64,000 bases of DNA from the IMG/VR virus record IMGVR_UViG_3300014206_000010, positions 1 to 64,000 of that record; one strand, given 5' to 3'. Positions 1-64,000 of the stretch are shown here, in pieces. This stretch comes from a virus. Taxonomy: Duplodnaviria; Caudoviricetes. The notes under the pieces are model-generated. The model did not search any database and was not told where the DNA came from. It saw nothing but the letters and a program-made list of their open reading frames with translations. The translations under genes were made by a program, and so were the position numbers. Positions within the stretch are counted from its first letter, which is position 1. Each line of letters starts with the position of its first letter.

Positions 1-466
1 CAGAAACATTTACTACTACATTAAATGGATAAAGAACAATTTCTTCTCCTTTAACAGCTGAATTTTTTATTTCAAGTTCAACAGCAGCTCTATAAAAAGA
101 AGCATCATAAAATTCAGCATTTAATGGTTCTTGATAACGACTTGAAATATGTTCCATCATATAATTACTTTTATCAACAGATACAGCAGCAACTTTAAAT
201 ATTGCTTCATGATTATCATCAGTAACTATTTTTAATTCAACGTCTTTTACAGGATAATTAAATTGATTGATTAATCCTATTGCTATTGTTTCTTTTTGTC
301 TTTTTTCAAGAGTATGAGATGAAAGCAAATCAAATAAAGTGTTTAAAGCTCCATTTGGCACTGGCGTTGAAGAAATATAACCTCCAAGACTCTTATTAAC
401 ATCACTTTGAGGATCGCTTGAAGTTTTAACTAAAGAAGCTCCTGCTCCTGTCAAATATATCATCAT
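1..466 (-). CDS. Baseplate/tail structural protein, runs off the window edge
   Basis: ATG at 466 (MMIYLTGAGASLVKTSSDPQSDVNKSLGGYISS...), frame open to window start, lies in the baseplate gene run; not in the ORF track. Confidence 0.6.
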   Translation of the reverse strand, partial: MMIYLTGAGASLVKTSSDPQSDVNKSLGGYISSTPVPNGALNTLFDLLSSHTLEKRQKETIAIGLINQFNYPVKDVELKIVTDDNHEAIFKVAAVSVDKSNYMMEHISSRYQEPLNAEFYDASFYRAAVELEIKNSAVKGEEIVLYPFNVVVNVS

Positions 467-481
467 GATTTTAAATTTTTA

Positions 482-1930
482 TTAAGAATAATTTTTCTGT
501 TTTTCTTGAGGTTCAATATCAGCAAGATTAATAACAAATGTACTATCAGCAAGAGTTTCAGTTTGTCCTTTAATATTAACAAATTGAGCAATTGATAAAT
601 TTGAAAAAGGATATTGCACACCGCTATTATTAATCATTCTGTATTTAATTGAAACAGTAATAGTATCTGAAAAATCTGTAGACACAGAAGGCATATAAGC
701 GTAAATCCTTAATCTTGAATCTTTATTCCAAATAGATTTTTTGAAATAAAAAGGAATAGAAGGATTATCTACATTTGATGATACTGATATTTCATACTCA
801 ACTTCATTAAAATTTGGTATTACTATAAAGTCATTATCACTTTCTTCTATGATTGAAGTATCAAGATTTGAAATATAAATAGCTTTATTGACATTATTAT
901 CAATAGTAGCATATTTCATATTTTTTCGATTGAGTAACAACCAACCATTAAACATCCCATCAGGAATATTACCAGTTCCTAAAAAATTACAATTCCCAGC
1001 AATTATATTAAAAATATTAGTGTTAGAAGTAACTACTAATTCATGTCTTGTAATGGTATATCCATGCTCTACAATCAATTCAAAATCGGCTGAAATAGTA
1101 TCTAAAGAATTTATTCCTCCAATGACATTTACTGTAAGCAAACTGGTCAAAGGATTTTTTGAAGAATCAGAACTACTTGTTGTTTTAACATATGTATTAT
1201 TGAACATATAGTTTATTCTTTCATCTGATACAGACATAATATTACCTGCATCAAATTCAATAGAAGCTAAAATAAATTGGTCTTCTGTTATTGAAGGTTC
1301 ATCTTCAGAGTCAACTATTGAAATTGAGTATGAATCATATTCATATATTTGTTTATTTTCTTCCAAAGGTTGAAAACCAGGAGTAAATGTTCCAATGACA
1401 CTATATTTTAAAGATGATTCAGCTGTAAATGAACCAGAAATTATTGCTGAGGTATCTGAAAGAACACTAACAACTTCATATTCTCCAGTATTAATTGAAG
1501 ATTCAAATTTAATTTTAACAGGAAAATTTGGTTGACCTCTCAATATTTCCGAAAATTTAGTTCCATTACCTGTTAATGAACCGTCAACATTTATTGATAT
1601 GGTTCCTTCTTCAAAATTATTAATAGAACGAGAAAGTATTAACCAACGTTTTATTCCAGTATCATTGATGGTCATTTCCAAACTATCTTCCATTGATATA
1701 GCATCTAAATTGCTATCAAACGCTAAACCAGAATTTATAGTAACTACATTTGAAGTTCCTGATTTTGCTATTACTTTGAAATTATTGTTAGAAGTGTTTT
1801 GAACAATACCGTATGATTTAATGAAAGATTGAATAATTCTTTTATATCCGTCATCTTCCAAAAATTTCACAAGTCTTTGAAGTTCTGCTACTTCTAAAAA
1901 CAAATTTTCACTTGTCTTTAATCTTGACAT
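482..1930 (-). CDS. Putative baseplate/tail structural protein (482 aa)
   Basis: Beta-rich composition; position downstream of baseplate J-like genes. Confidence 0.55.
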   Translation of the reverse strand: MSRLKTSENLFLEVAELQRLVKFLEDDGYKRIIQSFIKSYGIVQNTSNNNFKVIAKSGTSNVVTINSGLAFDSNLDAISMEDSLEMTINDTGIKRWLILSRSINNFEEGTISINVDGSLTGNGTKFSEILRGQPNFPVKIKFESSINTGEYEVVSVLSDTSAIISGSFTAESSLKYSVIGTFTPGFQPLEENKQIYEYDSYSISIVDSEDEPSITEDQFILASIEFDAGNIMSVSDERINYMFNNTYVKTTSSSDSSKNPLTSLLTVNVIGGINSLDTISADFELIVEHGYTITRHELVVTSNTNIFNIIAGNCNFLGTGNIPDGMFNGWLLLNRKNMKYATIDNNVNKAIYISNLDTSIIEESDNDFIVIPNFNEVEYEISVSSNVDNPSIPFYFKKSIWNKDSRLRIYAYMPSVSTDFSDTITVSIKYRMINNSGVQYPFSNLSIAQFVNIKGQTETLADSTFVINLADIEPQEKQKNYS

Positions 1931-1942
1931 ATATTTATCATT

Positions 1943-3625
1943 TTAATAATTATTTATAAAAACAAAGATATTAGTTGAATTAAAAGGATACAAATACTTT
2001 TCTATAATATCTGTAATTTCATCTTCAGATTGACTATTGTTGTTATTTCTAATATAAGAATACAAAAATTTTGAGCCTTGAATAAAACCAAGACTATGTG
2101 AATTAATAGTTCCGTCTTTCAATGGTATTATGTTAGTTCCTCTTATTAATGGTCTTATTTTATAATTCCAAATATTTATTTCTGAATATATTCCGTTACT
2201 TATCAATTGTATTTTTGGTAATATATATTTAACAAAAGAATTGTTAAAGTATAAATTCGTTCCAAATCCTAAATTGGTTTTACTTTCATTTAAATTAGAT
2301 GAAGAATAGGCATGAATTATCCCTCTTGCATAATACCAACAATTAGTTCTTAAATTCAATAATTCTTTTTTAAAGAATGTTTCTGATATAATATCTCCAT
2401 TAGGAGTAATAAACGCATCTATCAATTTGTTTTTTAAAATATCAAATCCTTCAACTCCAAATAGTAATTTAACATCTGAAGATAATCCAGATACTATTTT
2501 AAAAGCAAATGTTATTTCATAGTCCATACGACTATCAGCTACATAGATTTTATCTGAAACGTCTTGAACTGTATTGATTCTTCCTAAACCACATATTCCA
2601 TTTTTACATGATAATTTTAAAACATTTTTATCTTCTGTGTTATTTATTGAATATGAAGAATCTCCTATATCGTTGACTGTAAAATTAGATGTTTTTTCAA
2701 AATCTTTAGTATTTTCTTTAGTCTTATTTAAATTTTCTGCTTGTGAAGTACCTTTATACATAGGAGACGATTGTCCTAAACACCAACCTGTTTTTTGTAA
2801 TGGAATATTTTCATACAAAAATTCATCACTAATTTTATTTCTCAATAATCTTATAAATTCTCCATCAATAGGAACTGTTTTACCATTATCTAAAATATCT
2901 CCTTTTCTTTTGAAAATCATTATAGTTCCACGTTTTCTTATTTCGTCATAGAAATGTTGAGAAATATATTGAAGTTCTTCTAATGTTATGTTTGACTCAT
3001 CAAAATAAATACCGTATTGTCTAACTTGTTCTCTCATTAAGAAAAAATCGCTTTTGAAATTTTCAAAACGTTTGAAAAAACAAATAAACATGCTAAAAAA
3101 TCTTGATAAAGAAAAAAATAAATCAATGAAATCTTTATCTTCATCTTTATCAGAATTTTCTGCTCTTGTTATGTATTTAGGCAATATCCCTCTGAAATAT
3201 AATTTCTTGAAAATATTAGATTCAATTTTTTTAAGAACATCACTTCCAATTGTATTTGAAAATATACTGGATGAAATAGTAGGAGCAATAAAAGTAATTT
3301 CTTCTCTTGATCCTAAAAATTGAATATCTTGAAATTCTATTGCTCCAGTTTTATCTGTACCAATTCTTGTATATCTTATTTCAATAAAAAGAGAATTTTC
3401 TGTTATATATTGATTCTTTGATAAATTTTCATAATTAAGTTCTAACCAATCAGTCCAAAATAATTCATCTGAACTTATTCTAAATTCTCTATTCAATCGT
3501 CTTGTAATAGTTTCTCCTAAAATTGTTTCATAATAACTCATAAAAGTTATTTTACCAGTTATTTGAGGATTGACTTTTACAATCAATATATCTCCAATAT
3601 TATTTAAGATATTATCTTTATTCAT
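1943..3625 (-). CDS. Putative baseplate wedge/tail protein (560 aa)
   Basis: Synteny after baseplate J; no catalytic motif seen. Confidence 0.5.
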   Translation of the reverse strand: MNKDNILNNIGDILIVKVNPQITGKITFMSYYETILGETITRRLNREFRISSDELFWTDWLELNYENLSKNQYITENSLFIEIRYTRIGTDKTGAIEFQDIQFLGSREEITFIAPTISSSIFSNTIGSDVLKKIESNIFKKLYFRGILPKYITRAENSDKDEDKDFIDLFFSLSRFFSMFICFFKRFENFKSDFFLMREQVRQYGIYFDESNITLEELQYISQHFYDEIRKRGTIMIFKRKGDILDNGKTVPIDGEFIRLLRNKISDEFLYENIPLQKTGWCLGQSSPMYKGTSQAENLNKTKENTKDFEKTSNFTVNDIGDSSYSINNTEDKNVLKLSCKNGICGLGRINTVQDVSDKIYVADSRMDYEITFAFKIVSGLSSDVKLLFGVEGFDILKNKLIDAFITPNGDIISETFFKKELLNLRTNCWYYARGIIHAYSSSNLNESKTNLGFGTNLYFNNSFVKYILPKIQLISNGIYSEINIWNYKIRPLIRGTNIIPLKDGTINSHSLGFIQGSKFLYSYIRNNNNSQSEDEITDIIEKYLYPFNSTNIFVFINNY

Positions 3626-3923
3626 TGTATGTCAAATTTTCGTTTTCTTTATTATATTTATTGACATCGTCATTGTCTGTTTCTAAAATAAGTTCACCTT
3701 CTGAATTTATATTTCCTGCTTCATCTCCTGAATGAGATAACATTAATTCTCCTTCTGTTCCGTCAACATTATCTATTTCCATAGATTTATCTAAAACTTG
3801 AGATTTGAAAATAACAGGAGTTGTACTTCCGTCATCATTCATATCAGAAAAACAGGAAATTAAAAATAAACCACTTCTTTTTTCTATTTCTGTTATTGTT
3901 TTTACGCTAACTTCTGTTTTCAT
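3618..3923 (-). CDS. Hypothetical baseplate-region protein (101 aa)
   Basis: Tightly packed/overlapping with both neighbours. Confidence 0.5.
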   Translation of the reverse strand: MKTEVSVKTITEIEKRSGLFLISCFSDMNDDGSTTPVIFKSQVLDKSMEIDNVDGTEGELMLSHSGDEAGNINSEGELILETDNDDVNKYNKENENLTYNE

Positions 3924-3924
3924 A

Positions 3925-5121
3925 TTAAATAGTTGTTAATACTGAACTGGTATATGAATAATCAAGTTCATTAGGATAATAAAATTGAGATAAAACTTCT
4001 GCATTATCTTCTATTATATTGCCATCAAGGTCACGTAATACAAAACCTCTAATACGAGGAAGTTGATATTTCGGTACATTTATATCAGCACGAGGATAAA
4101 AGTGCGTATCAGGCACGTAACGAACTCCATCAACCTGTTTAGCTGCAAAAAGTAAATTTTCCCATTCTACTTTATCACCATATTTCCAAAAACGATAATC
4201 AAAAAGTTTTGACATCTGAATCTGAATTTCCTTTCTTACTTCATCTTGATCATATGATGGATCAATATCAACTCTAAACTCTACATCAACTGTGAGCCAA
4301 TCTACATTGTTTAATTTCAAAGCATAATCGGTTGAAGTTTTTAGTAATTCTGTTAATGAAAGATATTCTTCAGAATTACTTAATATTTTATTAAACTCAT
4401 CTTCAGTGAAATCTTGTCCATTTACAGACACAACAATCAAATTTAATTTACCATCTGAATCAATACCACCTTTGTGAACTCTCAAAACATTATTGTTTAT
4501 TTTCATAAAAACTTGTTCAATGTATGACATTGTAGTTCTTGATAATTGATTGATGCTATCTTTTATTCTTTGTCTAAATAAATCATCATCTTCTTCGTCT
4601 CTTCCTCCGTCAGTACGATATTCATTTGTGCAGGCTATATGACCAGTAGGAATAGGATTTACTTTATTTATAGATAATGGGTCAACATTGGTTATTAATC
4701 CAGTTTGATTACATTTTACTTTAGCATAAGAATATCCATTGACTCCAATAACAACATCTTCCTCTAAAGAAAATGTTATGCCTGATGTACTTGTAAAAGA
4801 ATTAACATCTTTCAGATAAGTAGTTCCTTCATCCCCAACAAGTCTAACATAAGTTGAACTTGAAGAAGCTCCAAATCTTGGAGAAACTCCACGAATAATT
4901 GCAAGTTCATCTAAATATGTACCATATGCAGTATCTGGAAATATATGTCCTTCAACGATTGATTGATTTACTAAACATTTTTGACCCACTTTAGCAGCAC
5001 CATAAGCAATCCCATTTAAAACAGAATCACTACCTACATCATTAACTTTATCTGTTTTATTTAAGAATATCTCCAAAAACATTTGTTTCAATTCTTGTAT
5101 CGATGTTATTTTTGTAATCAT
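3925..5121 (-). CDS. Baseplate J-like wedge protein
   Basis: Typical J motifs: YLDELA..RGV..R, 'GGRDEEDDDLFRQRI'; ~400 aa; synteny. Confidence 0.85.
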   Translation of the reverse strand: MITKITSIQELKQMFLEIFLNKTDKVNDVGSDSVLNGIAYGAAKVGQKCLVNQSIVEGHIFPDTAYGTYLDELAIIRGVSPRFGASSSSTYVRLVGDEGTTYLKDVNSFTSTSGITFSLEEDVVIGVNGYSYAKVKCNQTGLITNVDPLSINKVNPIPTGHIACTNEYRTDGGRDEEDDDLFRQRIKDSINQLSRTTMSYIEQVFMKINNNVLRVHKGGIDSDGKLNLIVVSVNGQDFTEDEFNKILSNSEEYLSLTELLKTSTDYALKLNNVDWLTVDVEFRVDIDPSYDQDEVRKEIQIQMSKLFDYRFWKYGDKVEWENLLFAAKQVDGVRYVPDTHFYPRADINVPKYQLPRIRGFVLRDLDGNIIEDNAEVLSQFYYPNELDYSYTSSVLTTI

Positions 5122-6038
5122 ATTATTATTTTTTCTTCAGTTTTATAATCATATTTCGTTTTTATTTCAACGGTAACATTCATACTACCATTTTCATAAG
5201 AAAAATCAATAGCATTTGCATATTCAAACAAATCATTTTGTAAAAAGTTGTTTTGTATATCAGTTACTAATTCAGGATATGCAAATTGTTTAGAAGATAC
5301 TCCATTTATCAATTGATAATTTTTACCAAATAATATATTTTCTGGAACATCTCCTCTATTTAATTCCATTAAAATATTACATTTTTGTTTTACGTTATCT
5401 TGATATTTTACAATTAACAAATCGTTATCTTCAAATGTTATTTTTCTTGCAATATCTTTACCATAAATTCTTTCACCAATTGGCATATCAAGTATTGTTG
5501 TAACTACAATATCTATACTGTTATTCACTAATACATTAATAGGAGTCAATTCATCTATTTCCCAATCTGATTCATTTAAATCATTACTCAACATTAATTC
5601 AACCCAATCTGTATTATCTTTATTTACTTCTTTTACTGAATTAGCAACTTCTTCCATAGTTCTAAATCCACCAACAGATGAAGCAGATTGAATATATGGT
5701 TGATATCCTCTTTTACTTAAAGAAGTTCTTCTGAATTTAGGAAGTTTATTAATTTTTTCAATAGTATTATTCAAATCATCAATATAATCCATTAATTCCC
5801 AATATCCACAAGTTGAAAATTTATTAGCAAAATTTTTAAATTGAACAAGAACATCTTTACAATCAGATGTTAATTTCTTTAATGAATTGAGATGATAATT
5901 GTCAATGTTTTCTGTTTCTCCGGAAAAATATCTATTTATAGCAGGATATGAATTAAGCATAAAATCTCTATATCTCGTCAAAAAATCAATTAACGGATAT
6001 TTTGTAACTTTTTGAAATTCTATGATTATTGTTTCCAT
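5118..6038 (-). CDS. Baseplate wedge subunit, gp25-like C-terminus (start revised to METII at 6038)
   Basis: Immediately upstream of baseplate J; C-terminal 'IQNNFLQNDLFEYANAIDFSYENGSMNVTVEIKT' is gp25-like. Confidence 0.55.
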   Translation of the reverse strand: METIIIEFQKVTKYPLIDFLTRYRDFMLNSYPAINRYFSGETENIDNYHLNSLKKLTSDCKDVLVQFKNFANKFSTCGYWELMDYIDDLNNTIEKINKLPKFRRTSLSKRGYQPYIQSASSVGGFRTMEEVANSVKEVNKDNTDWVELMLSNDLNESDWEIDELTPINVLVNNSIDIVVTTILDMPIGERIYGKDIARKITFEDNDLLIVKYQDNVKQKCNILMELNRGDVPENILFGKNYQLINGVSSKQFAYPELVTDIQNNFLQNDLFEYANAIDFSYENGSMNVTVEIKTKYDYKTEEKIII

Positions 6039-6051
6039 TTTAAATTTTTTT

Positions 6052-6843
6052 TTATAAAGTTTTAAAAACTGTTGGAATATCTCCTGCTTTTTCTGCAATA
6101 TCGCTTAAGAGTCCTCCTATGCTTTTTGCTATTGCATTTGAAGCCACCGTTCCAAAATACTTTTTATCTGAATCTTGGTCTTGTCTTTTAATAGCTTCTG
6201 CTGGTGCAACAGCTTTCATTTCTAAATTATAATACCAAAGCATATTATTTTCTACACTCTGAGAAAATGCACTTTGTATAACTTCTACAACATAATGTGT
6301 ATTAAGAGCATAATTGTTGAATATTAAAATACAAGGATTTTTATCAGTATCTAATTCGAATGATTTATCAATCATTGATTTCAACATTTTAGTAAGTCCG
6401 TAACCAGTCTTAATTAATACATTATTTTGTAGAAGACTAAAACCTAAATTTCCTCCAAAATAAGAAATTTTTGATACATCTTCAGCTTCTTTCATTCCTG
6501 TTAATAAACGAAATTTTCTTCCAAATGTTCCTTGAATTGAAATATCTCTTGGAACAAATGTGCTATTAAAAAGAGTTGAAATTCCTCTATTAGTTTTTGT
6601 TATTGATACAATTTGAGTTTTCGTTTCCATAATATTATTAGGCATTTTAACAAATGTCATAAACCCCTTTGTATTTCCAGAACTATCTAATAATTCAAGA
6701 GAACACATATAATATTCAAAATTATCTGGAGCTAAAGAATGTAATGCTGATCTACCAATAGTATTAATAGCACTTCTTGCATTTTCTACTACTGAATTCA
6801 CAGTATTTCCAGCAATTTTCCCAGCTTGATTTAAAAATGCCAT
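6052..6843 (-). CDS. Baseplate/tube-initiator-like structural protein
   Basis: 'MPNNIMETKTQIVSITKT...FVPRDISIQGTFG' tube-initiator-like pattern; synteny. Confidence 0.5.
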   Translation of the reverse strand: MAFLNQAGKIAGNTVNSVVENARSAINTIGRSALHSLAPDNFEYYMCSLELLDSSGNTKGFMTFVKMPNNIMETKTQIVSITKTNRGISTLFNSTFVPRDISIQGTFGRKFRLLTGMKEAEDVSKISYFGGNLGFSLLQNNVLIKTGYGLTKMLKSMIDKSFELDTDKNPCILIFNNYALNTHYVVEVIQSAFSQSVENNMLWYYNLEMKAVAPAEAIKRQDQDSDKKYFGTVASNAIAKSIGGLLSDIAEKAGDIPTVFKTL

Positions 6844-6886
6844 ATAATTTTTATTTATTTACAACTTTATAACTGTATAATATCAA

Positions 6887-7153
6887 TTAAGATATAGTTC
6901 CAATGCCATTTGATGTAGTAGTCCCAGTTTGAGCAACAGGCGAACCAGCTGTCGCTACAGGTATTCCTGGAGCTACAGTAACAGTGGCTGTTTTTATCCA
7001 AGCGTCAACTCCATCTGCTATTGCATTTGCTATTGATTCAGCAAATTTTTGTTTAACGTCATTTGAATTTGATTTTTCATCAATAGGAGCGTCAAGTGCA
7101 TCTTTAATTTTTGATTTGAGCGTTGCTCTTAATCCTTCTGTGTTTATAGGCAT
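6887..7153 (-). CDS. Small spike-tip-like protein (88 aa)
   Basis: Follows the spike gene; C-terminal beta-rich 'GIPVATAGSPVAQTG'. Confidence 0.4.
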   Translation of the reverse strand: MPINTEGLRATLKSKIKDALDAPIDEKSNSNDVKQKFAESIANAIADGVDAWIKTATVTVAPGIPVATAGSPVAQTGTTTSNGIGTIS

Positions 7154-7155
7154 AA

Positions 7156-8067
7156 TTATTCAATATTAGAAATTTTACTTTTAATTGTATTTAATTTAGC
7201 TTGAATAGAAACAAAATCTGCTATATTCACTGGAGGTGAAGAAATTCCTACTGGAGTGATTACAGTCAATTTTTGAATAGCTGTCAAAATATCTTTTAAA
7301 ATTCCAGTAAGTGTATCTCCTAACACCATCGGTTCTTTACCGCTATTATGATTTATCTTCTTGCTAATGATATTTATCTCACTGTCTTTACAGTTTATTT
7401 CATTTTTAAATTCATCTTTGTAAACAAGTCCCGTACCAAGTTCATAATAAATACTTCCTTTTACTTCTCCTTTATCAGTAACTTGAATTGTAATTTTTTG
7501 ATTAGATTCAATATTAACATTTTTGTCTGAAGATATGTTTATTTCATTATCGCAACTCAAATTAAATGTTGAATCTTTATTTTCAGAACTTAATTTTATG
7601 TTTACATTAGCAGGTTCATCTTTATCCCCAACAATATTAACATCTAAAGATGAAGTGTCTCCGTCTATAAATAATTCTACAACTCTTGTTTTTTCAATAT
7701 TATCTTTTTTCAATCTATATTGATTTTCAGCAAGAGAATAATATTCATTTTGTTTCCTTAATACTCCTATTATAACAGGAAACTGTGAAATAGCATCTTT
7801 AACCCAAACAACTGCTGTTCCCCTATTTTCTTCATCATTAGGAAATGATATATTTTGCATTACATTGATATCAGCATGTACACCGCTAAAATATCCATAT
7901 CCCTTACCACCGTTTATGGTCAAAGTATTAGTTCGGTAGCAATCATTTATATATTGTTCTCGGTCAATATTTGAAGGGACTACTACAAATCCTACACCAG
8001 CACTTCCTATTCCAGTGTCTATGTTTTGAATTCCAATAACTTCTTCTTCCATATTATTTTTTATCAA
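7156..8067 (-). CDS. Baseplate central spike (gp5/gpV-like)
   Basis: Follows hub genes; beta-helix-like repeats and C-terminal 'TPVGISSPPVN' apex-like segment. Confidence 0.6.
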   Translation of the reverse strand: MIKNNMEEEVIGIQNIDTGIGSAGVGFVVVPSNIDREQYINDCYRTNTLTINGGKGYGYFSGVHADINVMQNISFPNDEENRGTAVVWVKDAISQFPVIIGVLRKQNEYYSLAENQYRLKKDNIEKTRVVELFIDGDTSSLDVNIVGDKDEPANVNIKLSSENKDSTFNLSCDNEINISSDKNVNIESNQKITIQVTDKGEVKGSIYYELGTGLVYKDEFKNEINCKDSEINIISKKINHNSGKEPMVLGDTLTGILKDILTAIQKLTVITPVGISSPPVNIADFVSIQAKLNTIKSKISNIE

Positions 8068-9676
8068 TTTTATTTGAACTTTCTTCGCTTTTCATGATAT
8101 TGATATTTTCCCAGAAAACTTGTTGTTTAGACATAAAAAATCCAAATGAATCAAGATTGACTTTCCATTTTGAAATAATATTTTCCCAATTATTTGAATT
8201 TACTTTTTCGATATCAAATGATTCACCAAAATTAATTATGTTGAAATAACTCATATTTTTTTCACCTATATTTTTACCATAAATATAAGCAGGATACATA
8301 CCCTTTGAAACATTAAGAATAGTTGTTCTTGAAACACCATTGCTTCTTACTTCATAATTATTAACAACAGAATCTACATAAAATAATTCTCCTGAAGTAT
8401 GTAAAATTAAAGTTCCTCGTTTTATTCTTCTATCTCCCATTAGAACAATCGTTCCTCTTCTTGTGAAAGCATTATATGCGTTACTTTCTATAAGAAATTT
8501 AAAATCTCGAACAGCATTGCGTATTATTCTATCTCCATTTTGTTTATTTTCATTTTTATCAGAATTAAATCTTCCAGAAAAAGCAAAATTAAAATAATTA
8601 CTTTCTACACATAAAGGCTTGCTTCCCCAAACAGATGCAAATTCAGGAAAAAATACAGCAGGCATAAATAAATTAGCTTCACGAATACCCAATAAATCAG
8701 CACGAGGAATATACTGGTACCAAGAATAAATACCTTGATTATTCCAAGATAAATCAGTTGATATAATATCTTCAGCTTTTAATTCAATTGTTGTTAAATC
8801 AATCATTTTTGTCATGCTTTCTTTATCAAATGGAGGTTTTCTAACAATCCAATAATATTGATTTCCAAATGTATCTCCAGAAAATTCAACTAATGGTTCT
8901 TGACAAACTTTTCTGAAAAAATTTAACAAAGAACCTTGTTGAGTTGATATTCCAGAATCAAGAACTTGTTTATCTTCAACTGAACTATCAATTAATAATT
9001 TAGTTATCTGCCAAATTCCAAGAGCAAATCTTCCTGACGCTGTAGTATTAGTAGTTTCAACTTTTTTAATTGAATCTAAATATTCAGTAGCATTAGCAAC
9101 TGTAATATCATTTTTTGAAGAATATTTATAATTGGACTGAGATTTTAATAAAGAATCAGAAAAATTAAGGCAAGCTGAGTCTCCATAATTTAATATTTTA
9201 CCAGTCTTTACAGAAACAAGATTTTCTTTTGCTAAAAACCAATATTTTGGATCAACTGGAATACTTCCATAATTTCTTACCTCAAGATGTAAATGAGGAC
9301 CAGTGGAACAACCACTATTTGGATCTCCTTTTGTTCCACCAGTTGTACCTATTTTTTCTCCTTCTTCAATATCATATCCAACATTTATATAACTTTCAAC
9401 ACTGTGTAAGTGCATCATAACAATGTCTATGAAAACTCCTAATTCAAATGTATGCCTTATTATGACGTATAATCCAGCTCCTTCTTTTTGAATAGTACGT
9501 TTTATAATCTTGCCACTTAATGGAGCTTTCAAAATAGTTCCTTGAACAGCTCTTATATCTATACCATTATGATTACTTATCTTTCCGTTTATATTTCTTT
9601 TACCAAAATCACTTGTTATTGATAGAGTTGAATATCCAGCTAAAAATCCTTTGTAAAAAGTTTTATATGTAGCCAT
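8054..9676 (-). CDS. Virion M23 metallopeptidase fused to baseplate-hub C-terminal part
   Basis: M23 Zn motifs HNGID (HxxxD) and GPHLHLEV (HxH); C-terminal 'GDRRIKRGTLI...FYVDSVVNNY...RTTILNVSKG' hub-like. Confidence 0.8.
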   Translation of the reverse strand: MATYKTFYKGFLAGYSTLSITSDFGKRNINGKISNHNGIDIRAVQGTILKAPLSGKIIKRTIQKEGAGLYVIIRHTFELGVFIDIVMMHLHSVESYINVGYDIEEGEKIGTTGGTKGDPNSGCSTGPHLHLEVRNYGSIPVDPKYWFLAKENLVSVKTGKILNYGDSACLNFSDSLLKSQSNYKYSSKNDITVANATEYLDSIKKVETTNTTASGRFALGIWQITKLLIDSSVEDKQVLDSGISTQQGSLLNFFRKVCQEPLVEFSGDTFGNQYYWIVRKPPFDKESMTKMIDLTTIELKAEDIISTDLSWNNQGIYSWYQYIPRADLLGIREANLFMPAVFFPEFASVWGSKPLCVESNYFNFAFSGRFNSDKNENKQNGDRIIRNAVRDFKFLIESNAYNAFTRRGTIVLMGDRRIKRGTLILHTSGELFYVDSVVNNYEVRSNGVSRTTILNVSKGMYPAYIYGKNIGEKNMSYFNIINFGESFDIEKVNSNNWENIISKWKVNLDSFGFFMSKQQVFWENINIMKSEESSNKIDKK

Positions 9677-9682
9677 TATAAA

Positions 9683-11005
9683 TTACTTATTTTTTGGTTG
9701 AAGTTCAATGAATTTAGTTCTTTCTTTTCCCCAAGAATCAAACACGTAACCAGGAACAATTTCAACATTAGCAAGTTGAGAAATCACTCCTTTTAATATG
9801 TATCCTATGTCCATATTTATACGATTAGCAAATATATCTATTTCACCAGTAGGTCTTCTCAATCTATTTATTGGATTGTTATAAGTAGTGTTCATATAAT
9901 CCGCTTCTTTTATATCCCCTTGTTTGCCGTAACTCGATTTATTCATAAATACAGAACTTGGGTCAGAAGTTGTCGAAGGATTAAAAAAGAAACTACCATC
10001 TTCTATTAACAATTTCATTAAATCTCTTCCTGTTATTTCAACATAAGCGTCAGAATTTTGAGAATTTGATATCACTTTAACATCATCTACTAAAGCAATC
10101 ATATCATATACTCCTTGAGAAATAGCAGTATTGATATCAAAATTATCTTCATCTCCAAAAGCAAATTCATCTCTTTTAGTTTCCATTTCTAATTTTTCAA
10201 AAGAAATAAAAAGCAAATCATTAGATGAAATTAACCAATTGAAATAATTAGATTCAATATCTCCAAATTCTGATTTAACATAATATTCTCCTTGATTTCC
10301 AAATTTATATGCTGTTTTATCTTTTGTTGCTCTTCCAAATTTACCAGAAGGATTAAACACTCCTTTTTCATTTTTACCAACTGAAACAATTCCCGCATTT
10401 CTTGCACTTATAATAGGTAATTTCATCGTAAAACTCCCGCCATTTGAAGTTACAGTTGTGGCTAAAGAAATAACATGATTACTTAAATTAGAAAATTCTG
10501 TAAGCCATGATTTTGAAAGATATCCTGGTTTACCATCTGCATATAGTCCTGTATAATAAAGGCTTTTAAACCAACCAAAAACTTGACAATCTAAACTTCT
10601 TTTTGTAGTTGTATCTATTTTATATCCTTCGTTTTGAAATATTTTTTGTATTTTTTCATCTGCAAAAGCATAAAAATCAGAAGTGTCAATTTGAAAATTT
10701 GTTTGACTTATAGCCGTTTCAGCCATAACTTTACTTGGATTAACTTTTAATGTACAAGGAGAAGGTAACCACATATCAATAGTTAAATCAGAAGCACTTT
10801 TAGGATATTTCCCATTTTTTGCTTTTTCTATTTTTTTATCAGAATTAGACATTTGTCTCCAAATTAAATCACGATTTAATTCAAACAAATCTTTAGGTTC
10901 TATACCATAAATGAAATTCCTTTCCATAAATTCAGAAATATTCATTTCTTTTTCTCTATGATACAAAAAAATATAATTATTATTATTTTCAATATTTTCT
11001 GACAT
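9683..11005 (-). CDS. Baseplate hub, N-terminal part
   Basis: Directly after tape measure; 'IALVDDV...VEITGRDLMKLL' gpD/gp27-like hub pattern. Confidence 0.55.
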   Translation of the reverse strand: MSENIENNNNYIFLYHREKEMNISEFMERNFIYGIEPKDLFELNRDLIWRQMSNSDKKIEKAKNGKYPKSASDLTIDMWLPSPCTLKVNPSKVMAETAISQTNFQIDTSDFYAFADEKIQKIFQNEGYKIDTTTKRSLDCQVFGWFKSLYYTGLYADGKPGYLSKSWLTEFSNLSNHVISLATTVTSNGGSFTMKLPIISARNAGIVSVGKNEKGVFNPSGKFGRATKDKTAYKFGNQGEYYVKSEFGDIESNYFNWLISSNDLLFISFEKLEMETKRDEFAFGDEDNFDINTAISQGVYDMIALVDDVKVISNSQNSDAYVEITGRDLMKLLIEDGSFFFNPSTTSDPSSVFMNKSSYGKQGDIKEADYMNTTYNNPINRLRRPTGEIDIFANRINMDIGYILKGVISQLANVEIVPGYVFDSWGKERTKFIELQPKNK

Positions 11006-11008
11006 TAT

Positions 11009-13003
11009 TTAATTTCCTCCTGATTTAGTTCTATTTGGAGCAGGCATAGTTGAAGTTCCAGTCATTTTACCCAAAATTTCATTCATCTTTGATAACACTT
11101 CTTTTTTACCTGTAGTCCAAGTTGTTATGAATTCAGTTGACTGAGTACCAAGCGTATCTTTTTCTTCCTTTGCCCATTCATTAATAGCTTTTTGATTCTT
11201 TATAGGTTTGCCTAAAAGATTACCTGGTAAACCACCTTTATTAAATTGATTTATATATTTATCAAGTCTGTCTGGAGCGACATTCGGTAATAAAGATTTG
11301 AAAGCAAAATATCCCATTCTGGTATCAGTTCCTCCGAATTGAGAAGTTATTCTTTGAATAACAGATTTCATTATCTTTCCTTCATTTTCAGGATTTCTTA
11401 ATTCACGATCAATTAAATCCATACGACCTCCTGTTTTTGGGAATAAATCAGCAACTGAACTATATATCAAAGCCCTCATTCTTTCGTTCATAGGATTTTG
11501 AATCATATTTTGAAACGATTGAATATCACTTCCAATCCTTGTGTCTTGAGTTATTCCTTTAACAGAAGAAAATGCAGAAAGCATTTTATTTGCTGTATCA
11601 TAATTAGGTTTATCAGTTCTATTCATATACGAACCCATCAATTGTTGTTGGATATCATATTTTTCTTGAACTCTTGTAAAATCATTCATAGAAACGCCAG
11701 AACCTTTAATTTGGTCTAATATTTCTACCAATCTTGTTATAGCATCTGTTACATTAATACCGTATCTGTCATATTTACTACCTTTTTGTAACGCACCTTG
11801 ATCAAGAGCTAAATTTCTTTCTAACCCAACTTGTCTTAAAGTTTCAGCAAACCAATCATTAGAAGTTCCACGTGCTTTAACACGTCTTGCTGCCTCTCCT
11901 CCGAACTCTTCTGTACCATAACCATAGTCGCTTATATTCATACCTCTCAATGACATGTTAGGTAATGTAGCACCTAAATATTGAGAAGCTTTGCCTCCTT
12001 GATACCCTGAAGTGGAACGAAATGCAGCAAGATTAGATAATGATTCATAAGAAGTGGAAGTCCCAGTGAGCATCTTAGCTGCTCCAGCAGTAACTCCTAC
12101 CCAACCTAAAAATTTCAAAGCAGTTTTTAATCCCATACCAGAAAGTCCTGCTATTGCTGAACCTCCTCCCATTATAGTTCCTCCAATATCTCCGCCTTGC
12201 ATCCCATTGAACATTCCCATAATACCTTGTGATCCCTGAAGCATAGAATCATAATAAGGTTTTCCTTGAACTTGATTTCCTCCCGCCAAAACTTTTTTCA
12301 ATTGTTCATTCACATTTCTCAAACGTCCACTTGCATCCATAGCTCCAGATTCTGTTTGAGATAAATCACGTTCTGTCATTAAAGATTTTTGTTGAGCTCT
12401 TAATTTTCCTATATATGAATCAGGAGAAGCTCCAGCTCCTTGTCTTGATTGTCGATTAAAATATTCAGTAAGTTCTTTTATAGCAGAAGTAAGTTCAGAT
12501 TCAGATTTTGTTTTTTCAGTTTTTTCTTCTTCATTTATTTGTTCTTCTTCAACGTCATATTTACGTCCGACTCTTTTATATTCTGTTTCTCTTTGTTGTT
12601 CAACCTGTTGTTCAAGAACATTACGATATAATGGGTCATTAGCTTTATTTCCAAGTTTAGATAAACCAGATTTTCTTTTCTTTTCTACATTTTTATCAAT
12701 AGTATCATAATCAGAAGACATACGTTTTTGCATATCTGATCTTCTGGCATTATAACGTGATGAAATATCATCTTCAATTTTTATCTTTTCTTGACTTCTT
12801 ATAGCTTCGATTGCTTCTCTTGTAGATGTAACTCTTTGAGATTGAATTTCAGTTCTTACTTCATCTATCAACCTATCACTTGGAGGGATAGGAGTTGGAC
12901 GTGAAGAAGGTTCGACTCCATTAGTTGGATTGCGTGAAACATTGTCAAGTTCGTTCCTTAGCTGAGAAGCATTCCCACGTATATTTACTGTTACATCTGG
13001 CAT
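11009..13003 (-). CDS. Tape measure protein
   Basis: Follows tail chaperones; helical, with Gly/Ala/Met-rich hydrophobic segment. Confidence 0.7.
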   Translation of the reverse strand: MPDVTVNIRGNASQLRNELDNVSRNPTNGVEPSSRPTPIPPSDRLIDEVRTEIQSQRVTSTREAIEAIRSQEKIKIEDDISSRYNARRSDMQKRMSSDYDTIDKNVEKKRKSGLSKLGNKANDPLYRNVLEQQVEQQRETEYKRVGRKYDVEEEQINEEEKTEKTKSESELTSAIKELTEYFNRQSRQGAGASPDSYIGKLRAQQKSLMTERDLSQTESGAMDASGRLRNVNEQLKKVLAGGNQVQGKPYYDSMLQGSQGIMGMFNGMQGGDIGGTIMGGGSAIAGLSGMGLKTALKFLGWVGVTAGAAKMLTGTSTSYESLSNLAAFRSTSGYQGGKASQYLGATLPNMSLRGMNISDYGYGTEEFGGEAARRVKARGTSNDWFAETLRQVGLERNLALDQGALQKGSKYDRYGINVTDAITRLVEILDQIKGSGVSMNDFTRVQEKYDIQQQLMGSYMNRTDKPNYDTANKMLSAFSSVKGITQDTRIGSDIQSFQNMIQNPMNERMRALIYSSVADLFPKTGGRMDLIDRELRNPENEGKIMKSVIQRITSQFGGTDTRMGYFAFKSLLPNVAPDRLDKYINQFNKGGLPGNLLGKPIKNQKAINEWAKEEKDTLGTQSTEFITTWTTGKKEVLSKMNEILGKMTGTSTMPAPNRTKSGGN

Positions 13004-13011
13004 AATAATTA

Positions 13012-13368
13012 TTATTCTTCTTTGTTAAATTGTTTCAAATCTAAATTTTCATAATCATCTTCAATTTCATCTTCAGACAATTTAATTATTTCTTTTTTAT
13101 TTACATCATTTAACCCAAGAGCTTCATCTTCTTCATCCTCTTCATTATAGTTTTCTTCAGAAATAACTTTATTGATTGAAAGTTCTTCTTGATATTCTAT
13201 TAACATATCAATAAAGTTCATTTCTCTATGTTGAATAGAACCAAAAGGAATATTATATTTTTTTCTCCACCAATAATCTATGGCGAATCTATGCCATTCA
13301 AAAAGAAAATTATTTATTTCCTTCTTGAGTGTTTTTTTCTGATTCAATATCGTTTTCGTCATTTCCAC
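13012..13368 (-). CDS. Tail assembly chaperone, T-like downstream ORF
   Basis: Overlaps the upstream chaperone by 59 nt, immediately before tape measure. Confidence 0.6.
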   Translation of the reverse strand: MEMTKTILNQKKTLKKEINNFLFEWHRFAIDYWWRKKYNIPFGSIQHREMNFIDMLIEYQEELSINKVISEENYNEEDEEDEALGLNDVNKKEIIKLSEDEIEDDYENLDLKQFNKEE

Positions 13369-13714
13369 TTGCTGAATAAAGTTGTTTAACTAAATCATCA
13401 AACCAAGGTTTGATTTGTAATAGATACGCTTGAACAATATTTTTTACTTCATCCAGTTGCAAATTAGCATAATTTTTAATATCAAAATATTTACCAACTG
13501 AAGGTACGCATACCTGAAAAAATGCTATGGCATCTACAAGGTCTAAAGCCATGTACATACTTTTTACTCCTGATGCTGACATAGTACCATAACGATTACT
13601 TGTAAGAGCTTGTTTCAATGATTCCATGTCAATCATTTGACCTACGTTTGGAAATTTAGATGTAAAGTTCTTTTCACCAATGTTGAACTTAATTTCTCTT
13701 TGAATTGCGTTCAT
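13310..13714 (-). CDS. Tail assembly chaperone, G-like
   Basis: Between tail tube and tape measure; 134 aa. Confidence 0.7.
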   Translation of the reverse strand: MNAIQREIKFNIGEKNFTSKFPNVGQMIDMESLKQALTSNRYGTMSASGVKSMYMALDLVDAIAFFQVCVPSVGKYFDIKNYANLQLDEVKNIVQAYLLQIKPWFDDLVKQLYSASGNDENDIESEKNTQEGNK

Positions 13715-13745
13715 AATTTTTTACAATTTTAAAATATTTTATAAT

Positions 13746-13779
13746 AAAAAAAAGGTACTATATTTTCACATAGTACCTT
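13746..13779 (-). terminator. Intrinsic terminator after tail tube gene
   Basis: Stem AAGGTACTA/TAGTACCTT followed by T8 on the minus strand. Confidence 0.75.
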
Positions 13780-13799
13780 CTTTATAACTGTTATATTAG

Positions 13800-14300
13800 T
13801 TATACAACTCCATTATAAAGAATTGGTTCCAAATACTCAAATTCAGTATCACGACCTGAAATTTGACCTTCTTGAATATCAAATCCCTCACGAATCATAA
13901 AAGCTCCTACTGTTTTAGCAAAAGTTTCATATTTTGTTTTAACTAAACCAGTTTCATTGTCAATTGCTCCATCTTTTACTTTTCTGAGAATTGCAATTTC
14001 AAGTCCATCTTCTTGAAGTAGAATAGCATTTGACCATTCTTCAACAGTACCAGCATTTCTATATGCTCCTTTCTTCAGTTTATTAACCAAAAGATTAAAG
14101 TTGATAGTATATGAAGAACAGCTCAAAGAACCAGTCCATTCCAATGCAGGTAACTCACTTGGGTTTAAACGACCAACGCCAGTAACACGTCCACGTCTAA
14201 TATTTTCGGTGATACGAACGTTTTTCATTTTACCAACGGTTACTGAATTTATTTGAATGATTGCTAAAGGAGCAGTCATTACCTTTTCACTCTTTGCCAT
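13800..14300 (-). CDS. Tail tube protein
   Basis: 166 aa, immediately after the sheath gene; tube-like sequence. Confidence 0.8.
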   Translation of the reverse strand: MAKSEKVMTAPLAIIQINSVTVGKMKNVRITENIRRGRVTGVGRLNPSELPALEWTGSLSCSSYTINFNLLVNKLKKGAYRNAGTVEEWSNAILLQEDGLEIAILRKVKDGAIDNETGLVKTKYETFAKTVGAFMIREGFDIQEGQISGRDTEFEYLEPILYNGVV

Positions 14301-14323
14301 ATCCGTTTATTTTTTTTATTTGT

Positions 14324-15946
14324 TTAAATTTCTACCGAAAAATCAAGAATATTACCTATGAAGAATGTTTTATTAACTGGAATATTTGGAACAAAATCAT
14401 AAGTGATATAATAATCGCTATTCTTAGCAACTACCTTTACATTCTTCCAACTGACAAGCAAATTATCGTCTCCCGGATACGCTACCAAAGAAGCAAGTTT
14501 TGTTTCTGTAAAGTTCTTAACAGATTGAGGAGAAGCTTGAGCAACTGTTTGTCCAGTAAATCTTGTTTGACCTTCCAAAATCAATTCTTTATTCAATTGA
14601 GCTTTAATAAGTTCAACAGATAATTCAAATGATTGACCATCATCAGCAATAGTTTTCTTATTATCGAGAAGAGTTGTTATTCCTTGATTTACACACCAAT
14701 ATCCAGATACATTACGAACATGCATAATACCAGCTTGTAATGCTTCTTCTCTTTCTTTCTTTTTCAAATCATAAGCAAATGATTGATATCCTACACGTTT
14801 GAAAGTAAGTGGAGTTTGAGCAGCCATTCCTGCATTCAAACCTACTATTGCAGCAGCAAGATAGATAGTATTAAGTTGTTTTGTGCCATTTTGGTCTTTT
14901 CTTGTAATAACAGGTGCTCCATGTACCACGACTGCTTGACCTGAATTATAAAATTTAGCAATAGCTTCAGAAGAATTTGATTCACCAAATAAATCATCAC
15001 CATTTTCACCTCCAGGAACAACCATGAATTCTGTAAATTTAGCAGATTGTTTCAAGAAAGTAAATAATTTAGCATTTGTTGCCGCATCTACACCCTTACC
15101 TTCTGAAGCGTTAATGTTATCGCATAAGAAGAATGTTATATCAAGTTCTGAAATAGCTTCAAGAATATCAGAGTATTCTGAATCATTTAAAAAGGAAGTT
15201 GTTCCTCCAGTAGCCAATGTCTGAGGTATAGCAATTAAAGGAGTAGAATCGGCTCCTGTTTTACTAATAACAAAATTAGCTAACATATACTTGTTACTTG
15301 TAGCCCAAGTATAAAGTTCTGCCAAAGTTTTAAAATCAGAAGATTCAATAATCAAATTAGGTACTGAATCGGTTTCAGAATAAGCTCCAAATGATTCACC
15401 AGAAGCATCTTCTCCTGCGAATGAACCTCTATAAATTTGAAGTTTAAAGGTATCTGCTGTATCTCCAGCAACAACTTTTGCTGCATATCCTACCTTTAAA
15501 ACATCACTTATTGCTACTCCGTTACCAACAACTCCTTCATTTTTACATTTCAATTCCAGAGTATTTTCTGCTGAAAATGTTAAAGTTATTTTTGCACATG
15601 TAGTAGTTGCCGCACGCACATAATATAACTTCGGAGCACCTGATGCTCCTGATACTGGAGTAAAGATTTTTTGTGTAAAATCTCCAATTAAACCTCCTGA
15701 CATGAAAGCAAGAAAGTCTTCATAGTTCTGGAATTCATATACAGATTTCAATCCTTGATTGAGTTCTCCGTGAACACCTGAACCTCCAGCAAATTCATAA
15801 GAACCGCTTGCACTTAATCCTGTATCAATAATCATAACGTTACCAAATTCAGCAACGTTTGATACGGATGTAGGATTGTAAATGGTTGCGGCATATGAAC
15901 CAGGTTCGATATAGTTCTTGCCATAAAAATTTACATCTGTTGCCAT
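14324..15946 (-). CDS. Tail sheath protein
   Basis: N-terminal 'YIEPGSY'; C-terminal 'AAAIVGLNAG..PLTFK', 'LQAGIMHV...VNQGITT'. Confidence 0.9.
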   Translation of the reverse strand: MATDVNFYGKNYIEPGSYAATIYNPTSVSNVAEFGNVMIIDTGLSASGSYEFAGGSGVHGELNQGLKSVYEFQNYEDFLAFMSGGLIGDFTQKIFTPVSGASGAPKLYYVRAATTTCAKITLTFSAENTLELKCKNEGVVGNGVAISDVLKVGYAAKVVAGDTADTFKLQIYRGSFAGEDASGESFGAYSETDSVPNLIIESSDFKTLAELYTWATSNKYMLANFVISKTGADSTPLIAIPQTLATGGTTSFLNDSEYSDILEAISELDITFFLCDNINASEGKGVDAATNAKLFTFLKQSAKFTEFMVVPGGENGDDLFGESNSSEAIAKFYNSGQAVVVHGAPVITRKDQNGTKQLNTIYLAAAIVGLNAGMAAQTPLTFKRVGYQSFAYDLKKKEREEALQAGIMHVRNVSGYWCVNQGITTLLDNKKTIADDGQSFELSVELIKAQLNKELILEGQTRFTGQTVAQASPQSVKNFTETKLASLVAYPGDDNLLVSWKNVKVVAKNSDYYITYDFVPNIPVNKTFFIGNILDFSVEI

Positions 15947-16020
15947 AATCTTTTTTTTTGTTTAAATATAATTTATTTTCATTTTACAATATATCTATAC
16001 TTGATTTTTAAGAAGTATCA

Positions 16021-16701
16021 TCATTTATCTATCATGTTCATAATAATATAGAATTTTTTTGCTATTTCATTTCTAACAAGTTGAGGAACATTATGTTCAT
16101 ATGTGAATGATAAATTTATCACTTTGTGAAAAAATGGTACTGGCGATAAATCATCTTGCATCACTATATCATTTCCAGATAGTGAAGGAATACGAAGACC
16201 CATCAACTCCAAATGAGGAGTAAGCATTAGCAGCATACTTTTTATGATGTTGTATACTACGTTCACTTCAAAAGAATTATTGCTTGTAATCATGATTTGA
16301 TAGGTGCAATCATACATCTGAGTGAAATATTGTTGAGTTCCTGTTTTAATATTATTTTCATCAACGATGTCATCTTCAATATATCCTTCATCTTCTCCAA
16401 TAGTAGATTTACCTTGTTCAGAAGGCAATAATATGTGCATGGAAATACTTTGAGCAATCTTTTGATTATAACCAAAATTAACAGATAAATTGTCAGGTTT
16501 CAGTATCATCCTTTTAGCTTGCTTAAAATATTCATATAAATTCATTTTTATTTTTGCACCTTCTTCATCAATACCTAATATTTTATACAAAATAGTTTCT
16601 TCATCATTAGCTGGATGTTCAACTAAATCATTTCTCAATAATTTTACTATTGATTCCAAAGTATTAAAAATAACTATTTCAGGTAATAAAATTCCGCTCA
16701 T
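16021..16701 (-). CDS. Tail terminator/neck protein
   Basis: Last neck gene before sheath; Herelleviridae-like order. Confidence 0.6.
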   Translation of the reverse strand: MSGILLPEIVIFNTLESIVKLLRNDLVEHPANDEETILYKILGIDEEGAKIKMNLYEYFKQAKRMILKPDNLSVNFGYNQKIAQSISMHILLPSEQGKSTIGEDEGYIEDDIVDENNIKTGTQQYFTQMYDCTYQIMITSNNSFEVNVVYNIIKSMLLMLTPHLELMGLRIPSLSGNDIVMQDDLSPVPFFHKVINLSFTYEHNVPQLVRNEIAKKFYIIMNMIDK

Positions 16702-17501
16702 AATATTGTTTCTAAATATGTTGTTACTTCATTTTCTACAATTGTTTCAACATCAGTTTTTTCAATAGCTTCTTCAACTAAATGATATGCTTTAATTCCT
16801 CTATGAATCCAACTCAATGGGTCTGAATTTGCTCCTGCTCTTCTGAAAGTTCCATAAGTATTTTGAGATTTTTTACTATATTGAGCTTTTCTTTTTGTTA
16901 CCCCTTCATAAATAGAATTTTTATGTTGGTAAGTATCATATAAAATTCCACCCATTTCATTTGCAATAGCATCTCTTGATTTAGGAACTTCATAAGGTGA
17001 AGGAATTTCTTGAGCTTTTAATCCCTGTCCAGATGCTCTTTTTCTCATAATATCATAAACTTCTTGAGGCATTTCTCCAGTAAAACCTGCTTGTCCTAAA
17101 GTTCCTGGCGAACCTATACGAAAAGGAATTGTCAAATACCAATCTCCTCCTTTGGAAACTTGTTGACCTTTTTTATTATAAACTGGTATAGTGTATTTTA
17201 CTTTTCTTGACCTTTTAAAGCCTTCTTTAATATCAAAAGGAGAAGCTCCTTGTTCAATCATATTAGGAAGAGTTCCTGTTAATACAATTTGTTTAGTAAA
17301 TCTACCTTTATCAACTTTTATTAAATTTTGAGTATATTCAGAAAGTGTTGAATTTAACCTTTGTTTAGCAATAGCTTCCCAATTAGCATAGATTGAAGCA
17401 GTGACAGCATTTATACAAGTTTCTGTTAATGTATCAATTTTATCAGTTGCTAATCCGAATTGTGATTGTAATCCCGAAAGGTCAATTGTTATAGGATTCA
17501 T
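16698..17501 (-). CDS. Neck/tail completion protein
   Basis: 'GGDWYLTIPFR', 'WIHRGIKA' SPO1/Twort neck-like motifs; synteny. Confidence 0.6.
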   Translation of the reverse strand: MNPITIDLSGLQSQFGLATDKIDTLTETCINAVTASIYANWEAIAKQRLNSTLSEYTQNLIKVDKGRFTKQIVLTGTLPNMIEQGASPFDIKEGFKRSRKVKYTIPVYNKKGQQVSKGGDWYLTIPFRIGSPGTLGQAGFTGEMPQEVYDIMRKRASGQGLKAQEIPSPYEVPKSRDAIANEMGGILYDTYQHKNSIYEGVTKRKAQYSKKSQNTYGTFRRAGANSDPLSWIHRGIKAYHLVEEAIEKTDVETIVENEVTTYLETIL

Positions 17502-18324
17502 GATGTTATTGAATTTTCAAATCCTTCTTCTCCGAATTTTTGAGAATCAAATATATAATGAGCTTTCCTTGCTAACACATTTATAGGCATGTCCTTTAAC
17601 TTTCGTCTGAAAAGGTGCAATTTCTTTCACGAACTCTCATTAACTCACGATTAGCATCTATAACATGGAAAACTGGATAATGAGCGTATCTTATAGAAAT
17701 GCTTATAGGAATTTCAGATTTATCTTTAATATTTATATCATTGATTTCAATTAAATCTTGAATACCTAAACTAAATTCAATCCTATTCCCTACAATAGTA
17801 AAATCTTTTTTATCAATAGGAATTAATTGTTTATCATCAGCAGAAAAAAGATACATGTTTGTTATAAATAATGGCTCATAAACTGGATATGCTATAATTG
17901 AACCTTGAAAATATATAGGATTTAAAATTTCAGAATAATATGCTTCAAGTTGTGTTAATATTATCCTATCCATGAATCCCATTTTATCAATTCCTCTGGT
18001 AGTTATAGAAACTGTTCCACGGTTTGTTTCACTCCAATCTTGATAACGTTTTTTGTTATCCATATGTTGAGCGATAACTCTTGTTTCTCTTCTATCAACA
18101 AAAAACCAACCTCTTCCTAAACAATTTTTACAAGTAGAAAGAGCTTGGCCAGTGGCTTTATCAACGCATGGGCATCTTAATGCTCGGTCAATTAAAGCGT
18201 CATACCCTTGTGCGGTTATTAATTCATTAAAGTCTTGAACTCTCCAACCGACTCTTGGATCAACAACTTCTAAAGGAGTTTGAAACGTTACTGGTTTGTC
18301 TGAAATTATGCTTTTCTTTTCCAT
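17498..18324 (-). CDS. Neck/head-closure protein with an apparent 1-nt frameshift at ~17601-17603
   Basis: 'LRCPC...STCKNCLGRG' motif; the -1 frame continues (KLKDMPINVLARKAHYIFD...) to a TGA overlapping the next ATG. Confidence 0.65.
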
Positions 18325-19121
18325 TATAATACTTCAAAAGATATTCCCCTGTACTTAGATTTCAAAGCTGGTAACATTCTGTTTGTTTCATCAATGTAAT
18401 GTTTTATTCTGCCAGCAAATAGTCCTCCCGTTGAACTCCTTGATAAAGGAGTATTTTGACTCACTCCATCTAAATTCATTTGAATAGAAGTTACACCAAC
18501 TCCATATAATATATCTCCAATGACAGAAAGTACATTAATAGCAGCAAATTTAGCAATAAAATCAAATAAATCAGCAGGTATTTTATTCCATCCTGTTACA
18601 TATCTTGGTTTCCAATAATTTGGAATATAGGTTTGTCCAAACCATCCGAGGTGAGGAGACATTCCGTTATAAATTAAAGAATTTTGCGACATTGTAGCAC
18701 CACTTTTACTTCCTGTGTTAGGAATTAAATAGATGTTACGATAAACAGCCACCTCTTCTTGTTTTTTGATTGATAACCATTCCCTTGGATATGTTATTTG
18801 ACAAACATCATTAATCCATCCTTCAAGATTATCAATATAAGAAATAGGATACATTGTTCTGATATAACCCCAAGACATAAATTCTTGTCGATTGAAATCA
18901 CGATTTTCTTCTATGACTTGTTTTGTCAGTTTAATACTAAATAAACTTTCTACTTGTGTTTGAGCAGATTTAATATGTTGAGAAATAGCTTGAGATGATA
19001 ATTTCCTACCGTCGTTTGAACAAATAGGAATACCAAATAAATAATTCTCTAACAATTCTGTAGGAGACATAATTATCTCTACATTTTTGTTATATTGTAT
19101 TTTTAGTTTTAAACTTGGCAT
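18324..19121 (-). CDS. Head-tail adaptor/head completion protein
   Basis: First neck gene; 'YVTGWNKIPADL', 'SIQMNLDGVSQ' adaptor-like. Confidence 0.65.
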   Translation of the reverse strand: MPSLKLKIQYNKNVEIIMSPTELLENYLFGIPICSNDGRKLSSQAISQHIKSAQTQVESLFSIKLTKQVIEENRDFNRQEFMSWGYIRTMYPISYIDNLEGWINDVCQITYPREWLSIKKQEEVAVYRNIYLIPNTGSKSGATMSQNSLIYNGMSPHLGWFGQTYIPNYWKPRYVTGWNKIPADLFDFIAKFAAINVLSVIGDILYGVGVTSIQMNLDGVSQNTPLSRSSTGGLFAGRIKHYIDETNRMLPALKSKYRGISFEVL

Positions 19122-19142
19122 ATCAGAACAATGTTAATTATT

Positions 19143-19559
19143 TTAGTCTTCTTCCTCGTCGTCAGAACTTTCTACATTCACTTCATCAAATTTCTTAAGT
19201 AAATAAGAACTCATCAATTTTTTGCTTGTCAATTTTTCCCATTCTGCTTCCGGATATCCAGCTTCTTTTGCCATGTTTTTCATATCAACAAGCTGCATAT
19301 TTTTCAAACCTTCTTCAAATTCTTCTTTTTCAGAAAGTTTAGTGTCGTCCTCTTCATCATCCTCTTCATCATCGTCATCATCAACGACTTTTTCAGTTTT
19401 CTTCTTAAGATAATCCCAGTCATTAGTGCCAGTTATAAGATAAGCTGCACATTTAGGAGATACGTCTGTTACACCGTCAGCATCTATATTAATGGTACCA
19501 TCTACAGGTACGCAAAGTTTCATTGATGCTACTTTTGGATTTTTTGCTTTAATTTTCAT
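19143..19559 (-). CDS. Acidic hypothetical protein after the capsid gene
   Basis: D/E tract; conserved position in SPO1-like head modules. Confidence 0.5.
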   Translation of the reverse strand: MKIKAKNPKVASMKLCVPVDGTINIDADGVTDVSPKCAAYLITGTNDWDYLKKKTEKVVDDDDDEEDDEEDDTKLSEKEEFEEGLKNMQLVDMKNMAKEAGYPEAEWEKLTSKKLMSSYLLKKFDEVNVESSDDEEED

Positions 19560-19577
19560 TTTCTTTTACAGTTTAAG

Positions 19578-19611
19578 AAAAAAAAGGAAGGGTAATTTTC
19601 CCTCCCTTTTT
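19578..19611 (-). terminator. Terminator after major capsid gene
   Basis: AAAAGGGAGGG/CCTTCCTTTT stem plus T-run. Confidence 0.7.
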
Positions 19612-19636
19612 AATCAAGTTTAACAATTATGTTTAA

Positions 19637-21130
19637 TTATTTTACAAATTTACCAATATTGATAAATCTAACTAATTTCTTAGGAGCATATAAAAATGGA
19701 GTTCCATACATTAAAATCATAAACCTAAAGGCAGGAGAAAGAACAGCTAAATCCATTTTCATCAATGGAGCTAACTGAGCGAATTCAACTACTTCGTTAT
19801 CAAATTGTGTAAGGAAAGATTGATCGGTATCTGGTAAATAACGATTCATATCACGAATAGAACCTGCACTTCCGCCATCATATCCACGTGAAAGATCGTC
19901 CAAAGATACTTCAAACAAAGGAAAGAATTCACTATCTACTCCAGCTCCAGCTTTTGTTCTGTAAATTCTATAAGCGGTTGCTTTGTTAACTCCACCTCCA
20001 TCAGTGAATTTTAAATCAATAGCTCCGCCAGATACGGCAGATACAGCTGTATTGTAAATTGCTAAATCGGATTCTCCAAATCTATTAATTCCAGTAACAG
20101 CATAATAAACGTTTCCAGCGTCTGAAGTTTCCCATTTACCATCAGAAACAACAGGTTGAACAGTAATAGCATCTGTCTCAGCAAAAACTGGTTTTGTCGA
20201 TGCATTTTGAGAATTAGCAGGAGTTGATGAATTTTTACTTGGTAATTTCTTAAAGAAAATATCATGATTCAATCCAATTCTTCCGAATTGAGAATCAAAA
20301 GCCTGAACTCTCTGACCCATGATACCATTAGAAACTCCTTCGCTATTAGGCATGATAAATTTATTACCATAGAAGTTTTTAACAAAGCTTGAAAGAACAG
20401 CAGGAGCACCATAAATTTGAGTTCCTAAACCATAATTTTCTACAATAGAATTAGCAGCAGTTTCAATAGCAGATTCAGTTAATGCCGAACCTCTTAAATC
20501 AACTACCATTTCAGAATTCATATAATCTGCATAAGAAGCCCAAGCATCAGATTGCTGCTGTTGAGCTAAAAATCCGTTAAATTGTTCAGGAACATTCTTT
20601 TCGTTACCAAAATATAATCCCTGATTCAAAGTACGTAAAATCCAAAGTGTTCCATCTTTTATGGTGCGTTCCATAATAGAACCAATCATTGTATTTACAA
20701 GAGTCATCTGATGAGTAACACTTTTAGTTACACCAAGATATTTAACCAACTGAGCTCTACGTACAAAGATACTGTCTTCTTCTTCTGGTAATTCTCCTTC
20801 TCTGTTCCAACCGCCACGATTAGCACCATAAGAAGTCTGTTGATTGTATTCTTCGACTGTGTTATAAGCAGCCTTTTTAGGAAGGTCTTTCCATAAACGA
20901 ATATCATTTTCACGGAAGGTGATATGCTTTAGAGTTTTCTCCAAAGATTCAACCTTCAAGGGAGCACCTGACGCTGTAGTCAAGTCTGCGGTATCACGAC
21001 CAGTAATTTGTTCAGCATTCAACGCTTTATTTAAAGCGTCAACATTTTCAGAACTTCCTGCGCCAAGGTGAAGACCGTCTTGCTGAGAGGCATAACCATA
21101 ATCAGCTAAATTGATTGATAATCTTTCCAT
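19637..21130 (-). CDS. Major capsid protein (Herelleviridae-like)
   Basis: 'GAPLKVESLEKTLK', 'AYNTVEEY', 'RRAQLVKYLGVT', C-terminal 'LAPLMKMDLA...MYGT...APKK'. Confidence 0.92.
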   Translation of the reverse strand: MERLSINLADYGYASQQDGLHLGAGSSENVDALNKALNAEQITGRDTADLTTASGAPLKVESLEKTLKHITFRENDIRLWKDLPKKAAYNTVEEYNQQTSYGANRGGWNREGELPEEEDSIFVRRAQLVKYLGVTKSVTHQMTLVNTMIGSIMERTIKDGTLWILRTLNQGLYFGNEKNVPEQFNGFLAQQQQSDAWASYADYMNSEMVVDLRGSALTESAIETAANSIVENYGLGTQIYGAPAVLSSFVKNFYGNKFIMPNSEGVSNGIMGQRVQAFDSQFGRIGLNHDIFFKKLPSKNSSTPANSQNASTKPVFAETDAITVQPVVSDGKWETSDAGNVYYAVTGINRFGESDLAIYNTAVSAVSGGAIDLKFTDGGGVNKATAYRIYRTKAGAGVDSEFFPLFEVSLDDLSRGYDGGSAGSIRDMNRYLPDTDQSFLTQFDNEVVEFAQLAPLMKMDLAVLSPAFRFMILMYGTPFLYAPKKLVRFINIGKFVK

Positions 21131-21155
21131 TATTCTTTTTTTTATAAAGTGTTTT

Positions 21156-22661
21156 TTATTTTACAATTTCATATCCAAATTCATTCTTAATACGTGCAAT
21201 TATGCTCATAGGTAAAGATTTTGTTGCTTCAAAATGAGTAACAGCTTTGCTAAACTCATCATCAAACCCCTTTGAGAAAGTAGCTTGGTCAAGAATTTCA
21301 GCAACCGCACCCCTTTGTTTACTCATGCTAACCTGATTAGTATTTAATTTTGTTTTGCCTCTATTACCAAATTCATTATCATTTGATTTGGCAAATTGAC
21401 GTTCTACTGGATGTGAAGATGATAATGATTTCGGAGCTGGAACTTCAGAACCAAATGCTTCAAGTTTTTCAGACATAACTGAAATAGTTTCATCTTGAGC
21501 TTTTACAATGTCAAGAAGTTCGTTTTCACGACCAGCTGCTGATACAAGTTTTTGACTCGCGTCTTTGACCATAACTCCAAGTGCTTTTATGTACTTAGAA
21601 TTAATTTGATGAGAAGTAGTAATTGCTTTTTCAATTCTGTCAAAACGATTACCACCTTCTGCTTTTTGTACTTTTCCTTTTTCGCCTTTTTTATTTTTAG
21701 CATCGTCATCATCTTCTTCTTCCTCTTCAGTAGCTTCGTCTTCTTCAGCTTCTTCAGGTTTATCAGTTTTTGACTTTGCTTTATTAATAGGCTTTTTAGA
21801 TTGCACGCTTGAAGTATCGCAACCTTTTTCTACGTCATTCGCATCAATATCAAGCCCAAGAGCTTCATATGCTTTTTGAATATCGTTTTCTGTTACGTTT
21901 TTTCTACCTTTCATATTTGCAAATTTTATTAACATTAAATGAATTTTTTCTGCTTTTCCAATACTAATAGCTGGAATGTCCTTGAAAAGTCTTTCAACAA
22001 CCTCTGATTTTGAAAAAGTTTGTTTTTTTATTTTTTTATCAACTGATTCTTTTTTCAAAGGTGCAGCAGCTATTGTGTCTAAACTCTTTTCTTTTTCTTT
22101 TTCTTTTTCTTCATCTTCTTCAAAATCATCAATTTCTCCTTTAATGATATTGGCAAAAGTTTTAGGATTTTTAGGTTGATGAGTAACAGCCACTCCAGTG
22201 ATAACAGCCTTTGTTATTTTTTTATAATCCGAAGAATTTTTATCATTTGATTTACGTTTCAATACTCTACCTTCAATAGAATATCCCAAACGTCTTGTCT
22301 TTGAATCTTTTTCAAGAGTTTGAGCAAGTTCCCAAACTTCACATGCTATTTTACTGGAAGGATATAAATCAGTTTCAATATACAAACCTTCTGGACGAAT
22401 TTCTGCTTTTGAAGGTTCTCCTATAATTGTAGCAGGTTGACCTTTTGCTTGATGATGCCAATTAACCATTCCACTTTTTATCAATGGTTTGATATCAAAA
22501 CCTTTTGGGTCAAGAAATTCACCATCGCTATCTTCATCTGAAGTTGAAGCTATACCTCCCAGCCTCATTATTTCTTCTCCTGTGGTTGGGTCAATTACAG
22601 CTTCGTTTGCTTTTTCAATTGGACACCAAAATTCAAAACTATCTTCTATTGTTTTTGACAT
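21156..22661 (-). CDS. Prohead protease plus scaffold (start probably MSKTIE at 22661)
   Basis: 'GIASTSDEDSDGE', 'VNWHH', 'LGYSIEG', 'GVAVTHQPKNP'; long acidic/coiled C-terminus. Confidence 0.85.
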   Translation of the reverse strand: MSKTIEDSFEFWCPIEKANEAVIDPTTGEEIMRLGGIASTSDEDSDGEFLDPKGFDIKPLIKSGMVNWHHQAKGQPATIIGEPSKAEIRPEGLYIETDLYPSSKIACEVWELAQTLEKDSKTRRLGYSIEGRVLKRKSNDKNSSDYKKITKAVITGVAVTHQPKNPKTFANIIKGEIDDFEEDEEKEKEKEKSLDTIAAAPLKKESVDKKIKKQTFSKSEVVERLFKDIPAISIGKAEKIHLMLIKFANMKGRKNVTENDIQKAYEALGLDIDANDVEKGCDTSSVQSKKPINKAKSKTDKPEEAEEDEATEEEEEDDDDAKNKKGEKGKVQKAEGGNRFDRIEKAITTSHQINSKYIKALGVMVKDASQKLVSAAGRENELLDIVKAQDETISVMSEKLEAFGSEVPAPKSLSSSHPVERQFAKSNDNEFGNRGKTKLNTNQVSMSKQRGAVAEILDQATFSKGFDDEFSKAVTHFEATKSLPMSIIARIKNEFGYEIVK

Positions 22662-22742
22662 AATTATAACAAATAAGGTCAAAGAGTAATTAATTTATAC
22701 CTTTGACCTTATTATAACTGTCAATGTAAAAATGTTCAATTC

Positions 22743-23309
22743 TTACATTGAAATATTATTATACGCTTGTTTCATAGATATATTATAAGGAATTCTACCG
22801 TATTTTTTTGCTAAAATTTTATATTTTGCGCCATTATAAATAGTTGCTACAGTGTTCCAATCTTTATTTTTTACAGCCGATTGTAATCTTGAATCAGTAG
22901 AAATAAATTTACAAATCTGCCAAACTTGTCTTTCTTCTCCTTTTTTAGCATCATCCCACATTTTTCCCACTGAAGAATAACCAAGCCTTTTATAATGAAA
23001 TCCCATAATCTGCCCCAATCCTATTGAAGTTGATTGCATAGCAGAATCTTTGTTTATAAAAAAAGCATTATTAAAAGCAAGCCATTCTTTTGATTGAACA
23101 TCAACTTTATTTACACTCCATAATCCGGAAGGAGCGAAAGGAGTTTTTCTTTTAAACCAAACAGGTTCAAATTGTATAAGTATTTTACCTGTTTTATTAT
23201 TAAATCCCCTGCCTCCTGTCTCAACTGTTATAAAAGCAGTTACTGCTTTCCAATCAAGTAAAAATTCAGAAGATATTTTTTTTATTATTTGAATTAATGA
23301 CGATTTCAT
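22743..23309 (-). CDS. Endolysin, N-acetylmuramidase (DUF3380-like)
   Basis: 'VETGGRGF', 'IQFEPVWF', 'STSIGLGQIMGFHY', 'YNG'. Confidence 0.85.
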   Translation of the reverse strand: MKSSLIQIIKKISSEFLLDWKAVTAFITVETGGRGFNNKTGKILIQFEPVWFKRKTPFAPSGLWSVNKVDVQSKEWLAFNNAFFINKDSAMQSTSIGLGQIMGFHYKRLGYSSVGKMWDDAKKGEERQVWQICKFISTDSRLQSAVKNKDWNTVATIYNGAKYKILAKKYGRIPYNISMKQAYNNISM

Positions 23310-23692
23310 TATTTAATTTTTAATTGTGAAAAATCAATACAATCTTTATTTAACCAATCAATAAGTTTATCAGATTTTTCTGTATTTTTCATTTTTAAAA
23401 AATTATCAACTGTAATATTGTAAGAAGATAAATACATTTTAAATCCTTCTTCAAGCAATCCAATTCTATTTCCTTTTTCTGTTATCTCTTGAAATTCTTT
23501 AGATAAATCTTCAAATTTTTTGGTTCCTTGTATAGCATCAAAATATGCTTGCCTCTGATAAGGTTGAAGCAGAGGAAACTTTCCCTTAAAAGGAATAATT
23601 TGAGATGGTTTTTTGAGTGTAACGTACTTGCTCGCTCTTCCTCCCATTATTGAAACAAATCTTTCTCTTAACATAGCTTTATTTTTTAACAA
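23309..23692 (-). CDS. Hypothetical protein
   Basis: Coupled to both neighbours. Confidence 0.5.
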   Translation of the reverse strand: MLKNKAMLRERFVSIMGGRASKYVTLKKPSQIIPFKGKFPLLQPYQRQAYFDAIQGTKKFEDLSKEFQEITEKGNRIGLLEEGFKMYLSSYNITVDNFLKMKNTEKSDKLIDWLNKDCIDFSQLKIK

Positions 23693-26039
23693 TAACTTTA
23701 CTTCTATTCAAAACTATCATAAATGAATTTGAACAACCGTTTCCATGAGGTTCTATAATAGCATCATATCCCTTTAATGCAGCATATGTTCCAATTCCTT
23801 CTTTATTACCATTACGAACTGATTCATAAATTCCAGAAATTATATCTCCGTCTGGATCTTTAGTTTTCTTTAAATCGGATATTTCTTGAGTAGCTTTATT
23901 CAATTCTGATTTTGTTACTTTTATGCTTGAACGTAATTTAACTGCTTTATCACCAATATTATCCAATTCTTTTTTAACAGCTTCTGTAATTACTTTATAA
24001 TGATTATTCATTATCCAATCTTCAAATCTTTTAACAGGATAATTATAAGCACTGGTAAAAGCATTCTTTCTTTTTATAGCATTATTTTCATATTGATATC
24101 TACTTAACATAAAATGCTCTTTTGAATTTGGAAGTTTAAAAACAAATATATCAGTTCCTTTACCTTTTTCTTTTACAGAACCTCCGTTCTTCTCGACCCA
24201 ATCAAACAATTTATTTTTTACAAAATCATCAAATTTAGGATAATCTGGATTACCGTCCTTATCAAGTTTTCCCCAATTAGTATTATCAATTTCTAATTGA
24301 CGCATAACTAAAGTATCTTCATCCCAATGCATTTTACTTTTTACAGAATTTTCAACATTTACAGTAAGATTATCATAATCATCTTGATTTTTTTTCAATT
24401 GAGAATTTAAAGAATCAATATCAATTTGTTTTGCATCAACCGCTGCTTTATCAAAAGTAACCAAAGAAAGTATTTCATCTTTTAAATCTTCTACCATAGC
24501 AACTTTTGCTTTTGGATCAAGACAACATTCAAGAACAACTCCTGACCTTCCCGCATAAGAATGAGCTTCCTCATAAGCATCAGAATTTTTATAAGTAGTT
24601 TGAGTATTACTATCATCTTCCCCATCATTTACATGCGTGTAAATTCCAGAACCATGAATTCCAAGTGTTCCAAAAAAACAATTATCATTATATTTAAACT
24701 CATCAGCATAAAAATCCGCATCGTGCTGACCGCCATTCAGACCACGAAACATTTGATATTTTGTCTGTTTAACTGTATTCCAATATGAAGTTTCATCAAC
24801 TACTTTTGGACGTGCATCAAACCCTCTTTTTTGACAAATTGAACTTAATAATTCCCATCCAACTGTATAATTAGTAGCACCTAATTTATTATAATAACTT
24901 TTCCCGCTTTGATTATTCCATAAAGAGTTTTTTTCATCATCTGAAAAGTCTTTATACATATCAGCATCACTTTTCAGTTTTCTCGGTAATACTTTTCTGT
25001 TACCTTTAGCAAGTTTTGCTTTTAAATCGTTTTTTATTTTTTTTAATGATTTAAAACGTTCATCAAACGTTGAAAAAAGATTAGAATTACTTTCAACTAA
25101 AAATCCGATAACATCATTTCGCTTTTTTAACACTTTATCAATTTGATCAATATAATCCTGAGTAGTAAGATTAGCAACAACAGCAGGATTATATTTAATC
25201 ATTGAATCAAAATCTATAACATTATCTCCAAATGGTTTAGAATTTCCTTGAGCTTTATAATTCAAAGCTCCGCCATTATCTACTCGTATTAATCTGCCAG
25301 CTGAATCAATTAAACAATTATCATTCTGATAAATATCCCAATTAGCTAAAAGAGCGTCTACAACAAATCCCTTAGCCATCTCATCATAATCTTTACTACT
25401 TGAATTTTTAGTCATAGGAATAAATTTGGATAACATTACAGTTTCTCCATTTTCTTCATATAACTCATAATCGGGGACTCTTAATCCCATTAAATCATAA
25501 AGTTGATTAGTTAAATATTCAGAATGAACATGTTCATTCGAAGTATTTGTACCTTTTTTCATCACATACTGATTGCCCCTAACATCTTCTACTAATTCAG
25601 CTCCAGTACTACCACCTAACTTTTTAACCACCTTTAAAGTGCTTAAATCATTTGGAAATAATTCGTTGATGTATTTTTGTTTATCAATAGATTTTTTAGA
25701 ACCATCTACTAATTGTTTACCAACTTTACTCTTACCTCTAAAAACACGCCAATCGTATTTAGTCTTAGCATTCGGAGTAGCTGCATAAATATACATTACC
25801 CCATCTACAACTTTAGTTTGACCAGGAATAACAGCCTTACAAATTTCTGTATCAGGTTCTATTTCATTAATATGATCATATAAAGATTTTGAGACGCATA
25901 CATAATATTCATAAGAGTCACCAAACTCATCAGATTTAATTTTATAAGCATCGCAAGCCTTTATAAGAATATCATCAGAAATATCACTAAGAAAATTTCC
26001 CTCAGCAATTTTGTCTAACGCTTTTCTTATATTTTTCAT
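23679..26039 (-). CDS. HipA/CtkA/LepB-like (PI3/4K-fold) kinase fused to an ADP-ribosyltransferase-like domain; putative internal head protein
   Basis: Kinase: LGGSTGA, YVMKK, SEYL, DALLANWD, RVDNGG. ART-like: MFRG, GSGIY, AHSYAG, GYDAII, MIVLNRSKV. Confidence 0.7.
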   Translation of the reverse strand: MKNIRKALDKIAEGNFLSDISDDILIKACDAYKIKSDEFGDSYEYYVCVSKSLYDHINEIEPDTEICKAVIPGQTKVVDGVMYIYAATPNAKTKYDWRVFRGKSKVGKQLVDGSKKSIDKQKYINELFPNDLSTLKVVKKLGGSTGAELVEDVRGNQYVMKKGTNTSNEHVHSEYLTNQLYDLMGLRVPDYELYEENGETVMLSKFIPMTKNSSSKDYDEMAKGFVVDALLANWDIYQNDNCLIDSAGRLIRVDNGGALNYKAQGNSKPFGDNVIDFDSMIKYNPAVVANLTTQDYIDQIDKVLKKRNDVIGFLVESNSNLFSTFDERFKSLKKIKNDLKAKLAKGNRKVLPRKLKSDADMYKDFSDDEKNSLWNNQSGKSYYNKLGATNYTVGWELLSSICQKRGFDARPKVVDETSYWNTVKQTKYQMFRGLNGGQHDADFYADEFKYNDNCFFGTLGIHGSGIYTHVNDGEDDSNTQTTYKNSDAYEEAHSYAGRSGVVLECCLDPKAKVAMVEDLKDEILSLVTFDKAAVDAKQIDIDSLNSQLKKNQDDYDNLTVNVENSVKSKMHWDEDTLVMRQLEIDNTNWGKLDKDGNPDYPKFDDFVKNKLFDWVEKNGGSVKEKGKGTDIFVFKLPNSKEHFMLSRYQYENNAIKRKNAFTSAYNYPVKRFEDWIMNNHYKVITEAVKKELDNIGDKAVKLRSSIKVTKSELNKATQEISDLKKTKDPDGDIISGIYESVRNGNKEGIGTYAALKGYDAIIEPHGNGCSNSFMIVLNRSKVIVKK

Positions 26040-26040
26040 A

Positions 26041-27756
26041 TTAATCTTCTCCTAATAATAATGTTTCTGCTTTTTCCAAAGTCATATCTTCTTCAAAGAA
26101 ATCATTTTCTTGAGCCTTAAAAGTATTTGGCGTTGCTTGTTTTTTGTCACCCGATGTTTCTATTTCTTCTTCTGAAAATAAATCTTCGGCTTTTTTTAAT
26201 TCATTTGAATTAGTTTCATCCAATAAAATATCTTCAGCCTTAACAAGCTCTTCTGAAGATTCTGAAGAATCTCCAAAATCAAGTTTAGCAGCTTTGGTTA
26301 ATATTGCTGTTGCTTTTTCTCTCCAATCCTTAATTTTTGAACCAATTAAAGAAGCAAATGCTGGATTTTTACGTTTTTCATTTGCTTTATCAACTTTACG
26401 TTTATTGATTAAAACTTCTTGAAAAGTTCTTGTTGTAAATTGAGCTGGATCAATATTATTTTCATCTTTCTTTATAATCCCTAAAATTTCATCACGTTCT
26501 TTTCTATCGTCAGCTTCATTATCAAGTCTTGGAGCCTGCTTGAACTCAAAATCTTGATAACGATTTTCTATAACTTGAATTGTTTCTGGCACAGTCATAT
26601 AAATTTCAGAAACCATCATAGCTCTACTTATGATTGCTTTTGTATCTTCACTTTCAGAAAGAGTAGTTAAATCTTTATTAGTCATTATTACAATGCGACC
26701 AGTAAATTCAAAATTTTGTTTAATGTCATCAGGGTCACCAACTATACGTGCTCCAGTAGATGCAGTTGCTTTCTTCATAACAGCCGCACAATCACTTCTT
26801 CTTAAGACCTTATCATTATCATCAAAGATAATAATTTTATTGTTATGAGCTTTAAGAATATTCAATAATTGTTTTCCACTATTAACATCAGGTGCTTCAA
26901 ATGTATCATAATCATCATCTCCTGGTGCGTCTCCTACTCCAAATGGTTTAAGATTCAAAAGTTCAGCCATTTTCTTAAATCCGTAAGATTTACCAACACC
27001 AGCTCCTCCTGCTGAAATCATAAATCTTTGTTCATTATTATCCAAGAATTCAAGATATTGTTCATTTAAGTCTTGAACAACCTCTACTGGATCCATGTAG
27101 TCTTTTTCTTTTTTCTTCATCTTATAAACAAATTGATCATATTTTATACGACCTTCTTTTGTTTTAAGATTGAACATTTTTTTTACCCTATCGTCATTTC
27201 TGTCAAGATACCATTTTTCAGTTATTTTGTCACCTTCATCTACACCTCCATCAGTATCTATTTCAGCAGCAACATCTGAATTATCTACTGTATCTTGATC
27301 ATCTGAAGTTGAAGTATCATTTGTTTTAGCTCCTACATTACCAGTCATCTTCATTAATTGAATAAGAGTTCCTGAAGTATCAACTTTAGACATATCAAAA
27401 TTTCTTCTTCCAAGTTCATCATACGCTATCTTACGCATTTGAGCATTACCATTTTTACTATTAGCAACCTTTAAAAGATTATCATCAGAAGTTTTGGTTG
27501 CCCAGATTGCTAATCGTTGAGAATCCATAGGTTTACTCTGACCTTTAACCTTAGCATTTGCTATCTGTTGAGTAGTAGGTTTTGAAGAAGTTTGATTTGA
27601 AGATACATTAGAATCTTTTGATTGAGTTTTATTTTTAATTGGACGCCAATCATATTTTCCTGATTTGTATTCAGTCCAAGCCCATTTACCATTTGGGTGA
27701 ACGTCACCCACTTGTCTTTTAATAGCTTTTTCAATTAAATCTTTTTCCTTTGTCAT
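26041..27756 (-). CDS. AAA+-type P-loop ATPase with N-terminal Trp-rich module and acidic xxKA-repeat tail
   Basis: Walker A GGAGVGKS, Walker B IIIFDD, 'FEFTGRIVIMTN'. Confidence 0.7.
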   Translation of the reverse strand: MTKEKDLIEKAIKRQVGDVHPNGKWAWTEYKSGKYDWRPIKNKTQSKDSNVSSNQTSSKPTTQQIANAKVKGQSKPMDSQRLAIWATKTSDDNLLKVANSKNGNAQMRKIAYDELGRRNFDMSKVDTSGTLIQLMKMTGNVGAKTNDTSTSDDQDTVDNSDVAAEIDTDGGVDEGDKITEKWYLDRNDDRVKKMFNLKTKEGRIKYDQFVYKMKKKEKDYMDPVEVVQDLNEQYLEFLDNNEQRFMISAGGAGVGKSYGFKKMAELLNLKPFGVGDAPGDDDYDTFEAPDVNSGKQLLNILKAHNNKIIIFDDNDKVLRRSDCAAVMKKATASTGARIVGDPDDIKQNFEFTGRIVIMTNKDLTTLSESEDTKAIISRAMMVSEIYMTVPETIQVIENRYQDFEFKQAPRLDNEADDRKERDEILGIIKKDENNIDPAQFTTRTFQEVLINKRKVDKANEKRKNPAFASLIGSKIKDWREKATAILTKAAKLDFGDSSESSEELVKAEDILLDETNSNELKKAEDLFSEEEIETSGDKKQATPNTFKAQENDFFEEDMTLEKAETLLLGED

Positions 27757-27810
27757 AATTATTATCTGTAATGTTATTTGATTCTACTTATGATAAAGAT
27801 AATAACTGCT

Positions 27811-29265
27811 TCAATCTGTTTCCCATTCAATAGGAAGTTCTATGTGATAAAAATCTTCCATTATTTCATGAGTTATCTTCTTTACATTTTCGGAGTCTTT
27901 ACCTTTTTCAAGTTCTTTTTTTATAAGTTTTTTTCCTCCAGCACATAATCTTATTATTTCTTGAGCGTTCTTTTTTGCATTAAATAATTCATTTACTAAT
28001 TCAAAATTATGTTTTGTGTCTTTTAAAAATTTAGCAGGAGACATATTATTAATTTTTTCTATTAGTTCTTCACCAAATTCTTTAGGTGTAGCATTTCATG
28101 GAATAATGATTGCTCTGACGTTTTCAAATAATGGGTCATATAAATCCTTATCACTATATTCAGAAAGTCCTCTATAATCACGTAACACTGGATAAGCACC
28201 GCATAACATAGCTTCAATAATAAAACCATTTATATGAGTTTTACAATAACGTGCATAATGTTTAGACCAAGATGGGTCAATAGCAAATTTAGTATTTTTT
28301 AAAGTTGATACAACTTCACTTCCTGACATTTGACCCATATATTTCATACCAAATTCAATAGCTCTATCCCAAAGAGAAAGTTTACCGTCAAGTTCCTTAG
28401 GAAGTTCAGGGTCACGCTTTATTGTGCACATATAGTTACTTTTCGTCTTCGTTTCACTGGTCATATAGTTATATTCTATGCCTGTACCAGCAATTTTAAT
28501 AGAAAAACGTTTACCTCTTTCGCCTTGAATATAAGGGACAGAAGCAATGAGCTCTTCCATGTGTTTCATACTTTTAAACATATGAGCTGCAAAAAAATCT
28601 TCCTTCCTATTATTCATTATTTTAATAGGCATTCTTGCATTATCTGGAATATACCGTGGATTTAATAACAAACTTCTCGGAATACCTATTTCAGAACAAC
28701 ATTGATAAGCAGCTAAATGAGCACAACCTAAAAACAATATTTTATTTTTTAAAGCTGAAATATTACTTGCTCTTACATTAAAATAAGCATCGTGACAAAG
28801 AAAAACTTGTTTAATATTAGAAGGTAAATCAAAAAACTTCCACCAGAAATTAAAATCTATTCCCTTTTTATTCCAAATAGAACTTTTTGTTGGCATGAAA
28901 TTCCATAAAATTATATCAGCATCTTCAACAAGTTTTTTCCATCTTTTAACAGAATCTTTTTCATACACTCCTATACGATTGCTTGGTGGTAAAAAATATC
29001 CATAATAATTATTTCTCCAATATCCTGTTGCTTCATCTTTTTCATATCCTCCTGCTTGAGATTGAAATTTTATTTTTCTTTGATATTCTCCGTTTTCAAG
29101 TTCTTTTACTTTTTTATCATAAGTTTTTTGTGTAGTTGAAGCAGGAGTCATTTGAGCGACATCTACTTTATGACCTAAATATTGGAATGCTTTCAACATA
29201 CTTGCTACATATTCCACAATTCCTCCATATTTTGCTATCTGAAAATCTGCTATAAATATTTTCAT
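27811..29265 (-). CDS. GT-B glycosyltransferase interrupted by an in-frame TGA at 28096-28098
   Basis: 'MKIFIADF..KYGGIVEY', 'GFIIEAMLCGAYPV'; ORF 27811..28044 is in the same frame 17 codons after the TGA. Confidence 0.65.
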
Positions 29266-29276
29266 GATTAAAACAA

Positions 29277-29933
29277 TTAATTGTTAATGGAATAAATTTC
29301 TTCTGGTAATTTTTTCTTTATATATCCTTGTTCGTAAAATTGTAACCCCGATTGCGAACGATAGAATTTAGAAGCAAGTTTCCATTTTATTTCATGAAAT
29401 TCTTCAACTGGAACAGAACATTTTAAAATGTATTTCTGTTTTTGTTTTTCTACTTGAACTTGAGAACGTCTTTTATAAGAGTGCGGAAATTCTCTATAAT
29501 AAAGAAGGTCAGAATAATGTTTTTCTAATATGTCTTTTATAAAGAAATGAAAAGGATGTCCAATTCCCCAAGGAGCCACAACTGAATATCCCTTATTATT
29601 TTTTAAAAATTTATTAATCCATTTAACAACTCCAAGTTCTATTTCGTTTAATTTTTCTTTCCCGAAATATTTGTTAAGATGTTCATATGTTGCTTCATGT
29701 GTTACTTCTTTATAATTCTTATGAAATTCATAGTAACTTTCATCGTGAAAATTTAAATTCAAATGATGAAAAGAAATATTCAAAAAATTATATAATTTTT
29801 CGTCTTCTAATATACGTTTTGAATCATTCTCTACAGTAAGAATCTGAACTTCGTATTTTGACGAAAATAAAAAATGGGAACAACTAAATAATGCGTCATC
29901 GCTATGAGGCTGCACAATTAACAATTTTTTCAT
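29277..29933 (-). CDS. PIG-L/LmbE-family deacetylase
   Basis: 'VQPHSDDALFS' (HxDD), 'GHPFH', 'YRSQ'. Confidence 0.8.
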   Translation of the reverse strand: MKKLLIVQPHSDDALFSCSHFLFSSKYEVQILTVENDSKRILEDEKLYNFLNISFHHLNLNFHDESYYEFHKNYKEVTHEATYEHLNKYFGKEKLNEIELGVVKWINKFLKNNKGYSVVAPWGIGHPFHFFIKDILEKHYSDLLYYREFPHSYKRRSQVQVEKQKQKYILKCSVPVEEFHEIKWKLASKFYRSQSGLQFYEQGYIKKKLPEEIYSINN

Positions 29934-29939
29934 TACAAT

Positions 29940-30869
29940 TTATTTATTGACTTTTATGTTTAACTTTATATTCTTTAACTTTGGATTAGCACTTATTTTC
30001 TTAATAGGAATTGTAAACGCTCTTAATTCTGAATTCCAAGCAAAATTAGGTTTTTTATTATTTATGGTACAACGACAATATGGATGAATTGGTGAAATAG
30101 TAGGCAACCATTCTTTTACCTTTCTTCCAATATTATTTCCATTTGCTATAATATCAGATAATTTAAAAACAATAGGTTCACTATCTGGGTTTTCTGGGTC
30201 AGTCAAATAAAGTTCTTTACATCTTTGACATGCACCAGGATAGACATCAAACCAAACTTCAGCTTTGCTACCATATTGTTTTAATATACTTTGAGCTCTT
30301 CCTGAATTATATGCTTCATGCGTAAGATAATAAGCTATTCTCAACCAGTCAACTTCCCAATCTTTTGAAGTTTCAGCAAGGTCTGCTGCAAGTCCTCTTG
30401 CTCCAAGTCTCAATTCAACAGATTTTATAGTTTTTTCTTTAATCATCTTTTGAACTAACAGTGATTGTTGATTGTTATTTAAAACAACATTACTTAATCC
30501 TGTTCTCATTCTACTACCTAAATTGGTAATATCAGTATATGCTCTTTGCTTAACGGTTTGTAAAGCAAATTCTTCTTCTTCAGTTAATGGTATAAAATTA
30601 CCTGAAGATAAAAATCTTTGAAATTGAGCATATGTCATTTTTTTAGCTCTTGCATCTCCAATAGCTTCTGCTAATATTCCAAACAAAAAAGCATGTTCAA
30701 TAATACCTTTTTTATTCTTGTATTTATTCAAATCAATGCCAATGGCTAATAATATATCTTTATCACTTTGAGAAAGAAAATCCAATCCCAATTGACCAGC
30801 TACAAATACTAACTCATATCTTTTGAGTATTGATAGCATATCTTGAATTTGACCTTGGTTAAAAATCAT
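29940..30869 (-). CDS. Mu gpF-like minor head protein
   Basis: 'GACQRC', 'PIHPYCRC'. Confidence 0.75.
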   Translation of the reverse strand: MIFNQGQIQDMLSILKRYELVFVAGQLGLDFLSQSDKDILLAIGIDLNKYKNKKGIIEHAFLFGILAEAIGDARAKKMTYAQFQRFLSSGNFIPLTEEEEFALQTVKQRAYTDITNLGSRMRTGLSNVVLNNNQQSLLVQKMIKEKTIKSVELRLGARGLAADLAETSKDWEVDWLRIAYYLTHEAYNSGRAQSILKQYGSKAEVWFDVYPGACQRCKELYLTDPENPDSEPIVFKLSDIIANGNNIGRKVKEWLPTISPIHPYCRCTINNKKPNFAWNSELRAFTIPIKKISANPKLKNIKLNIKVNK

Positions 30870-31057
30870 TTCTTTTCCTCCTTCTTTTCATTATCTTTAA
30901 TAACAGAAGCAGTTTCTTTAGCTAAATATTTTAAGACTTCTGTAACCGCTCCAGCTGTATTATTATTCCATTCTTTTACAAAAGTATTTTCATACTCAGT
31001 AACAACTGAAAAAGGAGAAGGAATGGAATGATTATCTTTCGTTTGTTTTTTTGACAT
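30866..31057 (-). CDS. Hypothetical protein (63 aa)
   Basis: Coupled to the MuF gene. Confidence 0.5.
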   Translation of the reverse strand: MSKKQTKDNHSIPSPFSVVTEYENTFVKEWNNNTAGAVTEVLKYLAKETASVIKDNEKKEEKK

Positions 31058-31061
31058 ACTG

Positions 31062-31634
31062 TTAAAATTTTATTCCCGCATCAATTGTATATCCAAATTT
31101 ATCTTCAATTCTTATTCCGGAAACTCCAATCATGAATTTTTGTTTTATATCTACTCCGAATTGAATCTTATTAATTCTTAAGTCAATTGAATTACCTATT
31201 ATACCATAAAATTGTATCGTAGGAACTTTGTAAATAATTTGTTTTTCATAAACCGTGCGTATATTAGGTTTAATGAGAGAAGTGGCAGTAATGAGTTTGT
31301 TTTGACTTACAACGGCATCAACTTTGAATGTTCCTGAACTATCATTAGAAAAATCTAAATTATATTTCCTTTGTAAATAATAATCCTTCCAAATGGCAAA
31401 TAATTTGGCTGTATCGGTGGGCATAAAAACGAGAATTGAATCAGGAACTTTTACTTCATAAGGTTCCAGAACTTTTATTGTATCTCTAATTGTGTCACCT
31501 TTTTCCCATTTAACAACAATTTCAGTTTTAGATTTAGGAGTCTCAACGCTTGATCTTCCTAATAAATATCCTATGAAAATAGCAATTAAAACTACGATTA
31601 TTCCTCCAACTGATATTGTTATTTTATTGTCCAT
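31062..31634 (-). CDS. Putative spanin-like membrane protein
   Basis: N-terminal TM anchor followed by periplasmic domain; next to holin-like gene. Confidence 0.45.
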   Translation of the reverse strand: MDNKITISVGGIIVVLIAIFIGYLLGRSSVETPKSKTEIVVKWEKGDTIRDTIKVLEPYEVKVPDSILVFMPTDTAKLFAIWKDYYLQRKYNLDFSNDSSGTFKVDAVVSQNKLITATSLIKPNIRTVYEKQIIYKVPTIQFYGIIGNSIDLRINKIQFGVDIKQKFMIGVSGIRIEDKFGYTIDAGIKF

Positions 31635-32121
31635 ATGATTTTGAATTTAATTTTTGATCATAATTTTCTATCATATCTTCCAATTGAGATATTTTTTGTT
31701 TATATTCTTTTTCTCTTTTTTGACTTTCTTCTTCAAGACTATGATATTGTTCAAGCAATTGTCCATATTTTTGTTTTTCAAGTTCACGCTGTTTTTCGTA
31801 ATCAGTTCTCATTTCATTTAACTCTGACCTAAAAGAGACTATGATTTCATTACTTAATTTACGTTCATTTTGATATTCAGAATACAAAGTATCATATCTT
31901 GCTTTCCACCAAGTGTCTTTGTCTTGAACTTCATTATTTAAAACATCATATCTTTTTTTCCAAAATTCGTCGCCTTTCATATCAGCTTCTGCTGAAGCGT
32001 CACGAACTTCTTGTTCATATTTTCTTCTGTCTAATATCCTTGATATAAAAGCAAACCCTACACCTCCAGTACCAAATAATAAAGATATAATAGCAAAAGC
32101 ATTTTCAGATAACCATTCCAT
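31624..32121 (-). CDS. Putative holin-like protein (1 TM plus coiled coil)
   Basis: N-terminal Gly-rich TM 'AIISLLFGTGGVGFAFI' followed by coiled coil. Confidence 0.5.
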   Translation of the reverse strand: MEWLSENAFAIISLLFGTGGVGFAFISRILDRRKYEQEVRDASAEADMKGDEFWKKRYDVLNNEVQDKDTWWKARYDTLYSEYQNERKLSNEIIVSFRSELNEMRTDYEKQRELEKQKYGQLLEQYHSLEEESQKREKEYKQKISQLEDMIENYDQKLNSKSYGQ

Positions 32122-32128
32122 CTTAAAA

Positions 32129-32686
32129 TTATTTTTGTTTATTTATTTTAATCTTAGCCAATTTAACTCTTTTGAGATAATTATCTGCATTATAATTTGA
32201 ACGCAAATAACGAACTATTTCATCAGCAAATAATTTAACTATTTTATCAAATGCAATTGAATAATTTTCCCAATCTGAATAATTATTTAAAGTACAAAGA
32301 TAAAATATTGCTTTAGTTGGAGAACTTATTTGATTAAAAAATTTATACCATTCTTTATTTTCTGAATTAACGAATTCAAAATCTCTCCAACGAATAGTAG
32401 GAGTTAAAACGTCTAAATTATTTGATAAATTATAAGTAAAATATCTTCCAATAAAAGAACAATTTTTACTTAAAGTTAATCCATATCCTTGTTTATCATC
32501 TCTATAAAAATCAAATGCAAATGCTATACCATATGTTTTATGTTTACGAAAACAATTAAATAAATCATATGCATAATCTACAACAACTTCAACTTTATGA
32601 TTTCTTAATTCAGCAGCAAGTGCTTTCTTAAAAATTTTAGAAGGTTTGTCAAATCGTTTAGATGTCAAATAAACTACTTTACACAT
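32129..32686 (-). CDS. Hypothetical protein, possibly degenerate Amidase_3 fold
   Basis: Spacing resembles Amidase_3 but Zn-ligand His/Glu are not evident. Confidence 0.35.
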   Translation of the reverse strand: MCKVVYLTSKRFDKPSKIFKKALAAELRNHKVEVVVDYAYDLFNCFRKHKTYGIAFAFDFYRDDKQGYGLTLSKNCSFIGRYFTYNLSNNLDVLTPTIRWRDFEFVNSENKEWYKFFNQISSPTKAIFYLCTLNNYSDWENYSIAFDKIVKLFADEIVRYLRSNYNADNYLKRVKLAKIKINKQK

Positions 32687-32691
32687 AACAA

Positions 32692-34389
32692 TTAGCTTTG
32701 AGTTGTAACAGGTGTCACAGAAACCTGAAATATAATATGTTGTTGTGTTCCAGCAGTTAATACAGATTGTAACATATTTACACTTATATAATTCATATAT
32801 TTAAGAGAAATATAAATTGTTGATTCTTGAGTCTTATAATTATATATATCGACTGTAATAACACATTTAAAATATCTATTCCCTGCATTATAAAGACTTG
32901 TATAAGTAGCTTTAGGAATTGAAAATATCATCTGAAGTGTCGCAGCTCCTTCAGTATAATGAACCAATCCTCCTGCATTACTATAAAGATTCGTATCATT
33001 AGAAATTACAGGGACTACAGGAATAAAAGATAATATCTTTGGAAAGTCTGAATTATAAAAAAGTCTTATTCTATATGGACTATAAGGATATGCATCATCA
33101 TTGGTAAAATATTCTACATCATCTCCTTGTACAATAACTCCTCCCAATCCTCCTCCTGTGAAATCAAATGAAGTTGTTAAATCAATTCTAAACAAATCAG
33201 TAGGTAATACTCCTTTTTTATCTATTTTCGAAAAATTAATTATTCCATCATTTAATTGTTCTCCTGATATATTATTAACCCAATAAACTAATTTAGCTAA
33301 TGCTGTTTTAACACTATCTGTTGATGTTACCACTGGATATTCTGTCATAGAAGGAGGAAAAGTTTCTGAAGAAACTGCTATATTGTCTGAATTTTCATGT
33401 AAATCAGCATATTTCTTTAATTTAGATATTGCACTTTCAACAGTATCATTATTATTGACAGGTGTCTTAGTAGCACTTGTTGAAAAATTACTACTTATAT
33501 TAATTCCAGTTGCCCATTTAAATTGATTAATCCATCTTTGAATTTTTGAAATTATAGTAAATAAAGAATCTCCTTTTGAAGTATCTACAGTAGCTCCTCC
33601 TGTTACTAAATCATTTGGTAAAATTTTATTATAAATAGTAGTAGGAGTAGTAGCATCTGATATAGCTGTATTAGCATTTGATATAATAGTTTGATTTTCT
33701 TTTCCTACATTATTTATGGAAGTTGATAACGCTTTTTGATCTTTATCGTATGTGTCTTTAGCAACAACACCTCCTGATTTATCAAGGACATTTTTTATAG
33801 CATCACTAAAATTAAAGAAAAATCCTCCATTCCAAGTAATTGAATTTCCAGTTACTTTTGAAAGAAAAGAAGAAAGTTTATATTTAACAAGACTCCAAAT
33901 ATTATTTCTTTTTACTTTTCCTAAAATATAATCATCAGCAGTATAATCAGGACTTTGTTCATTAAATTGAAATACAAGTTTTTTATTAACTGCATCAAAA
34001 ACACCTGATACATCATCAATTAAAAGATTTGATGAAGTTACATGATATTGTATATTACTTCCAAGGTCATCAATTAAAAGATTACCTAAAGAATCAGTGT
34101 ATTGCACTTTAGTTGATGTAATAGCTAAAGCAAAAGCATTTGCTTTATCTGAAATCTTAAACCAAGCTCCTACTGATAAACCTACGCTTGTTGCTATATT
34201 AACAAGTTCTGAATAAGTTGTGGTTGATATTGTATTTTTATCTAAAACAACCCATTGACTTAAATTTATATCATAAACCTTATGAACCATTTGACTTGGT
34301 GTATTATCATACCAAATCAATATTGTATTATCTGGAGGAGTACTTCCTATATAAACTCCAGAAACTTGTCCTAAATTTTTTGTTGCCAT
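32692..34389 (-). CDS. Fibre-like virion protein
   Basis: Three D(S/T)xxxAIxK(L/I)-type shaft repeats; N-terminal 'GSTPPDNTILIWYD'. Confidence 0.55.
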   Translation of the reverse strand: MATKNLGQVSGVYIGSTPPDNTILIWYDNTPSQMVHKVYDINLSQWVVLDKNTISTTTYSELVNIATSVGLSVGAWFKISDKANAFALAITSTKVQYTDSLGNLLIDDLGSNIQYHVTSSNLLIDDVSGVFDAVNKKLVFQFNEQSPDYTADDYILGKVKRNNIWSLVKYKLSSFLSKVTGNSITWNGGFFFNFSDAIKNVLDKSGGVVAKDTYDKDQKALSTSINNVGKENQTIISNANTAISDATTPTTIYNKILPNDLVTGGATVDTSKGDSLFTIISKIQRWINQFKWATGINISSNFSTSATKTPVNNNDTVESAISKLKKYADLHENSDNIAVSSETFPPSMTEYPVVTSTDSVKTALAKLVYWVNNISGEQLNDGIINFSKIDKKGVLPTDLFRIDLTTSFDFTGGGLGGVIVQGDDVEYFTNDDAYPYSPYRIRLFYNSDFPKILSFIPVVPVISNDTNLYSNAGGLVHYTEGAATLQMIFSIPKATYTSLYNAGNRYFKCVITVDIYNYKTQESTIYISLKYMNYISVNMLQSVLTAGTQQHIIFQVSVTPVTTQS

Positions 34390-34390
34390 A

Positions 34391-36163
34391 TTATATTCCT
34401 TCTTGCTTTAAAAAATTATCAAATGCTTTTACAATTAAATTTTCTGTTTTTTCTCCTTTAGTAGTTTCTTCTCCTTTAGTAGTTTCTTCTTCTTCATTTT
34501 CTTCTGAATATAAATCAAAAGGATTAGATTGTTTTTTGTCATCCTTCTTAGTTGTTTTTAAATTACCGTTTTCAACTGAATTTTGTTGAGGCATTAAATT
34601 ATTATTTTCAATTGAATTTTGTTGAGGCATTAAATTATTATTTTCAATTGAATTTTGTTGAGGCATTGATTGAATATTTCTACTTTGAACAAAAGTAGCA
34701 TTATTAGGAGAATCTCCTCCTTCTAATGGTTTCATTTCATATTTCTCTCTTGCTTCATTAACAGTCATAAAACTATTAACTTTATCAATATCCATCTTTA
34801 ATTCTTCATCAATAGTCAAACCGTTTAATCCCATGAACGAAAGTTCAAAATCAGGATTTATTTGTTCAACGATATATTTATTTATTTTTCTTTGAATAAA
34901 TTTAAGAAGAGGATACAAACCTTTATCTTTTGAATGCTGCAATCTTTGTTCTTGACTTCCTTCAAACATTCCTCCACCTCCTGAAGAACGACTAATATCC
35001 CAACCTATTTCAGTTGGGTCAATTGAATAAACAGCAGAAGAAAGTTTTATCAAATATTCCATCCAGGAACTATATTCCATGTCACGATTGTTTTTCTGAA
35101 GGTCAATCCAATCTACATCCGCTTCTACAACAGGAGTTTTCCATGATTGCATTACACCCGAAATCATCGATTGCCATTGTTGTTTAAATTGTTGCAAAGC
35201 CGCTTCGTTGTTTGTTCCTTTAATTCTTAATAACCCTTTTGGAGCCGAACCTTGACTGAAAAAACGTCTATTATATTCATCTCCCCAAAGCATTGAAGTA
35301 ACTACATTAATAAGTTCTTCAAGTTCTGAACAACCATAACCATTTGACCAAATAGAAGTAGAAGGATTGCGAATACCAAAACATAATTCCCAAGGATAGA
35401 ATTCATTGACTTTCACGTTTTGATATACTTGTACAAATGAAGGATAATAACCGTGAATCTTTGGACCAAATTCATTTCTGTCTTGCCAAACATTTGAACC
35501 CTGTCTTTGAAAAAATACATTATTGTAATCTTTGTCAAAAAAGGAATCAGCCATTCTGAAAGTAGAAGCGTCGGTTGCCATAAAAGATTCAAGATTTCCC
35601 CTTCTATTTCGAATACACTCAAAGGTCATTTGGTCATATACTAAAGAATCATCTACTATTTTACGAATAAAAGTATCAAAGTCATCATGTTCCCATTGAC
35701 TAACATTTCCCCCCTTTAATATAAAATCTGTGATAGCAAAGGCAATCTTTTTGTCTTTGTCAGTCATCTTTTGTTCAATTCCACCTTTTGGTTTTTTTCT
35801 TATCACAAAACCAGTAGAATATTTATTTTCTTGAGGCTCAGCAAAATCTGCTACTTGATTTTTTCTTGTTTTTATAATAGAATTGATGATAGGAGCTTTC
35901 GACATTCGCTTTAATGTTGTGTAAGACAAAGCAAACGGCTTATCTTTATAACCCAGATTAGCATTAAATTCTAATGGATCAATAAAAAATGCTTTAGGAT
36001 TTTGTTCAACTTTATTTTGAATGGTATTAAATACCTGATTAGCTTTAACCATATCATCGGGTGAATCTGAACGCAAAGCTTTTTCAAGCGTTCTAAATTT
36101 CTTTGCTTTCAGTTTAACTTCAGCAAGTCCTATTGCATCTAATTGTTGAGATAAATTACTCAT
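34391..36163 (-). CDS. Portal protein
   Basis: 'IINSIIKTRKNQV', 'DSLVYDQ', 'GYGCSELE', 'FFSQGSAPKG', 'VYSIDPTEIG', 'SKDKGLYPLL'. Confidence 0.92.
   Translation of the reverse strand: MSNLSQQLDAIGLAEVKLKAKKFRTLEKALRSDSPDDMVKANQVFNTIQNKVEQNPKAFFIDPLEFNANLGYKDKPFALSYTTLKRMSKAPIINSIIKTRKNQVADFAEPQENKYSTGFVIRKKPKGGIEQKMTDKDKKIAFAITDFILKGGNVSQWEHDDFDTFIRKIVDDSLVYDQMTFECIRNRRGNLESFMATDASTFRMADSFFDKDYNNVFFQRQGSNVWQDRNEFGPKIHGYYPSFVQVYQNVKVNEFYPWELCFGIRNPSTSIWSNGYGCSELEELINVVTSMLWGDEYNRRFFSQGSAPKGLLRIKGTNNEAALQQFKQQWQSMISGVMQSWKTPVVEADVDWIDLQKNNRDMEYSSWMEYLIKLSSAVYSIDPTEIGWDISRSSGGGGMFEGSQEQRLQHSKDKGLYPLLKFIQRKINKYIVEQINPDFELSFMGLNGLTIDEELKMDIDKVNSFMTVNEAREKYEMKPLEGGDSPNNATFVQSRNIQSMPQQNSIENNNLMPQQNSIENNNLMPQQNSVENGNLKTTKKDDKKQSNPFDLYSEENEEEETTKGEETTKGEKTENLIVKAFDNFLKQEGI
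34570..34670 (-). repeat. About 3 x 36-nt coding tandem repeat in the portal C-terminus
   Basis: MPQQNSIENNNL repeated in the translation; a separate 18-nt x2 repeat (EETTKG) at ~34450-34490. Confidence 0.85.
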
Positions 36164-36202
36164 ATTATAATCGGATTTTACTTTAAAATATTCTATAACT
36201 GT

Positions 36203-36240
36203 AAAAAAATAAAAGGAGAATCAAAAAAGACTCTCCTTTT
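36203..36240 (-). terminator. Terminator upstream of portal
   Basis: AAAAGGAG/CTCCTTTT stem plus T-run. Confidence 0.7.
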
Positions 36241-36278
36241 ACCAAAATAATATTTTATTTATTATTATAATATTGTTA

Positions 36279-36611
36279 CTATTTATAACTGCTTAATTTA
36301 TTTTCTAATTTTCGAGTAATGAAACTATCAAAAATAATATACTTCATACCTAACATATTATAAATTATTATTGCTTCATCAAGATATTCATAAAGAACTG
36401 AATTATCATCAAAAGATGTTATTTCCCAGCCTTCTCCATGTTCTATGTCTTCACATAATTTATCAAAAGCATCTATTAATATAGCATCATCCATTATAGA
36501 TTTTGAAAAATATTTCATATCCTTAACAGATGTATCAAGTTCAGATGCTATTAATTGTAAATTGACATCTAATGGTTCTGGAAGACTTGTTATTTTCTTC
36601 GATATTGTCAT
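36279..36611 (-). CDS. Hypothetical protein
   Basis: ATGA overlap with the methyltransferase gene. Confidence 0.55.
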   Translation of the reverse strand: MTISKKITSLPEPLDVNLQLIASELDTSVKDMKYFSKSIMDDAILIDAFDKLCEDIEHGEGWEITSFDDNSVLYEYLDEAIIIYNMLGMKYIIFDSFITRKLENKLSSYK

Positions 36612-37636
36612 TTTATTTTATTTACAAGAAATACCAAATTCCAATTTTGTTTCATATCACGTTCCATCTCTTGAACATCAAATCCATATTTCTTAAGATG
36701 TTTACGAAGAATTTTGAAATGTGTAAAATCAGTCTTTAAATCCATATTCATATCAAAGTTGTATTCAAAAATAATTTGATCAACATTACCAAAATCTGTA
36801 CAACTTGTAAGAACTTCCCATTCAGAACCTTCAATATCAACCTTCATTTTAGTAGGTTTATATTTTTCCATAATTTCGTTGATATTCATACATTCAACAG
36901 GAACTCTTTTTCGATTATGTTTTACAAGAAATGAATAATAATACGGTGCTTTTCCTAAATAAAAGTCACGTACTTTATCATCATTACCAACTACTGCCTT
37001 ATTGTAAGCAATTACATTTTTTGCTCCATTATCTTCTATATTAATAGATAGAAATTCAAAGTTCACTGCTTCAGGTTCAAATACAATAATTTTTTTAACT
37101 TTATCAAAGGCATCACAAGTGAAAGCTCCAATGTTACCACCTAAATCTAAAACAACATCATTCTTAGTAAGTATCAAACCTCCTAAACCTACTGAACGAC
37201 GAATGTATTCACTGCCTTTGAAAACAGAATCAACTATATGTTTTTCAGTTGGTAGGTTTGAACGCCATTTTAAAGTTTTACCATCTTTTTTAGCAACGTC
37301 CAAAGTGAAATCTGATTGAACTTCTCTGAATTCAGATAATCTTTTAATTTGAGATATAACTTTTGTTATATTACAAAAATGAATGAAATCGTTAATTGAA
37401 ACATTACTTAATAAAGGTGTTTTGTCTAAATTCAAATCAAACCCTTTTATTCGTTTTCTCAATTTTTCTTTTTCTTCATCTTCTTTTACGATGTTAATAG
37501 AAACGTCAAGTATTTCTCCTTTTTTTTCTCTGATACTAAATGCAAGTAAATTTTCAATTAGAACTTGAGTTGTAGTTTTCTTTTCTACAATTTCAAATCC
37601 CTTACTTACAAAAAACTTTTCCAATTTTTTATTCAT
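36608..37636 (-). CDS. FkbM-family SAM-dependent methyltransferase
   Basis: 'VLDLGGNIGAF', 'FEPEAVNF', 'MKVDIEGSE'. Confidence 0.85.
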   Translation of the reverse strand: MNKKLEKFFVSKGFEIVEKKTTTQVLIENLLAFSIREKKGEILDVSINIVKEDEEKEKLRKRIKGFDLNLDKTPLLSNVSINDFIHFCNITKVISQIKRLSEFREVQSDFTLDVAKKDGKTLKWRSNLPTEKHIVDSVFKGSEYIRRSVGLGGLILTKNDVVLDLGGNIGAFTCDAFDKVKKIIVFEPEAVNFEFLSINIEDNGAKNVIAYNKAVVGNDDKVRDFYLGKAPYYYSFLVKHNRKRVPVECMNINEIMEKYKPTKMKVDIEGSEWEVLTSCTDFGNVDQIIFEYNFDMNMDLKTDFTHFKILRKHLKKYGFDVQEMERDMKQNWNLVFLVNKIK

Positions 37637-38751
37637 TACTTCTTTTTTATAATTGTTTTACTTTTAGGAATAAATTTTGAGCGTTGTTTTCCCGAACCGA
37701 TAATTATTTTCCAATATTTTTGAAATTCACATAACCACATTTCAATTTGATGAAGAGAAATGTTATGAAAATCATTAACATAATATTCTCCTTCTTCTTT
37801 ATCCCAATATAAATATTGAAAGCGTTCACCTTTTTCTTTTCCTATTTTTCCTAACCATTTTGGTGCTTCATCTCTCAACCAATAAATAGCTTGTTTTTGT
37901 TCTTTAATAGTTTTAAGATTTGGATAAATAAGACGTATGCCAATAGAAGCTCCAGGACCAACGTTTGTAAAATCATTTTGATCAAATTTCATAAATTTTC
38001 TATTCGTATATCTCGGAATATAAGTGAAGTCTTGATAAAACTCATGAGCAATAAAGTCTGCAACAGCAGGGAACGTTTTTAAATATTTAATGATAACTTC
38101 TGGGTTCTTAGCAGTAATTACCTTAGCAATGAGCTTATCTATATTTTTATGTAGATAAGGAATAACTACTTTTGTATAACAATAATCTCTTGATTGATTA
38201 GGAGCAGCCCTTGAATTTATTAAATAAGCTGTTGTGTAAGGATTTTGTCCTGAAATACGAACTCCTGCTATAAATCTTGAAAATTCTTCTTCATCATATT
38301 CTTCCCAATTAGGAATACCATTGCGCCATTTAGTTGCTGATATTAGTTTTCCTTTAGCTTTAACTTGTTTTAATCCTGATTTAATAGGTACTTCAAATAA
38401 ATTTGGTTGAAATGTTTTTCCCTTAGAATCAAAAGTAAAAGTTTCAGGATTGTTAAAGAAACGAAAAACCATTAATTTCCAAATCAAATTCTTAAGAGAA
38501 AGACCTTCATCAAGAAGAATATTTTTTATTTCCCATTGGCTGTTACGATCAAGTTCTCTATAAACATTTGTAAATTTTGATTCTTGAAAAATTTTATTTT
38601 TTGTCCAAGGTCTTTCTTTTTTGTCAATAAATCTTCTTTTCCAAATCATTTGTCGTTCATACATTGTCTCAAAGAAAAGACGTAAATGAGGTTCGCATAC
38701 CTCTAAATCTTCACTTGGAAGTTTATTACACCATGATGCCCATTCAAACAT
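37636..38751 (-). CDS. aGPT-Pplase1 / amino-acid:DNA transferase-like (HhH-fold) DNA base-modification enzyme
   Basis: 'FTNVYRELDR', 'FRFFNNPET', 'FIAHEFYQD', 'GPGASIG', 'IEMWLCEFQKY'. Confidence 0.7.
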   Translation of the reverse strand: MFEWASWCNKLPSEDLEVCEPHLRLFFETMYERQMIWKRRFIDKKERPWTKNKIFQESKFTNVYRELDRNSQWEIKNILLDEGLSLKNLIWKLMVFRFFNNPETFTFDSKGKTFQPNLFEVPIKSGLKQVKAKGKLISATKWRNGIPNWEEYDEEEFSRFIAGVRISGQNPYTTAYLINSRAAPNQSRDYCYTKVVIPYLHKNIDKLIAKVITAKNPEVIIKYLKTFPAVADFIAHEFYQDFTYIPRYTNRKFMKFDQNDFTNVGPGASIGIRLIYPNLKTIKEQKQAIYWLRDEAPKWLGKIGKEKGERFQYLYWDKEEGEYYVNDFHNISLHQIEMWLCEFQKYWKIIIGSGKQRSKFIPKSKTIIKKK

Positions 38752-38753
38752 GT

Positions 38754-39086
38754 CTATAAAGTTTTTGTATTTAATCTCATCATAAATTCTCTTTTAGCTT
38801 CAATATTCCCTTTATTCATCAACATTATTAAAACTGATTTTTTAATTTTTTTAAAAGGTCTATGAGGTGCTCTTATTAACTTTGTTGTCCTGATATCAAA
38901 GTTACATCTATTCCTGATTCTTTTAGCCTTTCCTGCAAAATAAGTTGAAACTAAAGGCAAATAAGCATTACCATGAAAACTATGAATCTCAAATAATTTA
39001 TTTCCCCAAATACTATCATCACCGTCTCTTATAATGTCACCAACTTTAAAATATTTCCAAATTTTATTATTGTTATCTTTTAACAT
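38754..39086 (-). CDS. Hypothetical basic protein
   Basis: First gene of the methyltransferase operon. Confidence 0.5.
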   Translation of the reverse strand: MLKDNNNKIWKYFKVGDIIRDGDDSIWGNKLFEIHSFHGNAYLPLVSTYFAGKAKRIRNRCNFDIRTTKLIRAPHRPFKKIKKSVLIMLMNKGNIEAKREFMMRLNTKTL

Positions 39087-39178
39087 AATTCACTTTTCTT
39101 TTTATAACTATGTAATAAAATGAAGAGGGAACCAAGTTTTACAACCTAATTCCCTCTTAGAAGAACACTGCTTCCTTG

Positions 39179-39841
39179 TTAAAATCTGAATGTTATAATT
39201 TGACGTGGAGTCAATTCATAATCTGTACCATCTTTTAATTCTTTCAAAATTTCGCAAGCCTTAATGTCAACTAATGTATTACAGATTGCTCTTACAATAT
39301 CATTGTATTCTCTTCTTGCTGTAGCTTCTTCCTGAGTTGTTGGAGCGTTAACAAACTTTTCTTCTGCATCTTTAGCAGATAAAGTATTTATAGCAACACT
39401 TTTTTCTCTCGGGATATAAGTTTCTTCCCAATCGTACGTCTTATAATCGCAATCAATTTTAATGCCTTCTGTCCAATATTTATCTGGTTCTTTAGTAGGA
39501 GCATTTCCGCAATCTTTAATTTTATTATTTGCTTCAATTTTCTTTGTTTCTAAACAAGTTGTCAGTTCTGGCAAAATAATTGAATCTACCTGATTTTTGA
39601 TTTCCTTACCAGTCTTTGATACTTTAATGTTTCCGCTGTAATTCATGGAATCCATTATATCAGATTTTTCAATTTTTTCTTCTGAATCTTGAATTTCAAA
39701 AGGATTTTTTTCAACTTCTTTTCCCTTTGTTATTTTGTCTTCTTCATTTTCAGCAACTTCTTTTGAATTAGTAAATCCGCTATAAATACGATTTACTTGA
39801 GAAGCTCTTGCATTTCGAATTGCATTTTGAATATCATTCAT
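39179..39841 (-). CDS. Hypothetical protein, possible internal head protein (start revised to MNDIQ)
   Basis: Carries ITKG/IEKS putative prohead-protease sites. Confidence 0.5.
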   Translation of the reverse strand: MNDIQNAIRNARASQVNRIYSGFTNSKEVAENEEDKITKGKEVEKNPFEIQDSEEKIEKSDIMDSMNYSGNIKVSKTGKEIKNQVDSIILPELTTCLETKKIEANNKIKDCGNAPTKEPDKYWTEGIKIDCDYKTYDWEETYIPREKSVAINTLSAKDAEEKFVNAPTTQEEATARREYNDIVRAICNTLVDIKACEILKELKDGTDYELTPRQIITFRF

Positions 39842-39845
39842 ATTT

Positions 39846-40022
39846 TTAATCTTTAATGTATTTATTATACAAAACATAAGCAATCCAGCCTATAACTATA
39901 CCAAATGCTCCAAAAATTATGTTTGAGATTGAAATCCAAATAGGAGTATAATGCATATAAATCAAACCTCCTATAACTACGATTAAAATAACCGCAATCA
40001 AAATAATAGTTTTCTTTTTCAT
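39846..40022 (-). CDS. 58-aa two-TM membrane protein (not in ORF track)
   Basis: MKKKTIILIAVILIVVIGGLIYMHYTPIWISISNIIFGAFGIVIGWIAYVLYNKYIKD. Confidence 0.6.
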   Translation of the reverse strand: MKKKTIILIAVILIVVIGGLIYMHYTPIWISISNIIFGAFGIVIGWIAYVLYNKYIKD

Positions 40023-40030
40023 ATTTTTAC

Positions 40031-41005
40031 TTATTTAATTATCATTCCATAAAATTCTTCTAACGTGTATTTTTTATTATAACTGTATTTGTCTTTCTGA
40101 TTATTAACATCATCAAGCATATTCTTAAGCAAACTTTTCCCATTCTTAGTCTGATAATCTGTGTTATTATAAACAGAAAGATTTAACCAAGTCATCTTTA
40201 GATTGAATATTATTTTCCCTAACAACTCATCTTCATTTATTTTAGAAAATTCACTAAAACGAGTTGATATCCATTGAGCCATTGGCACTAAATCAATATT
40301 CAAAGGTTCTTTATAAGGAGTTATTGATTTAATAAATTTTTCAAATGCTTTTGGCCCAAATCTTGGTTTAAGTTTAGGTATATTATCAGAAGTGTCTCCC
40401 ATTATAACTTTATACAAAAGAACTTCAAATGGTTTGACAGGCATGACTTGAATATCAGTATCTAAATATTCATTCCAAAATACTTCTTTTTCTGGAATGC
40501 AATACAATTTAAGATTTTTAGAATTATTATTAAATAATGATACATTCTTATTCATTATTTGTCGAATATCTGAATCTCCAGTAATGATTACCAATTCTTC
40601 ATTTAAAATGTATCCGAAATAAATTCCCCATACATATAACAAATCATCTCCTTCGGCTCCCATTACTCTACTAACAATTAATCCCTTTTTTCTTAGAAGT
40701 GACTCAAGCTCATCTAAAACAGTCAAAAAATATTTGTAAAATGAATCTCTGACTTTTGTCAAAGCATATTTATAATCATCATATAAACTATAACGCCATG
40801 ACGGTGAATCAATGACGAATGCTACTTGTTTAACATCTTTAAACCTTCTTACAGTAAAACATAAATCAATTATGCATTTACGAAGTAGAACTTTTTGCTT
40901 TTCTGGGTCGCTTAAAACTTCATTCATATCTTGACCTTTATAATAGGTTGAAAATATAGAGAAATTACGATGAAATAAATAGTTCCCGTCAAATAATATA
41001 TTCAT
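40031..41005 (-). CDS. 5'-3' exonuclease / flap endonuclease (T4 RNase H-like)
   Basis: 'DGNYLFHR', 'EGDD', 'TGDSDI', 'MGDTSDNIP'. Confidence 0.88.
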   Translation of the reverse strand: MNILFDGNYLFHRNFSIFSTYYKGQDMNEVLSDPEKQKVLLRKCIIDLCFTVRRFKDVKQVAFVIDSPSWRYSLYDDYKYALTKVRDSFYKYFLTVLDELESLLRKKGLIVSRVMGAEGDDLLYVWGIYFGYILNEELVIITGDSDIRQIMNKNVSLFNNNSKNLKLYCIPEKEVFWNEYLDTDIQVMPVKPFEVLLYKVIMGDTSDNIPKLKPRFGPKAFEKFIKSITPYKEPLNIDLVPMAQWISTRFSEFSKINEDELLGKIIFNLKMTWLNLSVYNNTDYQTKNGKSLLKNMLDDVNNQKDKYSYNKKYTLEEFYGMIIK

Positions 41006-41031
41006 ATTTTAAATTTTTTACTATAAATAAC

Positions 41032-41064
41032 TATGGGGAACTGCTTATAAAACAACTCCCCATA
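41032..41064 (-). terminator. Hairpin after the DUF2786 gene
   Basis: TATGGGG/CCCCATA stem. Confidence 0.5.
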
Positions 41065-41083
41065 TTTTTATATTTTAATTACA

Positions 41084-41863
41084 TTATTTTAACAATTTCA
41101 CTTTTTTGACTTGAGCTTTAACTCCTGAACTTACTTGTTTATGTAGTTCTGTATTTTTACCATCTTTGAATCCAAAGGCTCTGGCTGAATCAAATTTTTC
41201 CCTTCTTGCTGAACCTCTACCAACTTTATATTTGTTTTCAACGTACTCAGTAACGGCTGTATCATTACGAACTACCAAAGCAGTAACTTTTGTCCCAAAA
41301 TCAACATCTTTAGCTTTTTCACGGTCACTCTCTTCTTTCAACTTATTATCCAGCCCAGCTGCACATCCTGTTAAATAACTTCTTTGATACTTATCCATGC
41401 TGATAGGCTTCATAGCATATTCAGCCGTCTTTTTATATTCTTTGAAACGATTTTTAGAAAATGATACAAAACGTTCAGCAAGCATAGAACGCAACCATTT
41501 AACCGTTTCAAGATTTTCTTTCTTACCGAAAATCATCAATCTTTTGTAAGTTCTTCCTACTTGGAAACATTTACAAAAATTCCATTTACAAAGAACATAT
41601 AACAAACGGAATTCCCATTCACCTCCGATGTTTTTATAAGTAAATCCATCAGTCTTTTCTTCAAGAATAGTATCTTTAGACTTTTCTTCATCAGTTCCAA
41701 TTTCATCCATGGATAAATTATACTGAATTAAAATTCTCTGAATAGCAGCTGCTGCTGCATTTGCTTCCCCTTCAGAATTAATTTTCTTTGCACCTTCATA
41801 AAGGTTTTGCAACTTTCTTAGCTTTTTTAATACGCTGTCTAAATTTTGATTTTTCGTTTCCAT
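41084..41863 (-). CDS. DUF2786-domain protein
   Basis: N-terminal 'KKLRKLQNL...EANAAAAAIQRILIQYNL'. Confidence 0.7.
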   Translation of the reverse strand: METKNQNLDSVLKKLRKLQNLYEGAKKINSEGEANAAAAAIQRILIQYNLSMDEIGTDEEKSKDTILEEKTDGFTYKNIGGEWEFRLLYVLCKWNFCKCFQVGRTYKRLMIFGKKENLETVKWLRSMLAERFVSFSKNRFKEYKKTAEYAMKPISMDKYQRSYLTGCAAGLDNKLKEESDREKAKDVDFGTKVTALVVRNDTAVTEYVENKYKVGRGSARREKFDSARAFGFKDGKNTELHKQVSSGVKAQVKKVKLLK

Positions 41864-41902
41864 ATTACAATTTTATTTACAATGTTATTTACGATTACAA
41901 TA

Positions 41903-41933
41903 CAAAGATAATACTTTTTTTACAAACGGCAAA
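41903..41933 (-). promoter_or_regulatory. Bacteroidota housekeeping-sigma promoter (-33 TTTG / -7 TATCTTTG)
   Basis: Exact TAnnTTTG with TTTG 19 nt upstream, in front of the 41863 gene. Confidence 0.8.
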
Positions 41934-41977
41934 ACTTTTTACCAATTATTTTTGGGTTTTTTAAAAAAATTTAACTT

Positions 41978-43456
41978 TTATGCTGAAAAATCTTTTATGA
42001 AACCAAGAAAATGTTTTGCTCTCGTAAATGCAACATATACAAGATTACGTTCTTGTTCAGCCATCCAAGGAACGGTCATGCAATATTTCAAATACAATTT
42101 ATCTTCACAAATAATAAACACTTTGTCACTTTCTAAACCTTTTGCTTTATGAATTGTACTCAAACAAATACCGTTCTTGTTATCATCTGAAAAAATCATT
42201 TTTATTCGGTCAATAACTTCTTGAGTTAATATCAAACCTTCTGATAAAACTTCAATGGCTTTTAATTTGTCTTCATAAATTTTATAGATTTCAGTTTCTC
42301 TTGCTTCTGCTGCAGTGCAATTCTGCTTTGTAACCACTTTTCCTATTATCCGTGATAATTCCCTTTCAAGTCTTTCCATTACATCCTTAATCTGCTTGCG
42401 ATTGGTTTTCTTAATCATGTTAATAAGATTAGTTCCTATGTCTCTACCTTTGACATATGCTTTAACTCCTGAGCCTATATATTCCATACATAATTTAATC
42501 AATGGAGCTGTAACTCTACAGAGTATCATATCACCATCTTTAACATCTGCTATAACGCTTTCCCTACTTACTACACCTGATGGCGCTTCTTTTCTTGCTT
42601 TTATTTGAGGAACAATTTCTTTGGCCATTTCTATTATATTTGCATCACAACGATAACAAACTGAAAGAGGAAGTTTAACGGTATGGGGAATATTTTTCAA
42701 TAAATTAAAACTTTCAACGTCAGCTCCAGCAAAACCATATATTGCTTGTCTTGGATCGCCAACCGCAACGAAACGACCAGTAGGTTTCAAACATTTCAAA
42801 AATAAGTTTCTTTGAGCTGTATTTAAATCCTGACATTCATCTATAAAGACCCAATCATATTGATTCATTCGTAATTTTTTTACATTGGGGAAATAAATCA
42901 TATCAGTAAAATCTATAATTTGAGTTTCACTTTCTCCCCATTTTATTCCTTTAATTGCAATATCAATTTCATTATTCAAAATATCAATATTATGTTTGAA
43001 AGCTATATCATCAAGTTCCCTTTCAGTATTTATTAGATTTACTCTACCGAGGTCAATTAACTTTATAATATTTTGTTTCCAATTATACATTTCTTCATTT
43101 GTTAATGTAATATTAGATTTCAATATTCCATACTTTATTCCATTATTAACCCAAGAAATATATTTATCTTTAGATAATTTAGAATTCAAAGAACGCATAA
43201 CCGCTGAAGCTCCAAGGCTATGAAGAGTTTTGATTTCCACATTATCCATATTTCCAATCTTTATTTTTAATTCTTCAACAATAGCTTTATTAAAAGCTAA
43301 AAACAACACTTTTTTATTCTTAGGAATAAGTTTCAAAGCATTAACAATTGTAGTTGATTTTCCTGAACCTGCAACGGCATCAATAACAACGTTTCCTTTC
43401 CCCTTTTGAATATAAATGTAAACAGCTTTTTGATATTTACTTGGTATGAATGTCAT
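41978..43456 (-). CDS. UvrD/Rep-like SF1 helicase
   Basis: 'AVAGSGKS', 'IDECQD', 'VGDPRQAIYGF', 'STIHKAKGLE', 'YVAFTRAK'. Confidence 0.92.
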   Translation of the reverse strand: MTFIPSKYQKAVYIYIQKGKGNVVIDAVAGSGKSTTIVNALKLIPKNKKVLFLAFNKAIVEELKIKIGNMDNVEIKTLHSLGASAVMRSLNSKLSKDKYISWVNNGIKYGILKSNITLTNEEMYNWKQNIIKLIDLGRVNLINTERELDDIAFKHNIDILNNEIDIAIKGIKWGESETQIIDFTDMIYFPNVKKLRMNQYDWVFIDECQDLNTAQRNLFLKCLKPTGRFVAVGDPRQAIYGFAGADVESFNLLKNIPHTVKLPLSVCYRCDANIIEMAKEIVPQIKARKEAPSGVVSRESVIADVKDGDMILCRVTAPLIKLCMEYIGSGVKAYVKGRDIGTNLINMIKKTNRKQIKDVMERLERELSRIIGKVVTKQNCTAAEARETEIYKIYEDKLKAIEVLSEGLILTQEVIDRIKMIFSDDNKNGICLSTIHKAKGLESDKVFIICEDKLYLKYCMTVPWMAEQERNLVYVAFTRAKHFLGFIKDFSA

Positions 43457-43566
43457 AATATTGAGTATTTAATTTGTAATTCTGTAATAAAGTTATTACT
43501 TTGTTTTCAAATTACAAAATAATTTTATTGTTTTCTTTGCTAAATTTAACTTTGTTTAACTTAAAC

Positions 43567-43597
43567 AAAAAAAAGGAGCCACTTTTATGCAGCTCCT
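43567..43597 (-). terminator. Terminator after the RNR operon
   Basis: GGAGC/GCTCC stem plus T8. Confidence 0.6.
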
Positions 43598-43620
43598 CCT
43601 CTGTTTTTAACAATAATTAA

Positions 43621-43917
43621 TTAAACATTCAATATTAAATTATTATTTTCAGCTAAATCAATTAATTTCTTTTCTGAAGGAATCCAACCGCAAACAAATA
43701 TTAATTTAAATCCTTGTGCTTTAGCAGCTTTATACCAAGCGTTTGATAATGTTTTAAATCGTTTGCTATTCATATATAAATCAAAATCTGATATAGAAAC
43801 TTCCCACCAAATGTAAGTCATGGGAGTATTGCCTGTTTTATAAGAATAAACAACAATGCCTTCTTTCAGACTTTCAATTTTCTTAATAACGTTTAATATG
43901 AATTTTTCTATTTTCAT
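43621..43917 (-). CDS. Hypothetical protein
   Basis: Last gene of the RNR operon. Confidence 0.5.
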   Translation of the reverse strand: MKIEKFILNVIKKIESLKEGIVVYSYKTGNTPMTYIWWEVSISDFDLYMNSKRFKTLSNAWYKAAKAQGFKLIFVCGWIPSEKKLIDLAENNNLILNV

Positions 43918-43921
43918 TTTA

Positions 43922-45847
43922 TTATCTTAATTCACAAGCTCCACCAGAACATCCAATTGCTGTCAATTCTCCAGAAAAAATATCTTTACGGTTACTCATT
44001 ATTGAATTGAAATCAATATCATTATTATCAAGATAATCTTTGATATCATTATATTCTTTTTCAACATCTTCTGAAGATAATCTTTGAAATGGAGCATTAT
44101 CATAAATTTGATCTCCGAGTTTTGGCAATAACGATACTCCAGTAAAAAGATAATCTTCAGTAAATAAAACAGCAGCCACTTCATCCCATTCATTTTCAGC
44201 AACTTCTACAGTAGCAGATACATTATTAGAAACCGCTCTGGTTGTTAAACTTCCTTTATTTATCCAATAATGTTTTACCATACTAATAAACTTCAAATGT
44301 TCAACAGCAGAAACATCATCTTTAACAACCAAATTCTTATTCAAAGATTCAATTGGAAAACTTATAACCGCTTCATCTCCTCTTAAAACTTTAACCATAG
44401 GAGTATCTTTCAATGCTAAAAACTCTGGACTATAAGTTTTGATACGAACTCTGCGCAAATATTTATGAGCATGAGCTGGATGAATACCACTACAAAATAA
44501 TCCAAGTATGCTTGATGCATTTCCACTCGGTTTAACAGTAGTACAAGTTCTACTTTTATTTATTCCAAAATTAGCAGCATATTTAGCATTGGTTTCAGCA
44601 ACTATATAAGCTCCTTCCCTCAATACTTCACCTCTTAAAATAGGATTGGCATAAATACCTGTAATGCTTACTCCTATGGCTCTATCACGTTCAACTATTT
44701 CTTTAGAAGCCGAAGAAAGATATTTGAAATTAGTATAAAGAGATTGAATTGTTGCTACAAAAGAAGATACCTTACAAGCCTCATAAAAATCTTCTTTTGT
44801 CTTAATTCTTTCAGCATTAATTTCTACAAGATTGCAAAATGCAAAACCAGTTCTTCCATTAATAGTAGGCTTCATTACTATTTCTGCACAAGGATTAACC
44901 GTATATTCAAAATTCTTTACATTTATAAATCCTGGTTCACCGAATTGTCTGATAACAGATAATTTTTCCTTTAATTCCTTGTAAGAAATTGAATCTTTGA
45001 AAGTAGTTAATATACTATTGTTAGCCATAGCTCTTTGAGGATTTTCAACCCACCAATTCCCTGTTTTTGCTTTTAACATTAAATCATCATTCTTATCGAA
45101 TAATGCTATCATAGCAGAACGTCTTACACCTCCACTAACTACACTATCAGCGATATGACAACAAATATCATGAATTTCAATACTATTCAATTTTCTTCCT
45201 TGTGCAGAATCTATAATTTTTATTATGTTTTTTATAGCTTTCCTTAAAGGTTCTGGTCCTGGTGCTGCAAATTTATTATCAATTAAAGCTCCTTCTGGAC
45301 GAATTAAATCATAATGTATATTAGGAATTTCGCCATTAAATTTCGCTGTCATTAATTCTTTAATACCTAAAGACCAGCCTTCAATGGAATCGGGAATCTG
45401 AAATAACGGTCGTTTAAATCCAGTAGATTTTTTTACAACTGGTAATTTATTTATATATTCTTTATGCAAAGAATATCCTACTCCACATCCACATAATAAT
45501 AAGTACATTATTTCATCAAACACTTCTACTCTGTCAATAAAAGTGCTACAACAATTATACAACTTTGCTTCATGTTTTAAAACACCGCTGTTCTTACTTG
45601 AAGAAGCAAATTGCCTTCCCCTTTGTGAAGATAGTATTTTTTTATTATACTCAAGTTTTTTTGCTTTATCAATCATTGACGAGACATCAGAATCCATTAA
45701 ATTAATGTCAGTTAATTTAACTTTATGCATATCATAAATTCTGTCAATTGTTTCATTCCAAGTTTCCAAAATACCATTATCTTTTTTTTGAGCGTATTTG
45801 GAAAGGAATACATAATCTGCTAATAAATCAATGCTACTTTTATTCAT
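43922..45847 (-). CDS. nrdJ: Ribonucleotide reductase catalytic subunit, monomeric NrdJ-like
   Basis: 'LYNC', 'GCGVGYS', 'GGVRRSAMI', 'NPCAEI' (thiyl Cys), 'TVKPSG', C-terminal 'CSGGAC'. Confidence 0.85.
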   Translation of the reverse strand: MNKSSIDLLADYVFLSKYAQKKDNGILETWNETIDRIYDMHKVKLTDINLMDSDVSSMIDKAKKLEYNKKILSSQRGRQFASSSKNSGVLKHEAKLYNCCSTFIDRVEVFDEIMYLLLCGCGVGYSLHKEYINKLPVVKKSTGFKRPLFQIPDSIEGWSLGIKELMTAKFNGEIPNIHYDLIRPEGALIDNKFAAPGPEPLRKAIKNIIKIIDSAQGRKLNSIEIHDICCHIADSVVSGGVRRSAMIALFDKNDDLMLKAKTGNWWVENPQRAMANNSILTTFKDSISYKELKEKLSVIRQFGEPGFINVKNFEYTVNPCAEIVMKPTINGRTGFAFCNLVEINAERIKTKEDFYEACKVSSFVATIQSLYTNFKYLSSASKEIVERDRAIGVSITGIYANPILRGEVLREGAYIVAETNAKYAANFGINKSRTCTTVKPSGNASSILGLFCSGIHPAHAHKYLRRVRIKTYSPEFLALKDTPMVKVLRGDEAVISFPIESLNKNLVVKDDVSAVEHLKFISMVKHYWINKGSLTTRAVSNNVSATVEVAENEWDEVAAVLFTEDYLFTGVSLLPKLGDQIYDNAPFQRLSSEDVEKEYNDIKDYLDNNDIDFNSIMSNRKDIFSGELTAIGCSGGACELR

Positions 45848-46425
45848 ATCATTTTATTCATATCATTTTTATTCTTTCTTTCTTTCAGTAAATTCAAATG
45901 TATTGTTTCATCTGCTACTAATTTAGACAAAAATTGTAATGCTATTTTTATAGTAGTAGTTTCTTCGATTTTTAATAATTTATTTTCTAATTTTTCATAA
46001 AAATCAATTGTTTTTTCTTCTGATTTAATAGCTATGTTAATAGCTTCTTCAATATCTTTACCGATGGTTACACTTGAAGTGTTGAAACGTTGGTCAATCC
46101 TTCCTCCGATTTTACGAATGAAATCAGATAATTTAGAATAATGCTTCATTTCAGTCAAAGCTATTCCAAGCATAAGTTCTCCAATATCTTCAAAAGTAGC
46201 TTCCTGAGTAGTGTACATATGAATAGCAGTTAATTCAGAAAAATCATTCTGTCCGTTGTTAATAGGATAAAACCATTCTGCCATTACTCCATCATCAGGT
46301 TTTGCTTTATCAAAATTTGGATATTCAATTTCTGGATTGCTGTAACGCATAGCATTTACAAGTCCGTCAGTAAGGTCATCAATTTGATTCCTGCTTGATG
46401 GCTTCTTTAGAACAAAGTCTCTCAT
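45844..46425 (-). CDS. Ferritin-like dimetal protein (rubrerythrin/Mn-catalase-like)
   Basis: Ligand set SELTAI..Y, EMKH, SEEKT, ETIH. Confidence 0.75.
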   Translation of the reverse strand: MRDFVLKKPSSRNQIDDLTDGLVNAMRYSNPEIEYPNFDKAKPDDGVMAEWFYPINNGQNDFSELTAIHMYTTQEATFEDIGELMLGIALTEMKHYSKLSDFIRKIGGRIDQRFNTSSVTIGKDIEEAINIAIKSEEKTIDFYEKLENKLLKIEETTTIKIALQFLSKLVADETIHLNLLKERKNKNDMNKMI

Positions 46426-46437
46426 AATGTTTAATGA

Positions 46438-46881
46438 TTATTTTTTACCAGTATGACCAAAACCTCCAGCACCTCTTTCTGTTGTTTCTGTAAACCTTTC
46501 AGCGCATTCAAATTCTGCTTGTATTACATTTTCAACAAAAACAAATTGAGCTATTCTTTCACCTCTTTTGAAAGATACTTCTTTATCACCGTGATTTATC
46601 AACAAGACATTACATTCTCCCTGATAATCGGAATCAATAGTTCCAGGAGCATTTACACAAGTTATTCCATATTTAATAGATAATCCACTTCTGGGTCGTA
46701 CTTGTGTTTCCATATCTTCAGGAAGCTGCATAAAGATGCCCGTATGAATCATTTTTCTTTCACTCGGCTTAATAGTAAAATCTTCATTTGCCTTTACATC
46801 AGCTCCTGAACTTCTTGGAGTAACATAGACAGGAAGTTGACCTCCGTTTTTCAAAATAATCTTTACTTTTCTTTTTTTCAT
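46438..46881 (-). CDS. dut: dUTPase (trimeric)
   Basis: 'SSGAD', 'PRSG', 'GTIDSDYQG', 'RIAQ', 'RGAGGFGHTG'. Confidence 0.95.
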   Translation of the reverse strand: MKKRKVKIILKNGGQLPVYVTPRSSGADVKANEDFTIKPSERKMIHTGIFMQLPEDMETQVRPRSGLSIKYGITCVNAPGTIDSDYQGECNVLLINHGDKEVSFKRGERIAQFVFVENVIQAEFECAERFTETTERGAGGFGHTGKK

Positions 46882-46963
46882 ATTTTTCTATAATTAATGT
46901 TAAATCTTCTTAAAATATAACCTTGAACGATTCTGTTTTTAATATTAATAAATTTTAATTTTA

Positions 46964-48646
46964 TTAGATAAAAGAATATCTAAATCCAGTAGATAATTTA
47001 TTTGCTCCCAATGTAGCAAGCCAAATTGATGAACTGATATCATCGTGTTCTCCTACGCTTTCAAGACCATGCTCAGTAAATGCAACTGAACCGAGGTCAC
47101 TGAATATAAGGTCTTTCATGTTTTCTGAAAATTTGTCTCCAATAGGTATATGTATTTTACCTCTTTCAAATAAAATAGCAATTCCTGGCCAACCTGTTTT
47201 TAAATCATATTTATCTATTCCAGTAGTGTGCCCCATTACAGGCATCCCTTGTTTATCTCCTTCTTGTACAAATATTTGCTGAAAAGTATTCTGTTCCATT
47301 ACTATACAATTGGGTCTGAATCTTACATTTAATCCTTTTAATATTTGCATCTGTTCATGGAATGTCTTTCCCTTATCTCTGTAAATATTTAATAAATACA
47401 TTTCTCTTGTATCATCTTCAACTCCCCAAGTAGAAAATACAGTATAATCACTTCCAACATTTGCAGAAATAGCAAAGTCACATCCCATAACAACTTTATT
47501 AAACTTCATAGGAAAATCATCACGATTTCTAACAAGCGTATAATTCTCCATTCTAACCAAAGAACGCTCCAAAATCTTTAATGGAAATATTGATGATTCA
47601 TTTGTAATAGGACGACAAAGATTTTCTCTTGAAAAGATTATATTTCCTTGAGTTTGTTTTTTATCCATTAAGTCAGCAAAACTCCAACGCTGGGGCCATA
47701 ATATACGTCCGTCAGGAAATATAGCAGGATATTCAATTACAAACCATCCTTTTTTACTGGCTTTACTTCTTAAATCTCCGTATAAATCTGAAGCATGAAA
47801 AGGAGTTCCGACAACAATTATTTGTCCTCCAGGAACAAGCATATTCATAATTACTGAATGAAAATAGTCAATGCTCTTTTTTCTTTGTAGAGAACTGTAT
47901 ATGACGTTATCTTTTAATCCATCATCAACTACTATCCAATATGGATGAGCACCACGTACTGACGACCCAAACCCCTTACACGTCAACCTCGCTCCGTTCT
48001 TACATACTATGTTAGTTGAAGCCCAAGCTCCTGCGTTACGAGTATCGGGAAATAATCTATCTTTTAATACATCATTATTTTCAATTGTTCCTTTTAATAT
48101 TTCCATTAAATCAACAGATTGCTGAAGAGAAAAGCTAAACAAATATCCTCTGTTAGAATTTGATTTTGTAGGTCTTGCTGAAAATACACTACTTTTTGGC
48201 TTAGAATATCGATATAATTGCCAAGCAGCGTAAGCATTGGAAAAATAATAGGACTTCCCGTGGTCTCTCGCTGCGTTGATACACAACTTTCTATGTCTGT
48301 GAACTAAATCCCCCCACTCAAGATGATGCCATGATAATTGAAAATCAGGCATAACAGAAGTTATAAAATATGTTAGATTTTTGTTTCTTAGAGTTTCTTC
48401 TATAGATAATGAAAGTCTTTCAGTATATTTAGGAGCAAAATCAACTTTTGTATCTCCAGTAAACATTACCTGAAAAGTATCTTTCATCAAATTATCTAAT
48501 ACCCAATCTAAATCTCCTTCTGATCCCTGCATTAATTCCAGTATGCCTTTGTCATCCATGCCGTCAATTATCTCATCAACTATATTTAGACATTCAAGTC
48601 TATGCATTGGAGATTGTAACAAAGTAGTTTTACCAATATCTGCCAT
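46964..48646 (-). CDS. terL: Terminase large subunit
   Basis: Walker A 'ARDHGKS', Walker B 'IVVDD', 'VGTP', nuclease 'GCDFA...SDYT', 'HDD'. Confidence 0.92.
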   Translation of the reverse strand: MADIGKTTLLQSPMHRLECLNIVDEIIDGMDDKGILELMQGSEGDLDWVLDNLMKDTFQVMFTGDTKVDFAPKYTERLSLSIEETLRNKNLTYFITSVMPDFQLSWHHLEWGDLVHRHRKLCINAARDHGKSYYFSNAYAAWQLYRYSKPKSSVFSARPTKSNSNRGYLFSFSLQQSVDLMEILKGTIENNDVLKDRLFPDTRNAGAWASTNIVCKNGARLTCKGFGSSVRGAHPYWIVVDDGLKDNVIYSSLQRKKSIDYFHSVIMNMLVPGGQIIVVGTPFHASDLYGDLRSKASKKGWFVIEYPAIFPDGRILWPQRWSFADLMDKKQTQGNIIFSRENLCRPITNESSIFPLKILERSLVRMENYTLVRNRDDFPMKFNKVVMGCDFAISANVGSDYTVFSTWGVEDDTREMYLLNIYRDKGKTFHEQMQILKGLNVRFRPNCIVMEQNTFQQIFVQEGDKQGMPVMGHTTGIDKYDLKTGWPGIAILFERGKIHIPIGDKFSENMKDLIFSDLGSVAFTEHGLESVGEHDDISSSIWLATLGANKLSTGFRYSFI

Positions 48647-48670
48647 AATAACTTCTTTCTTTTATACGAC

Positions 48671-48706
48671 AAAAAGCTAACAATGATTTTATACAATGTT
48701 AGCTTT
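48671..48706 (-). terminator. Hairpin between the wHTH gene and terL
   Basis: AAAGCTAACA/TGTTAGCTTT stem. Confidence 0.5.
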
Positions 48707-48732
48707 AATTATTTTATAATTAGAATCTTCTT

Positions 48733-49515
48733 TTAAAAAGATATCGTTCCTTTAATTGTCTCATGTAAAGTATCATACATTTTTTGTTTTTCTTCAGAAC
48801 TTAATTCTTCATCTGAATCAATTGAAGATTTGAATCTCAATATATCGTTGTTCATAACTTTACACAATGCAAGAATTTCAGTTTGAATTGTTGAATGACA
48901 ACTCTTCTTATCAAAATTAAGTTTGAATTCGTGAGTACCCTTTGTGAATTCTAACATACCAAACGCTCTTAACAATTGAAATACTTGATTTGCTGTGCCG
49001 TGAGACAAATTAGTTTTTTTTACAACTTCAGTTCTGGTAAAAATTACTTCGTTTGCTTTTTCAATTGGTTTGCCTCCTGTGAGTATCATCCAGAGTTTGA
49101 TACATTGGTCTTTAGCATGAAGTCTATTTGAAGTATCATTCAAAAAATCTCCAATACTTCTTTTTTCAATTCCTTTTTCCAAACCTCTGGTTTCAAGATA
49201 ATCATGAATAATACGTTCTTCAAGGACAACAACTTTTACTCCGTTTTCTTTAGCAGAATCAATTGCTGCATTTGCAACAATAGGATTTAAACAAGCCATA
49301 AGAAGAACAGATTGTTCAACTGGTATTTTCTTAATAGGCTTAGCAGAAAATTCTTCAGGTGCTTTAGGTTCTTGATTATCTACTTTTTTAACTACTTTCT
49401 TGACCTTCTTAACCTTCTTAGTAGAAACTTTACCTGTGACAAGGGCAGCTTCAATTTCTGCTTTTGTTCTTCTTTTCCTTTTAGGAACTTTTTGATTTTT
49501 TAATTCGTCTGACAT
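48733..49515 (-). CDS. Basic N-terminus plus winged-HTH DNA-binding protein
   Basis: 'KRKRRTKAEIEAA'; 'FTRTEVVKKTNLSHGTANQVFQLLRAFGMLEF'. Confidence 0.5.
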   Translation of the reverse strand: MSDELKNQKVPKRKRRTKAEIEAALVTGKVSTKKVKKVKKVVKKVDNQEPKAPEEFSAKPIKKIPVEQSVLLMACLNPIVANAAIDSAKENGVKVVVLEERIIHDYLETRGLEKGIEKRSIGDFLNDTSNRLHAKDQCIKLWMILTGGKPIEKANEVIFTRTEVVKKTNLSHGTANQVFQLLRAFGMLEFTKGTHEFKLNFDKKSCHSTIQTEILALCKVMNNDILRFKSSIDSDEELSSEEKQKMYDTLHETIKGTISF

Positions 49516-49577
49516 AACAATTTAATTTACATTTATTTTAAAAATATAACTGTTTTATTTTTAGGTTAAAAACTTTA

Positions 49578-50240
49578 TTATTTGTTTACACATTTGAATT
49601 CAAAGAATTCATTTCCCTTGCTTCTTGACTTATTTTTGTCAACCAAAATATCTCCTTTTTTGGAACGAAGTTTTTTCATGTACCAACGCAATAAATCCGC
49701 TGTAGCTTCTACATCATTCATGGCTCCGTGAGCATCTGTTAATTTAATTTTAGCTGCTTCACAAGACGCTCCTAAATTAATTTTTTCTTTTCCTAAAATA
49801 CCAAATGATAATTTTGCTAAAACAAGAGTGTCTATGAAATTAGGATACATCCATTCTTCAATAGTAGATTTTTTACAAAAATTAAGAGCCCAATTTAGCA
49901 TACGAATATCAAATGTTACATTATGCCCTACTGGTATGAGTCTTCCCATTTCTCTTTTTCTTGTTTTAACTCTATGAATTTCCCAAAATTCAATAGCAGT
50001 AGCAATAAAATCTTTAACAGACATTCCTGAATTAATATCGGACATATTTACCATAGTCCTGTTTAATGCTTGTTGTTCGATAACTAAATCAGCATAAGGT
50101 TTTACAAAAGTTTCCCAACGATCTATCTCTTTTAAGGTTTTACCGTCAAGAATAACTGCAGCATATTGAGTTATTGGATTTTTCGATTCAATCAATCCTC
50201 CTGTTTCGCAGTCAAAAACAATATAATTACTTTTTATCAT
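49578..50240 (-). CDS. DEDDh 3'-5' exonuclease (DnaQ-like)
   Basis: 'VFDCETGG', 'GHNVTFD', 'AHGAMNDV'. Confidence 0.9.
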   Translation of the reverse strand: MIKSNYIVFDCETGGLIESKNPITQYAAVILDGKTLKEIDRWETFVKPYADLVIEQQALNRTMVNMSDINSGMSVKDFIATAIEFWEIHRVKTRKREMGRLIPVGHNVTFDIRMLNWALNFCKKSTIEEWMYPNFIDTLVLAKLSFGILGKEKINLGASCEAAKIKLTDAHGAMNDVEATADLLRWYMKKLRSKKGDILVDKNKSRSKGNEFFEFKCVNK

Positions 50241-50259
50241 ATCAATGTATTAAATAATG

Positions 50260-50300
50260 AAACCGTGTAACTTACTTAACTTTGAGCCACACGGTTTTTT
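50260..50300. terminator. Intergenic hairpin/terminator
   Basis: AAACCGTGT/ACACGGTTT stem. Confidence 0.55.
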
Positions 50301-50387
50301 ATTTTGCCTATTTAACAAATCTTTTCTGAATTTAAAGTCCAGTAAGATAATAATTTTCAAAATTAAATTTTTCGAGGTCGAATAGGC

Positions 50388-50762
50388 TTATATAAAAGAA
50401 GAAAAAATTATATCATTAATATTATTTCGTTTGCCGAAATCATAAGTAATATTTGAAAATCGTTGATTATTTATTATGATAGAAAGTAAATTGTTTGTAT
50501 TATTATATTTATTCTTTTCTTTACTGGGATAAATAAGTTCATCCATGAACACATACAACTGCATCACATCTGAAGTAACTTGCACATCTGTCCTTTGGCA
50601 GAAATTAAAATTAATAACAGTTTTCAGAGTTTCAACTGAAAATACGGATTGAATTACTTCTGTTTTAAAATTCTTACTAACATCTTTGTCAGTAGGAATT
50701 GCTTTAACAGATACGGTAAACAGAAGCATAACCGTAATCGTCATAAAAATCAATTTTTTCAT
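50388..50762 (-). CDS. Secreted/periplasmic hypothetical protein
   Basis: Signal peptide MKKLIFMTITVMLLFTVSVKA. Confidence 0.55.
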   Translation of the reverse strand: MKKLIFMTITVMLLFTVSVKAIPTDKDVSKNFKTEVIQSVFSVETLKTVINFNFCQRTDVQVTSDVMQLYVFMDELIYPSKEKNKYNNTNNLLSIIINNQRFSNITYDFGKRNNINDIIFSSFI

Positions 50763-50883
50763 TTTTATAAATTATTTTTGATTTACAACAGCTTCTTCAA
50801 TGTAGGTGTAGTTTTAACCTATCTCACTATTGTTTTTACTACTTTGTTTTTGAATCAAATACTTTATACTTATATTTGATAAA

Positions 50884-51510
50884 TTACTGTTCTTCGTAAT
50901 TTACTCCATCGTCAGCGGCATTCGTATTAGATTTAGAAGTTTTTTTACAACTTTCAGATACTTTAGCTGCTTGCGTGCCAACTTTATTATCTGTTTCTGT
51001 AGTTTCTTTAACTCTTTTTTTATCTTCCTCTAAATCTTTGAAAATCATTCGAGAAATAGGACAATCTTTTTTATTTTCACGTTTTTCGCATATTTCATGG
51101 TCAATAATTGCATGAATTTTCAACTTAATATCAGTTTCATTAGGTTTAAAAGATTCAGAAAAATCATTAAGAAAATCATTAAGACTATTCTCAAAATTCC
51201 TTTCACCTGCTTTGAACCCCTTCTTATATTGTTCGTTTGCTACTTTTAAAATAATATCAGAATTTGATTTTGCAACAATATTAATTGCATCGTCAATAAT
51301 TTTCTTAACTTCTTCTTTTTGAGCGAACTTTTGATTTTTTACATTCAAAATATATTTCAGATTATTCATTACCATTTGAATAGCAACCGCTCCGTCAGTA
51401 TTGCCTCTTCTGCGATAAGTATGATTACTAAACCATAAAGCATTCCAAATAATAATTCTTTCAGTTTTATTAAGTAAAAGACCTAACATAATTTTTTTGA
51501 TTTTCTTCAT
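50884..51510 (-). CDS. Hypothetical protein
   Basis: ORF track; ATGA coupling. Confidence 0.55.
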   Translation of the reverse strand: MKKIKKIMLGLLLNKTERIIIWNALWFSNHTYRRRGNTDGAVAIQMVMNNLKYILNVKNQKFAQKEEVKKIIDDAINIVAKSNSDIILKVANEQYKKGFKAGERNFENSLNDFLNDFSESFKPNETDIKLKIHAIIDHEICEKRENKKDCPISRMIFKDLEEDKKRVKETTETDNKVGTQAAKVSESCKKTSKSNTNAADDGVNYEEQ

Positions 51511-51827
51511 TTTGCTTTTTTTATTTTATTTGTTAATAAATCGAAACTTCTCCAACTTTCTGTGTAAACTAAATTCCATTTCCCCTTGTCATCTTTTCTT
51601 ATGACTTTCACAAATCTTTGTTTAAATTCTTCATCATTATATCCTTTAGCATATTTAAACTTACCGTCATATTTATGATTTGGTATTTGTTCTTCAAAGG
51701 GTGCTATTTTTACCACTTCTCCTTTTTTCCAAGGCTTTGGTAAATATTTATTGTGAGATTCAGATTCAGGATTTCCGTTCACTACAATAAATTTTGGTAA
51801 TTTTTCTTTATTTGTTATTGCTTTCAT
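51507..51827 (-). CDS. Hypothetical protein
   Basis: ORF track. Confidence 0.55.
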   Translation of the reverse strand: MKAITNKEKLPKFIVVNGNPESESHNKYLPKPWKKGEVVKIAPFEEQIPNHKYDGKFKYAKGYNDEEFKQRFVKVIRKDDKGKWNLVYTESWRSFDLLTNKIKKAK

Positions 51828-51871
51828 TTTAATAATACATTTAATGTATAATTATAAACTTTGCTAAACAT

Positions 51872-51913
51872 AAAAAGAACGGAGAAGCAAACATTATTCG
51901 CAAAACTCCGTTC
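51872..51913 (-). terminator. Terminator after HU gene
   Basis: GAACGGAG/CTCCGTTC stem plus T-run. Confidence 0.7.
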
Positions 51914-51938
51914 CATTTTTTTTAAAAAAAATTTGATG

Positions 51939-52247
51939 CTATTTTTTAGCAGCTTTCTTTCCTGACTTAACAGGTTCAATTACTTTTTTGATTGTAGTTG
52001 TAGGAGTAAATTTCAGTGTATGACTTTCTTTTACATCCATAGGCTTTTTTGTCAAAGGATTCATTCCTTTACGAGCCTTATTGACTTTCTGTCTAAACTT
52101 ACCAAGAGTTGGTAAATTAACATCATCACCATTTTCTACACAAGCTTCAACAATCACTTCGCTCAAAGCGTCAACAACTTTGTTTACGTCTGTTTGAGTA
52201 ATACCAGCTTTTTTAGCCACTGCGGCTACCAATTCATACTTTTTCAT
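51939..52247 (-). CDS. hup: HU/IHF-family DNA-binding protein
   Basis: 'KYELVAAVAKKAGIT', 'LPTLGKF', 'ARKGMNPLT', 'KFTP'. Confidence 0.92.
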   Translation of the reverse strand: MKKYELVAAVAKKAGITQTDVNKVVDALSEVIVEACVENGDDVNLPTLGKFRQKVNKARKGMNPLTKKPMDVKESHTLKFTPTTTIKKVIEPVKSGKKAAKK

Positions 52248-52298
52248 TTTTTTTTACAATTAAATTAAACAATTATCACAGTTCACTATACCTGTTTT

Positions 52299-52715
52299 TC
52301 AAATTTCAATAACGCTGAGACCTTCTGTTTTTAGTATTTCTAACAATTTTTCCATTTTTTCATCCCTTACTTTTTCAGTAATATACCACATAGATAAATC
52401 GGTTTTTGTAATGAAATTTCCTGGCGTTAATCCTTTATTGATTGTTATACCGTATTCCCAATGAGCCTTTGGTTTTTCTAAAAATCTCATATCTTCTTCA
52501 ATGGTATGTAAATCATATGCTGAAATTGATATTCCTTCTTCTTGAAAGTTTATCATTAATTTTTTTAATCTCTTAGGCTCTTCTTCCTCATCATCAAGTG
52601 AATCATCTTCTTCGTCATCATAATCAGATGACTTTTTGGAAGTTGTTTTAGTTTTCTTTTGATATTGAACTTTACCGCTTTTTTCCGGAATTTGACTTGT
52701 TCTAACTTTTACCAT
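52299..52715 (-). CDS. Hypothetical acidic protein
   Basis: ORF track. Confidence 0.5.
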   Translation of the reverse strand: MVKVRTSQIPEKSGKVQYQKKTKTTSKKSSDYDDEEDDSLDDEEEEPKRLKKLMINFQEEGISISAYDLHTIEEDMRFLEKPKAHWEYGITINKGLTPGNFITKTDLSMWYITEKVRDEKMEKLLEILKTEGLSVIEI

Positions 52716-52716
52716 A

Positions 52717-53043
52717 TCATTTATTTCTTATTGATTCTAAAAATTCATTACCTTCTTTCTTCCACCAAGTGACAAATTGAAGTTTATTCTCATATTTCTT
52801 TCCTTTATTATATTCATTGAAAGAATAAGTTACCACACGTCCAAAATTTACAAGAGCTTCCTTAAATAATTTTTCTTTAATTTTTATCATCAATCTTTGA
52901 GCAACAAGTATATCTGGATTCATTCCATTCTCCGAACTTGAACAAGCTACAATACATTTACATTCTTTAATTTGTTCTTTTATCACTTTGTCATAGTCGT
53001 TACACCAATGACGACAAAAATTTTCTTGATTTAATATTTTCAT
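52717..53043 (-). CDS. Hypothetical protein
   Basis: ORF track. Confidence 0.5.
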   Translation of the reverse strand: MKILNQENFCRHWCNDYDKVIKEQIKECKCIVACSSSENGMNPDILVAQRLMIKIKEKLFKEALVNFGRVVTYSFNEYNKGKKYENKLQFVTWWKKEGNEFLESIRNK

Positions 53044-53561
53044 AGCAATCCTTCTTCTTTAAATTCTTTCAATACATTTCTTTGAGCCATCATAAACTCA
53101 ACAGATACACCCCATGCTTCATCACTTACCATTCTGATACCAGCTTTGTAAAAGTCCCAAAAGTAAGTATCAATAGAAGAATCAATAGAAGAATCAATAC
53201 CACATATTTTGTAATTGATGTTTTCTCTACACAAAGGGATAAAGATATTTATTTCATAATCTGATATATAAATATTAACACCTTTTTTGCAATCAATATC
53301 TTTTATGAATATTTTATGTCTGATTCCATTTATTCCGTCAGTAAAATAAATACTATGAATTCTAAAATCTTCAGAAGTCATTTTTTCTGCGCCCATTTGA
53401 TTTGAATCAGGCAGTATCTTAGATATACATTCAAGCATTGTCTGAGATATAAGAACCCTTTTGCTAATTATCAGATTATTAATTTCAAACTTTTGTTTTT
53501 GTTTTTCTTCATCAAGTTCTTTCTGAAGTATCCAACGTGCTATTTTCTTTACAATGTTCAT
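53040..53561 (-). CDS. Hypothetical protein
   Basis: ORF track; ATGA coupling. Confidence 0.5.
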   Translation of the reverse strand: MNIVKKIARWILQKELDEEKQKQKFEINNLIISKRVLISQTMLECISKILPDSNQMGAEKMTSEDFRIHSIYFTDGINGIRHKIFIKDIDCKKGVNIYISDYEINIFIPLCRENINYKICGIDSSIDSSIDTYFWDFYKAGIRMVSDEAWGVSVEFMMAQRNVLKEFKEEGLL

Positions 53562-53744
53562 ACGATTTATTATTATTTTGTTTAACTGGAATGAATAACT
53601 TTGATGGCTTCCCCCTTATGAAATACAAGTTTTTCCCCTCAAACCCCTTTACAAAATTTCATTCAAATATTTGAAGTATTTGTATATTTGTTATGTATGT
53701 ACATACGCTTACGCATAACCCCCTATAACCCCCCTTCGGCAATT

Positions 53745-53921
53745 TCATTTTGCTACAATTTTTTTAAGTTTATTTTGGTAATCGGATAAAGCATTTTGCA
53801 ATGCAGGAATAGGCTGATTGGTATAATTTTCAATCTTTTCATTCAGAATATCTTGAATCATTTGGATATCTCTTTTTAATTGAAAAATTTGAATTTCTTT
53901 GTAATTTTTTTTATTATTCAT
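53745..53921 (-). CDS. 58-aa coiled-coil-like protein (not in ORF track)
   Basis: MNNKKNYKEIQIFQLKRDIQMIQDILNEKIENY...KLKKIVAK. Confidence 0.45.
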   Translation of the reverse strand: MNNKKNYKEIQIFQLKRDIQMIQDILNEKIENYTNQPIPALQNALSDYQNKLKKIVAK

Positions 53922-54077
53922 AACATCAAATATTTAATTGCTCGTGACCTTTAATTCATCAATCTAATAAAGTAATCATATTAAGTTTTAAAATTTAATA
54001 GCAATTTGCTTATCATCGTTATCATCATTGCTATTACTTAATAAACATTAATATTTTCGTAAGATAAAAAATCTTAA

Positions 54078-54266
54078 CTATAATCCCCAAATTACATAAT
54101 TCAAAAAATCAACCACTTTGTCCCAGAAGTATATAAATTGAACAAATAAATAAATTGATATAATTATCAAAGAACCGTATGTAATCGTTCTCCAAATTTT
54201 TCTGTAAATAGGTTTCAAAACCTTCTTACCAAAACGTCCATCAATTGCATTTAATAATGTTTCCAT
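54078..54266 (-). CDS. Small membrane protein (start revised to METLL)
   Basis: One TM; directly downstream of a host-type promoter. Confidence 0.55.
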   Translation of the reverse strand: METLLNAIDGRFGKKVLKPIYRKIWRTITYGSLIIISIYLFVQFIYFWDKVVDFLNYVIWGL

Positions 54267-54311
54267 GTTAATAATGTTTAATTTGTTATAAAATAACTTT
54301 GTTTTACAATA

Positions 54312-54342
54312 CAAAGATAATACCTTTTTTACAAACGGCAAA
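54312..54342 (-). promoter_or_regulatory. Bacteroidota-type promoter
   Basis: TTTG-N19-TATCTTTG. Confidence 0.8.
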
Positions 54343-54344
54343 AT

Positions 54345-54376
54345 AAAAAAGGGAAAATCTTTGCGAAATTCCCTTT
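54345..54376 (-). terminator. Terminator
   Basis: AAGGGAA/TTCCCTT stem plus T-run. Confidence 0.6.
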
Positions 54377-54401
54377 TACTTACAAATTAATTATAAAAAC
54401 A

Positions 54402-54665
54402 TTATTTCATTATGTTAAGGCTACCAGAAACAATTTCAATTTGTTCTTTATTTGGAATAAAAAAATATTCAGTTTCTCCATCAAGAATTAAAATTTCAGA
54501 AGAAGGTTGACTTTTTAATCTGAACGTTGTATCTCCAATTGCTTTAAATCTTACAATATTTCCACTAAATTCATCTGGTACTACACCAGAAATGAATGTT
54601 GCACCATAACCTATGCTCAATACTGGAATAGGTCTTGAATTAGAATCAACAGTATATGTTTTCAT
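54402..54665 (-). CDS. Hypothetical beta-rich protein (87 aa)
   Basis: ORF track. Confidence 0.5.
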   Translation of the reverse strand: MKTYTVDSNSRPIPVLSIGYGATFISGVVPDEFSGNIVRFKAIGDTTFRLKSQPSSEILILDGETEYFFIPNKEQIEIVSGSLNIMK

Positions 54666-54709
54666 TACTTTTAATTTTTAAATTGTTTTATGATACTTAA
54701 TAGTTGTTT

Positions 54710-54883
54710 TTATATTTCATGTATCTTAAGACTATTAATTACTTTGTAACCGTACAAGTATCTCAGTTTGTCCTCAACCTTATCTCGGCTTTCAGCTTCT
54801 ATTTCCATTTTAAGCTGAATGATTTGTTCTTTACGACTTTTGCTACCAAAGAACTTAATTTTAAATTTCTTTAAATTCGACAT
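54710..54883 (-). CDS. 57-aa hypothetical protein (not in ORF track)
   Basis: MSNLKKFKIKFFGSKSRKEQIIQLKMEIEAESRDKVEDKLRYLYGYKVINSLKIHEI. Confidence 0.55.
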   Translation of the reverse strand: MSNLKKFKIKFFGSKSRKEQIIQLKMEIEAESRDKVEDKLRYLYGYKVINSLKIHEI

Positions 54884-54923
54884 CTTTTGTTTGTTTTTTT
54901 TTAATTTGTTTAACTTTTGTTTT

Positions 54924-55373
54924 TTATAACGCTTTTTGACTAATAATTTTCATTTGTTTCATTATCTTCATACGATAATTTTGAGATGCTTTAGGATTAT
55001 GAAGTTTTATTGCTTTGTTTATATCTTTATCTAGATTATAATGATTTTGTAATATGTTAAACATTTCTAAACTCTTCTTTTTATCAGTACGACAATCAAG
55101 AGTAAATTTATTTTCACCAATAATACGATTTACATCTTTAACAAAGATAGGAGTTATTTGTAAAATTCCTACATCGTTTTTCGTTCCAATAGCTTCAGGA
55201 TTACCCTTGCTTTCTACTTGAATAAGAGCTTTTACAAATAATTCCCATTCACTTTTACTTTCACATTTTGTTACTTTTTTCTTTGGAATGATTATTCTTA
55301 TTTCTTGAGTATGTATTCCTAAATTACAACTTGATATTAAAAATATAATACTCGTTAAAATCAATTTTTTCAT
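54924..55373 (-). CDS. Lytic transglycosylase (SLT) with lipoprotein signal
   Basis: 'ALIQVES', 'GILQI'; lipobox ISS-C at Cys16. Confidence 0.75.
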   Translation of the reverse strand: MKKLILTSIIFLISSCNLGIHTQEIRIIIPKKKVTKCESKSEWELFVKALIQVESKGNPEAIGTKNDVGILQITPIFVKDVNRIIGENKFTLDCRTDKKKSLEMFNILQNHYNLDKDINKAIKLHNPKASQNYRMKIMKQMKIISQKAL

Positions 55374-55455
55374 TTCTATTTGTTTTAATGGTATTTCTTT
55401 GTTTTGTTCTTCTGGATGTCTCTCTTGAAATATTCTTTAAGAACTTTACTAAACT

Positions 55456-55485
55456 AAAAAAAAAGGGGCAACTTTCGCTTGCCCC
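55456..55485 (-). terminator. Terminator closing the tmRNA transcript
   Basis: GGGGCAAGC-GAAA-GTTGCCCC plus T9. Confidence 0.85.
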
Positions 55486-55797
55486 AAATTTCGGTTCACG
55501 CAACGGCTCTTAGCTGTTGAGGGAACATTTGAATTATTTTGCCTGTTATTGGCTTGTAAGTACTCCACAAATCATACTTATATGCTGTCAAATCCATTCA
55601 CCCCCTTAAAAAATGATCGGATTGGCTTTTCATCTCCCCTTAGGTGAGTTTTGCATTCCGTTAGGCATTCCACCGATCATTTTTAAACACCGTACTATCG
55701 CGACGGATTAACGCATAATTGGCTGCTATGGTGGAGGTGACGGGAGTCGAACCCGTGTCCAAACATACTTTACTAAATGTATCAACGTACTTACTTC
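55486..55797 (-). ncRNA. ssrA: Circularly permuted (two-piece) tmRNA: acceptor piece ~55797-55729, intervening segment 55728-55606, coding piece from 55605
   Basis: T-arm and acceptor GGACACGGGTTCGACTCCCGTCACCTCCACCA precede GGGGGTGAATGGATTTGAC; 7-bp acceptor stem with G3.U70 and A73; two P2 helices; tag frame 55543-55496. Confidence 0.9.
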
Positions 55798-55799
55798 AT

Positions 55800-55958
55800 T
55801 TATAACTTTGCTAAAATTAATAACCGAATTATAATTAAAAATAACAATATAATACATAATATGTACGCTTTCTTATCAGAACTTTTAATAACTTGTTTAA
55901 TGTCCTCTCTAATAGCTTTATTTTCCTGAACTTCTTTATTCTTCTTTACTTTAAACAT
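55800..55958 (-). CDS. 52-aa protein with C-terminal TM (not in ORF track)
   Basis: MFKVKKNKEVQENKAIREDIKQVIKSSDKKAYILCIILLFLIIIRLLILAKL. Confidence 0.45.
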   Translation of the reverse strand: MFKVKKNKEVQENKAIREDIKQVIKSSDKKAYILCIILLFLIIIRLLILAKL

Positions 55959-56235
55959 AAGGCTCTATGTTTTTTTTTAGCCAAACTTCATCTTGGAAAT
56001 TCTTTTTAAACTCCTCAATTTTCTTATCTGCTTCTTCTTTCGTATCTGCTTCAAATAGTTGAGACGAAGGACAAAGAGTATTAGCATAAGCATCTAATTG
56101 CGCTTGTTGATTATCATATATTCTTGTCCTTGCTAAATCAGGTGAATATACAGGAATATTTGGATTATCACAAATATCATCAGGCAAGACATCATATTTT
56201 GTCCACGCCATATAAACTCCATAAATTTTACCCAT
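55951..56235 (-). CDS. Hypothetical protein (start revised to MGKIYG)
   Basis: ORF track; avoids overlap with upstream gene. Confidence 0.5.
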   Translation of the reverse strand: MGKIYGVYMAWTKYDVLPDDICDNPNIPVYSPDLARTRIYDNQQAQLDAYANTLCPSSQLFEADTKEEADKKIEEFKKNFQDEVWLKKNIEPYV

Positions 56236-56239
56236 AATA

Positions 56240-56440
56240 TTATTCCTCCGTTTCTTTGTTAAGTTTTTCAACCATATCCATAGAGACACAAAGCAAGTTA
56301 TTGTAATCTGAACTTTGAGCTTCTTTTAGATATTTATCAATTTGTTCTCGATTCTTTTTCTCTTTTTTCATGCATCTTGTTACATATCCCATAATACAAA
56401 ATGCGTTACCGTCTATTCCTACTAAATTATATTTTTCCAT
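56240..56440 (-). CDS. Small conserved phage hypothetical protein
   Basis: 'LVGIDGNAFCIMGYV...SSDYNNLL'. Confidence 0.6.
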   Translation of the reverse strand: MEKYNLVGIDGNAFCIMGYVTRCMKKEKKNREQIDKYLKEAQSSDYNNLLCVSMDMVEKLNKETEE

Positions 56441-56442
56441 AA

Positions 56443-56745
56443 TTAAAAATTTACTTTATTTGTTACATAAATAACAATTTTCTTTACTCCGTTATTTGAT
56501 ACAAACCCTTTAATTGCATCAATGAATAATCTTTCGCCCTTATAAGAAATTTCTATATGAGCGTCTCCATCTAACATTTTAGTTAAAGATTCAGCGAATT
56601 TAGGGTCTTCTGCTTCCTCCTCTTTACTCATTTTAAAACTTTCTTCTACCTTATCCCTCAAATACTGAAGTCTGGTGTAATTTGCTCCCAAATCATCCGT
56701 ATATTGTTCAGGAGTCAATTTGTCAAATTTGTTGTCTGTTTTCAT
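56443..56745 (-). CDS. Hypothetical protein
   Basis: ORF track. Confidence 0.5.
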   Translation of the reverse strand: MKTDNKFDKLTPEQYTDDLGANYTRLQYLRDKVEESFKMSKEEEAEDPKFAESLTKMLDGDAHIEISYKGERLFIDAIKGFVSNNGVKKIVIYVTNKVNF

Positions 56746-58082
56746 AATCTTATACTTTTATTTGTTAAAAAATCCAACGCTTCATTAATTTCTTGGTCAG
56801 CTGGAATAGCATCAGCCGAAGGTTCAAATCCCGCAAGATATGCTGCTTCTAACATCTGTTTATCATCTTGGTCTAAAACATTTACCCTTGTTGAATTGTC
56901 GCTCATATTATAATTTAGTCCTTCAGGAATATATTCAATTCCATATTTATTAAAGAGTGCTACAACGCTATCCCAATTACATTCTTCTCTGCTATCATTT
57001 TTTTCAAAGAACATTTTATCAACCGTTATTCTATAACCCTTGATAATAAGTTTTAACGCTTTTGCTTGTGCTTCTGAAAGTTTCTTGTTACCTTTAGCAG
57101 TTTTATGCATAGTAACAAATTCGTCAATTGTTAGTTCCTTCTTTACCTTCTTTGCTTTTTTTACTTTCTTCACAGACTTTGTTTCCTTCTTAACAACTTT
57201 CTTTACAGGCTCAGACTTCTTTGTAGAAGTCGTTGCCTTGTCAGTACGTTTTCCCTGCTTCTTGTCAGCTGGATTAATTCTCCAATCGAATTTTCCTTCA
57301 GCGTATTCCGTCCATAACCAAGTCGGGTGATTAGGATGAACGTCGCCCACTTTGCGAACAGTTTTAGCTTTCTTCTCCTTCGTCTGTTCCCCTTTATCAG
57401 CCTTCTTAGTTTCTTTCTTTGTAGATGCTTTATTTACTTTAGCAGCTTTCATATCTTCAGCTTTCATATCATAAAAACTCATGTTTTCCTGATTAGAGAA
57501 AATAATAACATCATAACCAGTTTCTGTATCATAAGTTTCACAAATGTTTTTCTTGACTAAACTACCCATAACACCTTTAACGGTCTTGACTTTCATATTA
57601 AGTAAATTAGCAATATCATTACAATCAATATAACTATAAACTTCTCCAAAATTATCTTTCAGTTGGTCATTCAATAACAAAATCACTTTAATTTCTTTTT
57701 CTGTTAATTTGAACGAATCCATAATTTCTTTGACGTTCTTATAATTAATAGCTTTGACAACTTTTTCAGTAGGTTTGCTTGCATCTTCTAAATTCTTTAA
57801 GCGACAAAACAAGATATTCTGAATGTCTCCGTTTGTAACATCTTCGCTTTTAATATTTTTTAACTCAGCAAGATTATTCCAATTATTGAGAATATATTTA
57901 GCAAGTTCCCTTGCTTCTTTAGCAGCTGGACGTCTTTTGCTTGAAATAGCAGATAGTTTTACAGCTTTAATTTCATTGAGCTTTATAAGACACTCATCCA
58001 TTACAGAAATAACCTTTTCAACTGCGTTACTTACATTCTTATTATCTTCCACCTTTACGGTCTTATTTAATTTTGTTGTCAT
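56742..58082 (-). CDS. Early multidomain protein: MarR-like wHTH plus Trp-rich module plus Lys-rich linker
   Basis: 'LTEKEIKVILLL...DIANLLNMKVKTVKGVMGSLVKKN'; 'VGDVHPNHPTWLWTEYAEGKFDWR'. Confidence 0.55.
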   Translation of the reverse strand: MTTKLNKTVKVEDNKNVSNAVEKVISVMDECLIKLNEIKAVKLSAISSKRRPAAKEARELAKYILNNWNNLAELKNIKSEDVTNGDIQNILFCRLKNLEDASKPTEKVVKAINYKNVKEIMDSFKLTEKEIKVILLLNDQLKDNFGEVYSYIDCNDIANLLNMKVKTVKGVMGSLVKKNICETYDTETGYDVIIFSNQENMSFYDMKAEDMKAAKVNKASTKKETKKADKGEQTKEKKAKTVRKVGDVHPNHPTWLWTEYAEGKFDWRINPADKKQGKRTDKATTSTKKSEPVKKVVKKETKSVKKVKKAKKVKKELTIDEFVTMHKTAKGNKKLSEAQAKALKLIIKGYRITVDKMFFEKNDSREECNWDSVVALFNKYGIEYIPEGLNYNMSDNSTRVNVLDQDDKQMLEAAYLAGFEPSADAIPADQEINEALDFLTNKSIRL

Positions 58083-58160
58083 ATTATTTTGATTTTAATT
58101 ATTATAAACTTATTGATTTGTTAAAATAAACTTTGTTAAAAATAAACTTCATGAAGTTAT

Positions 58161-58718
58161 TTATTGATGGGGATGTTTCTGTATGAAGAATGTCATACTT
58201 TCAGTTTCCGAACAGCTTTTACGGATTTCTTCCCAACTCTGACAATAACCTTCTATTTCTATAAAATCACCATTCCAACCGTTCACTGAATAAGAATAAT
58301 GAGTAAGCGGTCTCCAATTAGGATGTTTTTCAAAGTCTTTTGATTTTCCAGTTTTAGAATTTTCTATTGTCGTAGAACAACTTCCTATACGTCCCATTAA
58401 ATATGACCACCTGTTACAAACTCTAATATCAGTTTCTTTACCGAATTTGTTATACCAAAGTTTACATTCTTCTTTTGTTAAATCATGTTTTGTGCCGTTG
58501 ATAAAAGATTTTTTATTTTTGAAAGCAACCTTTTCTTCTACTTTAGGTTCTTCTGATTTAGGTTCTTCCAATTTAGGTTCTTCTACTTTAGGTTCTTTTG
58601 CTTTGGTAGATTGAGTCTTAATAGTTCTCCAGTCAAATTTTCCTTTAGAATATTCAGTCCAAGCCCATTTACCGTTTGAATGAACATCTCCAACTTTTCT
58701 TGAATTATTTGCTTTCAT
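58161..58718 (-). CDS. Early protein with N-terminal Trp-rich module and EEPK repeats
   Basis: 'RKVGDVHSNGKWAWTEYSKGKFDWR'; 15-nt tandem repeats at ~58530-58595. Confidence 0.6.
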   Translation of the reverse strand: MKANNSRKVGDVHSNGKWAWTEYSKGKFDWRTIKTQSTKAKEPKVEEPKLEEPKSEEPKVEEKVAFKNKKSFINGTKHDLTKEECKLWYNKFGKETDIRVCNRWSYLMGRIGSCSTTIENSKTGKSKDFEKHPNWRPLTHYSYSVNGWNGDFIEIEGYCQSWEEIRKSCSETESMTFFIQKHPHQ

Positions 58719-58756
58719 AATCTTTATATTTTATTTGCTATTATATATTTATACTA

Positions 58757-58787
58757 CAAAGATAATACTTTTTTAGCAAACGGCAAA
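58757..58787 (-). promoter_or_regulatory. Bacteroidota-type promoter
   Basis: TTTG-N19-TATCTTTG. Confidence 0.8.
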
Positions 58788-58870
58788 ACTTTTTACCAAT
58801 TATTTTTGGTAAATTTTTAATTTTTAGCAAGATTTAACTTTTACTTAATAAATAAGCTAGAAAACCCAAT

Positions 58871-58903
58871 AAAAAAAGCTCTAAACTTCACAGCCCAGAG
58901 CTT
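58871..58903 (-). terminator. Terminator
   Basis: AAGCTCT/AGAGCTT stem plus T-run. Confidence 0.55.
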
Positions 58904-58961
58904 CACAAATTATAAATGAAAACAATCAATTCAATAAATTATATTACTTAATCTTTTATCA

Positions 58962-59246
58962 TTATAAGTTTTGCCACCAATACTCTTCTTCACAAGAATC
59001 TTTAGAATCACTTACAGTACTTTCTTCTCCTTCATTTGGAATTTCTTTGTTTACTTTAACTTTTCTTTTTGCTACCCAAAGTGTCTGATTTGGTATTCTA
59101 TTATAAGTAAATCCAAGGAGTTTTATTTTATAACTCTTTTCTGTTTCTTCTACGACTTTAACCGCTACCTGATGTTTGATAAGATTTTTATCAAAATCCA
59201 TAGTGGAATAATTATAAATTCCGTATTTGGTTACTAATTTAGACAT
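58962..59246 (-). CDS. Hypothetical protein
   Basis: ORF track. Confidence 0.5.
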   Translation of the reverse strand: MSKLVTKYGIYNYSTMDFDKNLIKHQVAVKVVEETEKSYKIKLLGFTYNRIPNQTLWVAKRKVKVNKEIPNEGEESTVSDSKDSCEEEYWWQNL

Positions 59247-59491
59247 CGCTCATTTTTATATAAATCTTTCAAATATTTTTCTACATTTGCTGGTAATGTA
59301 GTTTCAGATTTACTTGATACAAATATTTCAGGTTCTTTTAAACTTATATTTTGTTTGTCAATATAAATACCAATACATAACCATTCAAATTCTAAAGTTC
59401 TACTTCCAACATTTAAATTGATAGCTGGAAGGATAGCCCAAAAACTCTTGGGTGTTAAATCAATATCAATCTTTAGACTTATACGTTTCAT
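59234..59491 (-). CDS. Hypothetical protein
   Basis: ORF track. Confidence 0.5.
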   Translation of the reverse strand: MKRISLKIDIDLTPKSFWAILPAINLNVGSRTLEFEWLCIGIYIDKQNISLKEPEIFVSSKSETTLPANVEKYLKDLYKNERCLN

Positions 59492-59532
59492 AGCTTATTA
59501 TTTTTTTCTTATTAACCTATTAAACCTTGTAA

Positions 59533-60366
59533 TCATTTAATCTTACTCCAATGAACTATAACATCCAAACTTTCTTTACCTTCAAAATCTCCTCCCCAAT
59601 TGTTATTATTTCTTTTCTTGATAGATATTATATCAGGGAACGCTTCCGCCATACGTTTGGTCTCTGAATTCATAAAATCAACATTCCTATAATTAGAGCA
59701 ACCCCCTTTGGCATTAGAACCGCTTGTCTTATCAAACGCAAATTTATTTGTAATTAATATATCATACCCCATTTTCCGCATTGCTATACCAGTAGCAAAA
59801 TCTTCCTTGATAGGCCAATCGGACATATATATAGGATTCTTCTTCTGAGAATAATATTTCTTACAATCAACCCCCCATATAGCAAAGAAACGTTTATTGC
59901 GTTCTATATCCTTCATACCAATTCTATTGAAAGGTCTGAATGAAATTCCGGCAATACCTATATTCTTTTCATCAAGAGAATCCCATAACCAATTAAACAT
60001 ATTAGCCTGATGTTCTAATATTTCGCTGTCAGTAAAATTATTCTTGTTTAACACTCTCGGAGTCTTGTATCCGTCGAGACGTACTGAGAACGTTATATTA
60101 TCGTCCACAAATATTATCTTTCCCTTAGGAGCGTTGTAAGCAAGCCATTCCCTTACTTCAGCAAGATTCTTAGCATTGGAATCATATTCTTGAATATTTT
60201 TAACCTTATCACCCCAATTCTTTTGATGCAACTTTAATTCTCCTGAATGACAAAACAAAGAAATTTGTTTTAATATTTCCGGATGTAACCTTTTCAAAGT
60301 TTTTTGATCATCAACTCTGCCCCGAGTTGTCAAAGCAATAAATATATCTTTGTTTATTTTTCTCAT
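59533..60366 (-). CDS. GT-A glycosyltransferase, TAGT/GREB1-like (putative DNA-base glycosyltransferase)
   Basis: 'IALTTRGR', 'IIFVDDNI' (DxD-type), 'KEDF...GY', 'GGCSNYRN'. Confidence 0.7.
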   Translation of the reverse strand: MRKINKDIFIALTTRGRVDDQKTLKRLHPEILKQISLFCHSGELKLHQKNWGDKVKNIQEYDSNAKNLAEVREWLAYNAPKGKIIFVDDNITFSVRLDGYKTPRVLNKNNFTDSEILEHQANMFNWLWDSLDEKNIGIAGISFRPFNRIGMKDIERNKRFFAIWGVDCKKYYSQKKNPIYMSDWPIKEDFATGIAMRKMGYDILITNKFAFDKTSGSNAKGGCSNYRNVDFMNSETKRMAEAFPDIISIKKRNNNNWGGDFEGKESLDVIVHWSKIK

Positions 60367-60605
60367 TTTGATTTGTAAAAATAATTAATATCAAATTTAT
60401 ACAATTTTTTCCAATCAATAGGAAAGAATGGTGAAATATTATTTTTATTTATACAATCAATCATTCTTTTTGCATCTTCCTGAGTTGTAAACAAAGCAAC
60501 AGCAATTATTGTTGCTCCATAACCAGGATGAGTATCTCTTACTTTAATACTACCAAAAAGTCTATTGATTTTAAAACAATTTTTTCCAATTTTAACTATT
60601 TTCAT
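60363..60605 (-). CDS. Hypothetical protein
   Basis: ORF track. Confidence 0.5.
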   Translation of the reverse strand: MKIVKIGKNCFKINRLFGSIKVRDTHPGYGATIIAVALFTTQEDAKRMIDCINKNNISPFFPIDWKKLYKFDINYFYKSK

Positions 60606-60625
60606 AATACAATGCTTTTACAATG

Positions 60626-61864
60626 TTATTTCTTTTTCTTATTACCGCTATAATATTCTGTATTTTTATTCTTGTATTTTCCTGCTTTAGTTTTGCTCGG
60701 TGGTATATTATCTTTTCCTCTTCCTCTTCCTAAATTATTTCGATCAAGTTTTTCTTCTTCTTTAGCAACAGGACGTTTCCGTTCCGCATCTGCATCAAAC
60801 TCTGCTTGTCTTGCTTCCATCTCCCGCTTTTGCTTCCTTATTTTTCCAAGGAATAATTCCTTGGTCCTTTCAGCAGAACTTTTTTCTACTTCTGTAACGT
60901 CTTCTGCTTTTACATCCATTGTTTTATTTCCTGCTGTTTTCTCAATTACAGAAAAATCATAAGCACTTTGGGATGGATATTTCATTTCTGCATCTGCATC
61001 AAAATCACCGCTTATATCTACAAACTTTGCGTAATAACTATTATGTAATCCAGCAACTAATTTCTTTGTATCAAAATTCATTCTTGCCGCTACACGTCCC
61101 AATATAATTTCTTTCAAATTAATTGTCTTGAGTATTTCTTTTTGAATATGATTCTGGATTGTTACTTCTACATTAATATCCAAAGAACCATTAATGTTAA
61201 CAACGTCTCCTTCTGCTTCCTTGCGGATTTGTTCCAAAGTACGAAGCATAGATGTATATGCATCTATTCCATTCAGCGAAACATATCTTGCTTTCATTTT
61301 ACTATACATCCAAGCAAGTTCTTCCAACCTTGGACGTTTGTTATAAAGTCTGACATCTGAAACACGATTACGAAATTCTTCACGCTTCTTCTCAATCTCT
61401 ACAATATGTTTCTTTAATATTTCCTTGACATCATCCTCATTAACAATAATACTATAATCTTCCCCCATTATCTTTACTACTTCCGCAACGGTAAACATTC
61501 TTCCAAGGAGTTCAATTATATCTTCTTCAAAGGGGGATAATTTATACACAGCTATTTCTTCTTTCTTTCTTCCCCCATAACAACCTGCCCTACCATACGC
61601 CATAGCCTTTGCGCTTGATATCTTGCCTCTCATTACATTATACTGCCTTTTGAGTTCCATGATATCTTCTTGTTCTTTTAAACTGAGATGTTCTATGAAC
61701 TTTCTCAATCTATGCGGTAACATAGCAATGTTGATTTCATCTCCTTGCGAAGTTATATACATTGTATTGCGTATTGTTTTAGTTCTTTGTAACGCAATCA
61801 TTTTTTTATATTCCTTTGGGTTAACAACACCCTCTGGTATAGGTATGACTTTAATTTTTTCCAT
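60626..61864 (-). CDS. Putative DUF2280-like terminase small subunit / DNA-binding protein
   Basis: HTH-like 'FTVAEVVKIM' and 'NKRPRLEELAWMY...LEQIRKEAEG'. Confidence 0.4.
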   Translation of the reverse strand: MEKIKVIPIPEGVVNPKEYKKMIALQRTKTIRNTMYITSQGDEINIAMLPHRLRKFIEHLSLKEQEDIMELKRQYNVMRGKISSAKAMAYGRAGCYGGRKKEEIAVYKLSPFEEDIIELLGRMFTVAEVVKIMGEDYSIIVNEDDVKEILKKHIVEIEKKREEFRNRVSDVRLYNKRPRLEELAWMYSKMKARYVSLNGIDAYTSMLRTLEQIRKEAEGDVVNINGSLDINVEVTIQNHIQKEILKTINLKEIILGRVAARMNFDTKKLVAGLHNSYYAKFVDISGDFDADAEMKYPSQSAYDFSVIEKTAGNKTMDVKAEDVTEVEKSSAERTKELFLGKIRKQKREMEARQAEFDADAERKRPVAKEEEKLDRNNLGRGRGKDNIPPSKTKAGKYKNKNTEYYSGNKKKK

Positions 61865-61889
61865 TAATCTTTTTATTTACAAAATCTCT

Positions 61890-62186
61890 TTACCTTTTTA
61901 TATTTGTTTTTGTTAACGTTTTAGTTGCGCTTATTTTTCTTTTATGATATTTTTTCATTATACGCAAACGTTTTACTCTTACAACGCAAAGAGGATAATT
62001 ATTTTGCTTAGGATAATCTGATATCTTTACTATCTCAAATTTCTTTTGCCTATCTATGAAAGCTGTTATTTGATATTTTGCTTTCTGATAATATATGAAT
62101 ATACGAAAAGACATTGGGGAATCTATTTTTACCTCAACGTCTTTATCTCTTTTTCTCAATTCCTTTTCAAGTTGTTTTAAATTCAT
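61890..62186 (-). CDS. Hypothetical basic protein
   Basis: ORF track. Confidence 0.5.
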   Translation of the reverse strand: MNLKQLEKELRKRDKDVEVKIDSPMSFRIFIYYQKAKYQITAFIDRQKKFEIVKISDYPKQNNYPLCVVRVKRLRIMKKYHKRKISATKTLTKTNIKR

Positions 62187-62191
62187 AATAC

Positions 62192-62542
62192 TTAATCCTC
62201 ATGTATATCTTTATAAATTACATAGACGCAATTACAATGTCTTTCTAAAATAAAATATTTTGTTTTTGGGCATTCTTCTATAAACTTATCTACCATATCA
62301 CAAATATCTTTTCCTCTCATATCATGTCTATACCAATCTGTGACTACTATTATTACATCATAAGGAACTCCATACATGAGAATCATAAAACGTAATGAAG
62401 AAGAAAGAACTTCTGAATTTGTTTTAGTAAGAGAAACAACCGTAGATTTTAATACAACTTCTTTTGCGCCCTTTCTTTTAAAGAATTTAACAATAGACAT
62501 AAACTCTTTGTATTTATTACTTACCTTTTCTACATTATCCAT
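62192..62542 (-). CDS. Hypothetical protein
   Basis: ORF track. Confidence 0.5.
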   Translation of the reverse strand: MDNVEKVSNKYKEFMSIVKFFKRKGAKEVVLKSTVVSLTKTNSEVLSSSLRFMILMYGVPYDVIIVVTDWYRHDMRGKDICDMVDKFIEECPKTKYFILERHCNCVYVIYKDIHED

Positions 62543-62551
62543 ATTAATATT

Positions 62552-62694
62552 TTATTTCAATTTTGCAATTAATCTTTCATTATCTTTTGCTAATTTCTGT
62601 ACTATATCATACATCTTTTTAATATTATTCAATGTTAATGCTTTTTCAATAAATCTCTATTCCTATCAATTTGTTTTTGTATTTTATTTTCCAT
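62552..62694 (-). pseudogene. Small ORF broken by an apparent 1-nt deletion at ~62651-62653 (47 aa if repaired)
   Basis: MENKIQKQIDRNR, then -1 frame FIEKALTLNNIKKMYDIVQKLAKDNERLIAKLK*; span 143 nt = 3n-1. Confidence 0.45.
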
Positions 62695-62702
62695 TACAAA
62701 AT

Positions 62703-63128
62703 CTATTTAACAGTCTTCAAAAATTCTTTAGGAATTATCAAATTACAAGGAATAACATCATTTTCTAAAGATGGAGAATTTCTTCCCATAGCATTCCAAA
62801 ATATTCTTTTGATATCTTCTATACTCCATCCGGCAATTCCGCAACCTATTTTTGTCAAATAAAATGTAAATTGTCGATTATTCAATACAAAATTTATAAA
62901 TCTATCAATACTTGCTTCCAAAGCTTCTTCTGATACTTTCTTCATATTCTCATCAAGAGTTGGTATAGCATAAGATTTGCCTTGTAGCCCTTCAGAATTT
63001 CCCCATTTTGCTTCAAACTTTTGAAAAGCTATATCAGCAGCTCCTCCTATATGAAAACCATTTTTATTACTTCCAAATACAAAAACTTCATTTAATCCAA
63101 GATTGATAATAATTTCCGGAGTATACAT
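62703..63128 (-). CDS. Macro-domain-like protein
   Basis: 'VFVFGSN..G.HIGGAA', 'YAIPT', 'TKIGCGIAG'. Confidence 0.55.
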   Translation of the reverse strand: MYTPEIIINLGLNEVFVFGSNKNGFHIGGAADIAFQKFEAKWGNSEGLQGKSYAIPTLDENMKKVSEEALEASIDRFINFVLNNRQFTFYLTKIGCGIAGWSIEDIKRIFWNAMGRNSPSLENDVIPCNLIIPKEFLKTVK

Positions 63129-63161
63129 TATTTGTTTTATTATTTATTATATAAACTTTGT

Positions 63162-63194
63162 AAAAAAAAAGAAAAGGAGAATGAAATCTCCTTT
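63162..63194 (-). terminator. Terminator
   Basis: AAAGGAGA/TCTCCTTT stem plus T-run. Confidence 0.6.
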
Positions 63195-63275
63195 ATCTAA
63201 ACATTAAGAACATAGAATATGTTATTAACTAATCAAAATCTTTATATCAAAAAATTCTTATTATTGATATAAACC

Positions 63276-63467
63276 TCATTTGTTTATTTTTTTAGAAATT
63301 TCTTCACTGACAGAAGGATGAGTTTTAGTAACATCTTCTTTGTTTTCTTTTTTACCTTTTTTCCTTCTAATTTTAGGAACTGGAATGAACTTTCTTGGAG
63401 ATTCTCCAATGTCTTCTTTTGATTTATTTAATTCATCATCAAAAGTTTTCTTTTTAATATCTTCCAT
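63276..63467 (-). CDS. Small charged hypothetical protein
   Basis: ORF track. Confidence 0.4.
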   Translation of the reverse strand: MEDIKKKTFDDELNKSKEDIGESPRKFIPVPKIRRKKGKKENKEDVTKTHPSVSEEISKKINK

Positions 63468-63473
63468 AATTAA

Positions 63474-64000
63474 TTATTTTATTATAAAAACTTTGCCTTT
63501 CAAATCATTATTAAATATTGGAGTCCAAACATAAATTAATTCTTTCTTAGCTCTGGTAATACATACATATTTAAGATTTTGTTCTTGCTCGTATTGCCAA
63601 GGTTGTGTTGCATATTTACTTGGTATAAGTTCCGGAGCTAAAAAGAATATGCGGTCATTTTCCAAACCTTTTGCTTTATGTATCGTACTTAACATTATCC
63701 CTTTTATATCATCTGAAAAAATATTATTGATTAATTTCTTCAATTCTGCTACAGTGTTTACTTGCTCACAAAGACATTCTATCACTTCCGTTTTTTGTTG
63801 CAATAATTCCATTTTAGGATGTAAACTTGGTCTTTTGAATCCTCTTTTTTCAAGTTTTCTCAAAAGTTTATTCTTTTCAAACTCAAGCATACTTTGTAAA
63901 CCGCTTAATGTTTTTGTTCCTGTTTTATTTATCAAACTCAAAATACCTTCTCCAATTTCTTTTCCTCTGATTTTTGATTTAATTTTATTTTTCATTAACC
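63474..64000 (-). CDS. C-terminal part of a second UvrD-like helicase (5' end outside window)
   Basis: 'STIHKAKGLE', 'EQNLKYVCITRAK'; frame open to window end. Confidence 0.8.
   Translation of the reverse strand, partial: LMKNKIKSKIRGKEIGEGILSLINKTGTKTLSGLQSMLEFEKNKLLRKLEKRGFKRPSLHPKMELLQQKTEVIECLCEQVNTVAELKKLINNIFSDDIKGIMLSTIHKAKGLENDRIFFLAPELIPSKYATQPWQYEQEQNLKYVCITRAKKELIYVWTPIFNNDLKGKVFIIK

What the first reader, a model, noticed from the sequence alone, without database searches (positions are those of the whole stretch)
27643..27716. A ~25-aa Trp-rich module (VGDVHxNxxWxWTEYxxGK[YF]DWR) reused in unrelated proteins
Copies: ATPase N-terminus RQVGDVHPNGKWAWTEYKSGKYDWR (27643-27716); wHTH protein RKVGDVHPNHPTWLWTEYAEGKFDWR (~57279-57357); 185-aa protein RKVGDVHSNGKWAWTEYSKGKFDWR (~58625-58700); divergent copy in the kinase-ART, IPGQTKVVDGVMYIYAATPNAKTKYDWR (~25748-25830). 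A 23-nt exact DNA match (27668-27690 = 58651-58673) suggests recent shuffling. In both head-cluster proteins the module starts just after a putative cleavage site (IEKA|, ICKA|), so it would become the mature N-terminus. I do not recognise the family. Inference: a small beta-sheet targeting or interaction tag (packaging signal, DNA binding or host-target docking) linking injected and early proteins.
Basis: partly seen in the sequence, partly recalled or inferred. Interest (0 to 1): 0.75.

Follow-up and report, generated by a model that had tools for sequence, protein, structure and literature searches.

The report
Trp-rich mini-domain on phage cargo proteins
A 25-residue tryptophan-rich beta-sheet mini-domain with no known relative is attached to dozens of unrelated proteins in a clade of uncultured ~100-kb phages; in many it sits just behind a probable head-protease cleavage site, which suggests a shared handle on proteins packed into the capsid.

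Summary
Three ORFs on the minus strand carry near-identical copies of VGDVHxNxxWxWTEYxxGK[YF]DWR. The fourth, in the kinase-ART protein, is a probable divergent homologue.

- **Extent.** The module defines a large unannotated family: 399 representatives at 50% identity, 1397 clusters at 90%. All 79 viral loci but three belong to one clade of ~100-kb phages with an SPO1-like capsid, probably infecting Bacteroidota. It was not found in 400 sampled bacterial genomes or in cultured phages.
- **Fold.** AlphaFold2 predicts a small beta-meander (pLDDT ~90). It has no Pfam, PHROG, NCBIfam or PDB match by sequence or fold.
- **Partners.** It joins about 60 unrelated partner regions, including an ATPase, a glutamine deamidase, zincin peptidases, a CotH kinase and MutS-I.
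- **Cleavage.** About half of the instances follow a helical leader that ends in h-E-K-A. The related Kayvirus capsid protein is deposited as starting just after h-x-K, at the homologous site (window: ALNK|AL). The module would then become the mature N-terminus of processed capsid cargo.
- **Not supported.** The 23-nt DNA identity does not show recent shuffling, because synonymous sites are saturated.
- **Function.** The binding partner remains inferred. My best reading is a conserved docking handle on packaged and ejected proteins.

The module is a new domain family and a new variant of a known theme. The scan did not find it on other DNA.

The parts
27643..27717 (-). Trp-rich module, copy 1 (aa 14-38 of the 571-aa ATPase-like head-cluster protein, ORF 26041-27756)
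   Evidence: HMM E 1e-21. AF2 pLDDT ~90 over aa 21-40, strands 25-31 and 34-39 with a bridge at 19.
27718..27756 (-). Short leader MTKEKDLIEK|AIK with the predicted prohead-protease site (cut inferred after K10, between nt 27727 and 27726)
   Evidence: Analogy to the capsid-protein site. Low pLDDT and no helix in the AF2 model.
57279..57356 (-). Trp-rich module, copy 2 (aa 243-268 of the 446-aa protein, ORF 56742-58082). It lies mid-protein between Lys-rich linkers, after a weakly MarR-like winged helix.
   Evidence: Weak MarR/AdcR profile match, E 0.006.
58626..58700 (-). Trp-rich module, copy 3 (aa 7-31 of the 185-aa protein, ORF 58161-58718), at the very N-terminus with no leader
   Evidence: In relative L005 the syntenic gene keeps the module but has a different C-terminal domain.
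25746..25826 (-). Probable divergent copy (aa 72-98, PGQTKVVDGVMYIYAATPNAKTKYDWR) in the 786-aa kinase/ART-like protein, ORF 23679-26039
   Evidence: hhalign probability 72%, P 3.4e-5. Conserved in 13 orthologues. AF2 strands 75-78, 81-87 and 95-99 at moderate confidence.
25827..26039 (-). Helical leader of the kinase/ART protein (aa 1-71) with three h-x-K-A motifs (IRKAL, LIKAC, ICKAV)
   Evidence: Five predicted helices.
21156..22682 (-). Head maturation protease (N-terminal ~175 aa) fused to a scaffold-like region. It is the presumed enzyme that cuts the leaders.
   Evidence: phrog_1028 E 1.6e-33. 33% identical to the procapsid protease of Bacillus phage SP-10, E 3e-25.
19637..21130 (-). 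Major capsid protein with N-terminal VDALNK|ALNAE, the reference site for the cleavage motif
   Evidence: phrog_752 E 2.6e-80. SPO1 gp6.1 (PDB 9vel) E 2e-71, with the same VDALNKAL..
34391..36163 (-). Portal protein, marking the upstream end of the head cluster
   Evidence: Pfam Phage_portal E 3e-19.
27668..27690 (.). 23-nt exact DNA identity with 58651-58673, encoding GKWAWTEY
   Evidence: Explained by identical peptide plus codon bias (P ~0.04 for this block), not by recent exchange.

Best explanation
The segment is an autonomous mini-domain of about 25 residues: a three-stranded antiparallel beta-meander (VGDxH / KWVWTEY / KFDWR) followed by a flexible basic linker. It is private to one clade of ~100-kb phages with an SPO1-like capsid.

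In the head-cluster proteins (the ATPase here; the kinase/ART protein in degenerate form; deamidase, zincin-peptidase and kinase proteins in relatives) it lies 3-5 residues behind the last h-x-K|A site of a helical N-terminal leader. I read the leader as a propeptide that takes the protein into the prohead and is removed there by the head maturation protease. The module is then left as the new N-terminus of a capsid-internal protein that is later ejected.

The retained module would act as a common docking handle. It would hold all these cargo proteins on one invariant partner: the packaged DNA, or the capsid or portal interior. The same handle is reused in the winged-helix protein and its small neighbour.

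Shown: the family, its fold prediction, its architectures, its strong conservation, and the motif match to the capsid-protein maturation site.

Inferred: the cleavage, the packaging and the binding partner.
For: - **Family size.** 399 representatives at E<=1e-3 and 159 at <=1e-10; 1397 clusters.
- **Fold.** Beta hairpin plus bridge at pLDDT ~90.
- **Partner diversity.** About 60 unrelated partner clusters, including the effector-type domains Gln_amidase, Peptidase_M90, ATLF, CotH and MutS_I.
- **Gene arrangement.** Tandem head-cluster genes each begin with leader plus module, between the portal and the capsid gene and next to the conserved 309-aa head protein.
- **Upstream motif.** h[EQ]K[AG] lies within 10 aa upstream in 119 of 266 unique instances, with the module starting at a median of aa 34. 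Leaders carry 1-4 such motifs.
- **Motif enrichment.** [LI]xKA[LIVC] is 6.4-fold enriched in this genome's head proteins (P 0.001, post hoc). It occurs near the N-termini of the capsid protein, the portal, the ATPase and the kinase/ART protein.
- **Reference cleavage site.** PDB 9row capsid protein (439 aa) starts at SFQTGYG, directly after ...VVK of the 463-aa precursor. This aligns with SP-10 NLNK|ALEAGYG and window ALNK|ALNAE.
- **Protease.** The window protease is homologous to the Herelleviridae one, E 3e-25.
- **Conservation.** The module stays 61-83% identical when the rest of the ATPase orthologue has fallen to 30-34%.
- **Basic tail.** The 25 residues downstream carry net charge +2.2 to +3.5, against +0.6 background.
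Against: - No proteomic or N-terminal data exist for any member, so cleavage and packaging are inferences.
- The motif enrichment test was designed after seeing the motif.
- About a third of instances (winged-helix class, 75 of 266) and the 185-aa protein have no leader. They lie in a DNA-metabolism region, not the head cluster.
- Leader-plus-module proteins also occur outside head clusters (L006, L061, L077).
- Leaders occur without the module. The module is therefore not needed for whatever the leader does.
- No partner has been identified.
- Fold searches gave nothing, so nothing supports any particular ligand.
Confidence: 0.4

Rival explanations
1. Nucleic-acid-binding mini-domain. The Trp/Arg/Lys face of the small sheet, together with the basic tail, binds DNA, possibly the phage's own modified DNA. 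This would bring regulators and effectors onto the genome. Packaging would then be due to the leader alone.
For: - A basic tail follows the module in both classes.
- The module is fused to a MarR-like winged helix between Lys-rich linkers, and to MutS_I.
- Near-invariance across phages of 30-50% GC fits a ligand that does not evolve.
- Weak Foldseek rows are SH3/Tudor/chromo-type sheets.
Against: - The module itself is nearly neutral, with mean net charge +0.3.
- There is no significant similarity to any DNA-binding fold.
- The related cultured phage MA9V-3 has a different motif at the same positions. This is unexpected for a generic DNA binder.
Confidence: 0.2
2. Docking tag for a conserved host hub, such as RNA polymerase, the sliding clamp, the ribosome or the membrane. 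It would direct injected enzymes and early regulators to the same host machine.
For: - The cargo domains are host-modifying types: kinase/ART, deamidase, peptidases and CotH kinase.
- The module is shared between head-cluster and non-head proteins.
- Strong conservation fits a conserved host surface.
Against: - The hosts are unknown, and there is no candidate partner.
- The clade spans GC 30-50%, and probably several host genera.
- Sequence variants of the module coexist in adjacent genes of one phage. This is odd for a single host site.
Confidence: 0.15
3. Self-association element. Modules of different cargo proteins pair by sheet extension to build one hetero-oligomeric internal or ejection complex.
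For: - There are several copies per genome, 1-5.
- Distinct variants lie in neighbouring genes (L042, L052).
- A tiny sheet with aromatic residues on both faces needs a partner surface.
Against: - One complete genome has a single detected copy (G005).
Confidence: 0.1
4. The module is itself the capsid-targeting signal. The h-E-K-A stretch would be only a structural cap, not a cleavage site.
For: - It has an N-terminal position in most head-cluster proteins.
- It is reused on unrelated cargo, like encapsulin or T4 targeting peptides.
Against: - The module is present in proteins of the replication region without leaders.
- Leaders exist without the module.
- The EKA stretch is not predicted to pack on the sheet in the ATPase model.
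- The EKA stretch matches the capsid-protein maturation site.
Confidence: 0.1

Closest known systems
T4 capsid targeting sequence and internal proteins (IPI-III, Alt), and the ejection proteins of phiKZ/SPN3US-like phages
   Same: Short N-terminal elements are shared by unrelated proteins that are packed into the prohead, trimmed by the prohead protease at a short motif and injected (background: PMC9026906, PMC10052503, found). The leader here shows the same logic.
   Different: The T4 signal is about 10 unstructured residues that are removed. Here a folded 25-residue module is predicted to stay on the mature protein, and it also occurs in non-head proteins. The cleavage motif differs: h-x-K|A/S here, against L/I-x-E| or A-x-E|.
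MuF polymorphic toxins and polyvalent proteins
   Same: Both place variable effector domains (ART, kinases, peptidases, deamidases, MutS-I) in the head-gene context, presumably for delivery with the DNA (PMC5576092, PMC5512222).
   Different: There the effector is covalently fused to MuF or to other domains in one giant protein. Here the effectors are separate genes that share a small leader plus module. The neighbouring 309-aa head protein is only MuF-like by eye (HPYCRC motif), with no Pfam or PHROG hit.
Encapsulin cargo-loading peptides
   Same: A short conserved tag on unrelated enzymes docks them to the inside of an HK97-fold shell (own knowledge).
   Different: Those are linear peptides, usually C-terminal, with no proteolysis. 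No sequence relation is known, and none was tested here.
Small three-stranded sheets (WW, SH3/Tudor/chromo, Sso7d) and MORN/YwqK-type hairpin repeats
   Same: Similar size, a beta-meander and conserved aromatic residues. The stretch NGKWxWTEYxxGK is reminiscent of MORN_2-type repeats (by eye).
   Different: No significant match by sequence (Pfam at E<=1; PDB) or by fold (best Foldseek E 1.7; best Z 2.3). It is a single copy, not a repeat array.
Motif G-E-[VI]-R-x-F-x-G-R-x-Y-I-x-T-x-D-G-W-K in cultured Chryseobacterium phage MA9V-3
   Same: It has the same position: the N-terminus of the orthologous ATPase and of neighbouring head-cluster proteins, behind h-x-K-[AGS] motifs and a similar leader.
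   Different: Homology is not supported (hhalign probability below 2%). It is shorter and has a different consensus, and the canonical module is absent from that genome.

Membership tests
Any Pfam, NCBIfam or PHROG family covering the module | Significant profile match over the 25-residue segment | tested here: not met
   No family covers the module in any of the four window proteins (Pfam E<=1; PHROGs; NCBIfam) or in 150 representatives.
WW / SH3 / Tudor / chromo-like small beta domains | Structural superposition over most of the domain with a significant score | tested here: inconclusive
   Foldseek against PDB: best E 1.7, with SH3/Tudor pieces of 25 columns at E ~5. VIA-align wide: best Z 2.3. 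The model is too small for a decisive answer.
Prohead-protease-processed capsid cargo (T4 internal-protein-like) | N-terminal leader carrying the protease's recognition motif | tested here: met
   h-x-K-[AG] lies upstream of 144 of 266 instances. The same motif lies at the homologous maturation site of the capsid protein. The protease is homologous to that of Herelleviridae.
Prohead-protease-processed capsid cargo (T4 internal-protein-like) | Protein physically present in virions in a cleaved form | not testable with these tools
   Needs virion mass spectrometry or N-terminal sequencing. No cultured member carries the canonical module.
MuF polymorphic toxins / polyvalent proteins | Effector domain covalently fused to a MuF (or portal) domain, or many domains in one polypeptide | tested here: not met
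   Module proteins are separate genes with one or two domains. The adjacent 309-aa protein has no Phage_Mu_F match even at E<=10.
The Trp-module family itself: kinase/ART copy as a member | Profile match over the whole module and the same secondary structure | tested here: inconclusive
   The HMM matches only the tail (E 0.014). hhalign gives probability 72%, P 3.4e-5. AF2 predicts three strands in register, but at pLDDT 64-73.

The most novel reading that the evidence does not exclude
Leader plus module form a portable two-part cargo system for SPO1-like capsids. The leader loads any protein into the prohead and is cut off at h-x-K|A. The exposed Trp module then tethers the cargo to the genome, perhaps to its modified bases, so that it is delivered with the DNA. 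If so, a tag of about 60 residues would suffice to load and inject foreign proteins into Bacteroidota cells.
Probability: 0.2. Interest if true: 0.75.

Novelty: new variant of a known kind. Interest (0 to 1): 0.58.

Why it matters
- The module marks, in sequence alone, a large and varied set of probable injected effectors and early proteins. These include kinase/ART, deamidase, peptidase and ATPase proteins, in a widespread uncultured phage clade.
- It therefore gives a simple search handle for finding such proteins and their unknown domains.
- The inferred protease motif (h-x-K|A/S) links this clade to the Herelleviridae capsid lineage. It yields testable predictions of mature protein ends.
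- If the module proves to be a loading or tethering tag, it could be used to pack chosen proteins into phage heads.
- A stable 25-residue Trp-rich sheet is also of interest as a minimal fold.

Tried and rejected
- **Cultured phages.** tblastn of the module against 50,697 cultured phage records found no match. The canonical module is absent from Chryseobacterium phage MA9V-3 and Bacteroides phage DAC16.
- **Database and fold searches.** ESM Atlas returned no usable hit. Foldseek PDB and VIA-align wide returned nothing significant. A PDB sequence search returned only a chance 13-residue match to glutathione reductase.
- The search for related loci with P0056 found nothing.
- **'Recent shuffling' rejected.** Synonymous sites between the copies are saturated.
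- **MA9V-3 motif.** Homology of that motif to the module is not supported.
- **Literature.** Searches for the Herelleviridae capsid cleavage site gave no direct statement. I used the deposited PDB sequences instead.
- **Bacterial genomes.** The GTDB pattern scan used narrow patterns and found only two contigs. A profile search of 400 genomes from the phylum of one holder found none beyond the phage contig. The module was not found in those genomes searched, which does not prove absence.
- **Habitat.** Only one run, a landfill metagenome that is probably the source sample, holds the DNA. This is no independent evidence of habitat.

Full report
**1. Observation**

The window is the first 64 kb of an 88,451-bp viral contig (CheckV 89% complete, GC 29.5%). 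Almost all of its genes lie on the minus strand.

Three ORFs carry the motif exactly as described:
- the 571-aa P-loop protein, ORF 26041-27756, module aa 14-38;
- a 446-aa protein, ORF 56742-58082, module aa 243-268;
- a 185-aa protein, ORF 58161-58718, module aa 7-31.

A six-frame scan and a profile search of the whole contig find no further canonical copy. Each copy scores E ~1e-21 against a family HMM. In all three proteins the module is flanked by low-complexity linkers, so it behaves as an independent unit.

**2. Size of the family**

- A profile of the three copies, run against 1.84 billion representatives, gave 399 proteins at E<=1e-3 and 159 at E<=1e-10. The module sits at the N-terminus, in the middle or at the C-terminus of proteins of 34-650 aa.
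- A word-indexed search gave 1397 clusters at 90% identity. All are metagenomic, and none has a name or a Pfam domain.
- The consensus is [KR]xVGDxHPNGKWVWTEYxPGKFDWR. G, W, W, T, K, F, D, W and R are nearly invariant.
- After masking the module, 505 flanking regions of 379 proteins fall into about 63 BLAST clusters.
- Recognisable partner domains are Gln_amidase, Peptidase_M90, ATLF-type zincin, CotH kinase, MutS_I, AAA_22 and DUF6496. Most partners are unannotated.

**3. Where the module occurs**

- Of the 79 IMG/VR loci that encode it, all but three (L006, L061, L077) carry one of two gene sets. One set comprises homologues of this window's head cluster: the 309-aa head protein, PIG-L-like, GT4, ATPase and kinase/ART genes. 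The other comprises homologues of the 446-aa protein.
- These contigs are typically 95-101 kb. Several have terminal repeats and are rated 100% complete. GC ranges from 30 to 50%.
- Complete genomes carry one to five copies.
- The capsid protein is closest to Bacteroides phages of the DAC16 type (44%) and Chryseobacterium phage MA9V-3 (38%), then to Herelleviridae (~35%; SPO1 gp6.1, PDB 9vel, E 2e-71).
- The canonical module was not found in cultured phages.
- It was not found in 400 genomes sampled from the phylum of a MAG that holds one such phage contig.
- The module is therefore a private invention of one uncultured phage clade.

**4. Fold**

- AlphaFold2 on aa 1-48 of the ATPase, with a 149-row alignment, gives pLDDT ~90 for aa 21-40. 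It predicts strands 25-31 and 34-39, with a bridge from residue 19.
- This is a minimal three-stranded meander: VGDVH / KWAWTEY / KYDWR.
- Foldseek and VIA-align find nothing significant, and a PDB sequence search finds nothing.

**5. The fourth copy**

- The family HMM sees only the KTKYDWR tail of the kinase/ART copy.
- The segment KA-x-x-PGQTKVVDGVMYIYTATPNAKTxYDWRV is strongly conserved in 13 orthologues, down to 40% overall identity.
- Relatives contain intermediate forms, such as EKAHNAGDLFYVNGKTYVYTEYAPGKFDWHV.
- Profile-profile comparison gives probability 72% and P 3.4e-5 in the expected register.
- AF2 predicts strands at 75-78, 81-87 and 95-99 behind a five-helix leader (moderate confidence).
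- I take it as a probable degenerate homologue.

**6. No recent shuffling**

- The 23-nt identity is real.
- Outside that block, synonymous positions differ as often as expected for unrelated sequences with this codon usage: 8 of 16 codons are the same, against 9.1 expected.
- The block itself has a chance of about 0.04, given the identical peptide.
- Each copy sits in the same orthologue in distant relatives.
- The copies are therefore old and held by selection on the protein. In ATPase orthologues the module keeps 61-83% identity where the rest of the protein has dropped to 30-34%.

**7. Leader and cleavage motif**

Two main contexts exist.

In class A the module follows an N-terminal leader, for example MFEDIQKHRQAVQENIEKAFEIGFTGNEDLEKAHQ-VGD.
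- 119 of 266 unique instances have h[EQ]K[AG] within 10 residues upstream, and 25 more have hxKA.
- K lies mostly at -4 or -6 from the V of VGD.
- Leaders carry one to four such motifs, and the module starts at a median of aa 34.
- Such genes often stand in tandem between the portal and the capsid gene (L012, L042, L052, L014).

In this genome, [LI]xKA[LIVC] is 6.4 times more frequent in head-cluster proteins than elsewhere (8 against 5 hits; P 0.001, a post hoc test). It lies near the N-termini of the capsid protein (ALNKAL, aa 33), the portal (aa 26), the ATPase (aa 8) and the kinase/ART protein (aa 4, 25, 66).

The capsid-protein site can be calibrated:
- The Kayvirus capsid protein is deposited as a 439-aa chain (PDB 9row). 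It begins at SFQTGYG, immediately after ...VVK of the 463-aa precursor (PDB 5lii).
- This aligns with NLNK|ALEAGYG of Bacillus phage SP-10, annotated as a precursor, and with VDALNK|ALNAE in SPO1 gp6.1 and in the window.
- The window's protease (phrog_1028) is 33% identical to the SP-10 procapsid protease, E 3e-25.

I therefore infer that this protease cuts after Lys in h-x-K|A/S. The leaders would then be propeptides, and the module would become the mature N-terminus (A-[HR]-x-VGD...). This is an inference from homology and motif statistics. No proteomic data exist.

**8. Class B and leaderless copies**

- The 446-aa protein and its roughly 125 relatives have the module mid-protein, in the form KTARKVGDVHPxHPTW.
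- It lies after a region that matches MarR-type repressors only weakly (E 0.006), and between Lys-rich linkers.
- The 185-aa neighbour starts directly with the module. In relative L005 the syntenic gene keeps the module but has a different C-terminal domain.
- These genes lie in a DNA-metabolism region.
- Leaders also occur without the module, and leader-plus-module genes occur outside head clusters.
- Leader and module are therefore separable. The leader is the better candidate for the packaging signal, and the module must do something that both packaged and non-head proteins need.

**9. Mechanism**

- The near-invariance of a tiny domain, in proteins that otherwise diverge freely, points to a partner that hardly changes.
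- The 25 residues after the module are basic in both classes (+2.2 and +3.5, against +0.6 background). The module itself is almost neutral.
- I favour a common docking handle that holds capsid cargo on one invariant partner, either the packaged DNA or the capsid/portal interior (confidence about 0.4).
- The rivals are pure nucleic-acid binding, docking to a host hub, self-association, and the module as the targeting signal itself. None can be excluded with the tools at hand.

**10. Comparison with known systems and novelty**

- The logic resembles T4 capsid-targeting sequences and internal proteins, phiKZ/SPN3US ejection proteins, MuF polymorphic toxins, polyvalent proteins and encapsulin cargo peptides.
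- It differs in having a retained, folded, Trp-rich module, separate effector genes and a Lys-specific motif.
- Cultured Chryseobacterium phage MA9V-3 has an analogous motif at the same positions. Homology is unproven, but the phage offers an experimental entry point.
- The module is a new domain family. The system is a new variant of a known kind.

Noticed in passing
L087 (Chryseobacterium phage MA9V-3, PV245944.1) 3379-5016, 5623-6129, 6371-7933: A cultured relative with the same head cluster carries four copies of a different small motif, G-E-[VI]-R-x-[FW]-x-G-[RK]-x-Y-[IR]-[KR]-T-x-x-G-W-K. They sit behind h-x-K-[AGS] motifs, including at the N-terminus of the orthologous ATPase. It is a positional analogue of the Trp module, and homology is not supported.
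   Followed up: partly
window 26041-26150 (C-terminal ~35 aa of the ATPase): The acidic tail has three repeats of h-x-K-A-E-D/T-L (LVKAEDILL, LKKAEDLF, LEKAETLLL). The last lies 11 residues from the end and is conserved in L004. It carries the same K-A motif as the leaders, so it may be trimmed or may act as a second targeting element.
   Followed up: no
window 28096-29933; L012, L042, L052: GT4 glycosyltransferase and PIG-L-like deacetylase genes are conserved inside the head cluster, between the 309-aa head protein and the ATPase. In relatives a radical-SAM-like gene with CNLGCSFCG is also present. This hints at virion protein glycosylation or a related modification.
   Followed up: no
L012:8497-10200: The homologue of the window's 309-aa head protein is 568 aa and contains an intein (Pfam Intein_splicing E 4.7e-12, plus Hint-type hits).
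   Followed up: no
window 29940-30869: This 309-aa head protein looks MuF/SPP1 gp7-like by eye (C-terminal PIHPYCRC). It has no Pfam or PHROG match, even at E<=10, so the label is unverified.
   Followed up: partly
L014:5405-5680; L042:8146-8736; L061:7029-7445 and 11810-12091: These small proteins carry the same helical leader (MxxxIxxxRxxhxxNIxKxF...) but no Trp module. This shows that leader and module are separable.
   Followed up: partly
L016:5080-6738: This 553-aa protein has the module at aa 315-348, followed by a papain-fold glutamine deamidase toxin domain (Pfam Gln_amidase E 1.6e-10). It is a clear effector-type cargo.
   Followed up: partly
L007 / G006 contig C5 (CALNBJ010000005.1, 97,221 bp): A complete relative of this phage is binned inside a Bacteroidales MAG. 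One module-encoding gene is split across the contig ends, so the contig is circularly permuted or terminally redundant. It holds four module genes.
   Followed up: partly
L089:1533-2276 (Bacillus phage SP-10 procapsid protease): The C-terminal part of the protease contains VSK-TMEAGYATTPETQSDGGALRRESVE. This mimics the capsid protein's maturation site and mature N-terminus (NLNK-ALEAGYGTSPDTQSGGGAFRVESLE).
   Followed up: no

What the first reader, a model, noticed from the sequence alone, without database searches (positions are those of the whole stretch)
55465..55797. Circularly permuted two-piece tmRNA gene in a Bacteroidota phage
The minus strand reads: 5' leader with GTAAGTAC and GTATGTT; then GGACACGGGTTCGACTCCCGTCACCTCCACCA (T-arm, acceptor 3' strand, encoded CCA ending at 55729); a 123-nt spacer; GGGGGTGAATGGATTTGAC (G1 at 55605); AGCATAT...GTACTTAC; the tag frame; and a terminator. 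GGGGGUG pairs with CACCUCC, including the G3.U70 alanyl identity pair and discriminator A73. Two P2 helices link the pieces (AGCATAT 55586-80 / GTATGTT 55768-62; GTACTTAC 55563-56 / GTAAGTAC 55794-87). The 3' half is encoded before the 5' half, which defines permutation. Established: two-piece tmRNAs are known from Alphaproteobacteria, some Betaproteobacteria and Cyanobacteria, and some mitochondria; Bacteroidota ssrA genes are, as far as I know, one-piece; phage tmRNAs are uncommon. An independent permutation in a phage of this phylum would be remarkable. No smpB is visible here, so the RNA presumably uses host SmpB to redirect ribosome rescue, for example to counter tRNA/mRNA-cleaving defences.
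Basis: partly seen in the sequence, partly recalled or inferred. Interest (0 to 1): 0.92.

Follow-up and report, generated by a model that had tools for sequence, protein, structure and literature searches.

The report
Pseudoknot-free two-piece phage tmRNA
This phage, which very probably infects Bacteroidota, carries a real back-to-front ("two-piece") gene for tmRNA, the RNA that frees stalled ribosomes; phage two-piece tmRNAs are already known, but this small family seems to come from the host phylum's own one-piece gene, has lost all pseudoknots, and is not described as a lineage in any paper I could search.

Summary
Confirmed: every coordinate is right. Rfam's permuted-tmRNA model matches end to end (62 bits, cut-off 47), and other assemblies give the same order. 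I found 58 distinct related genes; relatives include cultured phages Panino and MA9V-3 and crAss-like phages. Three helices join the two pieces (89% of cells paired, 0/500 shuffles as high), with a kink-turn pattern between two of them. The tag, (A)GKIIQMFPQQLRAVA, is under purifying selection. No pseudoknot remains and no smpB is present. Sequence favours descent from a Bacteroidia one-piece gene, which would be a separate permutation. The tests are only moderate (AU p 0.02-0.09), and cyanophage two-piece genes also lack room for pseudoknot 1. This scan has noted the family before, in at least 90 other genomes. Likely role: a working trans-translation RNA that uses host SmpB. Expression, processing and any anti-defence role are untested. 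Verdict: new variant of a known kind.

The parts
55800..55811 (-). Candidate promoter element just upstream of the gene
   Evidence: Motif CAAAGTTATAAA, kept in syntenic relatives; similar GCAAAGTT motifs precede other genes. Function inferred; start site not mapped.
55729..55796 (-). Acceptor piece (about 67-70 nt): P2 3' strand, T arm, acceptor 3' strand, A73 (55732), encoded CCA
   Evidence: Its 5' end is inferred. CCA is encoded in only 3 of 58 family genes.
55787..55794 (-). Distal linker helix, acceptor side (pairs with 55563-55556)
   Evidence: 6 of 8 pairs show changes on both sides
55781..55786 (-). Kink-turn pattern, bulged strand: 3-nt bulge GTT then GA (partner GA at 55565-55564)
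   Evidence: In register in 17 of 20 aligned genes; automatic search 18 of 22 against 2.5 in shuffles. Sequence pattern only; the fold is inferred.
55775..55780 (-).
   Evidence: 5 of 6 pairs with changes on both sides, 72% paired
55760..55768 (-). Proximal linker helix, acceptor side (pairs with 55587-55580)
   Evidence: 6 of 8 pairs with changes on both sides, 91% paired
55740..55756 (-). T arm
   Evidence: 100% paired in 20 genes, 3 of 5 pairs with double changes
55606..55728 (-). Intervening segment, 123 nt, predicted to be removed; folds as two hairpins
   Evidence: 13-242 nt and largely unconserved in relatives
55456..55605 (-). Coding piece (at most 150 nt): acceptor 5' strand from G1, 12-nt D-loop region, P2 5' strand, 12-nt linker, tag frame, terminator; no pseudoknot evident
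   Evidence: ends inferred
55496..55543 (-). Tag reading frame: (A)GKIIQMFPQQLRAVA, stop TGA; weak hairpin over its 3' half
   Evidence: same frame called by ARAGORN in relatives; pN/pS 0.36 in this frame against 0.82 and 0.63 in the other two
55456..55485 (-). Intrinsic terminator (7-bp stem and U run) directly after the stop codon
   Evidence: most GK-tag relatives have a similar hairpin and U run within about 45 nt of the stop
54924..55373 (-). Downstream neighbour: SLT-domain protein (context, not part of the RNA)
   Evidence: PF01464; homologues lie near the gene in relatives

Best explanation
A functional, phage-encoded, circularly permuted ssrA gene of a compact family carried by Bacteroidota phages, most likely derived from a Bacteroidia one-piece gene. 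Shown from sequence: gene order, alanine identity elements, three covarying helices between the pieces, a conserved resume context, a tag frame under selection, a terminator, and no smpB. Inferred from known two-piece tmRNAs: one precursor of about 345 nt folds the tRNA-like domain; host RNase P cuts at G1 (55605); 3' nucleases and, in most relatives, the CCA-adding enzyme free the acceptor end; the spacer is lost. A piece of about 70 nt and one of at most 150 nt stay paired, are charged with alanine, and enter non-stop ribosomes with host SmpB and EF-Tu. Translation resumes at GGC, adds the tag and ends at UGA. Pseudoknots 1-4 are gone. The distal helix ends 12 nt before the resume codon, about where pseudoknot 1 normally ends, and a kink-turn probably bends the linker so that it takes over that positioning role (inference). 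The tag ends in small hydrophobic residues and probably still sends proteins to ClpXP or Lon. Most likely purpose: keeping ribosome rescue going while host RNA is broken down in infection. Countering RNA-cleaving defences is one possible case of this, untested.
For: RF04321 full-length match. 58 distinct genes with the same order; 51 share the same 7-bp acceptor stem and all have A73. 88.8% of cells paired, 20 of 34 pairs with double changes, 0/500 shuffles, slid controls 43-52%. Tag pN/pS 0.36 and 0.29 in two subgroups, lowest in the tag frame. Present in cultured Bacteroidota phages Panino and MA9V-3 and in crAss-like cr50_1 and cr10_1. Origin: 12-nt D-loop region, UUGAC and Gly resume codon shared with Bacteroidia, not with alpha, beta or cyano genes; tree groups family and Bacteroidia at 99/97. 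The 34 nt before GGAC are 55% identical without gaps to Bacteroidia one-piece genes (shuffled 30%) and at chance against alpha (22%), beta (24%) and cyano (30%). Pseudoknot 1 can be replaced by a stable hairpin in E. coli (PMC3968760).
Against: The tree rests on 84 columns and does not make the family monophyletic (not rejected either, p 0.149); a clade with the cyano type is not clearly rejected (p 0.087 and 0.042). D-loop and resume region are SmpB contacts and could have converged on the host. Only 6 Bacteroidia references were not pattern-selected, and I grouped them by those same features. The cyano type is represented only by four cyanophage genes. Reviews state that E. coli tagging needs pseudoknot 1 or a substitute. 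The tag differs from the host type (GENNYALAA).
Confidence: 0.72

Rival explanations
1. The RNA is made and processed but acts against the host system: it binds SmpB or AlaRS, or out-competes host tmRNA and adds a tag that is degraded slowly, so that phage proteins from stalled ribosomes survive.
For: A tRNA-domain-only form like that of phage DS6A inhibits tmRNA, perhaps by titrating SmpB (PMC4131195; PMC11915505). Tags differ from host tags and vary at the C terminus (RAVA, RAVV, SIAV, RQFA). Pseudoknot 1 is missing.
Against: The tag frame, resume context and stop are conserved and under purifying selection, which a pure decoy would not need; most tags still end in Ala or Ala-Ala. This argues against a decoy, less against an altered-fate tag.
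Confidence: 0.15
2. Same function, different history: the gene shares its permutation with the cyanobacterial (or beta) two-piece lineage, moved between phages and was then fitted to Bacteroidota SmpB. It would not be a new permutation.
For: Cyanophage two-piece genes also put the resume codon 62-70 nt from G1, leaving no room for pseudoknot 1. Their tags contain an IVxF motif resembling the GK-type tags. Three of four show a GTT-GA kink-turn pattern. AU p 0.087 on the full alignment.
Against: The P2 3' strand matches Bacteroidia and is at chance against cyano and beta. The cyanophage kink-turn has the opposite orientation. AU p 0.042 without SmpB-contact columns and 0.021 for family plus beta plus cyano. 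A one-piece gene with a GK-type tag and apparent pseudoknot 1 exists on a phage-like contig in a Flavobacterium bin (L031).
Confidence: 0.11
3. An artefact or relic: mis-assembly of a one-piece gene, or an attP-type ssrA fragment beside a dead 5' half.
For: ssrA 3' ends are common integration sites (PMC11915505). One Logan contig starts exactly at the T arm, a graph branch point.
Against: Identical order in other assemblies and in cultured phage genomes; covariation between the upstream leader and the downstream piece; no tyrosine integrase in the 89% complete genome.
Confidence: 0.02

Closest known systems
Permuted tmRNA calls in Bacteroidota phages: crAss-like cr50_1 and cr10_1 (Suoliviridae; Table S1 of PMC9004378), Maribacter phage Panino (PP540027, PMC11590407), Chryseobacterium phage MA9V-3 (PV245944)
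   Same: Same order, compact coding piece, Gly resume codon, resume at +59 to +62. Panino also has the kink-turn pattern.
   Different: Listed only as program calls or as 'SsrA'; the Panino paper does not mention permutation. No lineage, structure or origin described. crAss and MA9V-3 copies lack the kink-turn pattern. The table's Cellulophaga phi4:1 call was not confirmed (15.6 bits, no ARAGORN call at that hit).
Cyanobacterial two-piece tmRNA (RF01851) and its cyanophage copies (S-CAM1, S-SSM7, S-CRM01)
   Same: Permuted; resume codon 62-70 nt from G1, so no room for pseudoknot 1; long tags; kink-turn pattern in three of four phage copies.
   Different: 13-nt D-loop region, UCGAC, Ala resume codon, structured region after the tag, kink-turn in the opposite orientation, no P2 sequence similarity. 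The window has no reported RF01851 match.
Alphaproteobacterial (RF01849) and betaproteobacterial (RF01850) two-piece tmRNA; phage copies such as Melnitz
   Same: Permuted gene, two pieces joined by pairing; the beta type often shares the acceptor-stem sequence.
   Different: Resume at +82 to +86 with pseudoknot 1 kept, Ala-Asn tag start. RF01850 gives only 31.7 bits (cut-off 84) on the tRNA domain.
One-piece Bacteroidia ssrA (RF00023)
   Same: 12-nt D-loop region, UUGAC-AGC, Gly resume codon, colinear P2 3' strand.
   Different: One piece of about 370-400 nt, pseudoknots present, resume at +93 to +104, short YALAA or AMAA tags.

Membership tests
tmRNA (ssrA) | 7-bp acceptor stem with G3.U70, discriminator A73, NCCA end | tested here: met
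tmRNA (ssrA) | T arm, unpaired D-loop region with GG, no anticodon arm | tested here: met
tmRNA (ssrA) | Tag frame with conserved resume context and in-frame stop | tested here: met
   UAACA before GGC; selection on the frame
tmRNA (ssrA) | Pseudoknot 1 between P2 and the resume codon (usual, not universal) | tested here: not met
   Only 12 nt between helix end and resume codon; +62 against +82 to +104 in most groups
tmRNA (ssrA) | Alanylation, SmpB binding and tagging | not testable with these tools
   Needs experiments
Permuted (two-piece) tmRNA, RF04321 | 3' half encoded upstream of 5' half, with an intervening segment | tested here: met
Permuted (two-piece) tmRNA, RF04321 | Pieces joined by covarying helices | tested here: met
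Permuted (two-piece) tmRNA, RF04321 | Precursor processed to two stable pieces | not testable with these tools
Alpha two-piece lineage (RF01849) | Lineage model over cut-off, alpha T loop, pseudoknot 1, Ala-Asn tag | tested here: not met
Beta two-piece lineage (RF01850) | Lineage model over cut-off, resume near +85, Ala-Asn tag | tested here: not met
   31.7 bits against 84
Cyano two-piece lineage (RF01851) | Lineage model over cut-off; UCGAC; Ala resume codon | tested here: not met
Cyano two-piece lineage (RF01851) | Common descent of the permutation | tested here: inconclusive
   AU p 0.087 and 0.042; P2 identity at chance
Kink-turn | Paired stem, 3-nt bulge, tandem G.A and A.G pairs | tested here: met
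   Sequence pattern in 17 of 20 and 18 of 22 genes, shuffles 2.5
Kink-turn | Kinked three-dimensional fold; ion- or L7Ae-induced folding | not testable with these tools
   Needs probing or a structure

The most novel reading that the evidence does not exclude
A further, independent tmRNA permutation that arose in Bacteroidota phages and is not found in their hosts. It yields a fully pseudoknot-free but active tag-adding tmRNA of about 200 nt, in which an intermolecular kink-turned helix replaces pseudoknot 1, and whose phage-specific tag changes the fate of rescued proteins or offsets RNA-cleaving defences.
Probability: 0.3. Interest if true: 0.75.

Novelty: new variant of a known kind. Interest (0 to 1): 0.52.

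Why it matters
Two-piece tmRNA is known from three bacterial lineages and some mitochondria, and its repeated appearance has been read as a benefit of opening the RNA loop on the ribosome. A probable further origin, found here only in phages and phage-like contigs while host chromosomes keep the one-piece gene, allows a direct comparison of both forms in one cell with one SmpB. A natural tmRNA without pseudoknots tests what trans-translation minimally needs. Cultured carriers exist (Panino, MA9V-3), so why phages carry tmRNA can be tested. Default ARAGORN misses this copy and several relatives, so the family is undercounted.

Tried and rejected
ARAGORN: no call at default; relaxed to 80% it gave a wrong frame. 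Two strict gapped patterns found nothing in viral contigs; shorter ones worked. A relative search with the SLT protein gave no viral loci. A covariance model could not be built (alignment over 400 columns). My first identity comparison was misregistered by one base and was redone with anchoring. 'No pseudoknot 1 is unique to this family': rejected, cyanophage genes share it. 'The spacer is a remnant of host pseudoknots': rejected, best z 2.8-4.4 among some 80 targets with poor alignments. Cellulophaga phi4:1 permuted call: not confirmed. Bacteroides phages SJC03 and DAC16, the nearest by capsid, have no RF04321 match. The Atlas search on the upstream 446-aa protein was uninformative. The original papers on the beta and cyano lineages are not held; statements on them rest on reviews, Rfam models and my own comparisons.

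Full report
Observation. The 3' part of the tRNA-like domain (T arm, acceptor strand, A73, CCA ending at 55729) lies 123 nt upstream of the 5' part (G1 at 55605). The two form a 7-bp acceptor stem with G3.U70. Rfam RF04321 (permuted tmRNA) matches 55496-55791 over its whole length at 62.2 bits, cut-off 47. That model can also pass one-piece gammaproteobacterial genes at 49-65 bits, so the segment order is the real proof. ARAGORN does not call this copy. An ENA contig is identical across the gene, and a Logan contig holds T arm, spacer and G1 in the same order.

The phage. The genome is 88 kb, 29% G+C and 89% complete, with SPO1-like capsid, sheath and portal genes and no tRNAs. The capsid's best matches are Bacteroides phages DAC16 and SJC03 (44%) and Chryseobacterium phage MA9V-3 (38%). 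Three near-identical promoter-like sites of the Bacteroidota type (TTTG, then TAnnTTTG) lie just upstream of genes at 58787, 54342 and 41933. Only 8 of 84 genes have a Shine-Dalgarno-like word, and 76 have a purine at -3, as in Bacteroidia (own knowledge). A Bacteroidota host is therefore very likely, though no CRISPR or culture evidence exists. No smpB was found here or in two near-complete relatives, and no tyrosine integrase.

The family. Pattern scans of viral and metagenome contigs, MAG contigs and phage records gave 58 distinct permuted genes. Spacers run from 13 to 242 nt. The acceptor stem is the same in 51, and CCA is encoded in only 3, so the host CCA-adding enzyme must normally be used. 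One subgroup has tags starting GK and includes this gene, syntenic relatives and the cultured Maribacter phage Panino. A second, from other viral contigs that share little with this phage, has tags like GEQVELAMAA. MA9V-3 and the crAss-like phages cr50_1 and cr10_1 carry similar genes. Cellular Bacteroidota keep the one-piece form: 0 of 151 genomes pass RF04321 and 43 of 46 have a standard gene. The two MAGs with a permuted copy also have their own one-piece gene, which fits phage contigs binned with bacteria; I did not check those contigs' genes.

Structure. Three helices link the pieces, not two. On 20 aligned genes 88.8% of cells pair, 20 of 34 pairs change on both sides, no shuffle of 500 reaches this, and slid partners give 43-52%. 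The structure was drawn from these sequences, so the controls lean in its favour, but the double changes are many and spread over four helices. Between the middle and distal helices lies a kink-turn pattern (3-nt bulge and GA on the acceptor piece, GA on the coding piece), in register in 17 of 20 genes and found automatically in 18 of 22 against 2.5 in shuffles. I found no paper on a kink-turn in tmRNA in one search. The resume codon is 62 nt from G1, against 82-86 in alpha and beta two-piece genes and 93-104 in Bacteroidia one-piece genes. Only 12 nt separate the distal helix from the resume codon, so pseudoknot 1 is absent. The terminator follows the stop codon almost directly, so pseudoknots 2-4 are absent too. 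The tag frame is (A)GKIIQMFPQQLRAVA; pN/pS is 0.36 in this frame against 0.82 and 0.63 in the others, and 0.29 against 4.5 and 1.8 in the second subgroup (short and related sequences, so a rough measure).

Mechanism. By analogy with two-piece tmRNAs, which work in Caulobacter and are probably processed by RNase P and tRNA 3' enzymes (PMC3985003), one precursor is cut at G1 and after NCCA. The pieces stay paired, are charged with alanine and use host SmpB and EF-Tu to rescue non-stop ribosomes and add the tag. E. coli pseudoknot 1 can be replaced by a stable hairpin (PMC3968760). I infer that the kinked distal helix fills this role. All steps beyond the gene anatomy are inferred, and no RNA data could be obtained. 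The likeliest purpose is to keep ribosome rescue running as host RNA decays. An anti-defence role is possible and untested. An inhibitory or altered-tag role, as with the tRNA-domain-only RNA of phage DS6A, remains the main functional rival.

Origin. The family shares a 12-nt D-loop region, UUGAC and a Gly resume codon with Bacteroidia; alpha, beta and cyano genes have 13 nt, UCGAC and Ala. An 84-column tree joins the family with Bacteroidia one-piece genes at 99/97 and places beta and cyano types together elsewhere. The 34 nt before GGAC align without gaps to Bacteroidia genes at 55% (shuffled 30%) and at chance to alpha, beta and cyano genes; most of this stretch lies away from the D-loop and resume region. 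AU tests are moderate: family plus cyano p 0.087, or 0.042 without D-loop and resume columns; family plus beta plus cyano p 0.021; family alone p 0.149. Cyanophage two-piece genes also lack room for pseudoknot 1 and have a kink-turn pattern, but in the opposite orientation. A separate permutation is thus favoured (about 0.75 in my judgement), and more than one event within Bacteroidota phages is not excluded, since the GE-tag subgroup is at chance with this gene in the same stretch.

What is known. The 2025 database paper recognises alpha, beta and cyano permuted types and holds 79 phage genes and 48 permuted calls among 29,415 Bacteroidota genomes, without describing a Bacteroidota-phage type (PMC11915505). 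Buchholz et al. 2022 found tmRNA in 2.3% of 18,146 phage genomes, 53 of 133 unique ones two-piece, and their Table S1 lists 13 crAssphages as permuted (PMC9004378). The Panino paper notes SsrA but not its form. So permuted tmRNA in Bacteroidota phages is present in public data and tables, but I found no description of it as a lineage, nor of its structure. This scan has recorded the family in at least 90 other genomes; those notes are unchecked and are not counted as support.

Verdict. A real feature and a new variant of a known kind. The probable separate origin, the loss of all pseudoknots, the kink-turn pattern and the cultured carriers still make it worth a specialist's attention. Interest 0.52.

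Noticed in passing
L031:2869 onward (4-kb phage-like contig in a Flavobacterium MAG): One-piece tmRNA with a GK-type tag, an apparent pseudoknot 1 and an insertion in the T loop that looks like a group I intron with an HNH-type ORF nearby; a possible unpermuted relative of the family. A Thg1-like ORF lies upstream (by eye).
   Followed up: partly
Spacers of L005, L007, L141, L144, L155, L158, L163: A conserved element of about 55-60 nt ends the spacer of close relatives; the window's spacer keeps at most its first few bases. Not a pseudoknot remnant by my test; role unknown.
   Followed up: partly
L181 and L182 (crAss-like cr50_1, cr10_1): The spacer holds a T-arm-like hairpin and further conserved hairpins, like a tRNA fragment; RAGATH-22 and RAGATH-9 RNAs lie nearby.
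   Followed up: no
L291, L293, L295 (cyanophages S-CAM1, AG-345-P14, S-CRM01): Kink-turn pattern in the linker of cyanophage two-piece tmRNAs, with the bulge on the coding piece.
   Followed up: partly
L004, L008, L101-L140 (GE-tag subgroup): AGUA/GAA loop motif in place of the kink-turn (26 of 34), very short spacers (13-19 nt) and a conserved paired region after the stop codon that may be a pseudoknot.
   Followed up: partly
window 58787-58755, 54342-54310, 41933-41900 (-): Near-identical Bacteroidota-type promoter repeats, probably early promoters; a fourth, slightly altered, lies at about genome position 82759.
   Followed up: partly
window 58161-58718 and 26041-27756 (-): Two proteins share an N-terminal motif (GDVHxNGKWAWTEYxxGKxDWR); not examined.
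   Followed up: no
genome G000 69723-88416 (outside the window): Several related ORFs starting with a GIY-YIG-like motif lie among replication genes, two of them splitting probable DNA polymerase III alpha and DnaB-type genes; judged by eye.
   Followed up: no
L132: Permuted gene whose tag frame appears much longer (insertion before the usual LAMAA end).
   Followed up: no
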